Below, one piece after another: positions 1 to 64,000 of a stretch of 64,000 nt of DNA. How positions within the stretch are numbered: position 1 is the stretch's first letter; the number at the start of each line of letters is the position of its first letter. This DNA is from Oscillospiraceae bacterium (GTDB lineage: Bacteria; Bacillota; Clostridia; Oscillospirales; JAAYXM01): assembly GCA_017409405.1 (NCBI GenBank), contig JAFQSU010000075.1, positions 6,785-70,784 of the forward strand, read 5' to 3'. The notes beneath the pieces are model-generated. The model was not told the origin of the DNA. It did not search any database and saw only the letters and a list, made by a program, of their open reading frames with translations. The translations under genes and the position numbers were made by a program.

Positions 1-1005
1 CAGCTGTTATCAAATGTTGCTAAAATACTTGTCATATTACTTACAAACAATCTTCTGCTTATGCAACTTTCGTATTGCATATTGTCACTTTTGCAGCTTC
101 TCTACGTATATGTTCATGCAAAACGGAGATATAAATGGTTAAGCATTAAGACGCAGCCGGATTATGAGGCAATTTCTCAAAGGAAATCCGTTCTTGTTCA
201 TCAGATTTCGGGAATGGTATTTAACAACACAGATATTTTGCTTTTGTCCTTTTTATGCGATTTTAGAGTCGTTAGCGTTTATACTATTTATAACATCTTC
301 TTTTCGCAGATTCAGACATTTATTACAAGCATCATTTCGGGTTTCAGTTTTGCTCTCGGTCAGATGTTCCATACTGACAGAACAAAATTTATGAAGGTAT
401 ATGATGTCTATGAAACGTTTTATATTATGGCTACCTTTGTTATTTATACTTTGATGGCGGTATTTTTGCTTCCGCTTATCCAGATATATACAAAAGGAAT
501 AAACGATGCAAACTATACAAATTCGCTTTTGGTAATTCTCTTTGTCGTTATGAACCTCTTGTCAAACGGTAAGCTTCCCTCAAATCATGTTCTTGAGTAT
601 TCGGGCAAATTTGAAGAAACCCGTTCTCATGCAATTTGGGAAATGATAATCAATATTGCAGTTTCAATAGTTTCAATTTTGAAATGGGGAATTTGCGGAG
701 CAATCCTTGGCACGATTGTTGCACTCTTATACCGAGGGACAATGATGATTTATTATTCAAACAGAAAAGTGCTGATGAGAGGAATGTTTCATACATATAA
801 GCTTTGGATAGTAAACGGAGCTGTTTTTGCTGCTTTAATGGCAATCTTTTATGTGGATAGCTTCAGCGGTCTTTCATTTACCAAACTGCTTATAAAAGGA
901 ATTATCCATTCTTTTTGGATAGTGCCTTTGTATATTGGAGTAAACTACATATTTTTCAAAAGGGCATTTAAAAACTTAATTGAATTATGGAGGAATAAAG
1001 CATGA
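1..1005 (+). CDS. Wzx-like polysaccharide flippase (MOP / polysaccharide biosynthesis protein family), 3' portion; the true start lies upstream of the window
   Basis: Frame 1 has no stop from nt 1, so the ORF-track start at 61 is probably internal. The product is almost entirely TM helices. It sits first in a glycosyltransferase operon and has a 4-nt overlap with the next gene. Confidence 0.6.
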   Translation, partial: QLLSNVAKILVILLTNNLLLMQLSYCILSLLQLLYVYVHAKRRYKWLSIKTQPDYEAISQRKSVLVHQISGMVFNNTDILLLSFLCDFRVVSVYTIYNIFFSQIQTFITSIISGFSFALGQMFHTDRTKFMKVYDVYETFYIMATFVIYTLMAVFLLPLIQIYTKGINDANYTNSLLVILFVVMNLLSNGKLPSNHVLEYSGKFEETRSHAIWEMIINIAVSIVSILKWGICGAILGTIVALLYRGTMMIYYSNRKVLMRGMFHTYKLWIVNGAVFAALMAIFYVDSFSGLSFTKLLIKGIIHSFWIVPLYIGVNYIFFKRAFKNLIELWRNKA

Positions 1006-1736
1006 GTATTCCGAAAGTGATTCACTATTGTTGGTTTGGAAAAGGTAAAATGCCGAAGATAGCACAAAAATGTATTAAAAGCTGGGAAAAGTATTGCCCC
1101 GACTATGAAATAATATGCCATAACGAAGATAATTTTGATTTGTCGCAAAATCGTTATATTCGTGAAGCCTATGAGGCGAAGAAATGGGCGTTTGTCAGCG
1201 ATTTTGCAAGGCTAAAGATAATTTATGATAACGGGGGAATTTATTTAGATACCGATGTTGAGCTTATAAAGCCTATTGATGATTTGCTGGAAAACAAGGG
1301 TTTTATGGGATTTGACGAAAAAGGTATTGTTGCAACAGGGCTTGGTTTCGGTGCAGAAAAAGGGAACAAGATAATCGGAGAATTTTTAAAAGATTATGAT
1401 GATATACCGTTCACTTTAGAGGATGGCAGCTTCGACCTTACTCCTTGTCCTGACCGAAATACCGATACCTTGATAAGGCTTGGTATGGACATTAAAAATA
1501 CAAATCAGACTTTTATGGATACGGTTTTTCTTCCCGGAGAGTATCTTTGTCCGATGGATTATTATACAGGGAAAAAGACCATAACGAAAAATACATATTC
1601 CATACATCATTACTGTGCAACGTGGACATCGGATGTAACTAAAAGAACTACACGGATTAAAAGAATTATCGGTGTTAAAATGTATGACAAGCTATACGGC
1701 AAGTTTTTGCATAAATTCAAATGGTTGGAGTGGTAA
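1002..1736 (+). CDS. GT32-like glycosyltransferase (DXD-motif sugar transferase)
   Basis: N-terminal IPKVIHYCWFG and GGIYLDTDVE (DXD) motifs are typical of GT32/capsule-type transferases. The start overlaps the upstream stop. Confidence 0.7.
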   Translation: MSIPKVIHYCWFGKGKMPKIAQKCIKSWEKYCPDYEIICHNEDNFDLSQNRYIREAYEAKKWAFVSDFARLKIIYDNGGIYLDTDVELIKPIDDLLENKGFMGFDEKGIVATGLGFGAEKGNKIIGEFLKDYDDIPFTLEDGSFDLTPCPDRNTDTLIRLGMDIKNTNQTFMDTVFLPGEYLCPMDYYTGKKTITKNTYSIHHYCATWTSDVTKRTTRIKRIIGVKMYDKLYGKFLHKFKWLEW

Positions 1737-1737
1737 T

Positions 1738-3270
1738 ATGCCTGAGCAAGTTATAAATAAAATCAAAAAGAGCGTTTTGCCACAGTGGAAGGTGTGCTTT
1801 ATCTGGTCAATTGTTATGGGACTTTGCGCTCATTTGTATAAAATAACAAATTGGTTGCCAAACTGGGATTCCCTTGTTTTCAGATATGATCCGCAAAATA
1901 TGATTTCAATGGGGAGATGGTTTCTTCCGGTAGTGTGCGCTCCGAGCTCCTTTTATGATCTGCCTTTCGTTGCAGGCCTTATGGCAATCATCCTTCACGG
2001 ACTTGGTGCTGTATGTATCTGCAAAATGTTTGACGTCAGAAAAAATATAACAGCGGCACTTATCGGTGCGACGGTAGCTACATTCCCCACGGTAACATCC
2101 GTGATGATGTATAACTATGTGGCAGACGGCTATGCTCTTGCATTCCTCCTTTCATGTATTGCGGCGTTGCTTCTCACAAAAGACAAGCCTTGCTTTTTGG
2201 GCTCTTTGGTATTGATGGCACTATCTGCAGGGATATATCAGGCATACATAACGGTTACAATAATGCTGCTGCTTTTAAGCTTGATTCTTGATGTGATTTA
2301 CAAAAAGGCAGATCCCCAAAAGCTACTGCTTAAATGCTTAAAGTTTTTGCTGACAGGCGTTTTTGGTGTGGCACTGTATTATTTGGTGATGTCAATTCTT
2401 CTCAAGGTCACGGGAATGACACTTTTGGAGTATCAGGGCTTTAATAGTTCGATATCTTTTAAAGGCATTGACATAGCGGCTGCATTATATGCGTTCAAAG
2501 AGTATTTTATCGGTTATTTCTTTGACTTTTCTAAAGGACCTAATGCGTTTGGCATAATAAACTGCGTTGTGTTTATTATGATTTTTGTCTTGTATTTGAC
2601 AGATATTATTAAGAACAAATTAAGTATTGGCAAAATCCTCATATTACTTGTTTATGTGATTTTGTTACCTGTTGGGGCAAGTGCGCTTAGCTTTCTAAAC
2701 AGCGGCATCGATTATCACAACCTGATGAAAATGGGGTTTTTGGTATTTTATCTGTTTCTTATACTTCAATACGAAAAGTCAGAAATGAAAATCACAAAGC
2801 TAAACGTCATAAAGTCTTGGGCGATCCTTGGTATAGTGGGACTGCTTGTGTTTAATCAAACAATAATTGCAAATGTCAGTTACCATAAGCTGAATATGGC
2901 TTATGAAAAATCTTATGGCACCTTAATCCGTATTGCAGACCGAATCGAACAGACCGAAGGGACAAAAGAATGTGACAGCATTTTGGTTTTAGGCTGTCTG
3001 CCCGAAAGCGAGGCTTACAGTTCAGTTCTGCCACCTGATATGACGGGAACGACAGATGGTTATATTTTGAGGGCAGACGATGAAATAGTCGGTCAAAGTG
3101 TTTTATGCAGTTCATTAAATGATTATTGTGGAAAAAAATATAAATTTATTTCAGGCGAAGAAAAAGCAAATCTTCTGAAAAAAATTGATGCAGACAGCTT
3201 GAATGGCTGGCCCGCAAAAAATTCAATCTCAGTAATTGATAATGTGATTGTTATAAAGCTTGGGGGTTAA
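1738..3270 (+). CDS. GtrII-like glucosyltransferase-domain membrane protein
   Basis: I prefer ATG 1738 (MPEQVINK), 1 nt after the previous stop, over ORF-track 1672. It has the LPNWDSL...MGRWFL N-terminal motif, many TM helices and a soluble C-terminal domain, as in serotype-converting GtrII-type transferases. Confidence 0.6.
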   Translation: MPEQVINKIKKSVLPQWKVCFIWSIVMGLCAHLYKITNWLPNWDSLVFRYDPQNMISMGRWFLPVVCAPSSFYDLPFVAGLMAIILHGLGAVCICKMFDVRKNITAALIGATVATFPTVTSVMMYNYVADGYALAFLLSCIAALLLTKDKPCFLGSLVLMALSAGIYQAYITVTIMLLLLSLILDVIYKKADPQKLLLKCLKFLLTGVFGVALYYLVMSILLKVTGMTLLEYQGFNSSISFKGIDIAAALYAFKEYFIGYFFDFSKGPNAFGIINCVVFIMIFVLYLTDIIKNKLSIGKILILLVYVILLPVGASALSFLNSGIDYHNLMKMGFLVFYLFLILQYEKSEMKITKLNVIKSWAILGIVGLLVFNQTIIANVSYHKLNMAYEKSYGTLIRIADRIEQTEGTKECDSILVLGCLPESEAYSSVLPPDMTGTTDGYILRADDEIVGQSVLCSSLNDYCGKKYKFISGEEKANLLKKIDADSLNGWPAKNSISVIDNVIVIKLGG

Positions 3271-3282
3271 GAGGTAAACAAT

Positions 3283-4140
3283 ATGATATATTTTTGTGCG
3301 GACGATTACGGTATATCGGCAGATGCAAACAGTCGCATAGAAAATTGTCTTAAAAATGGTGTTTTGAACAAAATAAGTATTTTGCCCAATGGTGAAACAT
3401 TAGATTTTAAGCAGCGTTTATCCGATAACGATGTGCAACTCTCTTTACATATCAATTTGGTTGAGGGATGTCCGCTTTCCGCTTCGGATGATATTGGTTT
3501 GCTGATATCAGAAAGCGGATACTTTAAATATTCTTTTGTAGGCTTGCTTCTCCTCTCCTTATCATCGAAAAGAAATGAATTTGAAAAACAAATCTATAAA
3601 GAAATGCAAAGCCAGATTAGATTCTGGAAACAGGCTATGGGTGAAAACGTATCAGTTTCAATAGACAGCCATCAGCACACGCATATGATACCGCTTGTTT
3701 TTAAAACCCTGATGCGTGTAATTGATGATGAGGGCTTGAATGTCAGATATATGCGGATTCCCGATGAGCCGATTTCGCCATATGTCTTTACACCATCATT
3801 ATATTTTGCATATAATCCTATAGGTTTGATAAAACAATGGCTTTTAAAAACCTTTGCTTTTAAGAACCGAAAGGAATTGAAAAAGGCAAAAATACCATCT
3901 GCATATTTCATGGGAATAATGTTTTCAGGGAAATTAAACGAAGCAAGAATAAAAAAACTGCTTCCGCATTATCTTAGACTTTCTAAAAAACATAATAAAG
4001 ATATTGAGATTGGATTTCATCCCGGATATATAAAAGCCGGAGAGAAATTGATTGACGGAAGCAGACAGGATTTTAAGAGGTTTTATTTTTCTCCCTGGCG
4101 CAACGTTGAGAATGACACGCTTATAAATTTTAAATTTTAA
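3283..4140 (+). CDS. YdjC/ChbG/HpnK-family carbohydrate deacetylase
   Basis: FCADDYG at the N-terminus and an internal DSHQHTH metal-site motif. Confidence 0.75.
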   Translation: MIYFCADDYGISADANSRIENCLKNGVLNKISILPNGETLDFKQRLSDNDVQLSLHINLVEGCPLSASDDIGLLISESGYFKYSFVGLLLLSLSSKRNEFEKQIYKEMQSQIRFWKQAMGENVSVSIDSHQHTHMIPLVFKTLMRVIDDEGLNVRYMRIPDEPISPYVFTPSLYFAYNPIGLIKQWLLKTFAFKNRKELKKAKIPSAYFMGIMFSGKLNEARIKKLLPHYLRLSKKHNKDIEIGFHPGYIKAGEKLIDGSRQDFKRFYFSPWRNVENDTLINFKF

Positions 4141-4168
4141 ATAAAAGAGACGAAAGAAGGAAACGGAA

Positions 4169-4849
4169 ATGCCTTACATCGAAAGTGAAAAGGTTGATGA
4201 AAAAACAAGAGTTAAATTAGAAGCGCTGATTGAAAAATCATATTTGTCTTATTGGAGAAAGAAAAGACTGTTTGATATATTTTTTGCGACTATTATTTTG
4301 CTTGGTTTCCTTCCTCTGATGATAATAATAGCAATTGTCATATGCATTGATGATCCGAGTGCAGGACCGTTCTTCAAGCAAAAAAGAGTAGGACGCCACG
4401 GAAAAGAATTTTATATGTATAAATTCCGCACAATGCGCCCCAATGCAGAAGCACTTTTGGAACAGTTAAAAGATAAGAACGAAATGGAAGGTCCTGTTTT
4501 CAAAATTAAAGAGGACCCCAGAATAACAAGAGTCGGAAAAATCCTCCGAAAATTATCTCTTGATGAATTGATGCAATTCTTTAATGTTTTCAAAGGCGAC
4601 ATGACCTTAGTCGGTCCCAGACCGCCTCTTCCGAGAGAGGTGGAATACTATACCGATTATCAGAAGCTTCGCTTGCTTGTTACTCCGGGAATTACTTGCA
4701 CCTGGCAGATAAGCAAAAACAGAAATGATGTTCCCTTTGAAGAGTGGGTTGAAATGGACCTTGACTACATACAAAACAGAACATTCCCGGGAGATTTGCT
4801 TATAATGCTCAAAACACCTGTTGTTATGCTTAGCGGAACCGGAAGATAG
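4169..4849 (+). CDS. Initiating phosphoglycosyl transferase (small bacterial sugar transferase, PglC / WbaP-C-terminal type)
   Basis: KRLFDIFFA followed by one hydrophobic helix, then YKFRTMRPNAE and LVGPRPPLP motifs. Confidence 0.85.
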   Translation: MPYIESEKVDEKTRVKLEALIEKSYLSYWRKKRLFDIFFATIILLGFLPLMIIIAIVICIDDPSAGPFFKQKRVGRHGKEFYMYKFRTMRPNAEALLEQLKDKNEMEGPVFKIKEDPRITRVGKILRKLSLDELMQFFNVFKGDMTLVGPRPPLPREVEYYTDYQKLRLLVTPGITCTWQISKNRNDVPFEEWVEMDLDYIQNRTFPGDLLIMLKTPVVMLSGTGR

Positions 4850-4865
4850 GAATGGAGATATAAAT

Positions 4866-5996
4866 ATGAAGGTTGCAATGGTTGGACATAAGGTTATCCC
4901 GTCAAGACGTGGCGGAATTGAAAATGTACTTACTTCTTTATGCCCGATACTGGCAGAAAAGGGTGTGGGTGTTACTTGTTATAATCGTTCGTCCGATAAG
5001 GTGGAAAATGAATATATCGGTACGGTGAAAGACAAAAAATATAAAGGTGTAGCACTAAAAAGAGCGTGGACAATCAATCACAGAGGGCTCTCTGCGATGA
5101 TTGCGTCCTTTACTGCGGCAATTTGTGCAACTTTCGGAAGATTTGATATAGTACATTTTCATGCAGAAGGTCCCTGTGCCGCCATGTGGATACCGAAAAT
5201 GTTTGGAAAACGCTGTGTTGCAACGGTTCACGGACTTGATTGGCAAAGAGAAAAGTGGGGCAAGGGGTTTGCTTCTAAGTATATAAAGTTCGGAGAGCGT
5301 GTTATGGTAAAATGCGCTGATGAAATAATTGTCTTAAGTGAAAGTGCCCGTGAATATTTTAAGAAAACCTATAACCGTGACACTGTGCTTATCCACAACG
5401 GAATAGAAAGACCTGTAAAAAAAGAAGCAAACGAAATCACAAAATTGTACGGACTTTCAAAAGGTGATTATATTTGTATTGTATCAAGACTTACAGCCGA
5501 AAAAGGTGTTCATTATCTTATTGATGCGTATAACAGCATAAAAACAAACAAAAAGCTTGTTATTGCAGGCGATACAAGCGACACGGACGAATATGTTGAG
5601 ATGCTGAAGACAAAAGCATCGGGAAATCCTGATATTATTTTTACGGGCTTTATATCAGGCGATGTCTTAAGTGAGATATACAGCAATGCTTACGTTGTTA
5701 CGCTTCCTTCTGATATTGAAGGAATGTCCCTTAGCCTTTTAGAGGCTTTTTCCTACGGCAATGCAGTTTTATGCTCTGATATTCCCGAAAACACATTGGT
5801 TACAGAAAACAAGGCAATGCACTTCAGAAAAAGTAATGTAAAAGATTTGGCAGAGAAACTGCAGTCAATGTGCGATGACGAAGAAATTGTCAATGAACTT
5901 AAAAACGGCGCTGACGAATTTATACTCGGCAAATACAACTGGAATGATGTTGCAAGCTCTACATTAGACCTCTATAAAAAAGTATTGAAAAAATAA
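4866..5996 (+). CDS. Glycosyltransferase family 4 (GT-B)
   Basis: Start taken at ATG 4866 (MKVAMVGHK) with a GGAG upstream, not ORF-track 4821, which overlaps the previous gene. RRGGIEN N-terminus and C-terminal EGMSLSLLEAFSYG (E-x7-E region). Confidence 0.8.
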   Translation: MKVAMVGHKVIPSRRGGIENVLTSLCPILAEKGVGVTCYNRSSDKVENEYIGTVKDKKYKGVALKRAWTINHRGLSAMIASFTAAICATFGRFDIVHFHAEGPCAAMWIPKMFGKRCVATVHGLDWQREKWGKGFASKYIKFGERVMVKCADEIIVLSESAREYFKKTYNRDTVLIHNGIERPVKKEANEITKLYGLSKGDYICIVSRLTAEKGVHYLIDAYNSIKTNKKLVIAGDTSDTDEYVEMLKTKASGNPDIIFTGFISGDVLSEIYSNAYVVTLPSDIEGMSLSLLEAFSYGNAVLCSDIPENTLVTENKAMHFRKSNVKDLAEKLQSMCDDEEIVNELKNGADEFILGKYNWNDVASSTLDLYKKVLKK

Positions 5997-6015
5997 AAGA
6001 AAGGTGGTTTATGTT

Positions 6016-6987
6016 ATGAAAGGATATGCACTAACTACAAAAACCAAGAAAAACATAAGAGTATTGCGACTCTTTTTAATAAGCCTGATTTTTGTTTCGA
6101 TAGCAGCATCTGTTGCGATAATTGGCTGTAATTATATCGGAAATCGTAACTTCAAAGAGACCTTCTATAGTGTAAGCAGCCTTAAGGTGAATAACAAGAT
6201 AAGAATTATTCAGATTTCAGACCTGCATAATTGTTCATACGGAAATGACAATGACAAGATGGTTGACAGAGTCCGAAAATTAAAGCCGGATTTGATAATT
6301 TATACCGGAGATATCATTGATTCAAAAGCAGAAGAAAATGACAAAGCCATAAGTTTATGCAAAGAACTTTCGGATGTTGCACCTTCATATTACATATATG
6401 GAAACAACGAAGTGGAAAAATATTATGATATTCCTCTTACTCAGGAATCACTTGATAAGAAGTTCGGATTTAATGATAATAACAGAGAACCGGATAAGCT
6501 TCTGGAATTGACAGACAATCTTACAAAAAAGCTTGAAGCTTCAGGTGTAAAAGTGCTGAAAAACAGTTCGGACACTGTAACAGTCGGCGCAACCAATGTG
6601 GATGTATACGGTGTGCTTACCTCAAATCCGTCATCCTTCTGGTTATACGCCGGTGAAAGCTTTGATGAGTATATGTATTCAAATGAGAACAACTTAAAAA
6701 TCACAGCAATTCACGAGCCGTTGGTGTTTGAAGAATATTTTCCCGACTCATGGGGCGACTTGATGCTCGCAGGACATAACCACGGAGGTACAGTTAAAAT
6801 ACCGATGCTTGGTCCTCTCTACACACATGACGGAGGATTTCTGCCGGATCGGGGCGGTCATTATGTTGATGGCAGATATGAGGTGCAAGGAAGACCGCTT
6901 ATTATAAGTTCGGGGCTTGAAAACAAGAATATTATGAGAATTAACAATCAGCCGGAAATTGTGATTGTTGATATAAATAAATTTTAA
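6016..6987 (+). CDS. Membrane-anchored calcineurin-like metallophosphoesterase
   Basis: ISDLHN, GDIIDS, GNNE and GHNHGG motifs. A Lys-rich N-terminus plus a single TM helix places the catalytic domain outside the membrane. Start at ATG 6016, after AAGGTGG. Confidence 0.8.
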   Translation: MKGYALTTKTKKNIRVLRLFLISLIFVSIAASVAIIGCNYIGNRNFKETFYSVSSLKVNNKIRIIQISDLHNCSYGNDNDKMVDRVRKLKPDLIIYTGDIIDSKAEENDKAISLCKELSDVAPSYYIYGNNEVEKYYDIPLTQESLDKKFGFNDNNREPDKLLELTDNLTKKLEASGVKVLKNSSDTVTVGATNVDVYGVLTSNPSSFWLYAGESFDEYMYSNENNLKITAIHEPLVFEEYFPDSWGDLMLAGHNHGGTVKIPMLGPLYTHDGGFLPDRGGHYVDGRYEVQGRPLIISSGLENKNIMRINNQPEIVIVDINKF

Positions 6988-7010
6988 TGTCGGAAAGGAG
7001 TGCTGAATAA

Positions 7011-8369
7011 ATGATTTCCTCGCTTTTGCAAAAATTACCTCTTGCTGCAGTGGGACTGTTGCTGGTCATATCGGCTTTGACAATATATTTTCGTTCAAAG
7101 AATGTTACAAAAAGTGAGTTCGTCAAGATATTCAAAAGCACACGATTAGTAGGTGCGGGGATTTTGATTTTTGTGATTCTTATTTCCGGTGTGTTCGGAG
7201 TTTTTAATCATATGAAAGCAAAACACTCTGTTACGGCTGTTGTAGCGCTAAATTATTCGGAGGCGTCTCAGGCTCAGAATTCGAACGGAACAAGATATAA
7301 TATGGCGGAAATAATCTGCGATGAGGTTGTGGAAAAAGCTATCGAAATGGGAGCTTTTGAAAATGTGACCGTAAAACAGTTAAAAAACTGCCTGTGTGTG
7401 TATCCTTATATACAGGGCGATGTGAATGATAAGTCAAATTATCACATTTCAACGGAATTTGTTGTAGAATATCACGCTTCAAAGCACACCGACCACTTAG
7501 ATGCAGAAAATGTAATTACATTGATAACAAGTGCATACAAAGACTACTACATAGAAAAATATACAGATAATTTCAGTGTTATAAACGAAGAGGATAAACC
7601 CGATTACAGTACAATGGAATATATGGACATTGTAACTTATCTGAACAAAGAAACAACTTCTATTTTAAATTATCTCTATGGAATGGCGGAAAAGGGGCCG
7701 AGCTTTGTCACAAAAAACAACACTACATTTCATGCGATAGCAGCAAAGATTCATCAGTTTAAGGAAACACAAATCGAACAAAATTTAAAATCCTTGATAC
7801 TGCAGCACGGAATAGCAAGAAATAAAGGTAACTATATTGACAGGCTTTCTTATCAGAATAAGAATACAGATTTTGACAAGCAAAGAAATAATGCTTCATT
7901 TGGCCTTTGCAATCGTGCAATAGATATGTATTCTGAGGAAATGACAAGAGTTGTTCTTGTCCCTACATGGGATGAAAGCGGAAAATATTATATGGGAAGA
8001 ACAAAAGTCGGTATTGATGAGCTTTCTGTTTTGGCAACAATATTCAGCGACAATGTTGCTTCAAATGAAAAAGAAATAATGGATAATAATCTCGTTATAG
8101 GGAAAATGCAGGGAGCGACCGCAAACACTTCCGCAAACGCAGAGGCAGACGCACTCATTGCATCCATAGATGAAAGCATAGATAACTTTACGGTTGAAGC
8201 TATAAATGCAGGCAGGGAATATTCAAATTACAGAATGAACCAATGTATTGCAGTCAGCATTTCAGGAACTTCTCTGTTTGGTGAGTTAAAGACAATCGTT
8301 ATATTTGCATTTTTATCTTACATTGCGGCGTGCGTTTTTGCAGTTTCCAAAAAGTTTCCGAAGGCATAA
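7011..8369 (+). CDS. PCP/Wzz-like membrane protein (uncharacterised)
   Basis: Two N-terminal TM helices, a ~340-aa hydrophilic middle and one C-terminal TM helix. RBS GGAAAGGAG lies upstream. I recognise no catalytic motif. Confidence 0.45.
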   Translation: MISSLLQKLPLAAVGLLLVISALTIYFRSKNVTKSEFVKIFKSTRLVGAGILIFVILISGVFGVFNHMKAKHSVTAVVALNYSEASQAQNSNGTRYNMAEIICDEVVEKAIEMGAFENVTVKQLKNCLCVYPYIQGDVNDKSNYHISTEFVVEYHASKHTDHLDAENVITLITSAYKDYYIEKYTDNFSVINEEDKPDYSTMEYMDIVTYLNKETTSILNYLYGMAEKGPSFVTKNNTTFHAIAAKIHQFKETQIEQNLKSLILQHGIARNKGNYIDRLSYQNKNTDFDKQRNNASFGLCNRAIDMYSEEMTRVVLVPTWDESGKYYMGRTKVGIDELSVLATIFSDNVASNEKEIMDNNLVIGKMQGATANTSANAEADALIASIDESIDNFTVEAINAGREYSNYRMNQCIAVSISGTSLFGELKTIVIFAFLSYIAACVFAVSKKFPKA

Positions 8370-8395
8370 ACACAAAGGTATATAGGAGGGTAAAG

Positions 8396-10276
8396 ATGAA
8401 GGATTTTCAGATTATGAGATATTTAAAAAAGATTCTGCCTATCATTGTAATTATTTGTGTTTTAGCCACTTATGCAATAAATTTCAAGCTTAAAAATTCG
8501 AATACATTTGTTGCATCGGAAGTTATTCATTACAATGATCCTGCAGCAGAGCAAGGGCTGACTCCGACGGGTGCGAAGCTTGATGTCAATGAAATCAAAT
8601 CATCGGCTGTAATGTCCAAAGTTGTTGACAGAATGGGGCTTACGGGTATTTATTCAGTTGATAGCCTTATATCAAGAATATCAATAACCCCCATCCCCGA
8701 CGAGGATAAGGTTGCACAAAAAGAAGCAAAGCTTGAAGAAGGCGAAGAATATATTTATGAGCCAAGCACATATATTGTTTCTTTTACTGCTACAAACAGC
8801 GAGGGAACAGATTTTGCAAGAACTATCCTCGATGAAACCTTAGACGTGTATTTTGCAGAATACAGTCAGAAATATGTTAATGTTGCCCCTGCAAAAAACG
8901 TCATAGATAATTTAGAAAATGAAAACTATGACTACATTGAAATGGTGGAAATGATAGATGCGGGTATTGACGAAACATTGACTACGTTGTATCAGCGCAT
9001 GGATCAGAACCCTTATTACAGAGCAACAAAAACAGGGGTATCTTTTGGCGATTTGGCAGATGAATTCAGTTATATAAGACACGTCAAGCTTTCTGCACTG
9101 TTTTCAAAGATATATAAATATCAGATAACCAAAAATAAAACAGTACTGATTTCAGACTATACTACAAGAATTGATAACAACAATATATTAAATACAAAAG
9201 AAGAAAGTATTGTAAAAGATACCGTTGCCGTTATTGATGCTTATGTGCAAAAAATGAGAGAATCAGGAAATACGAATATTACTTACGAGTATATTCTTGA
9301 TAATGTGCATGACCGCAATCTGACAGATTCTTTTGCACCGGGGGATCAGACTGTAACATATGATGAGCTTATATATGCCTGGCGCGACCACAACGAAAAG
9401 AGAGAACATTCAGTTATCGATTCTGCATATTGTCAGTATGTTATAGACACATTCCAAAAATGCACCGGTGCGTGTGCAGCTAATGAATGCATGGCATCCG
9501 GACAGACCTGTTCGCAGTTACACAATAAAAACTATGAACAGATTAAAGGTGAAATTGATAAGGAGATCAAATCGCTTGTTTCTGATTTGAGTGCTTTATA
9601 CTCCGCAACCATGAAAACAAACGATGAATACAACGAATATCTTGGTGCAAGTTATATTTCGGTATTATCCTCCGCTTCGGTCAAACCAAGTGTTAACGTA
9701 AATCTCTATACATTGATTGCATTTTTCTTCTTGATAGTCCTTTGCTGCGGCGGTGCGATTGTAATAGGAAGGCTTGGCGATATTATACATTATATTTTCT
9801 ATACTGACCATCTCACAGAGCTTAATAACCGTGCCTACTTTGATAAGTATTTGAAGTCTATGGACAAAAAGCTCTTAGATGACGGGACGGTATACTGTAT
9901 GGTTGACATATCAAACCTTGCAGCTATAAATGCCGAGCATGCACGTCAGACGGGCGACGACATTATAAAAATGTTTACAACCTACTTGAAAGAAACCTTT
10001 GGAAAAACAGATGCAGAGTTTATTTATAACGGAAACGGAAGCTTTGTAATTTTAGCAAAGGACACTGATTATATTACCGTAGAAGATATAATGAGATTGT
10101 TTGGATTAAGGCTTGATGACCGTGAGGATTATAAGAATATCATAATAGAATATAAGGTTGGCATTGCGGAAACATTTAAGGAAAACCAAACGGCAAGAAA
10201 ACTGCTTTCAGAAACAATAAAAAGTAAAAAGGAGTATATTTCCCAGCCACTGAAAAAGGAGGCTTTTTCTGAATAA
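8396..10276 (+). CDS. Polysaccharide co-polymerase (Wzz-like) fused to a C-terminal degenerate GGDEF domain
   Basis: Start at ATG 8396 after AGGAGGG (ORF-track 8330 overlaps the previous gene). Order is a Wzz-like N-terminus (MRYLKKILPIIVIICVLATY), a large ectodomain, a second TM (LYTLIAFFFLIVLCCGGAIVIG), then DHLTELNNRAYF ... VDISNL ... YNGNGSFVIL. Confidence 0.7.
   Translation: MKDFQIMRYLKKILPIIVIICVLATYAINFKLKNSNTFVASEVIHYNDPAAEQGLTPTGAKLDVNEIKSSAVMSKVVDRMGLTGIYSVDSLISRISITPIPDEDKVAQKEAKLEEGEEYIYEPSTYIVSFTATNSEGTDFARTILDETLDVYFAEYSQKYVNVAPAKNVIDNLENENYDYIEMVEMIDAGIDETLTTLYQRMDQNPYYRATKTGVSFGDLADEFSYIRHVKLSALFSKIYKYQITKNKTVLISDYTTRIDNNNILNTKEESIVKDTVAVIDAYVQKMRESGNTNITYEYILDNVHDRNLTDSFAPGDQTVTYDELIYAWRDHNEKREHSVIDSAYCQYVIDTFQKCTGACAANECMASGQTCSQLHNKNYEQIKGEIDKEIKSLVSDLSALYSATMKTNDEYNEYLGASYISVLSSASVKPSVNVNLYTLIAFFFLIVLCCGGAIVIGRLGDIIHYIFYTDHLTELNNRAYFDKYLKSMDKKLLDDGTVYCMVDISNLAAINAEHARQTGDDIIKMFTTYLKETFGKTDAEFIYNGNGSFVILAKDTDYITVEDIMRLFGLRLDDREDYKNIIIEYKVGIAETFKENQTARKLLSETIKSKKEYISQPLKKEAFSE
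9800..10276 (+). other. Degenerate GGDEF-like domain of the PCP fusion (GNGSF in place of GGDEF)
   Basis: Hand alignment to the GGDEF consensus: D-x-LT-x-L-x-NR-x-x-F matches DHLTELNNRAYF, and RYGGDEFvil corresponds to YNGNGSFVIL. The position expected for the RxxD I-site reads KTDA. Confidence 0.6.
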
Positions 10277-10302
10277 AAGTATGAAAGGAGGGCAAATGAA
10301 TA

Positions 10303-11607
10303 ATGGAAAACAAATTTGCACAAGCAACCTTTAAGGTTTACTTTATGGCAGTTGCGGTACTCATGTACTATTTTCTTACAGAAGTAATTAACCTCGGAGT
10401 ATTTGTTACATACCGTCACGCATTTGCCCTCGTCCTTTTTGCATCAGCGTTTTTGGCTTTTTTATATAAGCCCAATATTGCAAGAGGTGCTTCTTCAATA
10501 AAGGCAACTTTTGTATATTGCACCCCACTTATTATAACGGTCTTTGTATCGCTTTTCATATGGTTTATGGAACAAGTTGATACAGAGATTATTGCAAGAG
10601 GGTTGTCCGGTGTTTTTGTATATAATAATATGCTTTCATTTACCCTTGCCGCAGTTGCTTTTTTATATGTATTCGGCGAAAAAGGTATATGGTATAACCT
10701 TGTTGCAATTCTCATTTCAAATATATTGATGCTTTTGACGATTATACTGCAAAACGGAATCGGAAGCTTCTTTTCTGAGTTTATAACTCTTGTTGTGACT
10801 TTTGCGGCAGAAACAGGAGATATTATTGTTCAGGCGGAAATCCATGAACTTGCATTTTGTCTTGGAGCGTATCTGATATATATGTTCTTAAAACCAAAGA
10901 AAGATATTGTGTTTTTTATCTTACTTGGACTTACCTCGTTTTGCTTCCTTACAGCGTTCAAAAGAATTGGTATTATTGCTATTGTAATTGCTTTGGTGTT
11001 TGGTTGGTTTTTAAAACTTGTCGCAAAATTCAAAAAAGATACAGCCATGCGCCTTACCGTGATTTTTTCTGTTATATTGGCAGTGCTGCTCATAGGATAT
11101 GTTGCGATTATAAAACTGGATGTTTTTTCGCTTTTGGAAAAAGCGGGTATAGATACGAGCGGTCGTGTTACCATTTACAATGCCGTAGACAAGTTTTACG
11201 AATTCTCACCGGAGTTTCTGGGCAACGGAATCGGATTTTTAACATATCAGTTAAGCACAAATATGAATGTAGGTGTTTCATCGGTCCACAATGATTTTCT
11301 GCAATATTTTATAGACCTCGGTTTTTGGGGATATATCTTATGGCTTACTTCCATGACCTTAGTCAGGGTATGTTATTTTGGTAAAAAAGGCAAGGTTGAA
11401 AATGGGATCATCGCCCTTGCGCTAAGCTTATACCTTGTTATCGTTTCATCAACCGACAACACTATGAACTATCCGCTTCTTACGACTGTTCTTGCCATTA
11501 TAATGATTGGACATGGATTTGACGAAAAAGTACGAACCTGCGAAATGAAAATGTTTGGGCACATTTCAGATGCTAACAAAGAAACAGAGGTCGGAACAAT
11601 ATTATGA
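10303..11607 (+). CDS. Wzy-like O-antigen polymerase/ligase family membrane protein
   Basis: At least 10 TM helices and a VHNDFLQYFIDLGFWGYILW motif typical of the Wzy_C/O-antigen ligase family. Confidence 0.75.
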   Translation: MENKFAQATFKVYFMAVAVLMYYFLTEVINLGVFVTYRHAFALVLFASAFLAFLYKPNIARGASSIKATFVYCTPLIITVFVSLFIWFMEQVDTEIIARGLSGVFVYNNMLSFTLAAVAFLYVFGEKGIWYNLVAILISNILMLLTIILQNGIGSFFSEFITLVVTFAAETGDIIVQAEIHELAFCLGAYLIYMFLKPKKDIVFFILLGLTSFCFLTAFKRIGIIAIVIALVFGWFLKLVAKFKKDTAMRLTVIFSVILAVLLIGYVAIIKLDVFSLLEKAGIDTSGRVTIYNAVDKFYEFSPEFLGNGIGFLTYQLSTNMNVGVSSVHNDFLQYFIDLGFWGYILWLTSMTLVRVCYFGKKGKVENGIIALALSLYLVIVSSTDNTMNYPLLTTVLAIIMIGHGFDEKVRTCEMKMFGHISDANKETEVGTIL

Positions 11608-12824
11608 AGATATTGATGGTGAATAAATTTCTTTACCCCAGAGGGGGCAGTGAGAGCTATATGTTAAAGCTTTCGCAGGAGCTCAAATCACAGGGGCACG
11701 AAGTCGAATATTTCGGTATGTACGACGAAAAAAACACGGTAGGAAATTCTTTGGGCGTTTATACTGCCAATATGGATTTTCATTCTAAAGGTCTGTCGAG
11801 ATTTCTCTATCCGTTTAAAATAATATACTCAAGGGAAGCGTATAAGAAAATCGGAAAGGTTTTGGATGCTTTCAAGCCCGATATTGTTCATATGAATAAC
11901 ATCAACTTCCAGCTTACACCATCAATTATCTACGCTGTGAAAAAGAGAAACATCCCCCTTGTACAAACAGTTCACGACTATCAGATGATTTGCCCGAACC
12001 ATCTTTTGTATAGCTTTAATGAAACAAAGCCTTGCGACAGGTGTATAAAGGGTTCAAAATGGAATTGCCTTAAATATAATTGTATTCATAATTCAAAAAT
12101 CAAAAGCTTTTTAGGTGTAATTGAGGCAAAGCTGTATTCGTTTTTAAAAACATACAAGATGGTGGATTTATATATATGTCCGAGCAGATTTTTAGAAAAT
12201 AAGCTTTTGGATGCTTCTGATATTTATTCTGAAAAAACATTTACAATACATAATTTTATTGAAAAGAACAATACACCAACTAAAACGGACTGTGGAAATC
12301 CTTATGTTGTTTTTGTCGGCAGACTTTCAAAGGAAAAAGGCGTTGAGCTTATGGCGGATACTGCTTATCTTTTACCCGAAGTTAATTTTGTCGTTGCAGG
12401 AAGCGGCCCTGATGATGAGGTTTTGAAAAATATTCCAAATGTCACCTTAAAAGGGTTTGTTACAGGCAAAGAGCTTACCGAGCTGATGGCAAATGCCAAG
12501 CTTCTTATTGCTCCGTCGGTATGTTACGAAAACAATCCTTTATCCATATTGGAGGCTCATTCTGTGGGCACTCCTGTGGTAACTATGAATCACGGCGGAA
12601 TGGCAGAGCTTGTGGAAGATGAAAAAACAGGTGTGCTGGTTTCAAGTCCAACGCCCGAATCTATAGCCTTGGCAATTAAAAAATGTTTTGATGATGAAGA
12701 ATACTATAAAACGCTTAAAACAAGCTGCGAAACTAAAGGCAAGGATGTAATGGGTGTCACAGAGTATTGTGATATCCTGATGCATAAATATAACAACCTT
12801 ATGGATAAGAGGCGAAGAAATTGA
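11604..12824 (+). CDS. Glycosyltransferase family 4 (GT-B)
   Basis: N-terminal KFLYPRGGSE, C-terminal GRLSKEKG and YENNPLSILEAHSVGTPVV. ATGA overlap with the polymerase gene. Confidence 0.8.
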   Translation: MKILMVNKFLYPRGGSESYMLKLSQELKSQGHEVEYFGMYDEKNTVGNSLGVYTANMDFHSKGLSRFLYPFKIIYSREAYKKIGKVLDAFKPDIVHMNNINFQLTPSIIYAVKKRNIPLVQTVHDYQMICPNHLLYSFNETKPCDRCIKGSKWNCLKYNCIHNSKIKSFLGVIEAKLYSFLKTYKMVDLYICPSRFLENKLLDASDIYSEKTFTIHNFIEKNNTPTKTDCGNPYVVFVGRLSKEKGVELMADTAYLLPEVNFVVAGSGPDDEVLKNIPNVTLKGFVTGKELTELMANAKLLIAPSVCYENNPLSILEAHSVGTPVVTMNHGGMAELVEDEKTGVLVSSPTPESIALAIKKCFDDEEYYKTLKTSCETKGKDVMGVTEYCDILMHKYNNLMDKRRRN

Positions 12825-13876
12825 CAAAGCCAAGCTTAAGTATCGTTGTGCCCGTATATAATACTGAAAAATATCTCAGAAGATGTATGGATTCCATAAC
12901 GAATCAAACTCTTAAAGATATAGAAATAATCATTGTTGATGACGGCTCGAAGGAAAATTGTGCTATACTTTGTGATGAGATTTCAAAGGCGGATTCGCGA
13001 ATTAAAGTTGTGCATAAGGAAAACGGCGGTCTTGGGTTTGCAAGAAATTCAGGTATTGAAGCGGCAACAGGCGAATACGTGGGTTTTGTCGATTCTGATG
13101 ATTACATAGAGCCAACAATGTATGAGGCTTTATATAATGCGGCAAAAAAACATAATGCCGACCTCTGTTTATCAGGGATTTGCTTTGTTGGCGGAAATAT
13201 GTTTTCTGAGTCGGGCGAAGATACGAGGAAAGAGTATTTTGAAGAAGAGACCGTGTTTAAAAAAGAAGATATGAAAAACCTTCTTTTAGGTGTTGTCGGT
13301 TCACTGCCCAATGAGCCTGATGACAGCCGTTATGGCGTGAGTGTGTGTAAAAACATATTCAAGACCTCAGTGATTCGTGAAAAAGGAATTGAATTCTTGT
13401 CCGAAAGGCAAATACTTTCCGAGGATACTTTGTTTATGGTTGATTACATAAAATCTGCAAAAAGTGCAATCGGGGTACCCGGGGCATACTACTGCTATTG
13501 CCGTAACGAAGATTCTCTTTCAAAATCATATAACAAAAATCGCTTTGAGAAAAGCATCGTATTTTTGGATGAGCTTGAAAAAAGAATTGCAGATACTGTA
13601 AAAAAAGATGAATATAAAATTTATTTAGATAGATTAACCCAAGGCTTTGGAAGGATTTTGTGTTCGCAAGAGATTATGCATGCAAGGGATAAAAAAACGA
13701 AGTTTTCTCCTCTCAAGAAAAGATTAAAAGAAATTTGCACAGAGGACAAAATCCGAAATGCATTAAAAACATACCCTTGGTATAAGTTGCCCGTAAAACA
13801 GGCGGCGTTTGCCTTCGCTATGAAATACAAATTGTTTTTGCTTCAAAAACTGATGGTGATATTAAGAGACAGATAG
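12821..13876 (+). CDS. Glycosyltransferase family 2
   Basis: LSIVVPVYNTEKYL, IIVDDGS and FVDSDD motifs. TTG start overlaps the upstream TGA. Confidence 0.85.
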   Translation: MTKPSLSIVVPVYNTEKYLRRCMDSITNQTLKDIEIIIVDDGSKENCAILCDEISKADSRIKVVHKENGGLGFARNSGIEAATGEYVGFVDSDDYIEPTMYEALYNAAKKHNADLCLSGICFVGGNMFSESGEDTRKEYFEEETVFKKEDMKNLLLGVVGSLPNEPDDSRYGVSVCKNIFKTSVIREKGIEFLSERQILSEDTLFMVDYIKSAKSAIGVPGAYYCYCRNEDSLSKSYNKNRFEKSIVFLDELEKRIADTVKKDEYKIYLDRLTQGFGRILCSQEIMHARDKKTKFSPLKKRLKEICTEDKIRNALKTYPWYKLPVKQAAFAFAMKYKLFLLQKLMVILRDR

Positions 13877-13887
13877 GAGTTTTTGCA

Positions 13888-14892
13888 ATGCTTTTTTCGG
13901 TAATTGTTCCGATTTATAATATTGAAAAATACATAAGAAGATGCATTGACAGTGTACTTTTACAATCATTTGCTGATTTTGAGCTTATCTTGGTTGATGA
14001 CGGTTCTCCGGATATGTGCGGAGCAATTTGTGATGAATATGCAAAAAAGGATGAAAGAATAAAAGTAATTCACAAAGAAAACGGTGGATTAGTAACCGCA
14101 AGACAAGCCGGAATAAAAGTGGCAGGCGGAGATTATATCTTTCATCTTGACGGTGATGATGCTATCCTTCCGGATGCGCTGGAAAGTGCATACAAAATAA
14201 TCTGTGATACAGGTGCAGACATTGTTTCTTTTTCTTACAAGTGCAGTATCAATGAGAAAATTGGAGATACAATCGAAGATTTGGTCGATGAGGGATTGTA
14301 TAACAAAGCAGAAATCAAGCAGCATATTTCCCCAAAGCTTCTGTCGGATAAAAATATGAACCATATATTCTATTTTTTGTGGGGTAGAGCGATAAAACGT
14401 GAGCTTGCCGCAAAACATCAACTTAATGTCAATCCCGCCATTTCCTTAGGCGAGGATTTAAGCTGCATCGTTCCTTGTTTTTTAGAGGCAGAAACGGTCT
14501 ATATGAGCAGAAAAGCCATATATCTCTATACCATAAGGAATGATTCCATTTCAACAGACTTTAAAACTCATCAGATTTCGCAGATAGCAGATGTGATTAC
14601 AGGGCTTCGCGGATTGAATATAGAAAAGCCAAAAGACTTCGATGAGCAGATTTCCCGTTATTCTTGTTTTATGTGTTTTGCAATCCTTGCGGCAGCAGCA
14701 GAAGGAAATCATTTTAATGCTGTCAACAGGTTGAAGGAGCTGATATTGGGGTCTTTACATAAAGAAGAAATTAAAAAGGCACACTTTGAAAAAGTTACTC
14801 TTAAAAGTCGAATTGCTATATTTTTGATGAAAAAGCAAAAAATCAGATTGGCATTTTACTTTTTGTATTTTTGTAAAGAGATAAAACGGTGA
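13888..14892 (+). CDS. Glycosyltransferase family 2
   Basis: FSVIVPIYNIEKYI, ILVDDGSPD and HLDGDD motifs. Confidence 0.85.
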   Translation: MLFSVIVPIYNIEKYIRRCIDSVLLQSFADFELILVDDGSPDMCGAICDEYAKKDERIKVIHKENGGLVTARQAGIKVAGGDYIFHLDGDDAILPDALESAYKIICDTGADIVSFSYKCSINEKIGDTIEDLVDEGLYNKAEIKQHISPKLLSDKNMNHIFYFLWGRAIKRELAAKHQLNVNPAISLGEDLSCIVPCFLEAETVYMSRKAIYLYTIRNDSISTDFKTHQISQIADVITGLRGLNIEKPKDFDEQISRYSCFMCFAILAAAAEGNHFNAVNRLKELILGSLHKEEIKKAHFEKVTLKSRIAIFLMKKQKIRLAFYFLYFCKEIKR

Positions 14893-14908
14893 GAAAGGGT
14901 GATAAAAG

Positions 14909-15985
14909 ATGAATGCAGCACCTGAAATATCTTTAATAATGAGCGTGTATAATGGTGAAGATTATTTATCTGACGCGATTGAAAGCGTCTTAAATCAAAC
15001 ATTTGCCGATTTTGAGCTTATTGTAATCAACGATTGTTCCACTGACAAAACATGTGAAATACTCAAAAGATACGAAGAACTTGATAATCGTGTAAAAGTA
15101 TATACCAATGAAGTGAATTTAAGGCTTCCGTCATCTCTTAACAAAGCTATATCATACGCACGAGGTAAATATATTGCAAGAATGGATGCAGATGATATAT
15201 GCCTGCCTGAAAGACTTGAAAAGCAGTATGAATTTATGGAAAACAATCCGAATGTGGCTTTGTCTTCCTGTAGATTTATGACACTGAAAAACGGAGTTAT
15301 CTCTTCCGGAGGATGCGGAGGAAAGTGCGATAATGAGTCTGTAAAAGCATTGCTTTTGGTGACGAATCCGATCCTTCACCCCGGAATTATTGCAAAAGCT
15401 GATGTAATCAGAAAGCTTTTGTATGATAAAAACTTCACTTGTACCGAAGATATGGAGCTTTGGACGAGGTTTGTGATGGCAGGCTATGATGTTGAGATTA
15501 TGCCTGAATATCTTATGCTATACAGACTTCATGATAAACAGATTACAGAGACAACTCTTGAAAAGCAGCATAAGGAAGTCATCGCAATTCAAAAGAACTA
15601 TTATGGAGCACTTCTTGAAGCTATGAATAGTAAGCAAGAGGAGTTTTATATCAGAGGAATTTATTTCAGAGAAAATACAGACATCAATAAATTCTTAGAA
15701 TTTTACAAATGGCTAAAGTCAGTTAATCGTAAAACAAAAGCATTTGATGAGGATTCTTTAAAATACGCCATGTTTGAAATTCTGGCAGAATACAAAAGAA
15801 AAGGTATTGCAAAAACTAAGCTTATAAAGGCTATGCTGTTGTTCGGAATACCGTATCTTGCAACGGAAATTCCCGGGCGCAAAAAAAGAGCCCGTGCAGA
15901 TGGGCTTAGGTGCATCGAAAGTGCAGGAAAAATAGGACTTAAGCAAACCGGTGGAACATTGGAATTTCCGACTTTTTCAAAATGA
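14909..15985 (+). CDS. Glycosyltransferase family 2
   Basis: ISLIMSVYNGEDYL, IVINDCSTD and RMDADD motifs. Confidence 0.85.
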   Translation: MNAAPEISLIMSVYNGEDYLSDAIESVLNQTFADFELIVINDCSTDKTCEILKRYEELDNRVKVYTNEVNLRLPSSLNKAISYARGKYIARMDADDICLPERLEKQYEFMENNPNVALSSCRFMTLKNGVISSGGCGGKCDNESVKALLLVTNPILHPGIIAKADVIRKLLYDKNFTCTEDMELWTRFVMAGYDVEIMPEYLMLYRLHDKQITETTLEKQHKEVIAIQKNYYGALLEAMNSKQEEFYIRGIYFRENTDINKFLEFYKWLKSVNRKTKAFDEDSLKYAMFEILAEYKRKGIAKTKLIKAMLLFGIPYLATEIPGRKKRARADGLRCIESAGKIGLKQTGGTLEFPTFSK

Positions 15986-16004
15986 AAATATAGGAGCCCT
16001 GAGT

Positions 16005-17384
16005 ATGCAAATATTCGAATACCCATACATAATCATAAGCATTTTGGCTTTTTCTTTTATTGCGCTTACTGCCATTGGCATATATTTTGCCGTAAGAGGA
16101 GCGAAAACCGCGAAAGGCAATGAAGAAAAGGACTTTATAAATATAAATAAACTGGAATCCGCTTTTGAGAAATCCGGAAAATTGCGAGAAGACAGATGCG
16201 TTTTTTATGCTAAAGTTTCCTTGGATAATTTCAGAAGTCTTTATTCGGCGCGTCAAACCTTGAATGTTTTTTCTGAAGTAAGGACGGTTTTGTTGGAAGC
16301 TTTTTCCGACGGTGAGGACAGTAATATTTCTATATATGGAGAAAAAAACTTCGTTGTTTTTTCAAAATGGAATATTGAAACTGCACGCAAGAAAATAGAA
16401 AGTTGTTTTGCGGAATTGAACAAATGCCTCTTAAAGCACAGTGCGCTTAATATTATTGACGTCAGAATCGGTATGTATTTCGCCTTTGGGACACAGGTGT
16501 CGCTTGATGATGCAATCGGTCGCGCAAAACAGGCATATTTGCTTGCGAAGGCTGAAAACGTCCCCTATGCCGAATGGAATGTCTCAGGCGGAAAAGCACT
16601 TGAGAAAAAGATAAAAATAGAGAACAACATTGAGAAAGAAATTGATAATAATCGTTTTTTTCTTGAATATCAACCTGTTTTGGATGCAAAAACAAAGAAA
16701 ATAATAGGTGCAGAAGTGCTGTCCCGCTTAAATTCAGAAAGCGAGGGAGTTTTAACTCCCGGCAGTTTTTTGTCTGCGGTTGATTCTGTTGGAATCAATG
16801 ATAAATTTGATTATTATATTTTTGAAAAAAACTGTAAATGGATTTCCAACAATAAAAAACAAAGGGAAGCTTATAAATACACTATCAATTTTTCGAGATC
16901 AACATTGTGTGAACCCCGGTTTGCAGAGAAAATAATAGCTATTGCGCAAAAATACGATTTGAAGTTTTCGTGTCTGGCAGTTGAAATATTAGAGGATAAA
17001 AATATAACCTTCGATGAAAGAAAACAAATGATAGATAATCTGTCAGCTCTTAAAGAAAAAGGTATATCTGTCTTGCTTGATGACTTCGGAAGCGGATATA
17101 CAGCCTTTGGTGATTTGCAAAGCCTTGATATTTCTGTTGTGAAGATTGACAAAACGATAACCCGGAATTCGGTTACAGATACAGGGTTTATTATTTTAAA
17201 AAATATTATTCGTACTGCCGGGGATATTGGTTTTAAAACATTGTGCGAAGGAGTAGAAACGAAAGAACAAGAAGAAGCGGTCATAAAAGCAGGTTGTGAT
17301 TTTCTTCAGGGATTTTACTATTACAGACCTATGCCGGTGGCACAGCTTGAGAAAGTGTTCAATGAAGATTCGGGAGGTGTTTAA
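16005..17384 (+). CDS. Membrane-anchored c-di-GMP phosphodiesterase (degenerate GGDEF-like domain + EAL domain)
   Basis: Start at ATG 16005 after TAGGAG (ORF-track 15951 overlaps the previous gene). One N-terminal TM, then IYGEKNFVVF in place of RYGGDEFvvl. The EAL signature residues are all present: EYQPV...GAEVLSR, INFS, VEILED, LLDDFGSGYT, VKIDK, CEGVET, LQGFYY. Confidence 0.8.
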   Translation: MQIFEYPYIIISILAFSFIALTAIGIYFAVRGAKTAKGNEEKDFININKLESAFEKSGKLREDRCVFYAKVSLDNFRSLYSARQTLNVFSEVRTVLLEAFSDGEDSNISIYGEKNFVVFSKWNIETARKKIESCFAELNKCLLKHSALNIIDVRIGMYFAFGTQVSLDDAIGRAKQAYLLAKAENVPYAEWNVSGGKALEKKIKIENNIEKEIDNNRFFLEYQPVLDAKTKKIIGAEVLSRLNSESEGVLTPGSFLSAVDSVGINDKFDYYIFEKNCKWISNNKKQREAYKYTINFSRSTLCEPRFAEKIIAIAQKYDLKFSCLAVEILEDKNITFDERKQMIDNLSALKEKGISVLLDDFGSGYTAFGDLQSLDISVVKIDKTITRNSVTDTGFIILKNIIRTAGDIGFKTLCEGVETKEQEEAVIKAGCDFLQGFYYYRPMPVAQLEKVFNEDSGGV

Positions 17385-18308
17385 ATGCTGTCCGTAATAA
17401 TTCCTGCATATAATGAGGAATTATCCGTAGAAAGAGCTTACTTTACAATATCGAAGATTTTAAAAGAAGCACAGATTGAAAATGAAATTATTTTTATTGA
17501 TGATGGCTCTACGGATACTACGTATGAAAAAATTAAAAAATTGGCCGATAAAGAAAAAAACATATGCGGACTGCATTTTTCAAGAAATTTTGGAAAAGAG
17601 GCAGCCATCTCAGCAGGACTTGCAAGTGCTTCCGGAGATTCTGTTGTAGTTATTGATTGCGACCTCCAACACCCTCCTGAGAAGATTGTCGAGATGTATC
17701 ATTTATGGCAGGAAGGATATGAAATTGTTGAGGGCATAAAAAAAGCAAGAGGAAAAGAAAGCAAAATGCATGGCTTTGCCTCAAGAAGATTTTATTCCAT
17801 TATCAGTTCGGTAGTTGGATTTGACATGTCAAATGCTTCTGATTTTAAACTGCTTGACCGCAAGGTTGTGGATATACTCAACAGAATTCCGGAAAGAAAG
17901 GGCTTCTTCAGAGCGATTTCATTTTGGGTGGGATTTAACAAAACAACGGTTGAATTCGAGGTTAATGAAAGACTTGAAGGCGAATCAAAATGGTCTGCCA
18001 TAGGACTTTTTAAATATGCTGTTTCAAACATTTCCGCCTACTCAACAGCACCAATGCAGATTGTAACGGTGCTTGGCGTGATGATGCTTATTATTACTGC
18101 TGTTTTCAGCGTTTGGGCACTTATTGATAAAATCCGTGGTATTGCCCTCGAGGGTATGACAACTGTAATCATTATCCTGATATTTATAGGAAGTATCATG
18201 ATGATTAGTCTTGGCATTATAGGATATTATGTTGCCCGTATTTATGATGAAATTAAAGGAAGACCGAAATATATTATTTCTTCATCTTGCAGGAGCAAGG
18301 AGGATTAA
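17385..18308 (+). CDS. GtrB-like GT2 polyprenyl-phosphate glycosyltransferase
   Basis: SVIIPAYNEE, IFIDDGSTD and DCDLQHPPE motifs plus two C-terminal TM helices, the GtrB/DPM1-like architecture. Confidence 0.8.
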   Translation: MLSVIIPAYNEELSVERAYFTISKILKEAQIENEIIFIDDGSTDTTYEKIKKLADKEKNICGLHFSRNFGKEAAISAGLASASGDSVVVIDCDLQHPPEKIVEMYHLWQEGYEIVEGIKKARGKESKMHGFASRRFYSIISSVVGFDMSNASDFKLLDRKVVDILNRIPERKGFFRAISFWVGFNKTTVEFEVNERLEGESKWSAIGLFKYAVSNISAYSTAPMQIVTVLGVMMLIITAVFSVWALIDKIRGIALEGMTTVIIILIFIGSIMMISLGIIGYYVARIYDEIKGRPKYIISSSCRSKED

Positions 18309-18332
18309 AAAACAGTTTCAAGGAGGTGTAAT

Positions 18333-19337
18333 ATGGAAAGAAACGTGCTTGTTGACAGACTGAAAGGATATGCCTGTTTTTTGGTACTGCTTGGTCATGT
18401 TATTATGGGTATAAGAGTGGCAGGCATAGATACCCCCGGTTTTTTGTGGGGAATGGAAAAGTTTATTTGGTCTTTCCATGTTGCACTTTTTCTGTTTTTG
18501 AGCGGTGTCGTGTATAAAGTTACCGGAGAGTGGAAAAGCAAGAAAACCAAATGCGGATTTATTCTATATAAGCTTTACAATCTCGGCATTCCATATATAG
18601 CTTTTTCAATTGTTTATATATTGATAAACAGCTTAGTTGGAGAAGCCAATACCGGTTTTGCCCCATCAGATATTCTGAATATATGGAAAACCCCTGTCGC
18701 CCAATATTGGTATCTTTATGCACTATTCTTTTTGTTTTGTATCTGGACAGCTTTTTCGGGGTTATTAAAAAATTGGCAAATTACAATTATAGCTGTTTTA
18801 ATTGGCTATTTGGCACCGATTTTTCGCATTCCGCTTGGAAGCCTGGATGTGGTATTTTATTCGGCACTTGCTTTTGGAATCGGCACATTTGTAGATTTCG
18901 AAAGCCTTACCAAGCTCTCACCGCTGACTAAATGCTTGGTTGTGATACTGCATATAGTAACAGGTATTATGTTTATTTTGCTAAACAAAATAGATGCTCC
19001 GTTCATAAAGGAAATAATGATACTGTTTGGAATATATTCAAGCATTATGTTTATTTCTATTCTCCGGAACTGTAAGTATATTGCTCATTTTCTCGACTTT
19101 ATAAACAAATATTCTTTTCAGATTTATTTGTTACACACCATATTTACTGCCGGAACGAGAATAATCCTGCTTCGCTTGAATATAACCAAGTGGTGGATTC
19201 ATATTCTTTTGGGAACTGCCCTCGGATTAGCATTTTCGGTGTTAGCGGCAGAAATTGCAAAGAAAGTTAAGTGTTTGAATTTCTTTTTCTTTCCGTCAAA
19301 AGCTTATGCATTGAAGAATACTGATTTTAAAAGCTAA
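18333..19337 (+). CDS. Acyltransferase family 3 membrane protein (polysaccharide O-acyltransferase)
   Basis: VDRLKGYACFLVLLGHV N-terminal motif, about 10 TM helices, last gene of the operon. Confidence 0.75.
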   Translation: MERNVLVDRLKGYACFLVLLGHVIMGIRVAGIDTPGFLWGMEKFIWSFHVALFLFLSGVVYKVTGEWKSKKTKCGFILYKLYNLGIPYIAFSIVYILINSLVGEANTGFAPSDILNIWKTPVAQYWYLYALFFLFCIWTAFSGLLKNWQITIIAVLIGYLAPIFRIPLGSLDVVFYSALAFGIGTFVDFESLTKLSPLTKCLVVILHIVTGIMFILLNKIDAPFIKEIMILFGIYSSIMFISILRNCKYIAHFLDFINKYSFQIYLLHTIFTAGTRIILLRLNITKWWIHILLGTALGLAFSVLAAEIAKKVKCLNFFFFPSKAYALKNTDFKS

Positions 19338-19370
19338 GTCGGGTCTTATTGTTGTGCGATAACTTTATTT

Positions 19371-19412
19371 AAACCCTCTGAGACGACAAAATGTTGTCTC
19401 AGAGGGTTTTTC
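19371..19412 (+). terminator. Rho-independent terminator of the polysaccharide operon
   Basis: AAACCCTCTGAGAC (19371-19384) pairs perfectly with GTCTCAGAGGGTTT (19396-19409), followed by a T run. Confidence 0.85.
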
Positions 19413-19590
19413 TATATCAAAATATGATACGCATTAAACCTGCTAAGAATTGTCAAGAGGAAAATTTATAAAACACAAATGTTACTCATTCGAGTAACAT
19501 TTACAACCCCTCCACTGTCCGGTTCTACATAAAATTGACTTGTAGACTCGCACGACGACGTCGTTTTTAGTCACTGTTTTTTGTCCGGTA

Positions 19591-19617
19591 TTGACATTTA
19601 TTTTACCTTGATATAAT
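19591..19617 (+). promoter_or_regulatory. Sigma-A-type promoter for the AraC gene
   Basis: TTGACA (19591-19596) and an extended -10 TGaTATAAT (19609-19617). The spacer is 15 nt, which is short, so this is a prediction only. Confidence 0.5.
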
Positions 19618-19649
19618 ATAAAATTAAAGATATATTCGGAGGTGAAGAC

Positions 19650-20441
19650 GTGGTCAGGATTGATGACAGGATAAATTTGCAATATGTATCGGCAGGTCTC
19701 TTTTCTACATCTCAGCAGTGGATTCATCCGCGACGAATAATTGACAGTTATGAGATAATATATGTCACTCGCGGAAATGTGCATATTGAAGAGGACGGTG
19801 TAGAGTACAGCTTGAAAAGCGGCGACGTTCTTCTTTTGCGTCCGGGAGTGCTTCATACAGGCAGCCGCATGAGTGAGGGTGAGGTCGAATTTTTCTGGGT
19901 TCATTTTATCACGGATGATATTGATTATTTTTGTCTTGACAAGGTCACTTCTGCCCGGGGTGAGTATATAACACTAAACTTATTCCGGGGGCTTCTGCAC
20001 ATAGCAAATACAGTGTCGATGCCTGAATATGCAAGGGATTTGTCTTGCGGAAGTATAATTGCCCATCTTGCATCAATGGGAAATGGGAAAGAGGCGGCAT
20101 CAACGACGGTCTTTTCCAAAATTTCAGAGTGGGTGCGTATGAATATTCGTCAGAACATGAAGGTTCGCGACATTGCGGAGATGTTCGGATACAATAAAAC
20201 GTACATAAGCCGATTGTTCAAGAAACATTCGGGGTTGACATTGAAAGACTATATAGATAAAGAGCGTATAAATTGTGCGAAAGAGCTCCTTTTGACCACT
20301 GATACAAGTGTGAAGGATATTGCGTATGAGCTGGGTTTCGGGGATGAAAATCTGTTTGTTAAATTCTTTAAGTACCATGAAAAAATGTCACCCACAAATT
20401 TTCGGAATATGTACTTTAAAATACATATGAACAATAAATAA
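19650..20441 (+). CDS. AraC-family transcriptional regulator (cupin sensor + HTH)
   Basis: GTG start after GGAGGTGAAG. The C-terminus has the paired AraC HTH (VRDIAEMFGYNKTYISRLFKK ... VKDIAYELGFGDENLFVKFFK). Confidence 0.85.
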   Translation: MVRIDDRINLQYVSAGLFSTSQQWIHPRRIIDSYEIIYVTRGNVHIEEDGVEYSLKSGDVLLLRPGVLHTGSRMSEGEVEFFWVHFITDDIDYFCLDKVTSARGEYITLNLFRGLLHIANTVSMPEYARDLSCGSIIAHLASMGNGKEAASTTVFSKISEWVRMNIRQNMKVRDIAEMFGYNKTYISRLFKKHSGLTLKDYIDKERINCAKELLLTTDTSVKDIAYELGFGDENLFVKFFKYHEKMSPTNFRNMYFKIHMNNK

Positions 20442-20536
20442 AAGAACGGAGCGGCTCCTTGCGGCATATGCCACGGGGAGCCACTTAATATTTATGAAAC
20501 AAGTCGTTTTTTCTCACTATTTACAAGTATTACTCA

Positions 20537-20565
20537 TTGATAAAGCTACAATTATTTATTAAAAT
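20537..20565 (+). promoter_or_regulatory. Sigma-A-type promoter upstream of the GH127 gene
   Basis: TTGATA (20537-20542), 17-nt spacer, TAAAAT (20560-20565), about 36 nt upstream of the ATG. Confidence 0.5.
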
Positions 20566-20601
20566 TAAAACAGAATAATAATTGTTTTTTCGGAGGTTAA
20601 A

Positions 20602-22422
20602 ATGCAAAAAGCTCAGCACATAACGTTTACGGAGCTTTCTTTTGGTGACGGCTTTTGGAAAAAACGTCAGGAAATAAACCGAACAGTTACGGCAGGTGCG
20701 GTATATGAAAGATTCAGAGATACGGGCAGGTTTGATGCGCTTGCATGCAAGTGGAAAGAGGGTATGCCCAACAAGCCGCATGAATACTGGGACAGCGATG
20801 TTGCCAAATGGATAGAGGGTGTTGCGTACATAACTGCACGCAGCCGCAACGCAGAACTTGAAAAAATTGTTGACGACACGGTTCGGGAAATTGAAAAGAA
20901 CATGTTGCCGTGCGGATACTTCAACTCATATTACATAACGCTTTTCCCCCAAGACAGATTCACGAACAGAAACAATCATGAGCTGTATTGCCTCGGCCAT
21001 TTTATAGAGGCTGCCATTGCGTACAAAAATGCTACAGGCAAGGATAAGCTTTTGCAGCTTGTGATAAAGTATGTTGATTATGTTGAACGTGTCTTTGTGA
21101 AAGAAAAAAGTGCCGGATTCTTCACTCCCGGACATCAGGAGATAGAGCTTGCGCTGTTTAAGCTCTATAAAGAAACGGGCGAGGTAAGATATTTAAAGCT
21201 TGCATCCTGCTTCTTGGAAGAGCGTGGACGGCACAGCGAAAGTCTTAATCTCCCCGAGTTTCCCGATATAGAGTTTCAGAGTCACAAGCCGGTACGTGAG
21301 CAGACAGAGGCTGTCGGTCACTGTGTGCGCGCTCTTTACATGTACGCGGCGATGGCAGATGTTGCAGGAGAAACGGAAGATGCAGAGCTCGGTTCAGTCT
21401 GTAAAACACTTTTTGACGATATAGTGACGAAAAAGATGTACATTACGGGCGGCGTCGGTTCTGACAGATACGGTGAAAGGTTCACCCATGCGTACGATTT
21501 GCCGAATGATGTTGCATATACGGAAACGTGTGCCGCCATTGCACTGATCTATTTTGCACGGCGCATGTCCGAGCTTGAAACAGATTCAAAGTATGCCGAT
21601 GTCATAGAGCGTGTTTTGTACAATGGCATGCTTTCGGGCGTATCGCTTGACGGAAAAAGGTTTTTCTATACAAATCCGCTCGAAACAGACCCGAGACTCC
21701 TTTCACGGTATGACATTTATGATGAGGCTCCGACATATCAGCCCATACAGCAGCGTGTTGAGGTGTTTGAATGTTCATGCTGTCCTCCGAATATTCTGCG
21801 GTTTATAGCCTCGGTTGAAGAATATTTCTATTCCTTCTCGGATGACACTTGTTTTGTGAATCAGTTTGCATCCGGCACACTCACACACGGGGACGTAAAA
21901 ATAACACAAAATACGGAATATCCGCGAAACGGTGAGATTAAGTTTTCCGTCTCGGGTGAGCTTGAAAAGCTTGCTATCAGAATTCCCGGCTGGTGTGAGA
22001 GCTTTGTGATTGACAGACCGTATGTGATGAAAAACGGATATGCATATATCGAAAAGCCGCAGGGGGAGATTAACCTGAGCTTTGAGATGGAACCGTTCCT
22101 TGTTCAGTCAAACCCCAATGTGACGGAAAACGGCGGCAGGGTTGCATTGCAGCGCGGCCCCATCGTATATTGCGGTGAAGGTCTGCCGGGAACAAATCTT
22201 CGCAGTATGCGGATTGTCAGCGACAGCTTTGATGAGCGGTATGACGAAAAAATCGGTGCAGTCGTTTTGACGGGTAAGCTTGAATGCGATAAGGATGACG
22301 GAGCTTTCGGGCTGTACCGCAAATATGCCGCACCGAAGGATATCGCAGAGGTTGAATTTATCCCTTATTACGCTTTTGCAAATAATGGCGAGCGTGAAAT
22401 GCTCGTTTGGTTTAATGTTTAA
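20602..22422 (+). CDS. Glycoside hydrolase family 127 (beta-L-arabinofuranosidase-like, DUF1680)
   Basis: 606 aa with no signal peptide. YTETC and, 81 residues later, ECSCCPPN match the spacing of the Glu/Cys zinc site and cysteine nucleophile described for HypBA1-type GH127. Confidence 0.8.
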   Translation: MQKAQHITFTELSFGDGFWKKRQEINRTVTAGAVYERFRDTGRFDALACKWKEGMPNKPHEYWDSDVAKWIEGVAYITARSRNAELEKIVDDTVREIEKNMLPCGYFNSYYITLFPQDRFTNRNNHELYCLGHFIEAAIAYKNATGKDKLLQLVIKYVDYVERVFVKEKSAGFFTPGHQEIELALFKLYKETGEVRYLKLASCFLEERGRHSESLNLPEFPDIEFQSHKPVREQTEAVGHCVRALYMYAAMADVAGETEDAELGSVCKTLFDDIVTKKMYITGGVGSDRYGERFTHAYDLPNDVAYTETCAAIALIYFARRMSELETDSKYADVIERVLYNGMLSGVSLDGKRFFYTNPLETDPRLLSRYDIYDEAPTYQPIQQRVEVFECSCCPPNILRFIASVEEYFYSFSDDTCFVNQFASGTLTHGDVKITQNTEYPRNGEIKFSVSGELEKLAIRIPGWCESFVIDRPYVMKNGYAYIEKPQGEINLSFEMEPFLVQSNPNVTENGGRVALQRGPIVYCGEGLPGTNLRSMRIVSDSFDERYDEKIGAVVLTGKLECDKDDGAFGLYRKYAAPKDIAEVEFIPYYAFANNGEREMLVWFNV

Positions 22423-22445
22423 TTGAAGTTCAGGAGGTCTTTGTT

Positions 22446-23492
22446 ATGAAGAAGATAAGAATCGGACTTGTAGGATGCGGAAACATGATGAGCTTCCACA
22501 TGAATGGTGTAAACAAGGTTGAGGGACTTGAGGTTGTTGCAATCTGTGATACGAATGAGGCAAACATGGCAGAGGTTGCAAAGGTTCTTGATAATCCGTT
22601 CTGCACAACGGATTACCGTGAGATGGTGGATAAGATTGATGCAATCCTCATTGCATTACCGCATCACCTTCATTTCCCCTGCGGCATGTTTTTTGCACGC
22701 CACAAGAAGCATATTCTCATGGAAAAACCGCTTTGCAACACCGAAGAAGAATGTCTTCGCCTTATAAAAGAATGTGAAGACAACGAGGTTGTCCTTATGT
22801 GCGGTTATCCTGTCCGCTACATGCCCGGAATCCTCAAGCTCAAGGAAATGGTAGACAGCGGAGAATACGGCAAGATTATGCAGATGTCCGTCTGGACAGA
22901 ACAGCTTACAACCTGCACAGACCAGGACTGGGTAGGAACCTCCTGCCTTGGCGGCGGTCAGCTTTTCAGCCACGGCTGTCACTATATCGACCTTTTGCTC
23001 TGGTTCTGCGGAAACCCCGTTTCCGGTGCGCACTTCGGAACAAACGTCGGTACTCCGTGGATGCTCAAAGAGGGCACAAGTGCCGTTACAATGTCGTTTG
23101 AAAACGGTGCGATAGGATATCACGGTGCAACTTGGGGCGCAAGAGGTACCCGTATGGGATATGACTTCCAGATAATGATGGAAAAGGGACTTCTTGAATA
23201 TGACCACCAGACGGGTGAGGTCAAGGTGTACGACAAGACAAAGCTTCATAAGCCCGGCGAGCTTGATCACAGCGCAGGCGATTATGAATTGATTTGTAAA
23301 TATGAAGGCAACGACGGCAAGCAGACACAGTATGAAATGTCGCACTTTGTTGATTGCATAGTAAACAAAAAGAAGCCGTTTACCGACGGACTTTCAGCAC
23401 TGAAGGGACTTCGTGTAATATGGGAGCTCTACAACGCAGAAAACAATCATACGCTTGCAGATCTGCGCGGTATGGGACTATCCGAAGAATAA
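22446..23492 (+). CDS. Gfo/Idh/MocA-family NAD(P)-dependent oxidoreductase
   Basis: IGLVGCGNM Rossmann motif and ILMEKP motif, no signal peptide, 23 nt after the GH127 gene. Confidence 0.8.
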   Translation: MKKIRIGLVGCGNMMSFHMNGVNKVEGLEVVAICDTNEANMAEVAKVLDNPFCTTDYREMVDKIDAILIALPHHLHFPCGMFFARHKKHILMEKPLCNTEEECLRLIKECEDNEVVLMCGYPVRYMPGILKLKEMVDSGEYGKIMQMSVWTEQLTTCTDQDWVGTSCLGGGQLFSHGCHYIDLLLWFCGNPVSGAHFGTNVGTPWMLKEGTSAVTMSFENGAIGYHGATWGARGTRMGYDFQIMMEKGLLEYDHQTGEVKVYDKTKLHKPGELDHSAGDYELICKYEGNDGKQTQYEMSHFVDCIVNKKKPFTDGLSALKGLRVIWELYNAENNHTLADLRGMGLSEE

Positions 23493-23507
23493 AAGGAGGA
23501 GAAAACA

Positions 23508-26102
23508 GTGAAAAAGAATCATTTTTTACGCATCTTTAGCATAGCATTTGTTATTTGTATGGCAGTTGCCTTACTGCCGACCGTTTTTGCGTCAGATACG
23601 GAATATGCGATGTCGGGCATTACGGTGCAGTATTCTTTCGATAAGCAAGATTATCAGTCACTGACAACAGGAAAAGAAATAAGCTATTTAAATACAAGCG
23701 GAAGAGTACAATACGATTCATTTTACGGCACAAAGCCGGTTGTTGATAATTTCGGATGGTTCCGAAATGCGATGAGTCTCTATATACTTGAGGGACAGTA
23801 TTATGCATTCAGAATACGAATTCCGAATGCCGGGTGGTATGCTGTAAGTGTAGGATACAACACTCACAGCAGTGCAACGCAGGGTGAAATGTATATACTT
23901 CCAAGTACAACGACGGACATAGCAGCAACACTAAAAAAGGAAGATCCTGTTCTTACAGTAAACTTCAATGGAGTTGATTCGCTGCAAACAGCAGCAATTC
24001 CGTTTACAACTGATACTAAGCTGTTTAAAGCTGAAGCTGCCGGAGAATATTATCTGGTATGGACGGGGACCGGAACGACAAATGCACAGAATCGCCATTA
24101 TTTACTTCCTCGTCTTGTAACACTCAATGGTGGGGATGAAGCTCCGGTTGTTATGTATGCTGAAAGTGAACTTTCAAAAAATACTATAGATTCAATTATC
24201 GGTGAAACGGCTACAATTTCGACAACAACGGCAAAGATGAGTGATGGTACAGACGCTACAGCCACTGATATTGAAAAGCTTACGTATGTAAGCTCGGACG
24301 TCAATATTGCTACTGTATCAGGTAACACGGTAACTGCAGTTTCAAAAGGCAATGTGAAGATTTACACAATGAGCGGAGATTTGAAAGTTGCCGAAAATGA
24401 AATCACAGTTGAAATGAGTGAGATTGTAAAATCAGGAATTACGGTAAAGTATTCTTTTGATAAGCAAGATTATCAGTCACTGACAACAGGAAAAGAAATA
24501 AGCTATTTAAACACCGGAGAAAGAATAGAGTACGATTCATTTTATGGAACAAAGCCGGTTGTTGATAATTTTTCCTGGTTTCGAAATGCTATGAGCCTCT
24601 ATATACTTGAGGGGCAGTACTATGCATTCAGAATACAAATTCCGAAAGCCGGATGGTATGACGTAAGTGTGGGATATAACACTCACAGCAGTGCAACGCA
24701 GGGTGAAATGTATATACTTCCAAGTACAACGACGGACATAGCAGCAACACTAAAAAAGGAAGATCCTGTTCTTACGGTCAACTTTAATGGAGTTGATTCG
24801 CCGCAAACAGCAGCAATTCCGTTTACAACTGATACTAAGTTGTTTGAAGCTGAAGCTGCCGGAGAATATTATCTGGTATGGACGGGGACCGGAACGACGA
24901 ATGCACAGAATCGTCATTACGTCCTTCCACGTCTCGTAACACTCAACGGCGGGGACAGTGCTGCTCTTATGGGAACTAAGATATCATCCGATAAAAGAGT
25001 TATAGCACTTGCCGGTGAGGAAACGGCACAGGTTACGGCGATAGGCTATCTTTCAACAACAGGTGAGGCTGTAGGTTTTACGTACAGTTCGGAAAACCCG
25101 TCTGTTGCAACAGTTTCTGCAGACGGTACCGTAACTGCGAAGAACGGCGGTGTTGCAAAGATTACTGCTACCTGCACAAACGCTGTTTCAGGAAACAACT
25201 CACTTTCGACCATGATTGTTGTTGATGAACCGTCAAACACCGTTTCTTTCGGTGCAGATTCAAACGTTAACGGCGTAAGTATAACAACAAATATCAGCGG
25301 ATACACACAAGGTGAAGTTACCTCGGTTTCTCTGGAAACACCCGTTACGGTCACTGCGAAAAAAACAGTGGATGACTATGTTTTCCGCGGCTGGGTTCGC
25401 GGCTCCGAAAGTGGAGGAAGATTCATCTCAAATGAGACCGAATACAGCTTCAATGCAATGAAAAACACATACCTTACAGCAATATACACACTCGCGGCAG
25501 ACAAAGAGTATTATGCATGGAACGGCGAGTTCCTCGGTACTGAGGAGCCGGAGGAACCCGAAGTTCTCGGATATGTCTTTGATGAATGGAAGCCGAGTGA
25601 GGATGCTGATGTAACACGTTATGTAGCACAGTATACGCAGGCTGCTGATGAGTACAACGTTACATATAACGGCGTTACGAATAAATACAAATTCAACGAT
25701 AAGGTCGTTCTCGAGTCGAACACAGCGGTATACTGGTACCGAAATGACAAGCTTGTGGACTACGGCACCGAATACACATTCTATGTATGGGATGATGCAA
25801 CGGTAAAGACATCTTCAGAGGGTCATGAGCTTCCGATAGTTGTGCTTGATGCAAAGGTTAAGGACAATAACTTTATGATTGAGTATGACAATGCAGGCAA
25901 GGAAATTGTTGAAGTAGGTATTCTTTTCGGCAATGCAGGTTCGGTACCCACCGTTTCCTCCTGCTATGAGAACATGAACTCACAGCGTGAAAATGTTTCT
26001 CACGGTCAGTTTACGGCACGTGCTGACCGATATACAAATGCGCGCGGATACCTCATATACAGGGACAGCGATGACAGCTTTAAAGTAATATACTCCGAAT
26101 AA
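23508..26102 (+). CDS. Secreted multidomain protein: 2 copies of an unassigned CBM-like module, Big_2-like Ig domains and InlB-B/Flg_new-like repeats
   Basis: Signal peptide ending VFA|SD. Two 174-aa modules lie 273 aa apart. Big_2-like segments (e.g. VSSDVNIATVSGNTVTAVSKGNVKIY). YVFRGW and GYVFDEW repeats. No anchor motif seen. Confidence 0.75.
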   Translation: MKKNHFLRIFSIAFVICMAVALLPTVFASDTEYAMSGITVQYSFDKQDYQSLTTGKEISYLNTSGRVQYDSFYGTKPVVDNFGWFRNAMSLYILEGQYYAFRIRIPNAGWYAVSVGYNTHSSATQGEMYILPSTTTDIAATLKKEDPVLTVNFNGVDSLQTAAIPFTTDTKLFKAEAAGEYYLVWTGTGTTNAQNRHYLLPRLVTLNGGDEAPVVMYAESELSKNTIDSIIGETATISTTTAKMSDGTDATATDIEKLTYVSSDVNIATVSGNTVTAVSKGNVKIYTMSGDLKVAENEITVEMSEIVKSGITVKYSFDKQDYQSLTTGKEISYLNTGERIEYDSFYGTKPVVDNFSWFRNAMSLYILEGQYYAFRIQIPKAGWYDVSVGYNTHSSATQGEMYILPSTTTDIAATLKKEDPVLTVNFNGVDSPQTAAIPFTTDTKLFEAEAAGEYYLVWTGTGTTNAQNRHYVLPRLVTLNGGDSAALMGTKISSDKRVIALAGEETAQVTAIGYLSTTGEAVGFTYSSENPSVATVSADGTVTAKNGGVAKITATCTNAVSGNNSLSTMIVVDEPSNTVSFGADSNVNGVSITTNISGYTQGEVTSVSLETPVTVTAKKTVDDYVFRGWVRGSESGGRFISNETEYSFNAMKNTYLTAIYTLAADKEYYAWNGEFLGTEEPEEPEVLGYVFDEWKPSEDADVTRYVAQYTQAADEYNVTYNGVTNKYKFNDKVVLESNTAVYWYRNDKLVDYGTEYTFYVWDDATVKTSSEGHELPIVVLDAKVKDNNFMIEYDNAGKEIVEVGILFGNAGSVPTVSSCYENMNSQRENVSHGQFTARADRYTNARGYLIYRDSDDSFKVIYSE
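23616..24137 (+). repeat. Unassigned 174-aa module, copy 1 (coding repeat)
   Basis: GITVQYSFDKQDY...PRLVTLNGGD. Hand alignment to copy 2 gives 12 differences in 174 residues with no gaps. Confidence 0.9.
24435..24956 (+). repeat. Unassigned 174-aa module, copy 2 (coding repeat, 819 nt downstream of copy 1)
   Basis: GITVKYSFDKQDY...PRLVTLNGGD. It contains a 98-nt run (24678-24775) identical to 23859-23956. Confidence 0.9.
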
Positions 26103-26171
26103 GTTTGAACGAATGCGGGGCGCGAAGAGTTATCTCCGCGTCCTGCGGCTATAAATACAGGGAGGAATATA

Positions 26172-29100
26172 ATGAAAAGAATTCTATCGGCACTGCTTAC
26201 GCTGTGCATGGTTATTTCAATGCTTCCGGCAGTGAATATTGCCGAAGCGGTTGAGCCGTCCGGCGTAAAGGTTATTTACCCGATGTGGCAGGATTCGTAT
26301 TTTGAAGAGGGAAGAAGACTTAATCCGGCAGAAATTGATTATACCGTAAGCGGTGGACGTATTTCGTGGCATGAGTTTACCGGAACGGTTACGGGCAGTG
26401 CTGCATGGGGCTTAGGTTCCCTTTCGATATATCTCAGAAAAGATGAATACGCGGCATTTAAAATCAAGGTACCGGCATCGGGGTATTATGATATAAAGCT
26501 CGACTACGGAAGTACGGCCGATAAAACATACGCAACAGGCGGTGCGATGTATTTCCTGCCCGGAGACACTTCAGACATAGCAACGGCGCTTCTGACTGCA
26601 ACACCTGTCATGACCGTTGATTTTGCAGGCGAGGTAACAACTGCATGGGGTGACTTTGATAAGTATTACAAGGGCATGGCAAACAATGTTCCGTCAAAAA
26701 CGGTTGAGGATAAAGACCTCGACGCAGGGGAGTACATTGTGGTCTGGACAGGATATGGTGAAATTAAGGGAGGAAGATATTTTCTCCGCCCTGCTACAAT
26801 GACTCTTGACGGCGGACCGGGGAAGGCATCCATGTATGCGGAAAGCACGCTTTCAAAGGCAAAGCTTAATTTAAAATCTGCCACTACCGCATACATCTCC
26901 ACCTCGAAGGTAGTAATGAGTGACGGAACATCAGGTACGGCACAGGATATTTCCTCCCTTACATACTCAAGCTCGGACGAAAGCATTGTGACCGTGTCGG
27001 AGAATAAGATTACCGCAGTTTCCGAAGGAGAAGCGAAGGTATATACAAAAAGTAACGACCGAATCATAGCAGAGGATAAAATTACGGTTGAAAACCGTGA
27101 TGTTGAAATGTCGGGCATCACGGTTAAATATCCTTTTGACAAGCAGGACTACATGACCCTCGCTACAGGAAAAGAAATAAGCTATCCCAACAGCGGCGGA
27201 AGAGTAAAATACGATTCATTTTACGGCACAAAGCCGGTTGTTGATAATTTTGCATGGTTTCGAAATGCTTTAAGCCTCTATATACTTGAGGGACAGTATT
27301 ATGCATTTAAGATACAAATCCCGAAAGCCGGAGGGTATAACGTAAGCGTCGGATACAACACACATAGCAGTGCAACTGCCGGTGAAATGTATATTCTTCC
27401 AACGACAACCTCGGATATTGCAGGAACACTGAAACAGGAGATTCCGGTTGCGACGATAAACTTTAAAGGTATAGACAGTGAACAGACCGCGGCTATTCCG
27501 TTTACAACAGAAAACCTCTTTTTTGAGGCTGAAACTGCCGGTGAATATTATCTGGTATGGAAGGGAACGGGAGAGACGAATAAAGACAATCGCCATTATT
27601 TGCTCCCACGTCTTGTAACGCTTGACGGAGGGGACGGCACTGTTCCGACATATACATTGTTCAAGTTATCAAAAGCGCTCAGACCGAGTGTTGAGATTAT
27701 AATGAGTGACGGCTCTGTCGTTGATGGGAACAAGCTCGGCGTTGTTTATGAGTCGTCCGATGAAACCATACTTCGCCAAAATCCGAAAACCGGCAAGTTT
27801 GAAACTCCGGGAACAGGTTTGGTAGAAGTGACTGCAACGGTTGAGTATCAGGGGAAAAAGTATTCTGCGACTGTTGAGCGCATGATTACGGGTAATGAAA
27901 TTCTTCCGTTCAGCGGAAAATTTGTAAAGTATGATTTTTCTGAGAAGAGTGTATTCTGGACGCCTGTTTACTGGCAGGGAGAGGACAAGCCAAAGGCAAA
28001 CGATATTCGTGGCATAACATATGAATACACATCAAATACCGGAGAGGACGGTAACTGGGAGTGGTGTGACAGCTCAATTCCCGGAATTTATACAGATGCA
28101 GGAAAGAACTTAGCGGTACAGACGTTTGTTGCCAAGGATGTCAACGGACATATGCGCATCGGTATAAGCAAAGACAAATGGGTTGCCTTGAGAATAAAAG
28201 TGCCGGCGGCAGGAAGATATTTCGGCACTGCAGTTTACCGTAAAAACTATTCCGGCAGAGTTGCGGCAGGCATATATATTCTCCCCGGAGATGTTGAGGG
28301 GACGAACAACATAGAAGCCGCACTCACTGAAGATAACTACATAGGATTGTTTGATTGTAATGACCCCGAGGAGCTTTCGGCTTCGCTTGATTCTTCGCAT
28401 TACTTTGATGTGGATATATCTGATGAGTACATCAATGACAGTGGCGAATGCATACTTGTATTCAAAGCTCTCGGCGGCGGTTACTTTGATGTCAAGTCTC
28501 TGTCGCTTGACGGCACAGAGGGTATGAAAACCGTTGACCTGTCAGTTGACTCCGAAAAAATCGAAGTAGGAGCAAGAGAAAAGCTTAACGTAAAGGCACG
28601 TCTTCTTGATGAGTCTGTTATTGACAGCAGCGAGATTTCTGTAAAATACACCTCATCCGCATCGAACATAGCAGAGGTTTCCGACGATGGCTTTGTTACA
28701 GGTATTTCAGAAGGAAGTGCGGAAATTTCTGCAAAAGTATCGTACAACGGAACAAAAATAACTGCCCATACAACTGTTTATGTTCAGGATACAAGCGATA
28801 TAAAATCAACTGAGCTTGCAGTTGAAGAGGTTATGTTTGTAAATGCGAGAAAACGCATAAGATTCAATGCTGAGACAGAAAAGAAAAGCATTCTTGAAAT
28901 CCCCGTTTCGGAATATAAGCTTGACTGTGACCCGGTTGGAATTGCGTATGTGGATGATGACGGGTATATAAACGCAATGAGCGAAGGTACGGTTACGCTT
29001 GAGGTGTTTGCAGATTACCGCGGAAACTCGGGTCTGTACGGAAAAGCTGAGATAACTATCCTTGATAGCGGAAGCAAAACGGAAGTTACAGCTTTCACCC

Positions 29101-32100
29101 AGGACATGCGCGAAACGGCACTTGAAAATGCAGAGAAGTATGACTGGGCGAAAAAAGAACAAAAAGCGTGGAGAGACCGTGCGGATACATATGTCGAAAA
29201 TCTCGACTTCTTCTATGACCATATAGTGGGAGAGGGAATTCCACGAGTGCAGAAGATGGGAACTTACAACAACCCCGACTACAAGTACTGCAATTACTGC
29301 GGCGAGGATATTGTTGCGAAGTACGGAAACGACGGCTCGTATGCATATACGGTTAATTTCATGGGGCGTCCGTGGAAAATTCAGTGTCCTTCCTGCAAGC
29401 GTCAGTTCCCTTCAAACGACTTTGCAAGCTTTTACGAGCTTGGACTTGATGCGCAGGGACTGTTTGATTTAAAGCTTGCGCGTGAAAATCACCATAAAAT
29501 GCTTTTCCATACCGATGACAGCCCGTGTGAGCATGTTGCTCCGTCGGAGGAATATTCTTCCGAGTGGTATGAGTATTACGGTTATGGAAATACAGACGGA
29601 TATCTTTACAACGAGCTGTATACCGAGCTATGGAAAGACACGTCGGCAAAAACCTATAACACAGACCCCAATCCGAGAAAAGAAAACCGTTATGTTGACG
29701 GTTTGATGTGGGGAGTAGATGATGGATTCGGATATATTCCTAGAGATGCGACAGGAAAGCAGTATACTCATGCAGACGGAAAAAATGAGATGCATACCCC
29801 TGTTGCGCTGTACAACGGAACAACGTGGTTCCAGGATATAAGAGCTGCAATAACAAGACTTACGAATGCGTATCTGTATACAGGAGAAGAAAAATACGGC
29901 AGAGCCGGAGCGATTCTCCTTGACCGAATTGCAGACGTCTACCCGGATATGGATTTATTCAAGTACTTTAAAGTATACTGGCCGAACACTTCTACCGGCG
30001 ACGGCGCGATTCTCGGAACAGTTCAGGACGTTAACTTCGGGCAGAATTTTGCAGATGCGGCAGATGCATTTTTCCCGAGACTAAAAGATGAATTTGTATA
30101 CAAATACCTTTCTGCGAAGGCAGAAACATTTTCGCTTAAAAACAAAAAGGAAAGCGCATATGATATCTGGAAGAACTGGGAGGAAAATCTCCTTCAAGAG
30201 AACTTCCGAAAAGTAAAAAGCGCAGACCTCAGCGGAAACTTCGGTATGCATCAGGTTGTTCTCATAAAAACAGCACTTGCAATAGGAAACGAAGCAGACA
30301 GCGAAGAGATGCTTGATTATCTGTACAAAACAGGCGGATATCAAGGATATATGTCATTCTCCATTACAGGAGGAAATGTCTCTAACACGATTGTGGCAGA
30401 AACCGACCGCGACGGATTTGCATACGAATCATCACCTCAGTACAATTATTTTACTCCCGACGGCTTGCTGATGATTGCAAATTCTCTTGCATTGTACAAG
30501 GGAAAGAATGCAGAAAAGTATGATATAATAAAAAATCCGAAATTTGCACAGATTGTGACGAGTATGTCGGAGTTGGTAGTGAGTGACAGCCACACAATTC
30601 AGCTTGGAGACTCTCAGGGTATGGCGACACTCGATTTCGTGGATTCGGCAGATGACATGGTGCTTGCATTCAAATATCTTAAGAAAACACCTGTTGCCGA
30701 AAAAATAGCAAAACAGATATATTTGCTTAAAAACGGTGATGTTTCGGATTTACACTACGATATATTCACTCAAAATCCCGAAAGTATCGCCGAGGAAGTA
30801 GAAGCGTTAGCAAGCAACATTGAAAAACCAAAGAGCAAAATTCTTACGGGCTTCGGTCTTGCAATGCTTCACGACGGAGAACGCTACGAAGCGATCAGCC
30901 AGAACGGAACAAACAATTCGTTGCGTACATTCTGGATGTATTCGGGCTGGGGAGATTCGGGACATCATCAGCTTGATTCGCTTAATATAGGAATCGAAGC
31001 ATTTGGACTCAATCTTTCCCCTGATAACGGTTACCCCGAGGCTGCAGGAAGTGATCCGAACAGAGTGCAGTGGGTTGAAACAACCTTAGCCCACAACTCC
31101 GTTACAGTCGATGAGGATGTTCAGAACAGAACGCTTGAATCAGGCGACCCACTTCACTATGACGGTGACGGCAGGGTTAAGCTTATCGATATGAGAAGCG
31201 AAGAAAGTTATCCGCATCTTGATGAATACCGAAGGACACTTGTTATGATTGAAGCTCCGGGGGATATCAGCTACGGTGTTGATTTCTTTAACGTTCAGGG
31301 CGGAACAAGTCACATTTACAGCTTCCATGCACAGTCTGAACAGGCGCAGACAGAAGGTCTTGATATAGTGCCGCAGATAAAGGATGGTGCGTATTCAGGC
31401 TCATATGCAGGCGTTGATGTTCCGGGATTTAAGCAAGACCCCGGAACTCCGGATTCAAGCCTTTTCTATCCCAAAGGATATACATGGCTCAAAAATCTTG
31501 ACCGTGCAGCAGACCCTCAGGGCGACTTTTCCATAGATTTCGCTATTACCGATTACAACAAAGCGATACAAGATAACAGGGATATCCACCTGCGTATGAC
31601 TCAATTGGCGGAAGTTGGGGCTGAATTTACCGAAGTTACGGTTGCTGACGGATATGTGCCGAATAAGCAGGTAAACAAGAACATTCCGAGGGGTATCAAA
31701 TATGCCCTTGTAAAGCGAGAAGGACAAAACCTCAAGAGCTTGTTCACGACTGTTTTTGAACCGTATCGCGGAGAACGGTATGTTAAGAAAATTACACCGG
31801 TGGAAATGATGCCCGTTCCCAAACAGGGGAAAGCAAGAGCGGTATGTGTTGAGCTTGTAAACGGTCAGAAGGACTATATTGTATACTCGACAGATAATAC
31901 CGTGAAATACAATGTGGGCGGAGTGTTTGAGTTCCGCGGCTTTGTGGGAGTATATTCAGTTGATAAGAATAATAAAAATGTTTATTCTTACATAAATGAC
32001 GGAGACGTTATTGGTACAAGCACACAGCTTGAAAAAGAGTATAGCGGAACTGTTGCAGATTTCAGTCGCGAGAACTCGTATAACAACTATATAACACTCA

Positions 32101-33362
32101 ATATGCAGGCAGATAAAGTCTCAGAGTTTGCCGGAAAAATTGTCAGAATCAAGAATGACGGAATTCAGAACGGAGCATATCTGATTGAAAGTGCCGAGCC
32201 GATTTCCGACACACAGGTAAAGCTTAACATCGGGCTTGTGACAACAATCCGCAAATACGTGGATGAAGATGACTTCGCAAAGGGGTATGTCTACAACATA
32301 AAAGAGGGGCAGACCGCTGTAATTGCGATGTCGCATGAGCAGGACTTCGCACCGAGATTTGCAGGATTGGAAACAACGCCGTCGGTGTCTGCAGGAAGCA
32401 CTATCTCGGTACAGCTTGCCGCAAAGAGCGACGACCCGGATGCCCGGATTTCCTACATCGGCACATCCTTGCCGAGAGGTGCAAGTATAGATTCCGATAC
32501 AGGAGTGTTTACATGGAAACCGTCAGCAAGTCAGGTGGGTGACAATCATGTTGCGATAACTGCACGTGACAATTACGGACGTGAATCAATAATACACTTT
32601 ATCGTCGCGGTATATGGCTCGACAACGAACTCTACACCTGCAGAACCCGACACACCGTCAGGTGGCGGCGGTGGAGGTGGCGGCGGCGCCGCACCTGCCC
32701 CCGACACAGACGAGAATACCGATATCCCGTCAGATGACGAAACCACACAACCTGAAGGAGACGACAACACTTCTGTAGGGGAGGGTGTCCTTGCCCTCCC
32801 GTCGGTTGGATTCACCGACCTCGGCAACCACGCCTGGGCGGCTGACGCCATAGCAGAGCTTTCGGAAAAGGGTATTATCAAAGGGACATCTGACACCACC
32901 TTCTCACCGGCAAGCAATATCACACGAGCAGATTTTGCACTTCTTCTTGTTCGCGCATTCGGGCTTGAGAGTGAGAATGCCGAAAACTTCGCGGATGTTA
33001 ATGAGTCCGACTACTTTGCCCGTGAGCTTGCGATAGCGAGAAATAACGGTATCGTCGGCGGTATAGGCGATAACAAGTACGCACCGCGTAACACCATAAC
33101 CCGTCAGGATATGATGGTAATCATCTATCGCGCAATAGCCTCCATTGTGCAAAGGGAGGGGGACCGCTCCGCGGTGGAGGGATTGTCTGTCCTGAAATAT
33201 GAGGACTTCGACTCCGTCGCACCTTACGCAAAAGACGCAGTCGCGGCACTCATCTCAGCAGGGCTTGTCAACGGCAAGAACGGACGTATTGCACCGACCG
33301 ATTACACAACCCGTGCAGAGGTCGCAGTACTTATCAAGCGCATTTTAGACTATACAAAATAG
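26172..33362 (+). CDS. Giant (2396 aa) SLH-anchored cell-surface protein with a heparinase II/III-like polysaccharide-lyase-type core
   Basis: Signal peptide (AEA|VE), three copies of the unassigned module, about 4 Big_2-like domains and a lyase-like core. The core carries GHHQLDSLNIGIEAFGLNLSPDNGYPE...LAHNSVTVDE. It is followed by a cadherin-like/He_PIG-type Ig domain, a Gly/Pro/Asp linker and three SLH repeats. Confidence 0.85.
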   Translation: MKRILSALLTLCMVISMLPAVNIAEAVEPSGVKVIYPMWQDSYFEEGRRLNPAEIDYTVSGGRISWHEFTGTVTGSAAWGLGSLSIYLRKDEYAAFKIKVPASGYYDIKLDYGSTADKTYATGGAMYFLPGDTSDIATALLTATPVMTVDFAGEVTTAWGDFDKYYKGMANNVPSKTVEDKDLDAGEYIVVWTGYGEIKGGRYFLRPATMTLDGGPGKASMYAESTLSKAKLNLKSATTAYISTSKVVMSDGTSGTAQDISSLTYSSSDESIVTVSENKITAVSEGEAKVYTKSNDRIIAEDKITVENRDVEMSGITVKYPFDKQDYMTLATGKEISYPNSGGRVKYDSFYGTKPVVDNFAWFRNALSLYILEGQYYAFKIQIPKAGGYNVSVGYNTHSSATAGEMYILPTTTSDIAGTLKQEIPVATINFKGIDSEQTAAIPFTTENLFFEAETAGEYYLVWKGTGETNKDNRHYLLPRLVTLDGGDGTVPTYTLFKLSKALRPSVEIIMSDGSVVDGNKLGVVYESSDETILRQNPKTGKFETPGTGLVEVTATVEYQGKKYSATVERMITGNEILPFSGKFVKYDFSEKSVFWTPVYWQGEDKPKANDIRGITYEYTSNTGEDGNWEWCDSSIPGIYTDAGKNLAVQTFVAKDVNGHMRIGISKDKWVALRIKVPAAGRYFGTAVYRKNYSGRVAAGIYILPGDVEGTNNIEAALTEDNYIGLFDCNDPEELSASLDSSHYFDVDISDEYINDSGECILVFKALGGGYFDVKSLSLDGTEGMKTVDLSVDSEKIEVGAREKLNVKARLLDESVIDSSEISVKYTSSASNIAEVSDDGFVTGISEGSAEISAKVSYNGTKITAHTTVYVQDTSDIKSTELAVEEVMFVNARKRIRFNAETEKKSILEIPVSEYKLDCDPVGIAYVDDDGYINAMSEGTVTLEVFADYRGNSGLYGKAEITILDSGSKTEVTAFTQDMRETALENAEKYDWAKKEQKAWRDRADTYVENLDFFYDHIVGEGIPRVQKMGTYNNPDYKYCNYCGEDIVAKYGNDGSYAYTVNFMGRPWKIQCPSCKRQFPSNDFASFYELGLDAQGLFDLKLARENHHKMLFHTDDSPCEHVAPSEEYSSEWYEYYGYGNTDGYLYNELYTELWKDTSAKTYNTDPNPRKENRYVDGLMWGVDDGFGYIPRDATGKQYTHADGKNEMHTPVALYNGTTWFQDIRAAITRLTNAYLYTGEEKYGRAGAILLDRIADVYPDMDLFKYFKVYWPNTSTGDGAILGTVQDVNFGQNFADAADAFFPRLKDEFVYKYLSAKAETFSLKNKKESAYDIWKNWEENLLQENFRKVKSADLSGNFGMHQVVLIKTALAIGNEADSEEMLDYLYKTGGYQGYMSFSITGGNVSNTIVAETDRDGFAYESSPQYNYFTPDGLLMIANSLALYKGKNAEKYDIIKNPKFAQIVTSMSELVVSDSHTIQLGDSQGMATLDFVDSADDMVLAFKYLKKTPVAEKIAKQIYLLKNGDVSDLHYDIFTQNPESIAEEVEALASNIEKPKSKILTGFGLAMLHDGERYEAISQNGTNNSLRTFWMYSGWGDSGHHQLDSLNIGIEAFGLNLSPDNGYPEAAGSDPNRVQWVETTLAHNSVTVDEDVQNRTLESGDPLHYDGDGRVKLIDMRSEESYPHLDEYRRTLVMIEAPGDISYGVDFFNVQGGTSHIYSFHAQSEQAQTEGLDIVPQIKDGAYSGSYAGVDVPGFKQDPGTPDSSLFYPKGYTWLKNLDRAADPQGDFSIDFAITDYNKAIQDNRDIHLRMTQLAEVGAEFTEVTVADGYVPNKQVNKNIPRGIKYALVKREGQNLKSLFTTVFEPYRGERYVKKITPVEMMPVPKQGKARAVCVELVNGQKDYIVYSTDNTVKYNVGGVFEFRGFVGVYSVDKNNKNVYSYINDGDVIGTSTQLEKEYSGTVADFSRENSYNNYITLNMQADKVSEFAGKIVRIKNDGIQNGAYLIESAEPISDTQVKLNIGLVTTIRKYVDEDDFAKGYVYNIKEGQTAVIAMSHEQDFAPRFAGLETTPSVSAGSTISVQLAAKSDDPDARISYIGTSLPRGASIDSDTGVFTWKPSASQVGDNHVAITARDNYGRESIIHFIVAVYGSTTNSTPAEPDTPSGGGGGGGGGAAPAPDTDENTDIPSDDETTQPEGDDNTSVGEGVLALPSVGFTDLGNHAWAADAIAELSEKGIIKGTSDTTFSPASNITRADFALLLVRAFGLESENAENFADVNESDYFARELAIARNNGIVGGIGDNKYAPRNTITRQDMMVIIYRAIASIVQREGDRSAVEGLSVLKYEDFDSVAPYAKDAVAALISAGLVNGKNGRIAPTDYTTRAEVAVLIKRILDYTK
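26259..26817 (+). repeat. Unassigned module, diverged copy A (N-terminus of the giant protein)
   Basis: The same landmarks appear in the same order: hydrophobic-Y-P start, YAAFKIKVPASGYYDIKLDYG, AMYFLPGDTSDIATAL, AGEYIVVWTG, RYFLRPATMTLDGG. Confidence 0.65.
27114..27635 (+). repeat. Unassigned module, copy B (giant protein)
   Basis: GITVKYPFDKQDY...PRLVTLDGGD. It is 174 aa and gap-free against copies 1 and 2, roughly three-quarters identical by hand count. Confidence 0.9.
27908..28513 (+). repeat. Unassigned module, diverged copy C (giant protein)
   Basis: FVKYDFSEKS..., WVALRIKVPAAGRYFGTAVY, GIYILPGDVEGTNNIEAAL, ECILVFKALGGGYFDVKSLSLDG; longer loops than the other copies. Confidence 0.55.
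29090..31900 (+). other. Lyase-like catalytic core (helical N-terminal part + heparinase II/III-like C-terminal part)
   Basis: The Hepar_II_III-like signature lies around 30960-31130 (HHQLD ... D-x-G-Y-P ... AHNSVTVD). The upstream segment looks helical (RLTNAYLYTGEEKYGRAGAILLDRIADVYP). Boundaries are approximate. Confidence 0.6.
32380..32615 (+). other. Cadherin-like / putative Ig (He_PIG-type) domain
   Basis: LPRGASIDSDTGVFTWKPSASQVGDNHVAITARDNYG pattern. Confidence 0.55.
32808..33350 (+). other. Three tandem S-layer homology (SLH) repeats
   Basis: FTDLGNHAWAADAIAELSEKGIIKG...ITRADFALLLVRA; FADVNESDYFARELAIARNNGIVGG...ITRQDMMVIIYRA; FDSVAPYAKDAVAALISAGLVNG...TTRAEVAVLIKRI. Confidence 0.85.
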
Positions 33363-33376
33363 AGGAGGAAAATTAA

Positions 33377-34921
33377 ATGAAAAAGCGTATACTGTCTTTA
33401 TTACTTGCAACACTCTTGTTTTTATCCCTTGCGGCTTGTAACGAACAAGCCCCGAACGAAACTGCCGCAAACAATGATCCGCTTACAAAAGACGATGTCA
33501 TAACAATGGTCATTAACTCAAGTGCAAGCTGGCCGTTTCAGGAAGATTGGAAAATCTGGGATTATATAGAAGAGATAAGCGGTGCAACACTTGATGTAAC
33601 GGCAATTATAACTGATGCAGATGCAAAATACGCAACTATGTTTGCATCCCCCGACACGCTTCCTGATATTGTCGGTTTTTCACATAAGACCGGTACGGAT
33701 AAGTTTGTTATTCAGGGCGCACTCAAATCACTTGATGAAATGAAAGAGTATATGCCGAACTATAATTCATGGGTTGATTCGCTTTCTGAAGAAGAGGTAA
33801 AAAATGTTATAAATACACGCAAAGCGTATGACGGAAAAATATATGCTGCCCCGATTACGGGAAGAGAAAAGTCGCAGGGTCTCCGTGCATGGCTCTATCG
33901 TAAGGACATTTTTGACAAACACAATATCAAGACACCTGAAACTTTTGATGAGCTTTATGAAGTATGTAAGCAGTTAAAAGAAATTTATCCCGATTCTTAT
34001 CCCTTTAGTGCAAGAAACGGTATTTACATGCTTGATGCTCAGGCACCGTCGTGGAAGCCGTACTGGAATACTCAGGAATACTATGATTACAACAGCGAAA
34101 AATGGTGCTATGGTGCTTCTGAAGACGTGCTTCTTGATATGCTGACCTTCTACAAGCGTATGATTGATGAAAAGCTTATGCCGTCTGACTTCATGACGAT
34201 TTCCACCACTTCGTGGAGTGAACTTGTAACGACCAACCGCGGATTTATTATGCCGGAGTATCAGACGCGTATAGACTATTTTAACTCTCTTGCCCGTTCA
34301 AATATTGAAGGGTTTGACGTTACTGCCATGGTACCGCCTGTTGCCGATGCAGATAACGGAATGTCAATGATGAACAAGTATAACATTGACCCGATGGCGG
34401 TTGTAATGTGCAACACCGGTGACGAAGAACGGATGGCAAAGGCTGCAAAGTTCCTCGATAGTTTCTATACTGATGAAGCAATGGAGCTTCTCTCTTGGGG
34501 TAAAGAGGGAGAAACATACGAAATTGCAGACGGAAAGAAAAAATTTATCACGGATGAAAACGGAACGCAGGCAAGCACGCTTTACGGAATATCTACATAT
34601 GCAACGTTCACACGCATGGATCCCGAGGCTGTTCTTGCTTTTGAGTCTGAGGATATAGCAAGAACCCGTGATATGGTTATCGAACACACACTTCCCAATG
34701 CAAACCCGAATCTCTGGATAGCATTCACCCCCGAGGAACAAAAGATTTTTGTTGAGTATCAGATGGCTTTGCGTAATTATGCAACAGAAATGATATCTAA
34801 GTTCCTCCTCGGTCAGGAGCCGCTTTCGGCGTTTGATAAGTTCCAGGAAACACTTAAAACAGAGTTCGGACTTGAAGAATATCTTGCAGTTCATGAGTCT
34901 GCATATGCAAGGATCAAATAG
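33377..34921 (+). CDS. Lipoprotein, family-1 extracellular solute-binding protein of an ABC sugar importer (no cognate permease genes nearby)
   Basis: Lipobox LSLAAC. The ~500-aa size and W/Y-rich composition are typical of Firmicutes oligosaccharide SBPs. RBS GAGGAGG upstream. Confidence 0.75.
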   Translation: MKKRILSLLLATLLFLSLAACNEQAPNETAANNDPLTKDDVITMVINSSASWPFQEDWKIWDYIEEISGATLDVTAIITDADAKYATMFASPDTLPDIVGFSHKTGTDKFVIQGALKSLDEMKEYMPNYNSWVDSLSEEEVKNVINTRKAYDGKIYAAPITGREKSQGLRAWLYRKDIFDKHNIKTPETFDELYEVCKQLKEIYPDSYPFSARNGIYMLDAQAPSWKPYWNTQEYYDYNSEKWCYGASEDVLLDMLTFYKRMIDEKLMPSDFMTISTTSWSELVTTNRGFIMPEYQTRIDYFNSLARSNIEGFDVTAMVPPVADADNGMSMMNKYNIDPMAVVMCNTGDEERMAKAAKFLDSFYTDEAMELLSWGKEGETYEIADGKKKFITDENGTQASTLYGISTYATFTRMDPEAVLAFESEDIARTRDMVIEHTLPNANPNLWIAFTPEEQKIFVEYQMALRNYATEMISKFLLGQEPLSAFDKFQETLKTEFGLEEYLAVHESAYARIK

Positions 34922-34970
34922 ACGTTGTAATATACATATTATGTTTGCAGATTACAAAGATAATTTATAG

Positions 34971-35011
34971 AAAAACAACGGATGAAGTGATACACTTCAT
35001 CCGTTGTTTTT
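34971..35011. terminator. Bidirectional Rho-independent terminator
   Basis: AAAAACAACGGATGAAGTG / CACTTCATCCGTTGTTTTT forms a perfect 19-bp stem with a 4-nt loop, with A and T tracts on either side. It lies between convergent genes. Confidence 0.9.
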
Positions 35012-35114
35012 TCTATGGGTTATGCTATTCGTATACATTTGTTTAAACGAGGACTGCCATTCTCTTCGCCTCGGACGTATTATATCGCCAAGAAAAGATT
35101 AGTAGTGTGTCGGG

Positions 35115-35507
35115 TTATTCTGCGGTTTCAATTTTTACATTATAAAACCTGTTTTTGTTTTCGCATCCGGTGATTCCTATGTAAACCTTCTCGGGCAAAT
35201 TATCAATTCTCAAAGTAAAAGTTTCTTCGCCGACGGAGACTTTTACACACTTGTCCATAAGCTCCAGATAAAGTTCGTGCTTTGTGTTGGGGGAGAGGGA
35301 AAAGTCGTCAGATAAAAGCTTTTTCACTTTTATTTGCTCGTCTTCAACGAAAATATCCCATACATTGATGCCCTTTTCCCAAAGCACAACCTCGTGGCAT
35401 TTGTCATAGAAAAGGTCTCCTTTTTCGTCTGTTTCAAGAATATCAGTCAAAGTGATAAGTGGTGCGCCGAACTTCTCAAAAGAGCAGGAAACGCAAGCAA
35501 TTTTCAT
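35115..35507 (-). CDS. Hypothetical protein (about 130 aa)
   Basis: Start taken at the internal Met (MKIACVSC). The ORF-track extension to 35684 runs through a 19-bp hairpin. No family recognised. Confidence 0.4.
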   Translation of the reverse strand: MKIACVSCSFEKFGAPLITLTDILETDEKGDLFYDKCHEVVLWEKGINVWDIFVEDEQIKVKKLLSDDFSLSPNTKHELYLELMDKCVKVSVGEETFTLRIDNLPEKVYIGITGCENKNRFYNVKIETAE

Positions 35508-35612
35508 AAAATTAACTTTACTTGCACTTGCTATCCCAAGCTTTACACCTGGGATAGTAAGGCTCCCCACATAATTGAAATGGTGAAAGGGTACAGTCGT
35601 GGACCGCCTCCA

Positions 35613-35659
35613 CCAAATCAAAAGCACACCAGCCGTAGGTTGGTGTGCTTTTGATTTGG
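35613..35659 (-). terminator. Strong hairpin downstream of the AraC gene (probable terminator or attenuator)
   Basis: CCAAATCAAAAGCACACCA (35613-35631) and TGGTGTGCTTTTGATTTGG (35641-35659) are perfect 19-bp arms. There is no clean T tract after the stem on the minus strand. Confidence 0.5.
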
Positions 35660-35690
35660 TGCGACAGACAAAATCGAGTGTCAACAGTGT

Positions 35691-36509
35691 TTAATTATGC
35701 CCAGTTATATGCTTTCTGTATTCGCCTACCGTCATGCCGAATTTGTTTTTAAACCGCTTCATAAAATAATGCTCATCACAAAAACCGCAGTGGTTGCAAA
35801 GCTCACTTATATTATAGCTTCGATTTTGTAAAAGCGAAGCTGCGTAGTCAAGACGGAGATTTATGAGGTGTGAAATCGGGGTTTCGCCGGTTTCCCGTTT
35901 GAAAATCCGGGACAGCTGAGACGGTGTCATGTAGAGCATATCGGCAATATCCGATACGGAGAACTCGGGATTCTTATAATTAAAAAGCATGATATCCTCG
36001 ATGCTGTTGATGATATCTGTTGCATTGCGGCGGCGTGAGTCATCCTGCGGCTTTGAAAACTCAATTGAAAGAATTTTATGTAAAGTATTCAATGCCGAAA
36101 AATACAAATCATCGCAGTCTTCTGCATTCATAAAAAACGAGGAAAAAATCTGGAATATTTTCTGCGGATGCTTTGCAGGAACAGCAAAGTTATTGCTTGA
36201 AAACCCCAGAGCAGTTAATATATCTATAGCTGAATCGGGATATCCGGATATGAAGAAATACTTCCATGGATTGTTGTCGTCGGCATAGTAATTTACCGGT
36301 TCAAGCGGAGGGGTAAGAAAAAACATTCCTGATTTTATGTCATACTGTTGCTTTCTCACAAAAAGCTTTCCGCTGCCTCTTTGTACATAGTGGAGCGCCC
36401 AGTATGTTTTCGAACGGAAAAAATGAGAGTCTCTGCCTTCTCTTGAATCGTGCTGTCCGATGCTTCGCAGGTTAAAAAGCTCGTCATTGTATTTTTCAAG
36501 AAGTATCAT
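35691..36509 (-). CDS. AraC-family transcriptional regulator
   Basis: Start at the Met of MILLEKYN, preceded by GGGAGGG. C-terminal AraC HTH pair (VSDIADMLYMTPSQLSRIFKR ... ISELCNHCGFCDEHYFMKRFK). Confidence 0.85.
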   Translation of the reverse strand: MILLEKYNDELFNLRSIGQHDSREGRDSHFFRSKTYWALHYVQRGSGKLFVRKQQYDIKSGMFFLTPPLEPVNYYADDNNPWKYFFISGYPDSAIDILTALGFSSNNFAVPAKHPQKIFQIFSSFFMNAEDCDDLYFSALNTLHKILSIEFSKPQDDSRRRNATDIINSIEDIMLFNYKNPEFSVSDIADMLYMTPSQLSRIFKRETGETPISHLINLRLDYAASLLQNRSYNISELCNHCGFCDEHYFMKRFKNKFGMTVGEYRKHITGHN

Positions 36510-36726
36510 TATACATCCCTCCCATACGATTTGGATGGTGAACGTCGCTCTTCTATATAATACCACTTTTTTCTTTGACGCACAATAAAAAGTCAAAAAA
36601 AGACACAATTGATGCAATTATATTTATTTTATTATGATTGTTATTCGTGTTATACTTATGGAGTAAGGCTCAGATTTGTGCTTGGCAAAAATACAAAAAA
36701 GACAAACGTGAAAAGGAGAGCTGTTT

Positions 36727-37563
36727 ATGGACGTTAAGAAAAAAATGGACTTGTTTTACAAAAACCCTGTCGTTTCGTGGCATGAGCATGTAAACGGAAT
36801 AATGGGAGATCGCGGAACAGAGGGAGACCGACTTGACACACAGCACTGTGACGAGCAGATGAAAATTGTCGATATGTTTGGTATTGACAAAATAGTAGTG
36901 TCAAAGCCAATACCGGCAGATAAACATGCATCTCCCGAGAAATGTATGCGTGCAAACGACCTTGTTTATGAGGCAACACAGCGCTATCCCGGCAGAATTT
37001 ACGGAATGGCGTTTGTCAATCCCGGATATTGCGATGCAATGAGAAAAGAAATTGACAGATGCGTTAAGGAGCTTGATTTTGTCGGAGTAAAGCTCTATCA
37101 CCAGTATTTTATGGATGACCCGGCACAATATGCTCTTGTTGAAAAATGCATTGAACTTGACGTTCCGATACTGATGCACTGCGCTCACCTTATGGATCCA
37201 ATAACACGGATGCGTCAACCACGTTGCTCTGATGGTGTGCATATGGCGAATATCGCTCGCCGTTATCCTGGAGCAACCTTTATTATGGGTCACATAGGCG
37301 GTGGCGGTGACTGGCAGTGGGCGATAAAGGCGATTGCCGATTGCCCGAATGTATATGCCGACATCGGCGGCAGTATCCATGACCGTCCGCTTATCGAAGA
37401 ATCCGTAAGCTATCTCGGTGCTGACCGACTCCTTTTTGCAACAGACGGCATGTGGGCATCAAGCATTTCAAAAATCCTTGATGCCGATATTTCGGAAGCG
37501 GATAAAAAGACAATTCTTAAAGGCGAGGCATTTATGAGGTTTTTAGAAAGGGCAGGTAAGTAA
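36727..37563 (+). CDS. Amidohydrolase-2 (PF04909-like) metal-dependent TIM-barrel hydrolase
   Basis: VSWHEHV near the N-terminus, MHCAH, GHIGGGGDW and FATDG motifs. Divergent from the AraC gene. Confidence 0.7.
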   Translation: MDVKKKMDLFYKNPVVSWHEHVNGIMGDRGTEGDRLDTQHCDEQMKIVDMFGIDKIVVSKPIPADKHASPEKCMRANDLVYEATQRYPGRIYGMAFVNPGYCDAMRKEIDRCVKELDFVGVKLYHQYFMDDPAQYALVEKCIELDVPILMHCAHLMDPITRMRQPRCSDGVHMANIARRYPGATFIMGHIGGGGDWQWAIKAIADCPNVYADIGGSIHDRPLIEESVSYLGADRLLFATDGMWASSISKILDADISEADKKTILKGEAFMRFLERAGK

Positions 37564-37565
37564 TT

Positions 37566-38375
37566 ATGTTTATAGATATCAATACATATGTAGGTCACTG
37601 GCCGTTTCGTAATCTTAAATACAACACGCTTGAAGGGCTTGACAAGCTTGCACGTGAATATGGCGTAACTCATATGGTTGTTGCAAATTTAAACGGATTT
37701 TTCTACAAGGACGCAAACACTGCAAATCTTGAGCTTCTCAAAGAGCTTGAGAGCTATAACGGCGAGACTGAGTTTCTGCCTCTTGCAATAGTAAATCCGG
37801 CATATCCCGAATGGGAAAAGGATGCCCGTGATATGATAGCAAAGGGTTTTGCAGGCTTTGAGCTTGCTCCGCTTTACCATGGATACTCTCTTGCGCCTGA
37901 GATGCTTTATGACGAATATAGTCCAAAACACCGTGCTCTGGAGGTTTTAAATCTTGCCGAAGAGCTTGATGTTCCGGTGAGAATATGCGCAGGCTTTGAA
38001 AACTTCCGCGGAAGAAGCCCGTTTGATACATATGAAAATATCAAAGGCGATGACTATTTTGCCCTTCTTTCAAAGAATAAAAACGTTCATGTGTTTGTGA
38101 CAAGCTTTGCACCGTCTGCGGTAAGCGACCGCTTTGCGGAGCTTTTGAAGGATAGAGAAAATACATATTTAGACCTTACGCAAATTTCACCGATTGAAAG
38201 TAAAAAGGCTCTTGCGAAAACACTGGAGAACGTAACAAACAAAAAGCTCTGCTTCGGCTCACTTTCACCGTTCTGCTATATGGCGGCAGAGCTTATAAAG
38301 ATGGAGTTCGTTCCTGAATTAGATACTGAAGCGATGAAGACAAACGCCGCACGCGCCTTCAAAAAACTCAGATAA
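37566..38375 (+). CDS. Amidohydrolase-family protein (second, diverged copy)
   Basis: MFIDINTYVGHWPFR N-terminus, typical of this subgroup. Starts 2 nt after the previous stop. Confidence 0.6.
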   Translation: MFIDINTYVGHWPFRNLKYNTLEGLDKLAREYGVTHMVVANLNGFFYKDANTANLELLKELESYNGETEFLPLAIVNPAYPEWEKDARDMIAKGFAGFELAPLYHGYSLAPEMLYDEYSPKHRALEVLNLAEELDVPVRICAGFENFRGRSPFDTYENIKGDDYFALLSKNKNVHVFVTSFAPSAVSDRFAELLKDRENTYLDLTQISPIESKKALAKTLENVTNKKLCFGSLSPFCYMAAELIKMEFVPELDTEAMKTNAARAFKKLR

Positions 38376-38566
38376 CAATATAACAAATACCGTAAAAGCT
38401 GATATTGATAAAACACCGCCCGGGGAGATATGTTCTACGGTCGGTGTTTTGCTTTGTGTAAAACATGACTGTAAATTTCGAAACGTTCTATGTGTTTTTT
38501 TGATTGGGTACTTGAAAAAAACTCAAAAAGTGATATACTCATACTTAGTGAAGGGGGCGAATTTGT

Positions 38567-39406
38567 ATGTCTGCACCGTCCGCAAGAAAAATACTTTTGT
38601 TCAGTGAAAACAAATATAAGTTTTTAAAGCTCTACAGCTTGGGATACAATGATTGTAAAATACACTCCCCGACCGGCTTGTATCAGGTCAATCGCTGGAA
38701 CGCGCTTTACTATGTGAGAAACGGAAACTGTAAGTTTTCTATTTATGGGAAAACTTATTCGTTATCAAAGGGCGATTTGTTTTTTATCCCTACCAATGTT
38801 CCCGTACAGCTCAATCCCGATTCGGAAGGCGGATTTGCCTATTATTGGATAGCTTTTTATCCGGACTATGCGGGAGAAATAAGTGAGGTTCTCGGATTTT
38901 GCGAATCGACCCCTGCACGCGCGGCGAAATTTCCTCAGCGTGTTGAGTGGATTTTTGACACGCTGATGGAGGCGAAAACAGCGACGACAGAGGTGTATTT
39001 TGCCGCCATGTCGGCTCTTATGCAGATTCTTTCAATAGAATATTCAAATGCAGGTGTCTCAAAGTCAACCCGTCGGCATAAGGAGCTTGCTGAAAACGTC
39101 AAACGAGTAATAGACTATAATTTTGCAAATGAAGATTTTACGCTGAATGACGTGGCACAGATGCTTTTTGTAAGCCACGCACAGATGTCCCGTGTATTTA
39201 AAGAGGTAATGGGAATCACTCCCGTTGCATATCTCATTGATGTACGTTTAAACCGTGCGGCACAGCTTTTGAGCGAAGACGATTTTTCTGTAAAGGAGCT
39301 GCGATGCGCAGTCGGATTTTCTGATGAAGTACACCTTATGAAGCAGTTCAAAAAGAAGTTCGGCGTAACAGTGAAAGAATACAGAAGACAACATGTTGAT
39401 AAATGA
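38567..39406 (+). CDS. AraC-family transcriptional regulator
   Basis: Cupin-like N-terminus and C-terminal HTH pair (LNDVAQMLFVSHAQMSRVFKE ... VKELRCAVGFSDEVHLMKQFKK). Confidence 0.85.
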   Translation: MSAPSARKILLFSENKYKFLKLYSLGYNDCKIHSPTGLYQVNRWNALYYVRNGNCKFSIYGKTYSLSKGDLFFIPTNVPVQLNPDSEGGFAYYWIAFYPDYAGEISEVLGFCESTPARAAKFPQRVEWIFDTLMEAKTATTEVYFAAMSALMQILSIEYSNAGVSKSTRRHKELAENVKRVIDYNFANEDFTLNDVAQMLFVSHAQMSRVFKEVMGITPVAYLIDVRLNRAAQLLSEDDFSVKELRCAVGFSDEVHLMKQFKKKFGVTVKEYRRQHVDK

Positions 39407-39483
39407 TTTTTGAGCTGTGCCTGTAAACTGAATCCGGGCTTAAAAATCTTTTGTGAATATGATATAAAACTGAGGTGTGAAGC

Positions 39484-40383
39484 GTGAAAATACTTGTTCT
39501 GAGCGATATACATTATGAAAACGAACCGGACAAACGTCATTATCCGGCAACGGAAATTGTACAGCCGGTTTTCTGGGACTGGCTTTATGACGCACAGTCA
39601 CAATATGCTCTCATAGCTACATGCGGCGATCTTGTTGTGCGAGGTTCTGCTGGAGAAAGCGAGCTTTGGGAGTGCAGAGAAAAGCTTGATGCATTGAATG
39701 TGCCGTATCTTGCAGTACCGGGAAACCATGATATTTGTCCGATTATGGGCATGGAGAAGAATTACCCCGGAACAGAAGAATATGAATACAAGCCGCTTTG
39801 TGAGACAAACTATGCAAAGGTATTTGGCGAAAAAGGATTACGAAATGTGCAATACATAAACGGCATAAAGCTGATTGGTTTTGCATTGCGCAATGCAGAC
39901 CCCGACGGTCAGCTAGACTGGTTCGAAGAAGAACTCAAAGAACCGGTGCCAAAGCTTGTGTTCAATCATTATCCCGTTGTGCCGGCACGAAGCGGAGGCT
40001 TTTGTGCAACGTGGGATTACAAACGGGTTGGTGACAGCCTTGAAAGATTTGCAGAGCTTCTGAAAAATCCGGAGCACCGAGTTGCTGCATATTTCTGCGG
40101 ACATCTGCATATCAACAGCGTTATGCCTCTTGGAAATTGCCTTCAGGTAGTGACAGGTCCTGCCGGTTTGGGACTTACTACATACCGTGAAGTTGACATA
40201 GGTGAGGATAAAATAACCGTAACAACCAAGCGTTTGCCGCATTTTCCGCAGGTTGTCGGACCGCTTTTTAATGCGACGGAAAAAGATTCTACCGACAAAG
40301 AACATATATCGGTTTACGACTATCATTTCGGGAACGAAATTGAACGTGAATTTGAAATTGATTTGAGAAAATATAAGAGCTGA
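39484..40383 (+). CDS. Cytoplasmic calcineurin-like metallophosphoesterase
   Basis: GTG start after GAGGTG. VLSDIHYE, CGDLVVRG, PGNHD and CGHLH motifs. Confidence 0.8.
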   Translation: MKILVLSDIHYENEPDKRHYPATEIVQPVFWDWLYDAQSQYALIATCGDLVVRGSAGESELWECREKLDALNVPYLAVPGNHDICPIMGMEKNYPGTEEYEYKPLCETNYAKVFGEKGLRNVQYINGIKLIGFALRNADPDGQLDWFEEELKEPVPKLVFNHYPVVPARSGGFCATWDYKRVGDSLERFAELLKNPEHRVAAYFCGHLHINSVMPLGNCLQVVTGPAGLGLTTYREVDIGEDKITVTTKRLPHFPQVVGPLFNATEKDSTDKEHISVYDYHFGNEIEREFEIDLRKYKS

Positions 40384-40388
40384 AATAA

Positions 40389-40420
40389 AAAATCCTGAAG
40401 CTGTCCGGCTTCAGGATTTT
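40389..40420. terminator. Bidirectional Rho-independent terminator
   Basis: AAAATCCTGAAGC / GCTTCAGGATTTT stem between convergent genes. Confidence 0.85.
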
Positions 40421-40437
40421 CGTGTTTGAGACTATTA

Positions 40438-40767
40438 TCAAAAAAGGCGAAGGAGAAGCATATAAGAAGCTACTCCGAAAAACACACTGATGAGGGTACT
40501 TCTTTTCCATATGTGAAGAAGTACAACTATTGCGCAGGCAATGGCTTCGGGAATTCCGAATGGTGAAGAAAGTATAGAAACATTTTTAAGAGAATAAACT
40601 ACAAGCATTCCGATTATGGCATACGGAAGAACTCTGCCGAGGTAGACGATATAACCCGGAGTTTTTTTGCCGCTGCCAAATATTATAAACGGGGCAATTC
40701 GCAGTGTGGCAGTTATGAGTACCATGACGGCGAGAAGGATTATTGCCCGTGTATCAGATATCATCAT
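40438..40767 (-). CDS. azlD: AzlD-family branched-chain amino acid transport protein
   Basis: About 110 aa with 3-4 TM helices. It lies immediately downstream of and overlaps an AzlC-family gene. Start taken at MMISDT. Confidence 0.7.
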   Translation of the reverse strand: MMISDTRAIILLAVMVLITATLRIAPFIIFGSGKKTPGYIVYLGRVLPYAIIGMLVVYSLKNVSILSSPFGIPEAIACAIVVLLHIWKRSTLISVFFGVASYMLLLRLF

Positions 40768-41470
40768 TGGGCGTTTCCTCCCTTTTTCTGATAAGCATAA
40801 GTGCAACCGTTATCGTAAGCATTGCCGGTATAAGAAAACTCTCACTGCCAAAAATGACAAGACATGCGACTGACAGACAAACGCCGATAATTGCAGGAAT
40901 ATGGTCACTTGAGGACATCCACTGTTCTACGAAGATAGTTATAAAGAGTGCCGTAAGAACAAAGTCGATGCCGGTAACGTCAAAGCTTATCACAGAGCCG
41001 ACAAGAGCACCGAGAACACAGCCGGAAATCCAGTATATATGGTCGAGGAGCGTCACGATAAAATAGTAGCGCTGACGGGCTTTGTGATTATCTGCTTTAT
41101 CTCCTGAGGTGAGAGCGTATGTTTCGTCAGTAAGAGCAAACATCATATACGCCTTCTTTATTCCTGCACCGCGGTATTTGTCGATAAGAGAGACGCCGTA
41201 AAACAAATGACGGGCCTGAACCATAAGTGTTGTGAGCGCCGTTGTTATAACGGTAGCACCTCCGGAAATCAGGTCAACTGCGACATACTGCATCGAACCG
41301 GAATACATTGTAAGGCTTATGAAAAATGCCCATATAAAGTTATATCCTTTCAAACGCAGAAGGATTCCGAAGCCCATACCGAGAAATATGTAACCGGAGA
41401 GAACGGGAAGTGTTGATATAAACGCTTCCCGAAGCTCGGATTTAAAGGTTTGCTTTGTCATAAACGTCAT
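40754..41470 (-). CDS. azlC: AzlC-family branched-chain amino acid permease/exporter subunit
   Basis: 238-aa polytopic membrane protein with the typical AzlC size and pairing with azlD. ATGA overlap with the uvrA stop. Confidence 0.75.
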
Positions 41471-44298
41471 CCCTGTAAAACATTTTTGAGATATTGTCCG
41501 GTGTAGGATTTCGCATAAGCGGCGATTTCCTCGGGTGTGCCGGTTGCAACTATCATGCCGCCGCCGTCGCCGCCCTCGGGACCGAGGTCAATTATGTGGT
41601 CGGCTGTTTTTATAACGTCAAGGTTGTGCTCAATAACGACTACTGTATTACCTGCGTCTGTAAGGAGTGACAGCATATCGATAAGCTTGTGAACATCGGC
41701 GACATGAAGTCCGGTAGTTGGCTCATCAAGGATATATATCGTCTTTCCTGTGCTTCTTTTTGAAAGCTCTGTTGCAAGCTTTACACGCTGTGCTTCACCT
41801 CCGGAAAGCGTTGTTGATGCCTGTCCGAGCTTGATGTAACCGAGTCCGACATCGTTGAGTGTTTTGATTTTGCGCGCAATCTTCGGAACATTTTTGAAAA
41901 ACTCATATGCTTCTTCACACGTCATATCAAGCACTTCAAATATGTTTTTTCCTTTATACTTAACCTCAAGGGTTTCGCGGTTATAGCGCTTTCCGTGACA
42001 TACATCGCAGGTGACGTATATATCGGGGAGAAAGTGCATTTCAATCTTGTTTACTCCGTCACCGCTGCATGCCTCACATCTTCCGCCTTTTACGTTAAAA
42101 GAAAATCTGCTGCTTGTATATCCGCGCATTTTGGCATCGGGACTCATTGCAAAAAGGTTTCTGATGTCATTAAATACTCCCGTATATGTTGCAGGGTTTG
42201 AACGGGGAGTGCGTCCTATTGGAGACTGGTCGATATCTATTATCTTGTCGAGATGCTCAATGCCTTCAAAGCTTTCAAATTTACCGGGGTGGGTTTTTGC
42301 ACCGTTGAGCTGTGCTGCAAGATGCTTATACAGTATTTCATTTGTGAGCGACGATTTGCCGGAGCCTGAAACACCGGTTATACAGGTAAGCTTGCCGAGT
42401 GGGATTTCGACATCAATATTTTTCAGATTGTTTTCGCATGCACCTGTTATTTTAATAAATTTGCCGTTGCCTGCTCTTCTTTCGGAAGGGACAGGGATTT
42501 TCTTTTTGCCCGACAAATACTGTCCTGTTATGGATTTATCCTCTGCGATAATGTCGGATATTGAGCCTTTCGCCACTATTTCGCCGCCGTGAACACCGGC
42601 ACCGGGACCGACATCAACGATGAAATCTGCAGCACGCATTGTATCCTCATCATGCTCGACAACGATGAGCGTGTTGCCGAGGTCACGAAGCTTACGGAGT
42701 GTTGCGAGAAGCTTGTCATTGTCTCGCTGGTGCAGACCGATTGACGGCTCGTCGAGAATATACAGAACTCCCATGAGAGAAGCACCGATTTGTGTTGCAA
42801 GACGGATTCTCTGACTCTCTCCGCCGGACAGAGTTCCGGCAGAACGTGAAAGTGTAAGATAAGAAAGACCTACGCTTTGAAGAAAGCCGAGTCTTGACTT
42901 GATTTCGCGCAAGATAAGCTCTGCGATTTTTTTGTGTCTCGGAGTGAGCGTTTTTTCTGCTTCGTTGATAAAATTCAGAGCATCGTTTACGGACATATCG
43001 CACATCTCTGCAATATTGATGCCGCCCACCGTAACAGCGAGAGCTTCGGGGCGAAGTCTTTTTCCGCCGCAGGATGCACACGGGGTATTTATCATGCACT
43101 CCTCAATTTCAGCTTTTGAATATTCGCTTGCAGTTTCGTGGTATCTGCGTTCGAGGTTTGCGATAAGCCCCTCCCACGCCTGAGTATAGTCGCCCTTGCC
43201 ATAGGCTTTGTCGTAATGGAGCGGTATTTTTTCTCCTTTTGTACCGTAGAGAAGGGCATTATACGCCTCTTTCGGTATGTCGGATACAGGAAGTGAAAGG
43301 TCAAAGTTATAGTGCTTTGCAAGCCCGTCATAGTACATTCTTGAAATGGAACCGGGAATGGGATTACCCCATCCCGACGCATGTATCGCACCGTTGAGAA
43401 TGGATTTTGACTTGTCGGGGATTATCATATCCGGGTCAACCTTCAAAAGTGTGCCGAGTCCTGTACATTCGGGACAGGCACCGTGTGGGTTGTTAAAGGA
43501 AAACATGCGCGGTGTAAGTTCTTCGATGCTTATACCGCAGTCGTCGCATGCGTAGTTTTGTGAAAACATAAGCTCACGGTCGCCGATTACGTCAACGAGT
43601 ACAAGTCCGCCTGAAAGGGTGGAGGCGGTTTCAATGGAGTCGGAAAGACGTGTTTCTATACCGTCCTTGATTACAAGTCGGTCAATGACAATTTCGATGT
43701 TATGCTTTTTGTTTTTCTCAAGCTTTATACTCTCGGAAAGGTCGTACATGCTACCGTCAACTCTTGCTCGCACATAGCCTGATTTTTTGGCGTTTTCAAA
43801 AACCTTTTCATGCTCACCCTTGCGGCTTCTGACAACGGGGGCGAGAATCTGAAACTTTGTTCCCGGAGAAAGCTCCAGAATTTTGTCGCAAATCTGGTCA
43901 ACGGTCTGCTGCTCAATTACCTTTCCGCAAACGGGGCAGTGGGGAGTGCCGACACGTGCCCACAGAAGGCGGAGATAGTCGTAAATTTCGGTTACCGTAC
44001 CGACGGTTGAGCGCGGATTCTTTGATGTTGTCTTCTGGTCTATTGAGATTGCCGGGGAGAGCCCTTCAATATAGTCTACATCGGGCTTTTCCATGCGACC
44101 GAGAAACATTCTTGCATATGATGAAAGCGATTCGACATATCTGCGCTGTCCTTCGGCGTAGATGGTATCAAAAGCGAGGCTCGATTTTCCTGAGCCTGAA
44201 AGACCGGTGACGACAACAAGGCTGTCACGGGGGATTTCTATATCAATGTTTTTGAGGTTGTGCTCTCTCGCACCTTTGACAAAAATTGATTTACTCAT
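41467..44298 (-). CDS. uvrA: Excinuclease ABC subunit A
   Basis: 943 aa, N-terminus [13 protein letters not shown], two Walker A sites ([18 protein letters not shown]), CxxC zinc modules and two LSGGE signatures. Confidence 0.97.
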
Positions 44299-44316
44299 GA
44301 TTAAATCACCGTTTCC

Positions 44317-46278
44317 TTACTGTCCGCGCAGCTCAATAATGCGGTCGCGGAGAATTGCAGCATATTCAAACTCAAGCATTTTTGAAGCTTCGCGCATATC
44401 GCGTTCAAGCTTCTTTATCATTTCATCGCGTTCTGCTTTTGTAAGCTTTTCACGCTTAATCTCGCTTGCATCCTTGGATATTTCAAGAAGCTCTGCGACA
44501 TCCTTTTTTATTGTTTTCGGAACAATACCGTGTTCTTCGTTAAACCTTGCCTGAAGTGTTCTGCGGCGCAGTGTTTCGTCGATTGCGCGCTGCATCGACC
44601 CTGTTTGAGAGTCTGCGTACATTATTACCTTGCCGTGATCGTTTCTGGCAGCTCTGCCCATAGTCTGGATAAGCGATGTTTCGCTTCGCAAAAAGCCCTC
44701 CTTGTCGGCATCGAGAATTGCAACAAGCGATACCTCGGGAATATCAAGACCTTCTCGCAGAAGATTTATTCCGACAAGAACGTCAAATGTACCGAGACGT
44801 AAGTCGCGGATTATTTCCATTCGCTCAATCGTTTCAACGTTATGGTGCAGATATTTCACCTTTATTCCGGCACTCTCCAGATATGCCGTGAGGTCTTCTG
44901 CCATTTTTTTTGTGAGCGTTGTCACAAGCACACGCTCTTTGTCTTTGACACGTTCATTTATTTCACCGATAAGGTCATCAATCTGCCCCTCTGTCGGGCG
45001 GATATCCACCTCGGGGTCAAGAAGCCCCGTCGGGCGTATGAGCTGTTCTACAGTCTGAGCACTCCGCTCACGTTCATATTCTCCGGGTGTTGCGGAAACA
45101 TATATAACCTGATTTATGTGGTCTTCAAACTCTGTGAAATTTAAGGGTCTGTTGTCGAACGCACTCGGAAGCCTGAAACCGTATTTGACAAGGGTTTCTT
45201 TTCGTGCGCGGTCTCCGGCGTACATTCCTCGCACCTGCGGAAGAGTGACATGGGATTCGTCAACGATAAGAAGAAAGTCTTCGGGGAAATAGTCCATAAG
45301 CGTAAACGGTGCAGAACCGGGCTTTCTCCCACTTATGATTCTCGAATAGTTTTCGATACCTGTGCAGTATCCGAGCTCTTCCATCATTTCTACATCATAC
45401 TGTGTGCGTTGGCGAAGTCGCTGTGCCTCTAAAAGCTTTCCGTCCTCCTCAAAGACCTTGACGCATGCTTCCATTTCGTCAATTATTTCATTACAGGCAC
45501 GTGCCATCTTTTCGGGGGTGGAAACATAGTGTGACGCAGGATATATCGCAACGTGAGAAAGCTCACGTTTGACAGAACCGGTTACTGTGTTTATTTCCGA
45601 TATTCTGTCAACCTCATCACCGAAAAACTCAACTCTGATAGCTGAATCGTTTGAGTAAACGGGGAAAATCTCGATTGTGTCGCCGCGTACACGGAACTTG
45701 TTTCTCTCAAATGCAATATCGTTCCTTTCGTATCTTATCTCAACAAGCTTGCGGATAACATCATCACGTTCACGCGTCATGCCGGGGCGGAGTGAGATAA
45801 CCATGCTTGAATAGTCTATCGGGTCACCGAGACCGTATATGCACGAAACACTTGCGACAATGATAACATCTCGCCTTTCGCCGAGAGATGCGGTTGCGCT
45901 GTGGCGCAGACGGTCGATTTCCTCGTTTGTAGAGCTGTCCTTTTCGATGTATGTGTCGGTGTGCGGAATATATGCTTCCGGCTGATAATAGTCAAAGTAG
46001 GAAACGAAATATTCTACTGCGTTGTCGGGGAAAAAGGCCTTCAGCTCGGAACAGAGCTGGGCGGCTAAGGTCTTGTTGTGAGCAAGAACGAGTGTCGGCT
46101 TCTGGACACGCTCAATGATATTTGCCATCGTAAAGGTCTTACCTGAGCCTGTAACGCCGAGAAGAGTCTGTTCGGAAAGACCTATTTTAATTCCTCGGGC
46201 AAGAGCATCAATAGCTTTCGGCTGGTCACCCGCAGGCTTGTAATCGGAAACTATTTTGAACTTTTTTTCTTCATTCAT
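44317..46278 (-). CDS. uvrB: Excinuclease ABC subunit B
   Basis: GVTGSGKT Walker A, VDESHVT box and a C-terminal UVR motif ([16 protein letters not shown]). Start taken at MNEEKKF. Confidence 0.97.
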
Positions 46279-46306
46279 CGGGTGACACCTCACTTTCTGT
46301 AATCGA

Positions 46307-47440
46307 TCAGATTATATACATAAAGCCCGTAAGGATGATAAGAAATGCAAAATTGAAGGCTGAAAACATAGCGATATAATATTTAGTTTTGCCTGGATTA
46401 TGCTTTAAGTATTCGCGGAAGGTTATAAGGCTTGCGAGAGATGCAATAAGAGTTCCGGTTCCTCCTATGTTCACGCCCAAAAGAAGATTACGGTAATCGC
46501 CCGTGAACTGTGAAAGGAGTATAGAGGACGGGACGTTACTGATAAACTGACAGGACAGCTCCGAAACCAGCAAGGGGCTTTTTTCGAGAAGATTCGAGAA
46601 AAGTGTGTTTACGGCAGGAATTCTGGCCATGTTTCCTGCAAAAACGAAAAAGAAAACAAACGTGAGAAGAAGCGGATAGTCAACTGCTTTAAGTGCATTT
46701 CTGTCTGCGAAGAACAGAACGGCAGGAATTACGATAAGTCCGAGCTGATAGGGAATAGTGCGGAAAACTATAACTATTGCAAGCACAAACAAAGCGAGAT
46801 ACAAAAGAGTTCGCTTTGGGTTGAGCGAGATTTTTTCGTCCTGAAGTGACAAGGGCTCCGGCTTTACAAAGATAAAGCAGCAAACCGTTATGAGGATTAC
46901 CGAGAGAACAAAAGGCGGCGCCATAATCTGCATAAATTCACCTGTGGGGATATTGAATTTTGTGTACAGATAGAGGTTTTGCGGATTGCCGAAAGGCGTG
47001 AGCATGCCGCCGAGGTTTGCGGCAATGTTCTGCATAATAAACGTAAATGCCATGTACTTGCATTTGTCGCATGATGTTAAAACGAAATAACCGAGAGGAA
47101 GAAAGGTGAGAAGTGCCATATCGTTTGCGATAAGCATGGAGCCGATAAAGGTTATATATACCAGAGCAAGAATACTCATCCTTGCTGTTTTGAAGATGAT
47201 TACAACACGTCTTGCGAGAATGTAGAAGAAATTGATTTCACGCAGTGCGCACACAACGGCAAGCACACAAAAAAGACATGTGAGTGTTTTGAAATCAAAA
47301 TAACCGATATATTTGCTGTCGACGGGAACAAAGATGCTTGTAACAAAAGCGGCAAGCAAGGCGATGAACATCACAGCGTTTTCTTTTACAAAGGAAAGAA
47401 AGTGTGAGGCGTGAGAGTGTCTTAAAGCTATTGTTGACAT
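46307..47440 (-). CDS. ArsB/NhaD-superfamily anion permease (YbiR/CitMHS-like)
   Basis: 377-aa polytopic membrane protein. The family call is from overall pattern only and the substrate is unknown. Confidence 0.5.
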
Positions 47441-47459
47441 TGCAGAAAACTTCCTTTTT

Positions 47460-49046
47460 CTATATCTTTAGTACGGCTTCGGCAACACGGATGCCGTCAA
47501 CTGCAGAGGAGAGAATACCGCCTGCATATCCTGCGCCTTCTCCGCAAGGATAAAGACCATGGAGAGAAGACATCATTTTTTCGTTGCGTATGATTCTTAC
47601 GGGCGACGAGGAGCGGGTTTCGGGGGCTGTCAGAACGGCATCACCGTCACGGAAGGCAGGAATCAGACGTGAAAAGCCCGAAAGTCCGGCACGCAGAGTT
47701 TCGTTTATATAATCGGGGAAAAGCTCGGAAATATCACACTCACGCACTCCGGGGAGAAAGGACGGCTTTATCTTAGAAAAACCGGTGAGCTTTCCCGTGA
47801 GAAAGCCCTCGACCGTTTGTGCCGGAGCCTTCCAGTCGCCTCCGCCGAGAGTAAATGCGGCACGTTCTATTTTGCGCTGAAGCTCGACACCGGCAAGGGG
47901 AGATGCGCCGCCAAAATCATCGGGCGCTACGTTCACGAGCAAGGCACTATTGGCGTTTGTCTTGTTTCTTGCATAAAGACTCATGCCGTTGGTGACAATA
48001 CCGCCGTCTTCACTCGATGCATTGATTACCTCGCCGCCGGGGCACATGCAGAAGGTATATACTGCGCGCCCGTTGGGGAAACGGTTTGACAGCTTGTAGT
48101 CTGCCGCACCGAGTGCAGGGTGTGAAGCGAAGCTACCGTATCGGCATATATCAATGTCATGCTGGAGATGCTCTATTCTCACTCCTATTGAAAACGGCTT
48201 CTGCTCCATGCTGATATTCATATCAAGGAGCATCGAAAAGACGTCACGTGCAGAATGACCTACGGCAAGAATTACATCATCGGTTTCAAATTCAACATCA
48301 CCGTTTGGTGTTTTACACGTAATTGAAGAAACCTTACCGCCTTTTGAACGGATTTCGCAAAGCGTATGCGAAAACAGTACCGTACCGCCAAGGGATTTGA
48401 TGCTTTCACGGATTCCGGAGACGACCTTCGGCAGATTATCAGAGCCGATATGAGGGTTTCTGATGTACAAAATCTCCTTTGGTGCGCCGTGTTCTGCAAA
48501 CGTTTTCAAAACATCGTAACGGCGTTTATCGTGAGTTCCCGAGTTGAGCTTTCCGTCAGAGAATGCACCGGCACCGCCTTCACCGAACTGGACGTTGGAG
48601 GAGGTGTTAAGGACTCCGCCTTGCCAGAATGCAGATACGGTTTTTGCACGGTTTTCGACACATTCACCGCGCTCAATAAGAACAGGCGCGGCTCCTGCAC
48701 GGGCAAGGGTAAGTGCGGCAAAGAGACCTGCCGGACCTGCGCCTACGACAACGGGGCGTTTTTCGGGAATTTCCGGTACGGCTGCGGCTTCTGCGGTATC
48801 CGGCTTTAAAACCGTGATATCACCGCGGCGGATACGCGAAACGGTCTTTTGTTCGTCGCCGAAAATCTTCACATCAACGGAGAAGACAAAATGAACATCC
48901 GTCCTGTCTCTTGCATCAACAGCTTTTTTTACAATATGAAGCGATTTTATGTCCTTCGGCGGAATGCCGAGAGCACGTGCCGCTTTTTTATAAAGCATTT
49001 CCTCGCTTCCGTCGAGCGAGAGCTTGAGGTTTCCAATTCTTATCAT
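47460..49046 (-). CDS. FAD-dependent protein (COG2509-type uncharacterised dehydrogenase)
   Basis: VVVGAGPAGLFAA dinucleotide motif preceded by the ~90-aa N-terminal domain typical of this family (MIRIGNLKLSLD...). Confidence 0.7.
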   Translation of the reverse strand: MIRIGNLKLSLDGSEEMLYKKAARALGIPPKDIKSLHIVKKAVDARDRTDVHFVFSVDVKIFGDEQKTVSRIRRGDITVLKPDTAEAAAVPEIPEKRPVVVGAGPAGLFAALTLARAGAAPVLIERGECVENRAKTVSAFWQGGVLNTSSNVQFGEGGAGAFSDGKLNSGTHDKRRYDVLKTFAEHGAPKEILYIRNPHIGSDNLPKVVSGIRESIKSLGGTVLFSHTLCEIRSKGGKVSSITCKTPNGDVEFETDDVILAVGHSARDVFSMLLDMNISMEQKPFSIGVRIEHLQHDIDICRYGSFASHPALGAADYKLSNRFPNGRAVYTFCMCPGGEVINASSEDGGIVTNGMSLYARNKTNANSALLVNVAPDDFGGASPLAGVELQRKIERAAFTLGGGDWKAPAQTVEGFLTGKLTGFSKIKPSFLPGVRECDISELFPDYINETLRAGLSGFSRLIPAFRDGDAVLTAPETRSSSPVRIIRNEKMMSSLHGLYPCGEGAGYAGGILSSAVDGIRVAEAVLKI

Positions 49047-49106
49047 AAGACATGTTTCCTTTTTTGTCGGAAATTATCACAACTTATTATTATAGCAAAT
49101 TTTATC

Positions 49107-49139
49107 AAAAAAGTAAACCGCCGGATTCTCCGACGGTTT
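49107..49139 (-). terminator. Rho-independent terminator after chrA
   Basis: 10-bp stem (AAACCGCCGG / CCGACGGTTT, one mismatch) followed on the minus strand by TTTTTT. Confidence 0.65.
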
Positions 49140-49143
49140 GTTG

Positions 49144-49704
49144 TTATAAAAACGCTATTCCGCATACTGCGCCGAATATAATGTACCATATGGGATGCTT
49201 CTTGAAAATCTTGTAAAGTGCAAATATTACGGCGTAAATGAGCAGCTGTTTAAAATCAAAAAGAGTAAAAAGTGACGGTGCTAAAATAAAGCTTTCGGGA
49301 GTAAGCACCGTTACGGAAAGAACACTGTATGCGGCAGATGCAATAAGTCCGCAAACTGCGGCACGGATTCCGTAAAGACCGCTTTTGACGAGAGGATTAT
49401 CCTGAAAACGGGCGTATGAACGGGCGATAATGAGAATGATTACAAACGAGGGAAGAGTCAGTGCGGCAGTTGTCGCAATACCACCCAAAACCCCGTAATG
49501 CTCAAAGCCGATATATGTCGCCATATTTACGCCGATGGGACCGGGGGTCGATTCGCTGACGGCTATCATGTTATAGAAAAGCTCGGGCTCTATCCAGCCA
49601 CGGTCAACAATGAACTGCTGCATGATGGGGATTGCGGCAAGACCGCCGCCGATTGCGAAGAGTCCTGTCAAAAAGAAGGAAATACAAAGTGTCAATATGT
49701 TCAT
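49144..49704 (-). CDS. chrA: Chromate transporter (short-chain CHR family), second subunit
   Basis: FAIGGGLAAIPIM motif. Start at MNILTL gives an ATGA overlap with the upstream chrA paralogue. Confidence 0.8.
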   Translation of the reverse strand: MNILTLCISFFLTGLFAIGGGLAAIPIMQQFIVDRGWIEPELFYNMIAVSESTPGPIGVNMATYIGFEHYGVLGGIATTAALTLPSFVIILIIARSYARFQDNPLVKSGLYGIRAAVCGLIASAAYSVLSVTVLTPESFILAPSLFTLFDFKQLLIYAVIFALYKIFKKHPIWYIIFGAVCGIAFL

Positions 49705-50243
49705 TTTGTCTTGCGACCTCCTTTCACCGCGATTCCGACGATGAGAGCGAAGAGAATAAGCCAAATGCTGTTAACGTCAAACACAACAACGGCAACAAAG
49801 GAGACTATTGCAAGAGCAAGACCGACGATGTCGCATATTGACTTTTTGCCGAGGTCAAGAACTGCCGAGGTAAGAATTACCGCAACGGCAATGTTGATGC
49901 CTGAAAGTGCCTTTTGAACATATATGTATTCGCTGAAGTTCGATATGAAGGCGGCAATGATTGAAATAATGATAAGCGAGGGAGTAATAACGCCGACTGT
50001 TGAGAACAGTGCGCCGAGAAAACCGTAGCGACGGTGACCGATGAAGGTTGCCATGTTTACTGCAATAATTCCGGGCGTGGACTGACCGATTGCAACATAA
50101 TTTAGCATGTCCTCGCTTGTAATCCATCCGCGGTCGGTAACGAATTCGCGCTCAAGTATGGGAATCATTGCATAGCCTCCGCCAAAGGTGAAAGCCCCTA
50201 TGCGGAAGAAGATAAAAAACAGTTTTATAAGCTCGCGAAGCAT
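49701..50243 (-). CDS. chrA: Chromate transporter (short-chain CHR family), first subunit
   Basis: FTFGGGYAMIPIL motif, 180 aa, paired with the downstream paralogue. Confidence 0.8.
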   Translation of the reverse strand: MLRELIKLFFIFFRIGAFTFGGGYAMIPILEREFVTDRGWITSEDMLNYVAIGQSTPGIIAVNMATFIGHRRYGFLGALFSTVGVITPSLIIISIIAAFISNFSEYIYVQKALSGINIAVAVILTSAVLDLGKKSICDIVGLALAIVSFVAVVVFDVNSIWLILFALIVGIAVKGGRKTK

Positions 50244-50269
50244 TCTTACAACTCCTTTTTACAGACTAA

Positions 50270-50293
50270 CGGCATCTGCTTTTGCAGATGCCG
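50270..50293 (-). terminator. Hairpin between hpf and chrA (possible terminator)
   Basis: CGGCATCTGC-TTTT-GCAGATGCCG is a perfect 10-bp stem. The trailing T tract is poor, hence the low confidence. Confidence 0.4.
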
Positions 50294-50310
50294 CAGATAA
50301 TTATTTGGTT

Positions 50311-50844
50311 TTATTCGTTTTCGATAAGTCCGTAGCCCCCGTCGTGACGTTTGTATACAACGGAGAACCTTTCCTCATCGGATGCGTTTTTGAAAACGAA
50401 GAACTCGTGGTTTAACAGATTCATCTGGAGAATGGCTTCTTCAACCGTCATCGGCTTTACTGAAAACCGTTTCGTGCGGACGATGTCAAACTCACGTTCT
50501 TCTTCAATGTCGTCGTAATCGGACTCTGCCGTGATTCGTTCAAAAGCACCGTCACGCAGACGCTTTTCAAGACGGGTTTTGTTCTTTCTTATCTGTCTGT
50601 CGATAGTAGTCTCTGCATCGTCTATCGCACGGAAGACATCGGAATCGCGGCATGCGGCGCGAAGGAGCATTGCACCGCTTTTTACGGTAACCTCAAGGCA
50701 ACAATGACCGCGCTCTGTTCTTGCCGTAATACTTGCTTCCGCATCTGAACGGAAGTATTTTTCAAGCTTTGAGAGCTTTTTCTCGGCATATGCCTTTAAG
50801 TCGTCCGTGAAATTGAAATTACGCTCTGTGTAGATAAACTTCAT
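50311..50844 (-). CDS. hpf: Ribosome hibernation-promoting factor, long form
   Basis: Start at MKFIYTERNF after AAAGGAG. S30AE-type N-domain plus C-terminal dimerisation domain (KPMTVEEAILQMNLLNHEFFVFKN). Confidence 0.9.
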   Translation of the reverse strand: MKFIYTERNFNFTDDLKAYAEKKLSKLEKYFRSDAEASITARTERGHCCLEVTVKSGAMLLRAACRDSDVFRAIDDAETTIDRQIRKNKTRLEKRLRDGAFERITAESDYDDIEEEREFDIVRTKRFSVKPMTVEEAILQMNLLNHEFFVFKNASDEERFSVVYKRHDGGYGLIENE

Positions 50845-50889
50845 ATGATTTCGCTCCTTTCGATTTGGCACCTTTGTGCCTTTATCTAA

Positions 50890-50918
50890 AGTATACCATA
50901 CAAAGTAATAAAATACAA
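50890..50918 (-). promoter_or_regulatory. Sigma-A-type promoter for hpf
   Basis: On the minus strand: TTGTAT, 17-nt spacer, TGgTATACT (extended -10). Confidence 0.5.
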
Positions 50919-50976
50919 CATTGATTTAGAAAAAATAGACAATTATTTAAAGAAACAAGGTGCAAATTTGGTGAAA

Positions 50977-51819
50977 TTATATCACGGTGGATGCGTGGCG
51001 TGATATATGACAGCCCATGTTGACTACGCACGGAAGCCCTGCAATATGCGTTGCGTGCTTTTCAATAAACACTGCAAGAGCGGTAATTGTGCCGCCCAGT
51101 CCCTGAGGACCGATGCCGAGCTTGTTGACACGTTCAAGCGCTTTTGCTTCAAGCTCTGCGTAGAGCTCATCAGAATGTGAGCTTCCGATATCCCGCAGAA
51201 GTGCTCGCTTTGCACAGAGCGCCGCCATATCCACAGTTCCGCCCAGCCCAACGCCGACAACAACGGGAGGGCAGGGGTTTGACCCTGCCTTTGAAACGGT
51301 TTCAACGATGAAGTCGATAATATCATCGGTGGTGGCAGAGGGTTTGAACATTTTCATTGCGCTCATGTTTTCACTGCCGAAGCCCTTTGGCGCAACGGTG
51401 ATTGAAACCTTATCGCCCGGAACAATTCTTGTATGTAAAATAGCCGGTGTGTTGTCGTTTGTATTCACACGGCGGATGGGGTCGCCCACGACGGAGAGGC
51501 GAAGCTTGCCGTCAACATAACCGCGGCGCACACCCTCGTTGACTGCTTCATAAAAATCTCCGTCGGTAAGATGTACCTCCTGACCTATGTCAATAAACAC
51601 AACTGCCATTCCGGTGTCCTGACAGGCAGGGATGCCTGCCTCTGATGCATACCTTGCGTTGTCGCACATGACCTTGAAAATGTCACGTCCGACCGGAGAT
51701 TTTTCGTCCTTTTGTCCTTGCTCAAAGGAGCTTACAACGTCCTTGGGGAGATGACAGCAGGCATCCTCGCAAAGACGGGCAATTTCACGGGTTATATCTT
51801 TTACGGAAACTTCTCTCAT
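50977..51819 (-). CDS. Fe-S hydro-lyase, tartrate/fumarate subfamily, alpha subunit
   Basis: 280 aa with IPACQDTGMAVVF and GVGLGGT motifs. Confidence 0.8.
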   Translation of the reverse strand: MREVSVKDITREIARLCEDACCHLPKDVVSSFEQGQKDEKSPVGRDIFKVMCDNARYASEAGIPACQDTGMAVVFIDIGQEVHLTDGDFYEAVNEGVRRGYVDGKLRLSVVGDPIRRVNTNDNTPAILHTRIVPGDKVSITVAPKGFGSENMSAMKMFKPSATTDDIIDFIVETVSKAGSNPCPPVVVGVGLGGTVDMAALCAKRALLRDIGSSHSDELYAELEAKALERVNKLGIGPQGLGGTITALAVFIEKHATHIAGLPCVVNMGCHISRHASTVI

Positions 51820-51822
51820 GTT

Positions 51823-52743
51823 TTATTCACCAAATCCTTTTTCTGCTATATACATTCCTGCCATGTGTGCGGCAACTGCACCGTCGGCACATGCGGTAAT
51901 TATCTGATACGAAATCTTTTCTCTTATATCTCCGGCTGCAAAAACTCCCGGAAGGTTTGTTTGGGTGCTCTCACCGGCAGCTATATGACCGGAAGGAGTA
52001 AGCTCTATCTTGTCACGGACAATATCGGTGTTCGGAATCATGCCTACAGCAATGAAACAACCGGATACGGAGACAGAGCTTGTCTCATTTGTAGATACAT
52101 TTTTGACGGTGACGGATTCTACACGTTCATTGCCGCAGATTTCCGTAACGACAGAGCTTAGCAGAAGAGTTATGTTCGGCTCTTTTGAAACTCTGTCTGC
52201 AAGTGAGTCAAAGCCGCGGAAAGCATCACGGCGGTGTATGAGGGTGACACTGTTGCAGATTTTTGCAAGGTACAGTGCATCTTCAAGTGCGGTATTGCCG
52301 CCGCCGACAACACACACATCCTTGCCACGGAAAAAGTTGCCGTCACAGGTTGCGCAGTATGAAACGCCGAGTCCCTTGTATTTATCCTCTCCCGGAACAC
52401 CGAGCTTTCGGTGGGATGCACCGAGCGCCAGGATTACGGTTTTTGTGCGGACATCTCTCGAGCTTGTCTTTATAAGATTGTTGCCGTCAGAAAATTCGAT
52501 GTCAGTAACATCGCCGCGCATGGTCTCGGCACCAAGCTTTTTTGCGTGAGCTGCCATCTTTGATGAAAGTTCAAAGCCCGATATGGACTCAAAGCCGGGG
52601 TAGTTGTCGATTTCGGGAGTTTCTCCCATCTGACCGCCTGAGAACATGCGTTCAATAATAACGGTGGAAAGTCCAGCACGGGTTGCGTATATAGCCGCAG
52701 TCATGCCGGCAGGACCTTCGCCGATGATAGCTAAATCGTACAT
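51823..52743 (-). CDS. trxB: Thioredoxin-disulfide reductase
   Basis: IIGEGPAGMTAA, the redox CATCDG motif and VVGGGNTALE. Confidence 0.92.
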   Translation of the reverse strand: MYDLAIIGEGPAGMTAAIYATRAGLSTVIIERMFSGGQMGETPEIDNYPGFESISGFELSSKMAAHAKKLGAETMRGDVTDIEFSDGNNLIKTSSRDVRTKTVILALGASHRKLGVPGEDKYKGLGVSYCATCDGNFFRGKDVCVVGGGNTALEDALYLAKICNSVTLIHRRDAFRGFDSLADRVSKEPNITLLLSSVVTEICGNERVESVTVKNVSTNETSSVSVSGCFIAVGMIPNTDIVRDKIELTPSGHIAAGESTQTNLPGVFAAGDIREKISYQIITACADGAVAAHMAGMYIAEKGFGE

Positions 52744-52755
52744 AAAGCCTCCAGA

Positions 52756-54165
52756 TCAGAATTCTTTATAAAATGCGCAGATTGCCTTATACGTCATAAA
52801 TACGTCGGATTTTGCGACGGTTTCAAACGGAGAGTGCATGCTGAGGACCGGAACACCTGCATCAATGGTGTCTATGTTGCGCTCTGCCATGTACATGGCA
52901 ACAGTTCCGCCACCGCCCTGATCGACCTTGCCGAGAGAGCCCATCTGCCAGAGAACCTTGTTTTTATCAAACAGTGCACGCAGGCTTGCGATGAGCTCTG
53001 CAGATGCGTCGCTTGAGCCGGATTTGCCCCTTGCACCGGTGTATTTGCAGAGAGCAACACCACGGTTTAAGTATGCAGTGTTTTTCTTTTCGCAGACCTC
53101 GGGGAAGTTCGGGTCCATTGCGACGGTTACGTCAGTTGATAAGCAGGAGGAATTCTCGAAGCATTCACGGACAGAAGTATCAAAGGAAGAGCATATATCC
53201 TCTATAAACGTGTCAAAGAAACGTGACTTCATACCGCTGACACCCTCGGAGCCTATTTCTTCTTTGTCGGCAAGCATGCAGACAGCGGTGCGCTTTGGTA
53301 AAGCTGTATCAATTATTGCACGAAGTGAGGGATATGCACACACACGGTCGTCGTGACCGTATGCACCGATGAGAGAGCGGTCAAAGCCTATGTCACGGGC
53401 ACGGAATGCAGGGACAACACACAGCTCTGCAGAGAGGAAATCCTCTTCCGTGATTCCGTATTTTTCGTTTAAAATGCGCATTATGTTGAGCTTTACGGCA
53501 TCTGTATCCTTTTCGTCTGCTCCGTCAATCGGACGGCTTCCGCAGAGTACGTTAAGACCTTCTCCTGTTATGACCTCTCCTGCTTTTTTTGACATCTGGT
53601 CTTTCCCGAGGTGGGGGAGAAGGTCGGTGATTACAAATACCGGGTCTGATGCATCGCTTCCGACAGAGACGGTGCGGACCTCTCCGTTTTTGAGTGCGAC
53701 AACGCCGTGGAGCTCAAGGGGGATAGCAGGCCACTGGTATTTCTTTATACCGCCGTAATAGTGGGTTTTAAAAAGAGCAAGTCCGTCGCTTTCATACAGC
53801 GGAGACTGCTTGAGATCTATTCTGGGTGAGTCTATATGGGCAGCGGCAATGTTTACGCCGCTACAGAGAGGCTCTTCGCCTATGACTGCGAGAATAACAG
53901 CCTTTTTGCGGTTGACCTTGTAAATCTTGTCACCGGGCTTTAAAGACATACCGCGTGAATACGGAACAAAACCTGCCATTTCGGCAAGTCTGACGCTTTT
54001 TTCAACGCACATACGCTCGGTTTTTCCGCAGTCGAGATACTCCTTATAGCCTTCGCAGAAGGAATCGCAGCCGGTAAAATCGAAACCTTCGTCAAAGGCA
54101 GTTTTTGGTGTAAAAAAGAGTTTTTCACGAAGTTCTTTAAGCTCGTTCTTTTTTTCTTCACTCAT
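52756..54165 (-). CDS. M18-family aminopeptidase
   Basis: 469 aa. The size and conserved AAHIDSPR and HSPFE segments match M18 aminopeptidase 1-type proteins. Confidence 0.7.
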   Translation of the reverse strand: MSEEKKNELKELREKLFFTPKTAFDEGFDFTGCDSFCEGYKEYLDCGKTERMCVEKSVRLAEMAGFVPYSRGMSLKPGDKIYKVNRKKAVILAVIGEEPLCSGVNIAAAHIDSPRIDLKQSPLYESDGLALFKTHYYGGIKKYQWPAIPLELHGVVALKNGEVRTVSVGSDASDPVFVITDLLPHLGKDQMSKKAGEVITGEGLNVLCGSRPIDGADEKDTDAVKLNIMRILNEKYGITEEDFLSAELCVVPAFRARDIGFDRSLIGAYGHDDRVCAYPSLRAIIDTALPKRTAVCMLADKEEIGSEGVSGMKSRFFDTFIEDICSSFDTSVRECFENSSCLSTDVTVAMDPNFPEVCEKKNTAYLNRGVALCKYTGARGKSGSSDASAELIASLRALFDKNKVLWQMGSLGKVDQGGGGTVAMYMAERNIDTIDAGVPVLSMHSPFETVAKSDVFMTYKAICAFYKEF

Positions 54166-54769
54166 TGTTCTTCTCAGGTCCTTTCGTTATGAGATTGAAA
54201 ATGTTGTTTACTTCTTTTTCTGTAGCCTCGAGACTTTCGTCGTTGACTATGATGTAATCACAGTTTTCAGCATAGAAGGAGTCTTCGGGCTGGGCATTGA
54301 TACGGGCGCAGGCAGACATGGAATCAATTCCGTCGCGTGCCGTGATTCGTGCTATGCGAGTGCTTCTCGGTGCAATTACGCCGATTGTTATGTCGCATAT
54401 CGAGCAAAGCTTTGACTCAAAAAGCGCAATGGCATCAATACAGAGATACTGCGCATTCTGCTCGTACAGACGTGCGATTTCACGCTCTGTTTCTTCGATA
54501 ACGAATTTATGAGCTATTGCGTTTAAGTCTGCAAGCGCAGCTTTGTCAGAAAAGACGATTTCGGCAAGCGCTTTGCGTATGAGACGACCGTCGCTTCCGC
54601 AGGCTTTGGGAAATCGCTTTTTCAGCTCCCTCATCATTTGCTCTGATTCGTTTAAAAGCTTGTGGTATACGACATCGGCATCTATTGTATGTGCGCCGAG
54701 CTTGCAGAAGAGCTCAGAAACCGTACTTTTTCCCGAGCCGCTTCCGCCCGTTATTCCGATTATAAGCAT
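54158..54769 (-). CDS. coaE: Dephospho-CoA kinase
   Basis: IIGITGGSGSGKST P-loop at the N-terminus, ~200 aa. Confidence 0.88.
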   Translation of the reverse strand: MLIIGITGGSGSGKSTVSELFCKLGAHTIDADVVYHKLLNESEQMMRELKKRFPKACGSDGRLIRKALAEIVFSDKAALADLNAIAHKFVIEETEREIARLYEQNAQYLCIDAIALFESKLCSICDITIGVIAPRSTRIARITARDGIDSMSACARINAQPEDSFYAENCDYIIVNDESLEATEKEVNNIFNLITKGPEKNNE

Positions 54770-54786
54770 AGGTATTCACCGTCCAT

Positions 54787-55833
54787 TTAAAGAACTACTT
54801 TTGAAAATGCCGCGGCACGGCTTAAGCGGTTGACAATGGCAAGGCTTATGCCGTCGTCAGCTTTGGGCATTCTCGCATATATTACATCAAAGGTGAATTC
54901 GTCAAGATTTCGAAGCGCGGAAAACAGACCGTGAGCAAGCTCCTTGGGATGTGAAAGTCTGCCGTATGTAAAAACGGACACTCCCATACCGTCAAAAAGA
55001 GCTTTTTCTTCTTCAAAACATAGTATTGCAATATTTTTGTTTTTTATATTATCGGTTACATATTTTACAAACGCACCCGTCTCTCCCTCGGCTATAACTA
55101 CGGGAGAGGATGGGGCATAGTGCTTGTATTTCATGCCCGGAGATGCGACCTGTTCATCGTCGTTTACTTCTTCGAGGATTTTTTTGTTAACAGAAACCTC
55201 GCCGACAGCATCTCGAAGCTCACGGAGAGTTACTCCGCCCGGACGAAGAAGCACCGGAATGTCGCCTGTAAGGTCGATTACCGTAGATTCAAGTCCGACT
55301 TCACATTCGCCGCCGTCAATTATCATCGGTATGCGACCGCTCATGTCGCGTATGACATGAAGGGCGGAGGTGGGGCTGGGCTTTCCTGAGAGGTTTGCCG
55401 ACGGTGCGGCAAGGGGAACGCCTGCCGCCTCGATGATTGCACGTGCATACATGTGTGACGGAAAGCGGACAGCTACGGTTGCAAGACCTGCAGTTACCTC
55501 CGGCGGAATTTTGGCGCTTTTCTTCAAAATCATTGTAAGAGGACCGGGCCAGAACTTTTCTGCAAGAGTTACGGCTTTTTCGGGGATATCAACAGCTACT
55601 TTTGATAAATCGTCAAAATCTGAAATATGAACAATCAAGGGATTGTCGCCGGGTCTGCCTTTAGCCTTGAATATCTTTTTTACTGCATCGGGATTGAATG
55701 CATTGGCAGCGAGTCCGTAGACTGTTTCCGTCGGAATGGCAACAACCTCACCGTTTTTAAGTAAATTGCCTGCACGTACAAAATCGTCATGATTTTGCAT
55801 CAGTCCGCGAATCTTAATCAGTTCTGTAATCAT
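54787..55833 (-). CDS. tsaC: L-threonylcarbamoyladenylate synthase (Sua5/YwlC/TsaC, long form)
   Basis: Start at MITELIK after GAAAGGAAG. VVAIPTETVYGLAANA motif plus a Sua5 C-terminal domain. Confidence 0.88.
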   Translation of the reverse strand: MITELIKIRGLMQNHDDFVRAGNLLKNGEVVAIPTETVYGLAANAFNPDAVKKIFKAKGRPGDNPLIVHISDFDDLSKVAVDIPEKAVTLAEKFWPGPLTMILKKSAKIPPEVTAGLATVAVRFPSHMYARAIIEAAGVPLAAPSANLSGKPSPTSALHVIRDMSGRIPMIIDGGECEVGLESTVIDLTGDIPVLLRPGGVTLRELRDAVGEVSVNKKILEEVNDDEQVASPGMKYKHYAPSSPVVIAEGETGAFVKYVTDNIKNKNIAILCFEEEKALFDGMGVSVFTYGRLSHPKELAHGLFSALRNLDEFTFDVIYARMPKADDGISLAIVNRLSRAAAFSKVVL

Positions 55834-55855
55834 TAAAGAGACTTCCTTTCGGAAA

Positions 55856-56929
55856 CTAAGCGTTTTCTGAAGCTTTGAGCTTTTCTGCCTGATCTGCGGT
55901 GATAATTGCATCAATCATTTCGTCAAGGTCACCGTTGAGGAATTGCTCAAGCTTGTAAAGCGTCAGAGCTATACGGTGGTCGGTGACTCTGCCCTGAGGA
56001 TAGTTGTAAGTACGTATGCGCTCGCTTCTGTCACCCGTACCGACCTGACTTTTTCTCTCTGCCGCAATCTGTGATGCCTGCTCCTGCATCTGTATGTCAT
56101 AAAGCTTTGTACGGAGGATTTTGATGGCACGGTCTTTGTTCTTGTGCTGGCTTCTCTCGTCCTGACATTCGACAACGATACCCGTGGGTCTGTGGGTGAG
56201 TCGGATTGCGGACTCGGTTTTATTGACGTGCTGACCGCCTGCACCCGAAGCGCGGAAGGTATCAACGTCAACATCTGCCATATTAAGGTCGACCTCAACC
56301 TCTTCGGCCTCGGGAAGAACTGCCACCGTAACGGTAGAGGTATGGATACGACCTGAGGACTCTGTGTCAGGGACACGCTGAACTCGGTGAACACCGCTTT
56401 CGAATTTAAGACGTGAGTATGCACCGGCACCTTCTATAACAAAGCTGATTTCTTTGATACCGCCAAGCTCTGTTTCGTTGAGTGAAACAACGTCAATGCT
56501 CCATCTGCGAGATTCTGCGTACATGGAATACATGCGGTAGAGGGAGTGTGCAAAAAGAGCAGCCTCTTCGCCGCCTGCACCGCCGCGGATTTCAACGATA
56601 ACGTTTTTGTCATCGTTCGGGTCGGTCGGAAGTAAAAGTATTTTGAGCTCGTGCTCAAGCTCTGCAAGCTTATCCTTTGCCCCGGAAAATTCCTCCTGTG
56701 CCATTTCACGAAGCTCCGGCTCGAGCTTTCCGTCGAGCATTTCACGAAGGTCGGATATTTCCTGCTCGGTTGCACAGTACTGTCTGTAACATTCGATAAT
56801 GGGGGTGAGATCCTTTTGCTCCTTTGAAATTTTTGCGGCAAGAGCGGGATCGTTGTACAGATTGGGATCTGCAAGCTTTTCTTCTATTTCTTTAAATTTT
56901 TCTTCAAGGAATGCAAGTTTCTCTAACAT
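55856..56929 (-). CDS. prfA: Peptide chain release factor 1
   Basis: GGQ motif ([10 protein letters not shown]) and the RF1-type PxT recognition loop ([15 protein letters not shown]). Confidence 0.96.
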
Positions 56930-56986
56930 ATTTTACCTCTCGTATATAAAATTCTGTATCTCAGTATATCACATATAAACATAAAT

Positions 56987-58861
56987 TTAAATACTTTCCT
57001 CATACAGACCTTCCCATATGAGCATTTTTTCTTCAAGAGAAGCGTTTAATGCGGTATTTTCTTCATACAACTTTGACAAAGCCTCAAAGTCGCTTGCCGA
57101 AGCTTCGATTTCTTTTTCGATTTCGGAAATCCTCTCTTCAAGCTTTGATATTTCACGCTCAATATCACGAAGCTTTTTGTCGTTTATCTTCTTATTCGGA
57201 GCCTTTTTCTTTTCCTTCTTCTCGTGTGCGGTGACCGCCTGAACGGGAGCCTGTCTGCGCAGCTGCAGTTCCTGACGGTAAGCATCAAAGCTTCCGCGGT
57301 AATCAAAAATAACCCCGTCCCGAAGCTCCCATATTCTGTTTGCAAGCTTGTTTATGAAGAAGCGGTCGTGAGAAACGAACAGCAATGCTCCGTCAAAATC
57401 CTCGACAGCGCTCTCAATCCATTCGCGTGATGTGATGTCGAGATGGTTTGTCGGCTCGTCCAGCATGAGAAAGTTTATATCGGCGGACATAAGCTCGCAC
57501 AGCTTGAGTCGTGACCTCTCACCGCCGGAAAGTGTTTTTACGCAGTCAAACACCTCGTCGCCGAAAAACAGAAACGAAGCGAGTCTGTTGCGTGCCGTCT
57601 GGGTGGAGACGTTGAGGTCGTAGAGTACGGTGTCGAGAATTGACCTGTCCTCGTTTGCAAATTTTATGACCTGCGGAAGCATTGCGGATTTTATTGAAGG
57701 ATTGTACGTTACGCTTCCACTGTCGGGGGAAGCGTTTTTTGCTATGATGTCAAGAAGTGTTGTCTTGCCGCAGCCGTTGTCGCCGATAAGAGCTATCCTG
57801 TCTCCGTTTTCTATTGTAAGGCTAAGGTTATTAAAAAGAATTTTATCGTCATATGCCTTATCAATACCTGAAAGCTTGAGAACATTGTCACCATGGAAAT
57901 TCAGAGAATTGAACCGGTTGTGCATTGCGGAATGTATTTCCTTGGGCTTTTCTGTCTTTCTGATTCTTTCTATGCGTTTTTCGATGGCAAATGCACGCAC
58001 CTGAAGCTTTTTGTTTCCCATACCCCAGCCGTGCATGCGCTCGGCGGTAAATTCAAGCCGTTTTATCTCAGCCTGCTCTGCTTTGTATTTTTTTAGCTGT
58101 TCTTCATATCTTGCTTCACGTTCTTTTACATAGAAGCTGTAATTGCCGGGATAGAACTCGGCGTTTCCGTCTGACAGCTCAATAACGCGAGTTATACACT
58201 TGTCTATAAAATATCTGTCATGCGAGATTATAAAAACAGTGCCGCGGAAACGGGGAAGATATTCTTCGAGCCATTCCACCGCATCTATATCAAGATGGTT
58301 TGTAGGCTCATCAAGCAAGAGAATGTCGGGGTCCTGAAGCAGGGCGCATGCAATTAAAATGCGTGTCTTTTCACCGCCTGAAAGTGTGTCAAATATGCGC
58401 TCACGCATTTCTTCGGAGATGCCGAGTCCGTTGCAGGTTTTGCTTATCTCCGTCTCGATGTTATATCCGCCCATGTGCTCGAATTTAGCCGTGAGCTTGT
58501 CGTAACGGGAGAGTACATCCGCATCGGAGTATATTTCCATCGTCTTCTCAAGACTGCGAAGCTCTGCTGTAATTTCGTCAAACCGTGAAAACGCACTTGC
58601 AAGAACCTGATTTACCGTATACCCGAAAGGGTAGTCGGGTATCTGAGAAACGACCGCAATCCGTCTGTCGGAGGGAATGAGAACCTCACCGGAATCGTAG
58701 TCGAGCTGACCTGAAAGTATTTTGAAAAGTGTTGTTTTTCCGCTTCCGTTATCCCCGAGAAGCCCTACACGCTCTCCACGTTCAATGTTGAAAGTCAGAT
58801 CGCGGAGAACATGGTGCTCTCCGTAAAATTTATTCAGTTTTGAAACCGAAATATCAATCAT
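56987..58861 (-). CDS. ABC-F family ATPase (no TM domain) with a C-terminal coiled-coil extension
   Basis: Two ABC cassettes (GDNGSGKTT/LSGGEKTR and GDNGCGKTT/LSGGERSR), an inter-domain linker and a Lys/Glu-rich helical tail. Confidence 0.88.
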   Translation of the reverse strand: MIDISVSKLNKFYGEHHVLRDLTFNIERGERVGLLGDNGSGKTTLFKILSGQLDYDSGEVLIPSDRRIAVVSQIPDYPFGYTVNQVLASAFSRFDEITAELRSLEKTMEIYSDADVLSRYDKLTAKFEHMGGYNIETEISKTCNGLGISEEMRERIFDTLSGGEKTRILIACALLQDPDILLLDEPTNHLDIDAVEWLEEYLPRFRGTVFIISHDRYFIDKCITRVIELSDGNAEFYPGNYSFYVKEREARYEEQLKKYKAEQAEIKRLEFTAERMHGWGMGNKKLQVRAFAIEKRIERIRKTEKPKEIHSAMHNRFNSLNFHGDNVLKLSGIDKAYDDKILFNNLSLTIENGDRIALIGDNGCGKTTLLDIIAKNASPDSGSVTYNPSIKSAMLPQVIKFANEDRSILDTVLYDLNVSTQTARNRLASFLFFGDEVFDCVKTLSGGERSRLKLCELMSADINFLMLDEPTNHLDITSREWIESAVEDFDGALLFVSHDRFFINKLANRIWELRDGVIFDYRGSFDAYRQELQLRRQAPVQAVTAHEKKEKKKAPNKKINDKKLRDIEREISKLEERISEIEKEIEASASDFEALSKLYEENTALNASLEEKMLIWEGLYEESI

Positions 58862-59651
58862 TTGCAGATGCCTTTTCTCTCTTAATAAGTTTTGCCGAAA
58901 TAATTCCGTTGACGACGGCTACCATACCGCCTTCACAGAGCTTCGGAAGATTCTTTGTTTCATACTGATTCTGACTGACTGCGATGTCAAGCTCACCGAA
59001 TTGGGTGTTCAGCACAAGGTGGAGAAATTCTCCCACGGGTGTTTTGTCTGCAATCATAAAGCGGACATCGCCGGTAACTATTTCGGCGCAAACACGGGTC
59101 ATAAGGATATCTGTCGGGACTTCGTCCTCGGCACTCAGCATGCGCATGTACATTCCTACAGGTGCAAGCGCACCGAGTGCGGTGGTGTCATCGGAAAGGG
59201 TCTTGCGCATTTCAAGCTCGTTTTCAAAAAACGCAATAGAATGGGGAATCATTGAAACCTGAAAATCATACTCTGCATTTGCGGTAAAGTCGGATATTGC
59301 ATATGCGCCCATAACTCTGGCACAGAGGCTTTGCTCACTGTCGGGCTTTTTGAGTAGTGCCTTGAAGTCGAGCATATCGTCGCGCTCTGCCGAGAACTCG
59401 CGCGAAAGCTCAAGTCTCCATACCGTGGAACCGTTGAAGTGAGGGTCGATGTTTAAAAGGGACACACTCTTGGTTTCGTGGTCAAGAGCCAGCCTTTCCC
59501 AGATTTCAGCACCGCTTCGGTCACTCCAGCAGGCGTATGCACCGTTCTCTGTCGGCAGAATACTGCCTGAGTTCAAAACGAAATCGGCAAGGCGGTATGC
59601 GCCATCCTCGTCCTCTATATTAAAACCGATGTTTTCAAACACAGTCGCCAT
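58854..59651 (-). CDS. Hypothetical protein (265 aa), translationally coupled to the ABC-F gene
   Basis: Its stop overlaps the ABC-F start by 8 nt (AATGATTGA). Acidic, soluble, no recognisable motif. Confidence 0.55.
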   Translation of the reverse strand: MATVFENIGFNIEDEDGAYRLADFVLNSGSILPTENGAYACWSDRSGAEIWERLALDHETKSVSLLNIDPHFNGSTVWRLELSREFSAERDDMLDFKALLKKPDSEQSLCARVMGAYAISDFTANAEYDFQVSMIPHSIAFFENELEMRKTLSDDTTALGALAPVGMYMRMLSAEDEVPTDILMTRVCAEIVTGDVRFMIADKTPVGEFLHLVLNTQFGELDIAVSQNQYETKNLPKLCEGGMVAVVNGIISAKLIKREKASAND

Positions 59652-59719
59652 GTCAGATATCCTCCATGATATTATTATAAAGGATATTTTAACATATACG
59701 GCGATAAATTTCCAGTATT

Positions 59720-60292
59720 TTATACGGAAGTGAATCCGAAATAGTTCAGAAGTCCGCGATATATTGCATCAGCAAATGCGTATTGGTCATCCTCTAATTT
59801 CTCTGCATCCGCGGCATTTGTGATATACGCAAGCTCTAAAAGTACGGCGGGCATTGCCGTGCGGCGCAGAACATAAAGAGACGGTCTTACAAAAACACCG
59901 TTATTTTTCGTGTCAAGTCTTTCTGTTATTGAAGTCAGAAGTGACTCGGCGAGCCACTGAGCCTGACCGCCGGCACCGTATATGTACATTTCTGTACCGT
60001 TGACATTCGGGTTGGTGTTTGCGTTTACATGGATGCTCAGAAAATAATCGGCAGGCCAGGAGTTCGCGGCATTTACGCGTGCGGCAAGACTTGTAGCATT
60101 CGTGGTTCCGAGAACCGTTTCGGGGGTGGGACGTGAAACTCTTGCTTCAAAGCGTGGGTCACGGTCCAGTATATCACGAAGATATATTCCGACATTGTAG
60201 GTTATATCCTGCTCCCTGAGTCCGAACCCCTCGGCTCCGGCATTTACACCCTCAGGATTGTGACCCTGGTCAATAAAAATTTTAATCGCCAT
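59720..60292 (-). CDS. N-acetylmuramoyl-L-alanine amidase (Amidase_3 family)
   Basis: IFIDQGHN, SIHVNA and LLELAYITN segments match the MurNAc-LAA fold motifs. No signal peptide. Confidence 0.75.
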   Translation of the reverse strand: MAIKIFIDQGHNPEGVNAGAEGFGLREQDITYNVGIYLRDILDRDPRFEARVSRPTPETVLGTTNATSLAARVNAANSWPADYFLSIHVNANTNPNVNGTEMYIYGAGGQAQWLAESLLTSITERLDTKNNGVFVRPSLYVLRRTAMPAVLLELAYITNAADAEKLEDDQYAFADAIYRGLLNYFGFTSV

Positions 60293-60494
60293 GACAGTCC
60301 CTCCATTTTATTCTTTACTGCACTATACGAAAAGTTTTCTCAAATGTTTACTTGTTGATAAGTAATTCGGACATGTCTGCAAAACGGAAGCTTTGGCGAT
60401 TCATAAGAAATAGTGTAAATAATTCAAGAAAAAATGTAAATACACGCAAAGAGAAAAGATATATACTTTATACAGTATAAAAGGAGGTTTTTAT

Positions 60495-61442
60495 ATGAAA
60501 AAAATAGGTCTTGTAAACATCGACACCTCGCACCCGTTTTCATGGGCGCAGAAGATGGAAGCAGCTCCGGAGCTTGACATGCAGTATGCTATGTTGTTTT
60601 CTGACGGCTTCCGCGGTGACGATGAGGTCAACTGGTTTATAAACAAATACAACATGATGGGCCGTGCAGCTACAATAGATGAGCTTGCCGAAAAGTGCGA
60701 CATCGGCTTTGTTCAGTCATGTAACTGGGAAAAGCATGTTGATCAGGCAATGCCGTTTATAAAGCTTCGAAAGCCCGTTCTTCTTGATAAGCCGCTTGTC
60801 GGCAGCGTGAAGGATATCGCAAGAATCCGTGAGCTTGTTGCAAACGGTGCAAATATCATAGGCTCTTCTTCTGCAAGATATGCGGCAGAGATTCAGGACT
60901 TCCTTGCAACTCCTGTTGAAGAGCGCGGTGAAGTTGTTTCGGTTTACGGCGAAAGCGGAGTTGATGAATTCAACTACGGCGTTCACGTTGGTGAAATTCT
61001 TTCCGAAATCGCAGGTGCTCCTGCTGTTTCATGTCAGTTCACCGGCACAGCAGAGCGTGACGGTGCAAAGTGTGAGATTTACACGGTTCGCTTTGAAAAC
61101 GGTGTAATCGGTACATACTGCACATATCTCTCAGGCTGGCGTCCGTTCAATGTTTCAATCATGACAACAAAGTCTTCCACTTGCTTCAAGATTGATTCAT
61201 CAAAGATTTATATGGCACTTCTTACTCGTGTTTCGGAAATGCTCAAGACCGGCGAGCGTAAGACTGCCGATATTGAGAGAATTCTCAATGTTTCTGAGTT
61301 TATGCTCTGCGGCAAGCGCAGCCGTGATTTTGAAAACGGCAAAGAAGTAAAAATAAGTGAGCTTCATGCAGACGATGCTTTTGACGGATACGCTTTTGAA
61401 AAGGCATACGGCGCAGCATCAGCTGTTATGTATAAAGACTAA
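60495..61442 (+). CDS. Gfo/Idh/MocA-like oxidoreductase-fold protein with an atypical N-terminal motif
   Basis: KIGLVNIDTSHP replaces the GxGxxG motif. LLDKP resembles the family EKP motif. RBS AAGGAGG upstream. Confidence 0.5.
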   Translation: MKKIGLVNIDTSHPFSWAQKMEAAPELDMQYAMLFSDGFRGDDEVNWFINKYNMMGRAATIDELAEKCDIGFVQSCNWEKHVDQAMPFIKLRKPVLLDKPLVGSVKDIARIRELVANGANIIGSSSARYAAEIQDFLATPVEERGEVVSVYGESGVDEFNYGVHVGEILSEIAGAPAVSCQFTGTAERDGAKCEIYTVRFENGVIGTYCTYLSGWRPFNVSIMTTKSSTCFKIDSSKIYMALLTRVSEMLKTGERKTADIERILNVSEFMLCGKRSRDFENGKEVKISELHADDAFDGYAFEKAYGAASAVMYKD

Positions 61443-61461
61443 TTTACAGGAGGAAAACAAA

Positions 61462-62460
61462 ATGAAAATATCACTTTTTGTAACAAAGCGCCTCGTAGAC
61501 GGAATCTTCGGGGAAAAGTATTTCGCAAGACTTCGCAAGTACGGTGACCTTGCAATTTACGACCGCGACGATTTCGAAGACCGTGCATACGCTCTCGATT
61601 TCGTAAAGGGCTCAGACATCATCATTACATCATGGGGCACTCCGGTAATCGACAAGGAAATCATTGAACTCTGCCCGGACCTCAAGGGTGTTTTCCACGC
61701 AGCAGGAACAATAAAGCCGATTATGTCCGATGAGCTTCTTGCACGCCGTGACATCCGCCTCACAGCTTCTGCTATTGCTATCGGCGAAGGTGTTGCAGAA
61801 TCCGCTCTTGCTTTTGCAATTTCCGCATGTAAGGGTGCTTTCACAATGCCGCGCTACACAAGAGCAGGTGAGTGGAATGCTCATAACGCAGACGAGGTTA
61901 TTGACTTCTATGACATCAAGGTCGGTATCATCAGCGCAGGTTTTGTCGGCCGTCATATGATTAAGCTTCTTCATAACTTCCATGTTGATGTTCTCGTATA
62001 CGATCCGACTCTTACTAAAGAGCAGATTGCAGAGCTTGGTGCAGAAAAGCGCGAGCTCAATGAGCTTCTTGCTGAGAGTGACGTTATCTCTATTCACTCT
62101 CCTGACATTCCGCAGACACGCCACATCATCAACAAGGACAACATCGGTCTTCTCAAGGATCGCGTAGTTATCGTAAATACAGCACGCGGAACAATATTTG
62201 ACGAACCGTATCTCATTGAACGTCTCAAGGAGAAGAAGGGCATGTTTGCATGCATCGACATCACAGAGGTTGAGCCGCCTGCAGCAGACAACGAGCTTCG
62301 CACACTTCCGAACGTCAACCTCACTCCGCATCTTGCAGGTACTGCAAACAACGGCCGTCGCCGTATCGCTCTCCATATCTGTGAAGAAACAGACCGCTTC
62401 TTTGCAGGTGAGAAGATGAGAACTGAAGTAGACCGTGATATGCTCTCCAAGATGGCATAA
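61462..62460 (+). CDS. D-isomer-specific 2-hydroxyacid dehydrogenase family protein
   Basis: Start at ATG 61462 after AGGAGG (ORF-track 61357 overlaps the previous gene). VGIISAGFVGRH NAD motif, VNTARG and LTPHLAG. Confidence 0.8.
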   Translation: MKISLFVTKRLVDGIFGEKYFARLRKYGDLAIYDRDDFEDRAYALDFVKGSDIIITSWGTPVIDKEIIELCPDLKGVFHAAGTIKPIMSDELLARRDIRLTASAIAIGEGVAESALAFAISACKGAFTMPRYTRAGEWNAHNADEVIDFYDIKVGIISAGFVGRHMIKLLHNFHVDVLVYDPTLTKEQIAELGAEKRELNELLAESDVISIHSPDIPQTRHIINKDNIGLLKDRVVIVNTARGTIFDEPYLIERLKEKKGMFACIDITEVEPPAADNELRTLPNVNLTPHLAGTANNGRRRIALHICEETDRFFAGEKMRTEVDRDMLSKMA

Positions 62461-62504
62461 TTACATATGCAAATCCTTTTTGGCGTAATTTTGTAAAGCA
62501 TAGT

Positions 62505-62545
62505 GTCATGCCTTGATACTTTAATCAGGGCATGACGCTTTTGTT
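62505..62545 (+). terminator. Rho-independent terminator
   Basis: GTCATGCCTTGAT / ATCAGGGCATGAC is a 13-bp stem with one G-U pair, followed by GCTTTTGTTG. Confidence 0.7.
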
Positions 62546-62616
62546 GAAAAAAGAAGATTTCTGTGATATACTGAAACAAAATCGTTGTTTTATTTTTGCA
62601 GAAGGAGGAAAGACCT

Positions 62617-63513
62617 GTGGATGACGTGCTCCGGAATTTGAAGGTATATACACTTATTCGCACCACATACACTCTTGATGTAAAAAGAAAATCTGAGAAT
62701 ATAATATATCACTGGCATGATTATTATCAGTTCGTATACACAAAAAGGGGAAGCGGTGAGGTTATCATTGCCGACGAGGTGTTTCCTGTTTCTGAAAATG
62801 ATGTAATCATAGTAAAACGAAATGAGCCGCACACTTTTGCGACATACGGGGATAAGCTTGAAACTTATGAAGTAAAGTTTATTATTCTTGATGATAAAGC
62901 AGACTTTTTAAAGGATGCTCCGAGATACTTCTGTCACGATACTGACGGCAGTATAAAGCGTGCGCTAAAACAGATTGAAAGCGAGTCTGAGACTTTCGAT
63001 GAGTTCAGCCGTGAGGTTATTTCAACTGAAATGTATAAGATTTTTCTTCTTATACAGCGCGAAATGAGCCGTAAGCGAGAAATAGCAGACATTGCCCGTA
63101 ATCATCATGATGATGAGGAAGTGAGCGACGAGCTTCTTGACAAAGTTCGCGCGTATATAGACGAGAACATAGATAAGAACATAACTGTAAAAGATGTTTC
63201 TGATTTTGTCTGCGTCGAGTATAAATATTTCAGTCATCACTTTGCTTTGCGCTACGGAATGCGCCTGAAGCAATATATACGCAGAAAACGGATAGAGCTT
63301 GCAAAAGAGCTTATAGCGAATACGGATATGAACATGACGGCTGTTGCGGAAAGGTGCGGCTTCGGCACCATTCACTATATGACCAGAGTGTTTAAAAACG
63401 AAGAGAATTTGTCTCCGACCGAGTTCCGCCGCCGCTTTAAAAACGTGCATGCCGTTATGCTTGATGCGGCACCGGCTTCTTTTTATGACAGTAATAATAC
63501 AGAAGAAAATTGA
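62617..63513 (+). CDS. AraC-family transcriptional regulator
   Basis: Likely GTG start at 62617, 8 nt after GAAGGAGG (the ORF-track TTG 62596 would include the RBS). C-terminal HTH pair (VKDVSDFVCVEYKYFSHHF ... MTAVAERCGFGTIHYMTRVFK). Confidence 0.8.
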   Translation: MDDVLRNLKVYTLIRTTYTLDVKRKSENIIYHWHDYYQFVYTKRGSGEVIIADEVFPVSENDVIIVKRNEPHTFATYGDKLETYEVKFIILDDKADFLKDAPRYFCHDTDGSIKRALKQIESESETFDEFSREVISTEMYKIFLLIQREMSRKREIADIARNHHDDEEVSDELLDKVRAYIDENIDKNITVKDVSDFVCVEYKYFSHHFALRYGMRLKQYIRRKRIELAKELIANTDMNMTAVAERCGFGTIHYMTRVFKNEENLSPTEFRRRFKNVHAVMLDAAPASFYDSNNTEEN

Positions 63514-63532
63514 TATTTGGAGGTTTGTTTGT

Positions 63533-64000
63533 ATGATTAACGTAACAAAAACCGCTTGTAACTTTGTACGTGAACCGCTTCTCGCTCCGTTCGGGTTTAA
63601 GGGCGGTCATCTTGATGAACTCTGGCAGATAGTCGTCCGTATTGACGATGGCGATGACTTTGGTGTAGGCGTCGGCGTTCAGAGCGTTCTGTGGTCAGAT
63701 GCCGAGATTTTTGCAACACATACACAGTGCGGCGGAAATATGCTTATGTTCCTTATTACCGAGTTTGCGCTCTCTAAGCTTTCGGGCAGAAGCTTTGAAA
63801 CTCCGCTTGATGCGCTTGATTTTGTCCGTGAGGATGCTATTGCATATGCAAAGCGCATAACAGGGAAGCACGACCTTCGCGAGACGTTTATCATGAACGC
63901 TCTTGTTGCAGTTGACAATGCAATGTGGCAGCTTTATGCAAAGAAGCAGAAGAGCGAGGATTTCGTCTCGCTTGTTCCCGAGCAGTACCGTCCGGCACTT
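63533..64000 (+). CDS. Enolase-superfamily (mandelate racemase / muconate lactonising enzyme-like) protein, 5' portion; runs off the window
   Basis: Not in the ORF track because no stop is reached. My translation from ATG 63533 (RBS GGAGG) gives MINVTKTACNFVREPLLAPFGFKGG...NALVAVDNAMWQLYAK, resembling the capping-domain N-terminus of this superfamily. Confidence 0.5.
   Translation, partial: MINVTKTACNFVREPLLAPFGFKGGHLDELWQIVVRIDDGDDFGVGVGVQSVLWSDAEIFATHTQCGGNMLMFLITEFALSKLSGRSFETPLDALDFVREDAIAYAKRITGKHDLRETFIMNALVAVDNAMWQLYAKKQKSEDFVSLVPEQYRPAL

Follow-up and report, generated by a model that had tools for sequence, protein, structure and literature searches.

The gene under study, PCP-B, occupies positions 8396 to 10276 of the window, which is the whole 64,000-nucleotide stretch that was analyzed. 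It encodes a 626-aa protein in which a polysaccharide co-polymerase (PCP) domain is followed by a degenerate GGDEF domain and was delineated by its open reading frame, a Pfam GGDEF match, an AF2 model, and Foldseek searches. Like all the features given here with window coordinates, it lies on the forward strand. The longest open reading frame is opened by a GTG at 8330, and the ATG at 8396 (MKDFQIM...) agrees with the N termini of the homologs. It is not a chance feature: the same protein occurs in 153 species-level genomes, and the databases list more than 1300 such proteins. The family consists of 649 clusters at 50% identity, mostly from uncultured gut Clostridia, and synteny of the entire locus extends to 80 species-level genomes.

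Directly upstream lies PCP-A (7011 to 8369; 452 aa), a distant paralog of the PCP domain that lacks the tail. BLASTP with PCP-B against PCP-A returned nothing, and the paralogy was visible only by profile comparison, in which hhalign aligned PCP-A with the family alignment over 403 columns (probability 99.1%, E = 8.5e-19). Orthologous tail-less partners adjoin PCP-B in five distant loci. PCP-A is preceded by a membrane-anchored calcineurin-like metallophosphoesterase (6004 to 6987; Pfam Metallophos), which is YaeI/LpxG-like by NCBIfam and has a single N-terminal transmembrane (TM) helix and a catalytic domain predicted to lie outside. This gene was found in 66 of the 80 syntenic loci and in all five distant loci. 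In one relative, P0215, Wzz, GGDEF, and Metallophos are combined in a single protein, with Metallophos joined via an extra TM helix; in locus L091, Metallophos is fused to GT4, likewise after an extra TM helix.

The next gene after PCP-B encodes a 434-aa polymerase of the Wzy_C family (10303 to 11607; PF04932, E = 3.7e-9), which is also present in the five distant loci sampled. An initiating phosphoglycosyl transferase (Bac_transf, Pfam E = 7.2e-64) is encoded at 4169 to 4849. A probable Wzx-type flippase begins upstream of the window, so that positions 1 to 1005 encode only the C-terminal region of this multi-TM protein, which has 499 aa and whose full gene is present in loci L010 and L081. 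Its homologs in distant loci were detected at about 1e-25, and one of them gave a weak Polysacc_synt match (E = 2e-4). On the L081 contig, a GtrA gene lies upstream. Proteins with SLH domains are also encoded nearby.

PCP-A, the outward-facing metallophosphoesterase, Wzy, and the Wzx-like protein accompany PCP-B over a long evolutionary distance, and PCP-A, PCP-B with its tail, Metallophos, and Wzy recur together where PCP-B is only about 26 to 30% identical. Given PCP-A and the conserved ecto-metallophosphoesterase, neither of which the earlier note on this DNA had recognized, the unusual fusion is one component of a module with several parts. The conserved adjacency of PCP-A and PCP-B suggests that the two proteins may form hetero-oligomers.

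The co-polymerase domain

Hydropathy and the AF2 models placed TM1 at residues 6 to 34 (8411 to 8497), as a helix of the same extent, and TM2 at residues 435 to 461 (9698 to 9778). The two helices bracket a large extracytoplasmic domain of residues 35 to 434 (8498 to 9697), which was defined by AF2 secondary structure, Foldseek matches in the PDB, and Pfam Wzz matches in relatives. The N terminus is placed inside because K11-K12 precede TM1, and both termini are thus on the inner side. An earlier note on this DNA, made from the sequence alone, had described the same order of TM1, ectodomain, and TM2; this topology was retained, but the ectodomain comprises about 400 aa and not the roughly 430 aa given there.

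A separate model of the N-terminal part was built because Foldseek searches with the full-length model (pLDDT 90.6) were swamped by GGDEF matches. In this N-terminal model (pLDDT 89.5), an alpha/beta base (residues 38 to 132) is followed by long helices (residues 137 to 420), which is the base and long helical hairpin of Wzz- and Wzc-like proteins. The best 12 PDB matches were exclusively Wzc or WzzE, with E values of 2.9e-6 to 8e-3 and probabilities of 0.99 to 1.0. The TM-scores were only 0.18 to 0.29, which is the expectation for long flexible helices, yet weak.

No match of PCP-B to the Pfam Wzz model (PF02706) was obtained at E ≤ 1, and among Pfam and NCBIfam no Wzz or PCP model matched it; the assignment therefore needed structure prediction and a scan of relatives. 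Among 80 PCP-B relatives (23 to 52% identical), 46 matched Pfam Wzz, with a best E value of 1e-6, and P0215 matched it at 6e-5. Membership of PCP-B in the Pfam family is thus transitive, as its relatives match and the protein itself does not. The gene context is also that of a PCP, with Wzy and a Wzx, the latter assignment being only probable, encoded together. These results bear out the PCP-like N-terminal part proposed earlier and identify it as a diverged polysaccharide co-polymerase by fold and gene context.

Among known systems, PCP-1 proteins (Wzz, WzzE, and FepE) share with PCP-B the two TM helices, the alpha/beta base, and the long helical hairpin, and WzzE (8p3p) matched the N-terminal model at E = 1.3e-3. 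Unlike PCP-B, they have no cytoplasmic domain and serve O-antigen or ECA in Gram-negative bacteria. The best structural match was Wzc, the PCP-2a protein of E. coli K30 (PDB 7nhr, 9r62, and 9r68), which acts together with Wzy in a pathway of the Wzx/Wzy type and, like PCP-B, carries TM1, a large helical ectodomain, TM2, and a cytoplasmic domain on one polypeptide. However, the cytoplasmic domain of PCP-B has a GGDEF fold in place of a P-loop BY-kinase, with neither Walker motifs nor a Tyr-rich tail; PCP-B also has a tandem tail-less paralog, and its sequence identity to Wzc is about 10%. A Wza partner, as found with Wzc, is absent because the host is Gram-positive.

The degenerate GGDEF tail

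After TM2, the protein continues into a cytoplasmic domain of about 160 aa, as hydropathy and the AF2 model indicated and as the earlier note had proposed. The opening that it quoted, GRLGDIIHYIFYTDHLTELNNRA, was located at 9767 to 9835. The degenerate GGDEF domain spans residues 469 to 606 (9800 to 10213) and matched Pfam GGDEF (PF00990) at E = 5.7e-12, with 46.1 bits against a gathering cutoff of 23.8. In addition, a PDB sequence search matched 4urs at E = 3.7e-6, the family profile matched diguanylate cyclase structures at about 3e-13, and Foldseek gave TM-scores of about 0.7 against isolated GGDEF domains. The predicted GGDEF fold was therefore upheld by searches that reached bona fide GGDEF domains. 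LapD (PDB 3pjw and 6pwk) was also a structural match to the tail and resembles PCP-B as a two-TM protein that combines a domain outside the membrane with a dead GGDEF domain. LapD signals across the membrane; its EAL domain binds c-di-GMP and it controls a periplasmic protease, whereas PCP-B has no fused EAL domain and its outside domain is a PCP.

The motif YNGNGSF, which the earlier note had quoted and which is the degenerate counterpart of R[YF]GG[DE]EF, lies at 10025 to 10045 and has the family consensus YNG[SG]GQF. GNGSF or G[SG]GQF was present in 66 of 66 fused relatives, and the degeneracy noted in this one protein is thus family-wide. When DgcR was aligned with the family profile, its GGEEF stood opposite G[SG]GQF (GNGSF in the window) and its RxxD opposite KTDA, as had been reported; a pairwise alignment with one gap gave GKTD instead, and RxxD was found in neither register. 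Across the 66 fused relatives, the residues at the RxxD position vary and some of them are deleted. At the metal-binding Asp position, the window protein has D504 and most relatives have R, Q, or N; most members have also lost the Arg preceding GGDEF, the acidic pair, and the K/R phosphate ligands at the C terminus. With a degenerate motif and no I-site five residues before it throughout the family, the tail is neither a cyclase nor an I-site receptor of the PelD type, and both candidates were rejected.

The tail is under purifying selection. Its sequence identity among 120 close homologs is 85%, as high as elsewhere in the protein, where the other domains reach 82 to 92%, and its strongly conserved positions include N478, R479, N512, R517, G520, D521, Y544, N545, and F550. 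The conserved residues gather around the former active-site hairpin, and N512 and D521 are the counterparts, in alignments, of the iN...GD residues of active cyclases. A juxtamembrane motif, G458-R459-x-x-D462-[FI]-x-x-Y466 (9767 to 9793), was checked in the window sequence; R459 is found in 63 and D462 in 54 of the 66 fused members. This GRxxD motif is kept only together with the degenerate tail and in a few near-identical tail-less or split forms, and it was not found in diverged stand-alone members or EAL-fused members. Taken together, the PCP identity and the dead GGDEF tail can be assigned with high confidence. No description of a PCP-GGDEF fusion was found in the literature searched, which was mostly open access, in agreement with the remark in the earlier note that no characterized example of the architecture was known to its author.

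Kinase, phosphatase, and c-di-GMP genes

In PCP-2a proteins, a BY-kinase domain with Walker A, A', and B motifs and a Tyr-rich tail occupies the C terminus, where PCP-B has its GGDEF domain. Pfam searches of the locus detected neither a kinase nor a PHP phosphatase, and they found no BY-kinase among most window open reading frames of at least 150 aa (a few at 49.7 to 63.5 kb were left out). A regular-expression search for Walker A/A' signatures, a crude negative, covered the window and 121 related loci (1.96 Mb) and found none. The reported lack of a kinase and phosphatase pair in the locus thus held, also in the upstream sequence: on the L081 contig, which encodes an identical protein, about 1.6 kb of upstream sequence contained no BY-kinase or PHP phosphatase. 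A relative with 71% identity had neither of them in the 10 kb preceding its flippase-like gene, where phosphoglucomutase, RsmF, and the ATP synthase operon are encoded. A BY-kinase could still be encoded elsewhere in the genome. CapA/CapB and CpsC/CpsD, which pair a PCP-2b protein with a separate BY-kinase, are likewise Gram-positive, Wzy-dependent adaptors whose control is expected cytoplasmic to TM2. These PCPs, however, are short (about 230 aa) with a tail of about 30 residues that activates the separate kinase, whereas the PCP-B ectodomain has about 400 aa; they are accompanied by a PHP or LMW phosphatase, whereas neither kinase nor phosphatase was found in the PCP-B loci examined.

A gene for a membrane-anchored EAL protein of 459 aa (16005 to 17384; Pfam EAL, E = 2.3e-56) is located within the glycosyltransferase cluster and is present in 62 of the 80 syntenic loci. 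In an alignment with the EAL domain of MorA (1e-31), EVLSR, N, EILE, DDFGSGY, KID, EGVE, and QG were intact, and the protein is likely an active c-di-GMP phosphodiesterase, judged from its sequence. A possible GGDEF remnant before its EAL domain (IYGEKNF) reached an hhalign probability of 5% and was rejected as unsupported. A second EAL gene lies just upstream of the locus. In locus L089, the initiating transferase carries a fused HD-GYP domain, and locus L091 is flanked by PAS-GGDEF(-EAL) genes. Two sister proteins, P0251 and P0265, carry an EAL domain after TM2 in place of the degenerate GGDEF domain, and that of P0265 appears catalytically intact. A PCP-EAL variant (WP_216424180.1) is also present in Acetivibrio sp. 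MSJd-27, which can be cultured. In three of the five distant loci (L085, L087, and L090), no c-di-GMP gene besides PCP-B was found within 10 kb; the EAL association is therefore recurrent and not universal. A six-frame motif scan found no cyclase in the window.

PelD, PssE, and YdaK are membrane-anchored degenerate GGDEF receptors for c-di-GMP in exopolysaccharide machines. PCP-B resembles them in carrying a membrane-anchored degenerate GGDEF domain in a polysaccharide machine, with c-di-GMP turnover genes nearby. However, their RxxD I-site binds c-di-GMP and their systems are synthase dependent, whereas the PCP-B family has no RxxD at this position and would be of the Wzy type through its PCP domain. 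The parallel with PelD and PssE drawn in the earlier note therefore fails on its defining feature across the whole family. Pel systems are also known from Gram-positive bacteria (PMC7112168).

Possible role of the tail in Wzy-type polymerization

The best explanation is that PCP-B is one subunit of a two-paralog co-polymerase. It would cooperate with the neighboring polymerase of the Wzy family in a pathway of the Wzx/Wzy type, whose product would be a heteropolysaccharide of the cell envelope that is conserved among uncultured gut Clostridia. The dead GGDEF domain would occupy the place of the BY-kinase domain in PCP-2a proteins and, like BY pseudokinases, may be a scaffold or regulator on the cytoplasmic side, governing how the co-polymerase ring assembles or how active it is. 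The tail could link the state of the ring to c-di-GMP signaling in one of two ways: it might bind a guanine nucleotide on its own, or it might dock the membrane-anchored EAL phosphodiesterase that the locus encodes. Candidate binding elements would be the base-contact Asn and Asp retained from the former active site, together with the tail-specific GRxxD motif. As a whole, this explanation is held tentatively, at somewhat less than even likelihood. A more probable part of it is that the tail has taken over a regulatory or scaffold role from the kinase, which we consider favored by a modest degree. The second-messenger control suggested in the earlier note gains indirect support, not available to that note, from the EAL genes within and just upstream of the locus, the EAL domains of the sister proteins, and the HD-GYP fusion in L089. 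Control by c-di-GMP is plausible, and an actual response to c-di-GMP is possible and rather doubtful; with the I-site absent family-wide and the phosphate and metal residues of the A-site lost, there is no known c-di-GMP binding mode to point to.

The EpsV/EcpK and HfsA/HfsB systems, in which PCP-2 proteins depend on BY pseudokinase scaffolds, likewise combine a phosphorylation-independent PCP with a dead enzyme fold proposed to be a scaffold (PMC12004946); there the partner is a dead kinase in Gram-negative hosts, whereas PCP-B carries a fused dead diguanylate cyclase in Clostridia. With this precedent for pseudoenzyme scaffolds on PCP-2 proteins, the tail might be a pure scaffold that binds no nucleotide and acts by protein-protein contacts only, while the nearby EAL genes regulate something else. 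Such contacts could be, for example, dimerization of neighboring protomers or a docking site for glycosyltransferases or for the initiating transferase, and the tail would then parallel EcpK and HfsB. The missing I-site, the lost metal and phosphate ligands, and the several distant loci without other c-di-GMP genes fit a pure scaffold. However, the guanine-contact Asn and Asp are still conserved, the sister proteins swap the tail for an EAL domain, which is a c-di-GMP binder, and EAL or HD-GYP genes are embedded repeatedly in related loci. We regard a purely structural tail as unlikely.

Signaling could also run from outside to inside: the PCP ectodomain would report how far polymer assembly has proceeded or what condition the wall is in, and the tail would modulate the EAL phosphodiesterase or phosphodiesterases of the locus. 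Polysaccharide assembly would then feed back on cellular c-di-GMP, and not the other way around. The EAL protein is membrane anchored, apparently catalytically intact, and conserved in the locus, its possible GGDEF remnant could pair with the tail, and the PCP-EAL fusion in P0265 also appears intact. However, that remnant is not supported by profile alignment and distant loci retain the tail without a nearby EAL gene, which makes this direction of signaling improbable. Of slightly lower probability still is a sensor of GTP or another guanine nucleotide (pGpG or (p)ppGpp), bound without catalysis, through which polymerization would depend on the energy or stringent status of the cell. A parallel is Caulobacter PdeA, whose GEDEF domain binds GTP. 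N512 and G520-D521 are conserved and aligned with the base-binding iN...GD of active cyclases, and the conserved residues cluster around the former active-site hairpin. However, high-affinity binding of a triphosphate looks unlikely because most members have lost the metal-binding Asp, the acidic pair and the Arg in front of GGDEF, and the phosphate ligands at the C terminus. That the protein is a working diguanylate cyclase whose sensor domain is unusual has next to no probability: the Pfam match exceeds its threshold and database sources name the protein "diguanylate cyclase," but both catalytic acids are missing in all 66 fused relatives examined.

A fuller version of the preferred explanation, the two-paralog co-polymerase with a regulatory tail, would make PCP-B the first known case of a third mode of regulation for Wzx/Wzy pathways. 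A hetero-oligomer of PCP-A and PCP-B, with a pseudo-cyclase tail whose GRxxD motif has been relocated to the juxtamembrane helix, sensing c-di-GMP directly or via the EAL protein, and with the outward-facing metallophosphoesterase as a partner, would replace the cycle of BY-kinase and phosphatase. This version as a whole we consider rather unlikely.

Wzx/Wzy-dependent pathways produce most capsules, O-antigens, and many wall polysaccharides. To our knowledge, the tyrosine kinase/phosphatase cycle on PCP-2 proteins is the only well-described form of their posttranslational control. In 2025, this regulation was described as incompletely understood and control by c-di-GMP as characteristic of synthase-dependent systems (PMC12802240). 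The dead GGDEF domain in the place of a tyrosine kinase hints at an undescribed control of a common polysaccharide pathway, and PCP-B broadens the recent idea of pseudoenzyme scaffolds on PCPs. Two uncharacterized partners, the paralogous PCP and the ecto-metallophosphoesterase, are highlighted in abundant uncultured gut Clostridia. The large family, in which a dead GGDEF or an EAL domain is fused to a co-polymerase, offers an entry point to second-messenger control of Wzy-type polymerization. If the fuller version given above is true, a Wzy polymerase of Gram-positive gut bacteria would be controlled posttranslationally by a second messenger.

Identity of the co-polymerase part and its tail

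The target gene (8396 to 10276, forward strand) encodes 626 aa from the ATG at 8396 (MKDFQIMRYL...). The longest form of the ORF starts at GTG 8330; the ATG was chosen because the N-termini of all close homologs agree with it. The strings quoted in the earlier note, which had described a Wzz-like polysaccharide co-polymerase (PCP) fused to a degenerate GGDEF domain, were confirmed in the sequence, and the ORF is real. Hydropathy and an AlphaFold2 model from an alignment of 98 diverse relatives (mean pLDDT 90.6) gave TM1 at residues 6 to 34, an alpha/beta unit at 38 to 132, six long helices at 137 to 420, TM2 at 435 to 461 with its helix running on to 469, and a compact alpha/beta domain at 470 to 620. 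Databases name proteins of this type either "diguanylate cyclase" or "GGDEF domain-containing protein," labels that mislead for this family.

In a PDB search with a model of residues 1 to 470 alone (pLDDT 89.5), the best 12 matches were polysaccharide co-polymerases without exception. Among them were several states of Wzc (E = 2.9e-6 to 1.5e-4; probability 1.0) and full-length WzzE (E = 1.3e-3), with FepE and KpsE lower in the list. The TM-scores were low (0.18 to 0.29), as expected where long helical hairpins differ in angle, so the agreement is one of fold class rather than of close superposition. An exhaustive search with residues 1 to 468 gave 649 clusters at 50% identity; 46 of 80 diverse family members matched Pfam Wzz (best E = 1e-6) and 47 matched GGDEF. 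Of the two Pfam families that the earlier note expected, GGDEF was found on the target protein and Wzz in its relatives, with no Wzz match on the protein itself in NCBIfam or in Pfam, even at E ≤ 1. Together with the Wzy_C-family polymerase gene directly after the target, the fold matches and the Wzz matches in relatives allow the N-terminal part to be assigned with high confidence as PCP-like, in a diverged branch of PCPs.

The sole Pfam family on the target was GGDEF (PF00990, residues 469 to 606, E = 5.7e-12, 46.1 bits against a cut-off of 23.8). Sequence and fold searches of the tail against the PDB matched genuine diguanylate cyclases (4urs, DgcR, and PleD), with TM-scores of about 0.7 against isolated GGDEF domains. 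In the family-profile alignment, R[YF]GGEEF of DgcR corresponds to YN-G[SG]GQF, read as YNGNGSF in the window, and the RxxD position to KTDA; pairwise alignment with one gap places GKTD there. By alignment, RxxD is absent from the tail in either register. The degenerate tail of the earlier note was upheld on all these points.

The tail signature was drawn from 66 fused relatives, 24 to 52% identical in the N-terminal domain. These kept D471, (L)PN478-R479, C/F482-D483, N512, G516-R517-x-x-G520-D521, F542-x-Y544-N545-G546-x-x-x-F550, and R601-x-L603. The Asn and Asp aligned to iN...GD of active cyclases were retained, counterparts of the guanine-contact residues N335 and D344 of PleD. Neither catalytic acid of GG[DE]EF was present in any of the 66, so an active cyclase is effectively refuted. 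In addition, most of them had R, Q, or N in place of the metal-binding Asp in the "DxD-FK" strand (D504 of the window protein), and V or I replaced Arg before the GGDEF motif. The earlier note had likened the tail to PelD and PssE. These are I-site receptors, whereas the RxxD position was variable and partly deleted among the fused relatives, which rules out a receptor of that kind.

Among 120 close homologs, tail identity was 85%, inside the 82 to 92% range of the other domains; the last 16 residues alone drifted (47%). Conserved like the other domains and with its motifs lost, the tail reads as a selected pseudoenzyme domain under purifying selection, and this level of identity rules out a decaying relic. 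The helix leaving TM2 carries G458-R459-x-x-D462-[FI]-x-x-Y466 (window 9767 to 9793). GRxxD[FI]xxY occurred only alongside the GGDEF-fold tail or in a few close tail-less or near-identical split forms, and was missing from diverged stand-alone and EAL-fused members of the family. The stalk motif is literally an RxxD, whereas the canonical one within the domain is lost; a part in nucleotide binding is speculation.

A conserved polysaccharide module

The locus spans positions 1 to 19.3 kb. It starts with the C-terminus of a 499-aa multi-TM protein, glycosyltransferases, a GtrII-like protein, YdjC, an initiating Bac_transf transferase, and a GT4, continues with a metallophosphoesterase, a 452-aa protein (PCP-A), the target (PCP-B), Wzy, and a GT4, and ends with three GT2 genes, an EAL protein, a GT2, and an acyltransferase. 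PCP-A (7011 to 8369, forward strand) had no Pfam match, and its likeness to the target was missed by BLASTP alone; hhalign aligned it with the target PCP domain over 403 columns, from TM1 to TM2 (probability 99.1%, E = 8.5e-19). By this profile comparison, PCP-A is a distant tail-less paralog of that domain, with an additional hydrophobic segment at its N-terminus.

The whole locus was syntenic in 80 species-level MAGs, Clostridia of animal and human guts, with targets 70 to 93% identical. PCP-A was found in 72 of the 80, the metallophosphoesterase in 66, Wzy in 73, and the EAL protein in 62; most of the absences concern short contigs or places close to a contig end. In five distant loci, whose PCP-B was about 26 to 40% identical to the target, a tail-less paralog lay directly upstream of PCP-B in every case, matching both the family HMM (1e-23 to 1e-58) and the 452-aa protein (1e-15 to 1e-52). 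A Metallophos domain, separate or fused, and a Wzy_C gene were likewise present in all five, and a homolog of the multi-TM protein of about 500 aa in three. The latter is a probable flippase, as one of the distant homologs had a weak Polysacc_synt/Wzx match (E = 2e-4). These comparisons showed a conserved five-part module of Wzx-like protein, PCP-A, PCP-B with its tail, ecto-Metallophos, and Wzy.

The metallophosphoesterase (6004 to 6987, forward strand) is calcineurin-like and membrane-anchored, resembling YaeI and LpxG. All free Metallophos proteins had a single N-terminal TM and a positively charged N-terminus. A 917-aa relative, P0215 (locus L090, 10001 to 12754), combines Wzz, the degenerate GGDEF, and Metallophos in a single chain, with an additional TM helix before Metallophos, and locus L091 encodes a GT4-TM-Metallophos fusion (6542 to 8542). 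From these topologies the catalytic domain is predicted to lie outside the cell, and an analogue of a cytoplasmic phosphotyrosine phosphatase was rejected on this placement. It may act on an Und-PP-linked glycan or on a phosphodiester of the polymer. In L091 (10001 to 11866), PCP-B (458 aa) and its tail (149 aa, from the conserved CD motif) were annotated as separate genes with 40 nt between them. The gene may truly be split there, or a frameshift or an error of assembly may lie behind the two calls.

The locus also has a Gtr-like set for side-chain glycosylation, comprising a GtrII-type membrane glycosyltransferase (1672 to 3270), a GtrB-like GT2 with C-terminal TM segments (17385 to 18308), and, a short way upstream of the window, GtrA (147 to 551 of L081, a locus with an identical target protein); the set suggests extracellular decoration of the polymer. 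Downstream, at a distance of about 7 kb from the locus, lie a 2,396-aa protein with three C-terminal SLH domains, Big_2, and He_PIG (26172 to 33362, forward strand) and an adjoining 864-aa Big_2 protein (23508 to 26102, forward strand). Secondary cell-wall polymers are ligands of SLH domains. Since SLH proteins are nearby and L090 encodes a pyruvyl transferase, the product of the conserved locus may be an SLH-anchoring wall polysaccharide.

Kinase search and c-di-GMP links

Pfam found no BY-kinase or PHP phosphatase on most window ORFs of at least 150 aa (all but a few at 49.7 to 63.5 kb), and a Walker A/A' regex had no match in the window and 121 related loci (1.96 Mb in total), in agreement with the earlier note. 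Upstream, where that note had advised inspection, no kinase was noted: within about 1.6 kb, L081 has a second EAL gene (278 aa, 1 to 133), GtrA, and a hexapeptide acetyltransferase, and in a 71%-identical relative the flippase-like gene is preceded by 10 kb with phosphoglucomutase, RsmF, and the ATP synthase operon. A BY-kinase encoded elsewhere in the genome is possible.

The EAL protein of the locus (16005 to 17384, forward strand) matched the MorA EAL domain (E = 1e-31) with all catalytic motifs kept and has one TM helix, apparently a catalytically intact membrane-anchored phosphodiesterase. In two sister clusters, EAL replaces the degenerate GGDEF after TM2; P0265 (locus L087, 10001 to 12295) keeps all EAL motifs, and P0251 is degenerate in part. 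P0265 occurs, as WP_216424180.1, in Acetivibrio sp. MSJd-27, a cultured organism that may give experiments a starting point. In the distant locus L089 (1934 to 3244, reverse strand), the initiating Bac_transf transferase begins with an HD-GYP domain whose HD and HHHERYDGNGYP motifs are intact, possibly another c-di-GMP input into a Wzy-type pathway, and PAS-GGDEF-EAL and PAS-GGDEF genes border L091. Yet three of the five distant loci (L085, L087, and L090) had no c-di-GMP gene besides PCP-B within 10 kb, and the window has no GG[DE]EF cyclase. The c-di-GMP link of the family is recurrent and suggestive, but no known binding site is present in the tail. A small Hpt (histidine phosphotransfer) domain gene starts the polysaccharide locus in L085 (1018 to 1368) and may be a different regulatory input.

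Proposed role of the fusion

We propose that PCP-A and PCP-B assemble into a mixed ring that surrounds or adjoins Wzy, and that the tail stands structurally where Wzc has its kinase ring or other PCPs have BY pseudokinases (compare PMC12004946). The target has a dead GGDEF-fold tail at this cytoplasmic place. The tail may control ring assembly or activity, tied to c-di-GMP directly or via an EAL partner. Alternatively, it could be a nucleotide-blind scaffold, it could signal outside-in to the EAL enzyme, or it could sense GTP or another guanine nucleotide.

According to a 2025 mBio paper (PMC12802240), the understanding of how Wzx/Wzy pathways are regulated after translation is incomplete, whereas synthase-dependent systems are typically under c-di-GMP control. 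Our literature search found no account of a PCP-GGDEF or PCP-EAL fusion, just as the earlier note knew of no characterised example. PCP, degenerate GGDEF, and Wzy are each of known kinds; their combination and the module are new.

Follow-up and report, generated by a model that had tools for sequence, protein, structure and literature searches.

Two adjacent exported proteins of an uncultured gut Oscillospiraceae bacterium, here called A and B, are encoded in the 64,000-nucleotide window (the whole stretch of DNA analysed). They carry five copies of a module that most likely grips sugar for a giant cell-surface polysaccharide lyase, since by predicted fold and by weak profile matches it stands next to CBM6 and CBM35. 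We consider it probable that the module represents a divergent, lineage-restricted and unnamed family, a remote offshoot of the CBM6/CBM35/CBM36-like (galactose-binding-like) superfamily, which would target a wall-anchored lyase and its non-catalytic partner to a glycan. It is a plausible new CBM family, not a new kind of biology.

As the original prediction stated, there are exactly five copies in two adjacent exported proteins. All five were detected as full-length domains (i-E 1e-27 to 1e-42, Z = 1e6) by a profile for which all window sequences were left aside and only other homologues were used, and a six-frame scan of the whole window showed no sixth copy. Three of them, A1, A2 and B2, align over 174 aa without a gap at the positions first proposed and contain all of the landmark motifs that had been quoted for them, with protein identities of 93% and 78-79%, and nucleotide identities of 91% and 77-78%. 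Values of dN/dS of 0.11-0.15 among these close copies indicate purifying selection, and the loop at aa 35-52 is identical in all three save one position. The two diverged copies, B1 and B3, are likewise real according to both blastp and the profile, but their first coordinates needed correction: the range 26259-26817 proposed for B1 is 559 nt long and its in-frame end is 26816, while a start of B3 at 27908 is out of frame, giving 19 stops, and the in-frame range is 27909-28514. B1 was aligned by blastp at 35% identity, and overall B1 and B3 share 25-41% identity with the other copies, forming position-specific subtypes. B3 is the lyase-proximal subtype, which has an insertion of ~35 aa ('DIRGITYEYT..GNWEW') and is 55% identical to the third module of the orthologue P0002. 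Chance similarity and low-complexity repeats are ruled out by the E-values of blastp and the independent profile and by dN/dS. That all copies bind the same substrate, as had also been proposed, is, judged from sequence, reasonable only for the three copies that are 78-93% identical.

Table 1. Positions of the modules, spacers, other domains and neighbouring genes in the window.
Feature	Position	Strand	Remarks
AraC regulator	19650-20441	+	upstream of A
GH127	20602-22422	+	upstream of A
GFO/IDH/MocA oxidoreductase	22446-23492	+	upstream of A
Protein A, 864 aa	23508-26102	+	ORF; Sec-type signal peptide judged by inspection
Module copy A1 (A aa 37-210)	23616-24137	+	independent profile i-E 2.5e-41
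Ig spacer A-s1	24138-24434	+	Big_2 25.9 bits
Module copy A2 (A aa 310-483)	24435-24956	+	93% aa and 91% nt identity to A1; dN/dS 0.11
Ig spacer A-s2	24957-25232	+	Big_2 43.1 bits
Protein B, 2396 aa	26172-33362	+	ORF, adjoins A; Sec-type signal peptide judged by inspection
Diverged module copy B1 (B aa 30-215)	26259-26816	+	blastp E 7e-26 to A1; independent profile i-E 2e-37
Ig spacer B-s1, Big_2-like	26817-27113	+	Big_2 21.8 bits, just under cut-off; 53% identical to A-s1
Module copy B2 (B aa 315-488)	27114-27635	+	78-79% identical to A1 and A2; dN/dS 0.15
Spacer B-s2 (B aa 489-579)	27636-27908	+	Ig-like by pattern only; no Pfam match; 31-32% local identity to other spacers
Diverged module copy B3 (B aa 580-781)	27909-28514	+	blastp E 1.6e-4, 25% identity; independent profile i-E 1.2e-27
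Ig-like spacers B-s3 and B-s4	28515-29060	+	B-s3 Big_2 31.2 bits; B-s4 no match
Lyase-type region (B aa ~964-2060)	29061-32351	+	Hepar_II_III_C 19.4 bits; PL17 profile match
He_PIG Ig domain of B	32373-32600	+	E 9.9e-9
Three SLH repeats of B (cell-wall anchor)	32811-33359	+	SLH (PF00395) E 7.2e-33, three stretches
Extracellular solute-binding protein	33377-34921	+	SBP_bac_1 and SBP_bac_8; starts 14 nt past B

Each copy had been described as followed by a Big_2-like Ig domain. Of the five spacers concerned, three reach the gathering score of Big_2 (PF02368), 22.8 bits, whereas one falls just under it and one has no Pfam match (Table 1). The repeating unit of module plus Ig holds as a description of the alternating architecture but not of the DNA, since the DNA-level repeat stops at the module borders (23613-24147, 24432-24966 and 27111-27645) and the spacers are mutually 28-53% identical. 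Thus, what was recently copied at the DNA level is only the module, and a recent duplication of module plus Ig is ruled out.

Protein A consists of a signal peptide, module, Big_2, module, Big_2 and a C-terminal region of ~290 aa with weak Flg_new-like similarity in Pfam, and according to the same search it has neither a catalytic domain nor an SLH anchor; its C-terminal 289 aa gave no useful match to PDB sequences. The cluster to which it belongs bears the public name 'Ig-like domain-containing protein'. A is colinear with aa 3-488 of B at 53% identity. In B, publicly named 'S-layer homology domain-containing protein' (MBQ2841022.1), a signal peptide is followed by three modules in alternation with Ig spacers, by a heparinase II/III-like lyase-type region bearing a 4-Cys zinc-ribbon-like insert, by He_PIG, and by a linker rich in Gly, Pro and Thr that leads to three SLH repeats; the C-terminus of B matches the SLH structures of the S-layer protein Sap in the PDB. 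The score of B for Hepar_II_III_C (PF07940), a beta-sandwich domain of PL12/15/17/21-type lyases, lies below the gathering score of 24 bits, compared to 24.7 bits for the orthologue P0002, and the best E among 20 relatives is 8.1e-11. Taken as a single sequence, the lyase region gave nothing useful against PDB sequences; the profile of the B family matched the PL17 alginate lyase AlgL17 (9irq) with an E of 3.6e-9, and invariant Cys, His and Tyr residues are present in the region. These similarities make the central region of B a candidate lyase of heparinase II/III-like, PL17-related type.

The genes of the run are separated by gaps of 15-69 nt, with no strong + strand terminator inside it, and the AraC-GH127-A-B cassette is conserved in the loci L001 and L081. 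This context of a lyase-like partner, SLH repeats, AraC, GH127 and a solute-binding protein fits glycan targeting. We infer glycan binding, its ligand and a division of labour between A and B as follows. B would be tethered to the cell wall via its C-terminal SLH triplet, while its N-terminal arm of ~960 residues, made of the three modules and their Ig spacers, would capture polysaccharide and hold it at the enzyme. A, which is presumed to be co-transcribed, would bind the same epitope as the middle copy of B, because its two copies are of the same module subtype as B2, and it could work as a capture protein, soluble or loosely associated, or else as a cross-linker. On the same complex glycan, B1 and B3, the latter being a putative conserved lyase-proximal subtype, probably bind to other features. 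Controlled by AraC, the neighbouring GH127, oxidoreductase and solute-binding protein would then take over the products. With three near-identical copies, two on a free partner and one on an anchored enzyme, the system lends itself as a compact test of multivalency and hand-over at the surface of Gram-positive cells.

An AlphaFold2 model of A1 based on the alignment of 64 sequences reached a pLDDT of 94.5 and a pTM of 0.91 and shows a discrete, confidently folded domain; the first model, for which only the five window copies were used, had a pLDDT of 74 and gave the same Foldseek neighbours. The top matches in the PDB were CBM6, CBM35, CBM36 and a xanthan-binding module (E 1.6e-4 to 4e-3, 9-17% identity), including CBM6 of Aga16B of Saccharophagus degradans (2cdo/2cdp; E 3.4e-4, TM 0.58-0.62 on target), the xanthan-binding module MiXBM (7ehg), CBM6 of CtXyl5A (2y8k/5la2), CBM35 (2w1w, 2vzp and 3zm8; Foldseek probability 0.99-1.0, TM 0.45-0.62 on target), CBM36 (1w0n) and a porphyran CBM (8xmz). 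This structural similarity is modest, with TM 0.4-0.6 and E about 1e-4, and jelly-rolls other than CBMs, among them Cry toxin domain III, were matched in the search too. The model, the top Foldseek matches and the weak profile matches bear out the resemblance to CBM6/CBM35-type beta-sandwiches that had first been noticed in the sequence. CBM6 shares the jelly-roll core and, like the module, is attached to polysaccharide-degrading enzymes, often in several copies; however, the module is 11-17% identical to it, has no Pfam CBM_6 match, and at ~175 residues is ~45 residues longer than CBM6 or CBM35; the model shows an added N-terminal segment as well as a conserved helix (aa 102-108). MiXBM, a binder of acidic branched polysaccharide, was among the top Foldseek matches (E about 4e-4, TM 0.5-0.6 on target), but is 9-13% identical and has no sequence-level match to the module. 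The positions conserved across the family (Y6, Y24, P70, G73, Y75, G143, E144 and Y145) mostly belong to strands or the core, and therefore do not define a binding site.

An exhaustive HMMER search found the module family in 367 representative clusters at E<=1e-3, 169 of them at E<=1e-10. A word-index protein search with one 174-aa copy returned no match though B is in the collection, which we read as a limit of the word index. The description of the module as new therefore needs qualification: no Pfam or NCBIfam model reaches it at cut-off, but it belongs to a known superfamily as a divergent branch, and all of these clusters already lie unannotated in public data. A search of the literature on this module family or system found nothing relevant. 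Nearly all family proteins are giant, with 1-7 copies per protein, and the modules invariably lie on the N-terminal side of the lyase-like region and of the SLH repeats. Among 20 giant relatives, Hepar_II_III_C was found in 13, SLH in 10 and HL_N-beta in 4, and a second set of family proteins (P0005, P0009, P0028 and P0036) has no recognisable carbohydrate-active domain. Little is known of the fibre and glycan specialisations of uncultured Oscillospiraceae, which abound in the hindguts of ruminants and humans; in a few of their MAGs the family is massively expanded, with at least 15 paralogous loci per genome and up to 16 in some MAGs according to a genome scan with a B-like alignment. The same kind of scan with protein A alone found nothing. 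An adjacent pair of A-like and B-like genes occurs in at least 13 loci. Between B-like proteins identity is 26-31% in the modules, against 43% in the lyase region and 62% in the SLH region; faster divergence of this kind would be expected of a part that determines specificity. Homogenisation of the two modules inside each A-like protein points to gene conversion.

SLH-anchored multimodular CAZymes occur in Gram-positive fibre degraders such as Monoglobus, Paenibacillus and Caldicellulosiruptor. As generally described, they are like B in having a signal peptide, binding modules, a catalytic domain, Ig domains and three C-terminal SLH repeats. B differs from them in its unnamed binding modules, in the heparinase II/III-like region with its zinc-ribbon-like insert, and in the number of loci per genome. 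A more far-reaching reading, which is possible but which we rather doubt, makes the module the first of a new CBM family, its site geometry or ligand lying outside CBM6, CBM35 and CBM36. It would be the specificity element of an unrecognised system of giant heparinase II/III-like enzymes that are anchored to the S-layer, carry several CBMs and have, each of them, a non-catalytic partner with two modules. The diversified loci of each genome would then serve a non-cellulosomal, non-Sus harvest of many acidic glycans, and gene conversion within a protein would preserve the identity of its multivalent copies. Provided that the module binds glycans, it offers a handle on a large unannotated enzyme family, and could add a CBM family to CAZy/dbCAN, improve PUL-like annotation in Firmicutes MAGs and provide new glycan probes.

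A purely structural role, in which the modules form a beta-sandwich stalk that together with the Ig spacers keeps the lyase off the S-layer and binds no ligand, is unlikely. The concentration of family-wide conservation in core and strand positions and the regular alternation of module and spacer would suit such a stalk, as would a copy number that varies as if its length were adjustable; yet A has two modules with no enzyme to space and no anchor, and a stalk does not predict the strong purifying selection on the loop sequence of the three close copies. Moreover, the nearest relatives in structure and sequence are ligand-binding CBMs, and evolution in the modules, which form position-specific subtypes, is faster than elsewhere in the protein. 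Should glycan binding fail, the finding would shrink to another beta-sandwich repeat in a surface protein.

We also give a low probability to the modules being adhesin or receptor-binding domains for a target other than polysaccharide (a host protein, a mucin peptide, the surface of another microbe, or a partner protein, as would be the case if A docked on B), with the gene expansion serving surface variation. The non-CBM jelly-rolls matched by Foldseek do include gingipain haemagglutinin/adhesin domains, ephrin-receptor ligand-binding domains and MAM domains, and the many paralogous loci, the homogenised modules of A-like proteins and the family proteins without a carbohydrate-active domain would be in keeping with adhesins. 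However, most of the giant relatives have a polysaccharide-lyase-type domain, the locus contains GH127, a sugar-type solute-binding protein and AraC regulators, and the sequence matches of the module are mostly to CBM35, CBM6 and Golvesin_C, not to adhesins.

The family status of the module was judged against Pfam, NCBIfam and PDB sequences. At curated cut-offs, neither the window copies nor the 64 family members matched any Pfam model, and NCBIfam gave nothing, so the claim that the module fits no named family stands. CBM35 (PF16990) had no match in the window copies and never reached its gathering score in the 64 members, and the CBM6 family model (PF03422) had no match in either set. Below threshold, at E<0.01, the 64 members gave Golvesin_C in 6 and CBM_35 in 2 (best 2.4e-3); PPC and Big_3 appeared in single members and a weak SusF_SusE match in A1 alone. 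Scores of Golvesin_C (PF25275) were 22.6 bits in B and 14.9 bits in A1, under its gathering cut-off of 31.6 bits, and its best E was 5.9e-5, among A-like proteins. Golvesin_C is the CBM6-CBM35-CBM36_like_2 domain of the Bacillus GL1 xanthan lyase and of Dictyostelium golvesin (PMC9166713). This commonest weak Pfam match of the module thus likewise sits on a polysaccharide lyase (PMC9166713), but only ~40 residues are matched, below cut-off.

Using the family profile, no PDB chain was related in sequence below E 1e-3; the weak matches were CBM35 of CITase (3wnl, E 0.0017), CBM35 of a GH31 enzyme (5x7o, 0.006) and solved CBM6 chains (0.04-0.17, with 2cdo at 0.04). A PA14 domain, the sole PDB match of a 5-sequence profile (E 0.56), was rejected as it was gone with the deeper profile. 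CBM35 (PF16990; 3wnl, 5x7o, 2w1w and 2vzp) is therefore the best sequence-level relative, with its strand motif '..F.I.aPeaGdY.l..rY' and matching fold, although the alignment to 3wnl spans only profile positions 20-97, the N-terminal ~80 positions. When the CITase CBM35 fragment was compared with 150 family proteins, a small database in which E-values are indicative only, its matches fell almost solely inside the module boundaries. Residues binding calcium and uronate characterise many CBM35s, and over these aligned positions no such residues are identifiable in the module.

We consider it improbable that the module is just a strongly diverged member of an existing family, be it CBM35, CBM6 or a recent CAZy CBM family outside the comparison with Pfam, NCBIfam and PDB. 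Its profile does reach solved CBM35 domains, and the counts of weak CBM_35 and Golvesin_C matches point the same way, but no member attains any Pfam gathering score, identity to solved CBMs is low, and the additional N-terminal segment and helix set the module apart. What the alignment with CBM35 does share is the strand motif 'F-x-I/V-x-x-P-x-x-G-x-Y', typical of CBM6 and CBM35. When the CITase CBM35 fragment was compared with 150 family proteins, a small database in which E-values are indicative only, its matches fell almost solely inside the module boundaries.

Every landmark motif that the original prediction quoted for the gap-free trio of modules was found in A1, A2 and B2, the copies at aa 37-210 and 310-483 of protein A and aa 315-488 of protein B. 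These align without gaps, at 93% and 78-79% protein identity and 91% and 77-78% DNA identity. The two diverged copies, B1 (B aa 30-215) and B3 (B aa ~580-781), were matched by blastp at E 7e-26 and 1.6e-4, and a profile of 59 homologous modules, window sequences excluded, recovered 5 of 5 copies as full-length domains (i-E 1e-27 to 1e-42 at Z = 1e6), confirming the five-copy observation. Both diverged copies were thus real, although their limits needed correction: the fourth, 559 nt long as given, ends in frame at 26816, and the fifth, placed one base out of frame, starts at 27909. No sixth copy was found in a six-frame scan of the whole 64 kb. Judged from sequence, A and B each start with a hydrophobic leader of Sec type that ends in an Ala-x-Ala-like site.

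Features of the A and B locus and its surroundings, in window coordinates
Feature	Position	Strand	Remarks
EPS/capsule-type biosynthesis cluster	1-19409		36-37% GC
Terminator at border of low-GC cluster	19371-19409		18-bp stem
Protein A	23508-26102	+	864 aa, adjoins B
DNA repeat, A1	23613-24147		limits = module borders
DNA repeat, A2	24432-24966		limits = module borders
C-terminal ~290 aa of A	25233-26099		A aa 576-864
Protein B	26172-33362	+	2396 aa, adjoins A
DNA repeat, B2	27111-27645		limits = module borders
Four-Cys insert of B	29289-29396		B aa 1040-1075
Low-complexity linker of B	32601-32810		B aa ~2144-2213
Solute-binding protein gene	33377-34921		
Downstream genes	35691-40383		two further AraC-type regulators, two Amidohydro_2 genes, metallophosphoesterase

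The proposal that the module has no named family was borne out: none of the five window copies reached a Pfam cut-off, 0 of 64 family modules did so at gathering score, and the NCBIfam search returned nothing. The main weak Pfam match was Golvesin_C (B 22.6 bits against a cut-off of 31.6; A1 14.9 bits), a 'CBM6-CBM35-CBM36_like_2' domain known from Bacillus xanthan lyase and golvesin (PMC9166713). At E<0.01 it matched 6 of the 64 family modules, and CBM_35 matched 2. A1 also matched SusF_SusE (E 0.13) and B3 matched E2-E1mid (E 0.11), both weakly. Public records name A 'Ig-like domain-containing protein' and B (MBQ2841022.1, Oscillospiraceae MAG) 'S-layer homology domain-containing protein'; the module is thus unannotated there.

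AlphaFold2 gave a mediocre model from the five window copies (pLDDT 74) and, with the 64-sequence alignment, a model of twelve strands and two short helices with pLDDT 94.5 and pTM 0.91. Structure searches with both models found the same PDB neighbours, namely CBM6 of beta-agarase (2cdo/2cdp), the xanthan-binding module MiXBM (7ehg), CBM6 of CtXyl5A, CBM35 (2w1w, 2vzp, 3zm8), CBM36 (1w0n), CBM32 and a porphyran-binding CBM (8xmz), at E 1.6e-4 to 4e-3, TM 0.45-0.62 on target and 9-17% identity; further down the list were non-CBM jelly-rolls (gingipain adhesin domains, ephrin receptors, MAM, Cry toxin domain III). Against PDB sequences, the family profile matched CBM35 of cycloisomaltooligosaccharide glucanotransferase (3wnl, E 0.0017), GH31 CBM35 (5x7o, E 0.006) and agarase CBM6 (E 0.04), the CBM35/CBM6 match spanning the strand motif A-x-K-I-x-V-P-x-x-G-x-Y. 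When the 3wnl CBM35 fragment was compared with 150 family proteins (a small database, so indicative only), its matches lay almost exclusively within module borders. The confident model's neighbours and the weak profile matches support the suggested resemblance to CBM6/CBM35-type beta-sandwiches, and by fold and superfamily the module is very likely a distant CBM6/35/36-like member. We conclude that it lies outside the CBM6, CBM35 and CBM36 families as currently modelled; compared with these it is about 45 residues longer, is extended at its N-terminus and contains a conserved helix at aa 102-108 (Y-I-L-P-x-x-T-x-D-I-x-x-A-L).

A Big_2-like Ig domain had been expected after each copy; three of the five spacers reached the Pfam gathering score, one missed by one bit and one had no match. 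Modules and Ig domains do alternate in the architecture, but the DNA repeat ends at the module borders and identity among the spacers is no more than 28-53%; therefore, the recently copied or homogenised unit is the module alone. The original interpretation is supported in part, the unnamed family and CBM6/35-like fold standing; module plus Ig is rejected as the recently copied unit. The first 488 residues of B and protein A are colinear (53% identity), yet A1 is 93% identical to A2 and 41% to its positional counterpart B1. Within the A-like proteins P0003 and P0004 the modules are 94% and 80% identical, against 37-50% between proteins. This homogenisation points to gene conversion as the process that may keep the two modules of the A-like partner alike, and the coincidence of repeat ends and borders suggests that intragenic conversion may be recurrent and limited to the module. 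Each of B1, B2 and B3 is similar to the module at the corresponding position in the B orthologue P0002 (45%, 42% and 55%), which marks the positions as distinct subtypes. Among B-like proteins, identity is 26-31% in the modules, 43% in the lyase region and 62% in SLH; no part evolves faster than the modules, as would be expected if they determine specificity. Among the close copies A1, A2 and B2, dN/dS is 0.11-0.15, indicating strong purifying selection.

When 1.84 billion representatives were searched exhaustively with HMMER, the module family comprised 367 clusters at E<=1e-3 and 169 at the stricter E<=1e-10. Among the 150 best proteins, copies number 1-7, most commonly two or three, and most carriers are 2000-3400 aa long. 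Twenty giant carriers contained Hepar_II_III_C (13/20, best E 8e-11), Big_2 (13/20), SLH (10/20), He_PIG (10/20) and a hyaluronate-lyase N-terminal domain (4/20). The B-like profile matched PL17 alginate lyase AlgL17 (9irq, E 3.6e-9) as well as S-layer SLH structures; B itself scored 19.4 bits for Hepar_II_III_C, just under the Pfam cut-off of 24, and matched Alginate_lyase weakly. Many His, Tyr, Asn and Asp are invariant in the lyase-like region of B-like proteins. Within the heparinase II/III-like region sits a zinc-ribbon-like insert, an unusual feature for PL-type enzymes, whose four cysteines (C1040, C1043, C1072, C1075) do not vary among 14 B-like proteins and which matches DZR and Zn_Ribbon_1 only below threshold. 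Between He_PIG and the SLH repeats of B lie an eight-Gly run and then a low-complexity linker rich in Pro, Thr, Glu and Asp. The A-like proteins are shorter (about 800-930 aa), with Big_2 and, in some, significant Flg_new or Flg_new_2 matches, and Pfam found no catalytic domain in them. A minority of family proteins, a second multi-copy group (P0005, P0009, P0028, P0036; up to 6 modules each), had no recognisable catalytic or carbohydrate-active domain, or weak beta-propeller/SGL matches only; therefore, the module is not restricted to lyase-like proteins.

On balance we favour a glycan-binding module. SLH repeats would fix B to the cell wall, and its N-terminal arm of ~960 residues, with three modules and four Ig-type spacers, would reach outward and bind polymer, the lyase-like domain being placed behind it. 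A, with a B2-type module in duplicate, would bind the same epitope as a free or loosely attached protein for capture or cross-linking, and products would be processed and imported by GH127, the oxidoreductase and the solute-binding protein. It is unlikely that the modules are an inert stalk, as A has modules but neither enzyme nor anchor, and the aromatic-rich loop at aa 35-52 (FYGTKPVVDNFxWFRNA) is conserved, A1, A2 and B2 differing at one position only. Marginally less probable is that they are adhesin or protein-binding domains of a variable surface-protein family; a ligand other than a glycan fits poorly with a context of lyase, GH127 and SBP. Equally improbable is an existing CBM family unmodelled in the libraries used, and plain CBM35 or CBM6 membership is opposed by the failure to reach any curated cut-off in Pfam or NCBIfam. 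For the putative glycan-binding module, the new part is the unnamed family, and its kind is well known: a CBM-type beta-sandwich on a surface, putative polysaccharide-degrading enzyme. The C-terminal ~290 aa of A, for which PDB and Pfam searches gave only a weak match to Flg_new (Listeria-Bacteroides repeat), could mediate attachment of this anchorless partner.

The genes are ordered AraC, GH127, GFO/IDH/MocA oxidoreductase, A, B and solute-binding protein, with gaps of 14-69 nt from GH127 to the solute-binding protein, an AraC-GH127 interval of about 160 nt with a promoter-like site, and no strong + strand terminator within the run. No ABC permease gene adjoins the solute-binding protein gene. 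A metagenome contig (L001) carries a near-identical locus, and an orthologous locus (L081) has the order AraC-GH127-A-like-B-like-B-like. When a single genome of each GTDB species was searched with the alignment of B-like proteins, 349 relatives were returned. The best 79 fall in just 13 MAGs of uncultured Oscillospiraceae, Eubacteriales or Clostridiales; the sources were goat rectum and caecum, the gut of Hadza people and one sample bearing the label AS06. Among these 79 loci, the MAG SIG480 has 16, RGIG3057 15 and T1900044574 12, and at least 13 have an A-like gene immediately upstream of the B-like gene. The great expansion of this family of giant, SLH-anchored, lyase-like proteins in uncultured Oscillospiraceae of the gut gives the setting some interest. 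The EPS/capsule-type cluster at the start of the window includes Bac_transf, two GT4, GtrII, Wzy_C, four GT2, YdjC, an acyltransferase, a GGDEF protein and an EAL protein. GC content is 42-50% from 20 kb onward, and this step in composition suggests that the two halves of the window may differ in origin.

Follow-up and report, generated by a model that had tools for sequence, protein, structure and literature searches.

The window analysed here, 64,000 nucleotides of a contig from a gut Oscillospiraceae bacterium (JAFQSU010000075.1), holds a gene for a giant protein within a locus whose features, given below with their coordinates, all lie on the + strand. The locus is headed by an AraC-family regulator gene (19650..20441; assigned by Pfam, with 75% identical homologues at the loci L001 and L007), followed by a GH127 beta-L-arabinofuranosidase-like gene whose product lacks a signal peptide (20602..22422; Pfam GH127 322 bits; PDB 4qjy, E 1.4e-142), a gene for a secreted 864-aa module protein in which Pfam recognised Big_2 only (23508..26102), the giant gene itself (26172..33362), and a gene for a 514-aa solute-binding protein (33377..34921; Pfam SBP_bac_1; AlgQ1/AlgQ2 structures). 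From the GH127 gene to the solute-binding protein gene the spacing is tight, with strong ribosome-binding sites and no convincing terminator; the latter gene begins 14 nt past the stop codon of the giant gene, with which it is predicted to be co-transcribed. Upstream of the locus, positions 61-19337 hold an 18-gene cluster of the glycosyltransferase/Wzy/acyltransferase type with GGDEF and EAL proteins, and a strong terminator (19371-19409) separates this cluster from the AraC gene.

The giant is encoded by one unbroken open reading frame of 2396 aa, with a GGAGG Shine-Dalgarno sequence 8 nt 5' of its ATG; both the frame and the domain order listed in the first-pass annotation hold. Inspection of the translation indicates a Sec signal peptide (residues 1-26, 26172..26249), with predicted cleavage between MKRILSALLTLCMVISMLPAVNIAEA and V (AEA-V). 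The mature N-terminus alternates modules and Ig-like domains: module A (residues 27-216, 26250..26819), a Big_2-like Ig domain 1 (217-311, 26820..27104), module B (312-490, 27105..27641), an Ig-like domain 2 (491-576, 27642..27899), module C (577-784, 27900..28523), which was placed by pairwise homology to A and B and diverges from them, with an insertion at its N-terminus, and then a Big_2 domain 3 (785-876, 28524..28799) and a Big_2-like domain 4 (877-967, 28800..29072). Domain 3 matched Pfam Big_2 at 31.1 bits (40.6 bits in the whole-protein scan). Domain 1 reached 22.3 bits against a cut-off of 22.8 and is related to the other Ig segments, domain 2 had no Pfam match and aligned pairwise with domain 3 at E 3e-5, and domain 4, with a Pfam E of only 0.12, aligned with domain 3 at E 1e-8.

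At the other end of the protein, a He_PIG / Big_9 Ig-like domain (residues 2059-2150, 32346..32621; Pfam He_PIG 36 bits at residues 2068-2143) is followed by a low-complexity linker (2151-2208, 32622..32795) and by three SLH repeats that run to the stop codon (2209-2396, 32796..33362). Direct reading of the linker gives a run of nine glycines at residues 2164-2172, one more than the Gly8 first recorded, and a Pro/Asp/Glu/Thr-rich stretch. The SLH repeats scored 112.7 bits with Pfam in three stretches covering residues 2214-2390, and residues 2214-2389 align with the SLH structures of Bacillus anthracis Sap (6bt4/3pyw, E about 7e-10), identifying them as a canonical triplet, in agreement with the initial reading. 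From these sequence matches, we infer that the giant is a surface protein tethered to the wall through its SLH domain. The pyruvyl-transferase family (CsaB) was absent from the window ORFs scanned.

Modules A, B and C are mutually homologous (A-B E 2e-31, A-C E 1.5e-7, B-C E 5e-7), as expected of the three copies of a new module proposed earlier. Module B, the sole copy modelled, gave an AF2 model with a pLDDT of 76.5 and a pTM of 0.78, of which residues 14-45 are low-confidence. Its Foldseek matches were MiXBM (7ehg, E 8e-5), CBM6 (2cdo/2cdp), CBM36 (1w0n) and CBM35 (2vzp), all of them modest (E 8e-5 to 1e-3, TM 0.5-0.64). We therefore take module B, with moderate confidence in the model, to be a CBM6/35/36-like jelly roll, as would suit the proposed binding function; the same fold would extend to module A through its homology to module B. 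No Pfam CBM model matched the modules, the sole match being to Golvesin_C below threshold (22.6 vs 31.6 bits). Because module B, used by itself as the query of a word-index search for homologues, returned zero matches, module copies were traced with a local HMM across the proteins and loci already collected, where they were found in 76 of the 257 relatives, with 1 to 6 copies per protein in dozens of related giants. The 864-aa protein encoded upstream carries two further copies with Big_2 domains and is 52.6% identical to residues 3-488 of the giant; at the DNA level, module B and the modules of this upstream gene are 77-82% identical, and neither a catalytic domain nor SLH was detected in its product with Pfam. 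Equivalent genes of ~900 aa lie 5' of the giant gene at L001, L007, L010 and L012, and the modules appear tied to the lyase-like core family described below and to its ~900-aa neighbour proteins.

The core (residues 968-2058, roughly 1090 residues) comprises an N-terminal extension with a Cys4 zinc ribbon (968-1207, 29073..29792), an (alpha/alpha) toroid (~1208-1552, 29793..30827), a beta-sandwich (~1553-1947, 30828..32012) and an extra C-terminal beta domain (~1948-2058, 32013..32345). Its AF2 model had a pLDDT of 81.5 and a pTM of 0.83, with the N-terminal extension partly at low confidence; helices at model residues 243-580 are followed by strands, giving an (alpha/alpha) toroid and an antiparallel beta-sandwich. 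All 44 Foldseek matches of this model to the PDB at E <= 0.001 were toroid-plus-sandwich polysaccharide lyases, from families PL17, PL40, PL39, PL12, PL15, PL33, PL21 and PL8, and the best were PL17 7bjt/4nei and PL40 9vtk (E 1e-19, TM 0.61-0.67, target-normalised); the toroid, helical in the model, is assigned with matches to PL17, PL40 and PL12. The heparinase II/III-like core suggested from the translation is supported by this two-domain lyase fold.

No solved lyase is more than 14-15% identical in sequence to the core. The single sequence of the giant matched PDB sequences in its SLH region only, and NCBIfam gave zero matches to the core. A core-family profile matched in the C-terminal half only, with E 9.2e-13 for Uly1040 (PL40) and 5e-11 to 1e-4 for PL17 lyases, and a toroid-only profile searched against the PDB found neither PL40 nor PL17, only heparinase III at a marginal E of 0.064. 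Pfam Hepar_II_III_C (PF07940) matched residues 1596-1721 of the giant at 19.4 bits, under its gathering score of 24, so that it is the family profile and the model, and not Pfam, that identify the core as heparinase-type. The same Pfam model is passed by the homologues P0125, P0124 and P0122 (43.2, 30.3 and 24.7 bits), and most core-family members carry a precomputed PF07940 match.

The boundaries of the core also differ from those first drawn, which set apart a ~200-aa unassigned beta-rich stretch as a separate unit. This stretch is part of the core and not an accessory domain, because it is conserved in stand-alone homologues of ~1000 aa (query coverage 99-100%). The alignment to Uly1040 ends at roughly residue 1945, and the extra C-terminal domain that lies beyond is all-beta in the model with a pLDDT >90. 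The zinc ribbon of the N-terminal extension was recognised by conservation and a weak Pfam DZR match, and its four cysteines (C1040/C1043/C1072/C1075, nt 29289-29396) occur together in 204 of the 212 cores of the family.

Among solved enzymes, Uly1040 (9vtk) from a marine Alteromonas is the best profile match, over about 390 residues. Apart from sharing the toroid-plus-sandwich fold, it has a residue set of the same kind as the core: both have an AHN motif, an H-x-H motif that supplies the His base and a Glu...Tyr motif for the acid, and the core has putative counterparts of the Asp relay and of the Asn plus aromatic neutraliser (Asn245-Trp246 vs Asn1356-Phe1357 of the giant). However, identity is 14%, the toroid of Uly1040 is undetectable by sequence from the core of the giant, the Mn ligand His487 is replaced by Gln, and the ~240-residue extension with its zinc ribbon and the extra C-terminal beta domain are found in the giant only. 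The module, He_PIG and SLH parts also fall outside the matched region, and ulvan, the substrate of Uly1040, would be unexpected in a herbivore gut. The PL17 enzymes (Alg17c 4nei/4ojz, Zobellia 7bjt, AlgL17 9irq) are the best structural matches (TM 0.64-0.67, target-normalised, about 780 aligned columns), and their GHGHxD and AHNTV motifs align with the core-family profile; they differ in their 14-15% identity, their length of about 700 aa, and their neutraliser, which is Asn-His in PL17 as opposed to a putative Asn-Phe in the core family. PL39 Dp0100 from Defluviitalea (6jp4, described in its PDB entry as a multi-domain alginate lyase of a thermophilic bacterium) and PL12 heparinase III (4mmh, 5jmd) have the same fold (E 6e-17 and 4e-14), but they score lower in structure, are 12-13% identical and leave the CBM-like module, He_PIG and SLH unmatched; heparinase III is the sole solved protein with a toroid that aligns by sequence to the core, marginally so.

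By these comparisons, the core looks like a family separate from PL40 and PL17, and the giant is probably a surface-anchored beta-eliminating lyase from an unclassified PL family. Our search of the literature, incomplete in its coverage, found no biochemically characterised member of the core family. In its overall layout, the giant resembles the SLH-anchored multimodular glycanases of Firmicutes with CBM6, CBM35 or CBM36 modules, in which binding modules at the N-terminus and an SLH triplet at the C-terminus likewise flank a catalytic core and Ig-like spacers, but its own modules match none of the Pfam CBM models. The gellan lyase of Bacillus sp. GL1, made as a giant precursor of ~260 kDa, was dropped as a lead: the gellan lyases in the literature are PL33, and the PL33 entries matched by the core, which are hyaluronan lyases, come no higher than places 30-39 in the ranking of structural matches.

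The active-site residues were counted over 212 homologous cores. Tyr1424 (nt 30441-30443), His1598 (nt 30963-30965), Asn1642, Arg1688, Tyr1701 and Asp1704 are each present in 212/212, His1641 in 211 (His1641-Asn1642, nt 31092-31097), Asn1356 in 208 (nt 30237-30239) and Glu1419 in 207, while Asp1480 (nt 30609-30611) does not vary among the 20 sequences of alignment A1 (column D513) or among the 16 locus cores with coverage of this position. Asn1356, Tyr1424 and Asp1480 belong to the toroid, and His1598, position 1600 and His1641-Asn1642 to the sandwich; Glu1419 in the toroid and Tyr1621 in the sandwich are further active-site positions. The His/Tyr constellation on which the first-pass annotation had made its enzymatic reading depend is thus present and near-invariant.

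The family profile aligns His1598 with His485 of Uly1040 and position 1600 with its His487, which are the catalytic base and a Mn ligand, respectively, and the H487A mutant of Uly1040 is inactive (PMC12915356). The His-Asp-His-Mn tetrad of Dp0100 is the same as that of Uly1040 (PMC12915356). In the toroid, the motif DRDGxxxESSPQY aligns with ADGMQFELSPIY of heparinase III, and this marginal alignment (E 0.064) places Tyr1424 on the tyrosine of the heparinase III ELSPIY motif (E-x-x-x-x-Y). Asn1356 and Asp1480 could not be aligned to a solved enzyme, because the toroid-only profile gave no other match, and their putative roles as carboxylate neutraliser and relay are assigned from conservation and from spacing (Asn to Tyr, 60 in Uly1040 vs 68 in the giant; Tyr to Asp, 53 vs 56).

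The second histidine of the H-x-H motif is Gln1600 in the giant (nt 30969-30971), giving an H-H-Q signature that is common to the orthologues P0122, P0123 and L007. Across the 212 cores, this position is His in 194, Asn in 9, Gln in 4, and Lys, Ala, Ser, Cys or Asp in the remaining five. The loss of a metal-ligand His kept by most of the family, together with the inactivity of the corresponding Uly1040 mutant (PMC12915356), might indicate that the H-H-Q group has lost metal-assisted base activation, leaving a binding-only surface receptor that holds glycan for other enzymes. The three binding-type modules of the giant would suit such a role, as would the arrangement at L001, where an H-H-Q orthologue is directly followed by a 2319-aa H-G-H paralogue. 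However, the H-H-Q clade keeps every other active-site residue (Asn1356, Glu1419, Tyr1424, Asp1480, His1598, Tyr1621 and His1641/Asn1642), unlike the outcome of relaxed selection. Moreover, 13 of the 18 cores without His at position 1600 have Asn or Gln, able to hydrogen-bond Asp1480 or to ligate a metal, and a canonical paralogue is absent beside the giant gene in the window. We consider a purely binding function unlikely on this evidence.

The reading that we favour, with reasonable though far from full confidence, is that the giant is a secreted, wall-tethered polysaccharide lyase that cuts a uronic-acid-containing glycan by beta-elimination, for which we infer the following chemistry, residue roles and order of steps. 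The C-terminal SLH triplet would fix the protein to a wall polymer, while the Gly/Pro/Asp linker, the He_PIG domain and the four Ig-like spacers would push outward the core and modules A, B and C, which are taken to be CBM6/35/36-like and would there capture the polymer. By analogy with PL40, PL39 and PL17, the active site would lie in the cleft between toroid and beta-sandwich. There, Asn1356 would neutralise the uronate carboxylate, His1598, oriented by Asp1480, would take the C5 proton, and Tyr1424 would protonate the leaving O4. With Gln1600 in place of the Mn- or Zn-holding His of PL40 and PL39, base activation would be metal-independent or would proceed via a Gln-ligated metal. The acidic oligosaccharides released could then be bound for import by the AlgQ-like lipoprotein, and beta-L-arabinofuranosyl decorations subsequently removed by the cytoplasmic GH127 enzyme.

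The conservation of the neighbouring genes is compatible with such a pathway. GH127 genes with 76-77% identity lie beside the orthologous giants at L001 and L007. The closest structures to the solute-binding protein are the alginate binders AlgQ1/AlgQ2 (E 1.6e-19), followed by 5gx8/5gub/5xs8, and it resembles binders of uronate oligosaccharides; its homologues (40-45% identity) follow the giant gene at L005, L010 and L011, that is, beside distant members of the family. Together, the GH127 gene, the ~900-aa module protein gene and the AlgQ-like binding protein gene fit a Gram-positive locus for the utilisation of an acidic glycan. The first-pass annotation had overlooked these conserved neighbours, as well as Gln1600 and the zinc ribbon. 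The window ORFs scanned, which were 150 aa or longer, held no GH88/GH105 unsaturated-uronyl hydrolase, KduI/KduD or ABC permease, which weighs against the favoured reading.

A wall-anchored lyase directly downstream of an 18-gene polysaccharide cluster with GGDEF and EAL proteins might also be self-directed, trimming or releasing the exopolysaccharide or wall polymer made by that cluster instead of a dietary glycan. This adjacency is absent at L001, where the AraC-GH127 pair is preceded by genes for a ceramidase, a YgjP-like protein and a CN hydrolase, and we have therefore down-weighted the idea that the enzyme serves the cluster. In the window itself, the terminator and a jump in G+C from 0.36 to 0.44 part the two blocks, and AraC regulators, an uptake binding protein and a cytoplasmic GH127 are typical features of catabolic loci, so that we regard a self-directed lyase as quite improbable. 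We consider it very unlikely that the core acts as a uronate C5-epimerase or hydrolase that modifies the polymer instead of cutting it: glucuronyl C5-epimerases do combine the toroid-plus-sandwich fold with C5 proton abstraction as their first step, and genes for unsaturated-uronate catabolism are missing from the scanned ORFs, but the 44 significant structural matches consist entirely of lyases, without a single epimerase, the conserved residues mirror the His-base/Tyr-acid set of PL40 and PL39, and the co-transcribed oligosaccharide-type binding protein and cytoplasmic exo-glycosidase favour depolymerisation followed by uptake.

For the favoured depolymerising lyase, the gene context allows a guess at the substrate, namely an acidic plant glycan with L-arabinofuranose. 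A bolder and distinctly tentative proposal, which we hold to be possible but doubtful, is that the core defines an unclassified Firmicutes PL family with its own dedicated module, in which the GH127-linked H-H-Q group, with Gln for the metal-ligand His, acts in the herbivore gut by cleaving an acidic plant glycan that bears L-arabinofuranose and has yet to be recognised. Oscillospiraceae are abundant and poorly cultured fibre degraders of animal guts. If active, the core family would amount to a sizeable group of surface lyases that await characterisation and have a binding module of their own, and identification of the substrate would give a function to >1,000 database entries whose sole label is 'heparinase II/III family protein'. 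The natural Gln and Asn variants at the metal-ligand position would also offer a ready test of the His-Asp-His-metal activation model of PL39 and PL40.

The core family extends over >1,600 clusters at 50% identity, in Firmicutes, and the closest relative of the giant is an Oscillospiraceae MAG protein with 76% identity. In an architecture survey of 137 new representatives of such clusters, 120 were at least 2000 aa long, SLH occurred in 101 and the module in 69, and the module, He_PIG and SLH were found together in 53; the layout is identical at three orthologous loci. The giant is thus typical of its core family, and its size and architecture are not the oddity for which they were first taken. 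The family has expanded in Oscillospiraceae, with four tandem copies in one locus; several paralogues also occur on a single contig, and one protein of 4066 aa holds two cores. The stand-alone relatives of ~1000 aa lack signal peptides, and at the one stand-alone locus examined, from Paenibacillus (L003), the core gene directly follows genes for a solute-binding protein and two permeases of an ABC importer, a setting that resembles, by analogy, that of the cytoplasmic PL15/PL17 oligo-lyases, including the PL17 exo-lyases.

The 2396-aa protein (hereafter the giant) is encoded by one unbroken ORF (26172-33362, + strand) whose ATG is preceded by a GGAGG ribosome-binding site, and its N-terminus reads as a putative Sec signal peptide ending after AEA and before V. 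Pfam recognised an SLH triplet (112.7 bits) together with He_PIG (36 bits) and Big_2 (40.6 bits) and, below threshold, Golvesin_C on module B and Hepar_II_III_C at residues 1596-1721 (19.4 vs 24 bits); the SLH region can also be aligned with the solved Sap SLH domain. Modules A, B and C (residues 27-216, 312-490 and 577-784) are homologous in pairwise comparison (E 2e-31 for A-B, 1.5e-7 for A-C, 5e-7 for B-C), and each of the four spacers that separate or follow them is of Big_2 type, one scoring above threshold, one 0.5 bit below it and two recognisable only through their likeness to the others. The parts and their order in the first-pass annotation are therefore right, except that the glycine run counted there as eight residues has nine.

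The core (residues 968-2058) received no assignment from the single sequence or from NCBIfam. A word-indexed search returned 477 homologues in Oscillospiraceae, Clostridiales and Paenibacillus, the majority labelled 'heparinase II/III family protein'; at E <= 0.001 this very large family counts 1697 cluster representatives (50% identity), 608 of them at E <= 1e-30. A profile of 20 cores had its best match in the PL40 ulvan lyase Uly1040 (PDB 9vtk; E 9.2e-13), followed by PL17 alginate lyases at E 5e-11 to 1e-4 and by a very weak hit to a PL15 enzyme, in every case through the C-terminal half. The AlphaFold2 model built on the same 20 cores was confident (pLDDT 81.5, pTM 0.83), with an N-terminal extension followed by a helical toroid (core residues 243-580), a beta-sandwich and a terminal beta domain. 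All 44 PDB structural matches at E <= 0.001 were polysaccharide lyases of the toroid-plus-sandwich type, led by PL17 and PL40 (E 1e-19; TM 0.61-0.67 on the target) and followed in order by PL39, PL12, PL15, PL33-type GAG lyases, PL21 and PL8, at an identity to solved lyases of 14-15% at best. The ~200-aa unassigned stretch that had been set apart from the core lies instead inside it: the stand-alone relatives of ~1000 aa cover it in full, the alignment with Uly1040 reaches about residue 1945, and only the last ~110 core residues, confidently modelled, form an extra beta domain. A Cys4 zinc ribbon (C1040/C1043/C1072/C1075) in the N-terminal extension is found in 204 of 212 homologous cores and is replaced in a Paenibacillus subgroup.

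In Uly1040, Asn245 and Trp246 neutralise the carboxylate, Tyr305 is the acid and His485 the base, activated through Asp358, His487 and Mn2+; the H487A mutant is inactive, and Dp0100, the PL39 alginate lyase of Defluviitalea, has the same tetrad (PMC12915356). By profile alignment, His1598 of the giant corresponds to the base His485 (212/212 cores), position 1600 to the Mn ligand His487 (His in 194/212, Gln in the giant) and His1641-Asn1642 to the AHNTV motif of Uly1040 (211/212 and 212/212). Glu1419 and Tyr1424 (207/212 and 212/212) align with ELSPIY of heparinase III in a toroid profile of marginal significance (E 0.064); the tyrosine of this heparinase III motif is its catalytic Tyr294. Asn1356-Phe1357 and Asp1480 were matched to Asn245-Trp246 and Asp358 by conservation and spacing only, with Asn in 208/212 cores and Asp invariant in the 20-core alignment and in the 16/16 locus cores covering it. 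Arg1688, Tyr1701 and Asp1704 each occur in 212/212 cores. The depolymerase reading of the first-pass annotation hinged in part on a His/Tyr constellation in the core; this constellation is present and near-invariant in the 212 cores, and the reading therefore holds on this point.

Where 194/212 relatives have H-x-H-x-D the giant has G-H-H-Q-L-D, placing Gln1600 at the metal-ligand histidine. H-H-Q is shared with the orthologues P0122 (62% identity), P0123 (77%) and the protein of locus L007 (76%), which keep all other site residues, and 14 further cores are non-His at this position, among them nine with Asn and two with Gln. Judged from these sequences, H-H-Q looks like a maintained variant and not decay, and would be a variant of the catalytic tetrad, described here in the GH127-linked orthologue group. 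Another locus (L001, 10001-23931) encodes an H-H-Q orthologue and, directly after it, a canonical H-G-H paralogue of 2319 aa.

A module HMM was run with the five copies in the window, three in the giant gene and two in the upstream 864-aa gene, against collected relatives and loci. One to six copies were found in 76 of 257 relatives, always N-terminal to the core, and further copies in ~900-aa proteins encoded just upstream of giants in other loci. No Pfam CBM model detects the module. Module B was modelled as a beta-jelly roll (pLDDT 76.5) with the xanthan-binding MiXBM, CBM6, CBM36 and CBM35 as best PDB matches (E 8e-5 to 1e-3). From this modelled fold and its co-occurrence with the cores, the module is thus predicted to belong, as a divergent member, to the CBM6/35/36-like fold group and to accompany the lyase-like family. 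The two modules of the 864-aa protein are 78-79% identical to module B. At the DNA level the module forms repeats (23613-24147, 24432-24966 and 27111-27645), the pair in the 864-aa gene being ~90% identical (93% in protein) and module B 77-82% identical to them, a pattern that points to a putative recent event between the adjacent genes, either duplication or gene conversion.

The size and architecture of the giant, previously called unusual, are ordinary in its family: 120 of 137 new cluster representatives are 2000 aa or longer (the longest 4110 aa), SLH repeats are present in 101 and the module in 69, and 53 combine module, He_PIG and SLH in one protein. The domain string of the giant is that of P0122 and the L007 protein. 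Its predicted identity as a wall-tethered, module-bearing, lyase-fold depolymerase is otherwise right in substance. The giant is typical of a large lyase-like family without a known characterised member, for which our incomplete coverage of the literature yielded no report, and the family is probably unclassified. Its points of interest are the family-specific CBM-like module, the zinc-ribbon extension and the H-H-Q tetrad variant in GH127-linked orthologues. The stand-alone ~1000-aa relatives lack signal peptides, and in the single locus of this kind examined, from Paenibacillus, the gene directly follows those for an SBP and two ABC permeases, resembling cytoplasmic PL15/PL17 oligo-lyases. 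Elsewhere, P0121 (4066 aa) contains two complete cores, and one contig (L006, 329-13177) carries four tandem ~1050-aa paralogues.

The giant lies in a co-directional block with an AraC regulator (from 19650), GH127 (from 20602), a GFO/IDH/MocA oxidoreductase (22446-23492), the secreted 864-aa module protein (23508-26102) and a solute-binding lipoprotein (SBP; from 33377, 14 nt past the giant stop codon), followed by an opposite-strand AraC gene, two Amidohydro_2 genes and another AraC gene. Two other organisms share the order AraC, GH127, ~900-aa module protein and giant, their AraC and GH127 being 75-77% identical to those of the window. In L010, L011 and L005 an SBP homologue (40-45% identity) lies 3' of a giant that is more distant (39% identity in the core). 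The closest solved relatives of the SBP are the alginate-binding AlgQ1/AlgQ2 (E 1.6e-19, full length), then 5gx8, 5gub and 5xs8, which bind unsaturated glycosaminoglycan disaccharides; all are acidic-oligosaccharide binders. GH127, without a signal peptide, is closest to a Geobacillus beta-L-arabinofuranosidase (E 1.4e-142). This neighbourhood agrees with a Gram-positive locus for the utilisation of an acidic glycan that may carry arabinofuranose decorations, but no GH88/GH105, Kdu or ABC permease genes were found among the scanned ORFs of the window, which counts against that reading. The closest relatives come from Oscillospiraceae MAGs, including two from goat rectum.

The 864-aa protein combines its two modules with Big_2 domains and a ~270-aa C-terminal part whose sole signal is a faint Flg_new (Listeria-Bacteroides repeat) hit; a search for a catalytic domain or anchor detected neither. 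It is a conserved partner of the giant, because four other loci have a ~900-aa equivalent ahead of the giant gene. The two Amidohydro_2 genes are in tandem (36727-38375). With these and the GFO/IDH/MocA gene in the locus, the released sugar could conceivably be processed by a sugar 1-dehydrogenase and a lactonase. In L007 a xylose-isomerase-like TIM barrel gene lies upstream of GH127 and the interval from GH127 to the module protein has no GFO/IDH/MocA gene; in L011 a GFO homologue adjoins the SBP gene. The 64-kb window contains four regulators of the AraC family that have cupin sensor domains (19650-20441; 35691-36617, - strand; 38567-39406; 62596-63513); three are grouped around the lyase locus. 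Pfam left two - strand ORFs unmatched (35115-35684, 188-189 aa; 58854-59651, 264-265 aa); the first of these, located between the SBP gene and an AraC gene, was without a match in NCBIfam as well.

Upstream, an 18-gene co-directional polysaccharide biosynthesis cluster (61-19337, + strand) encodes an initiating sugar transferase, GT1/GT2/GT4 glycosyltransferases, a GtrII-like protein, a Wzy-type polymerase, YdjC and an acyltransferase. Embedded GGDEF (8330-10276) and EAL (15951-17384) proteins suggest c-di-GMP control of the cluster. Its G+C is 0.36 vs 0.43-0.47 downstream, and a terminator with an 18-bp stem (19371-19409) closes it.
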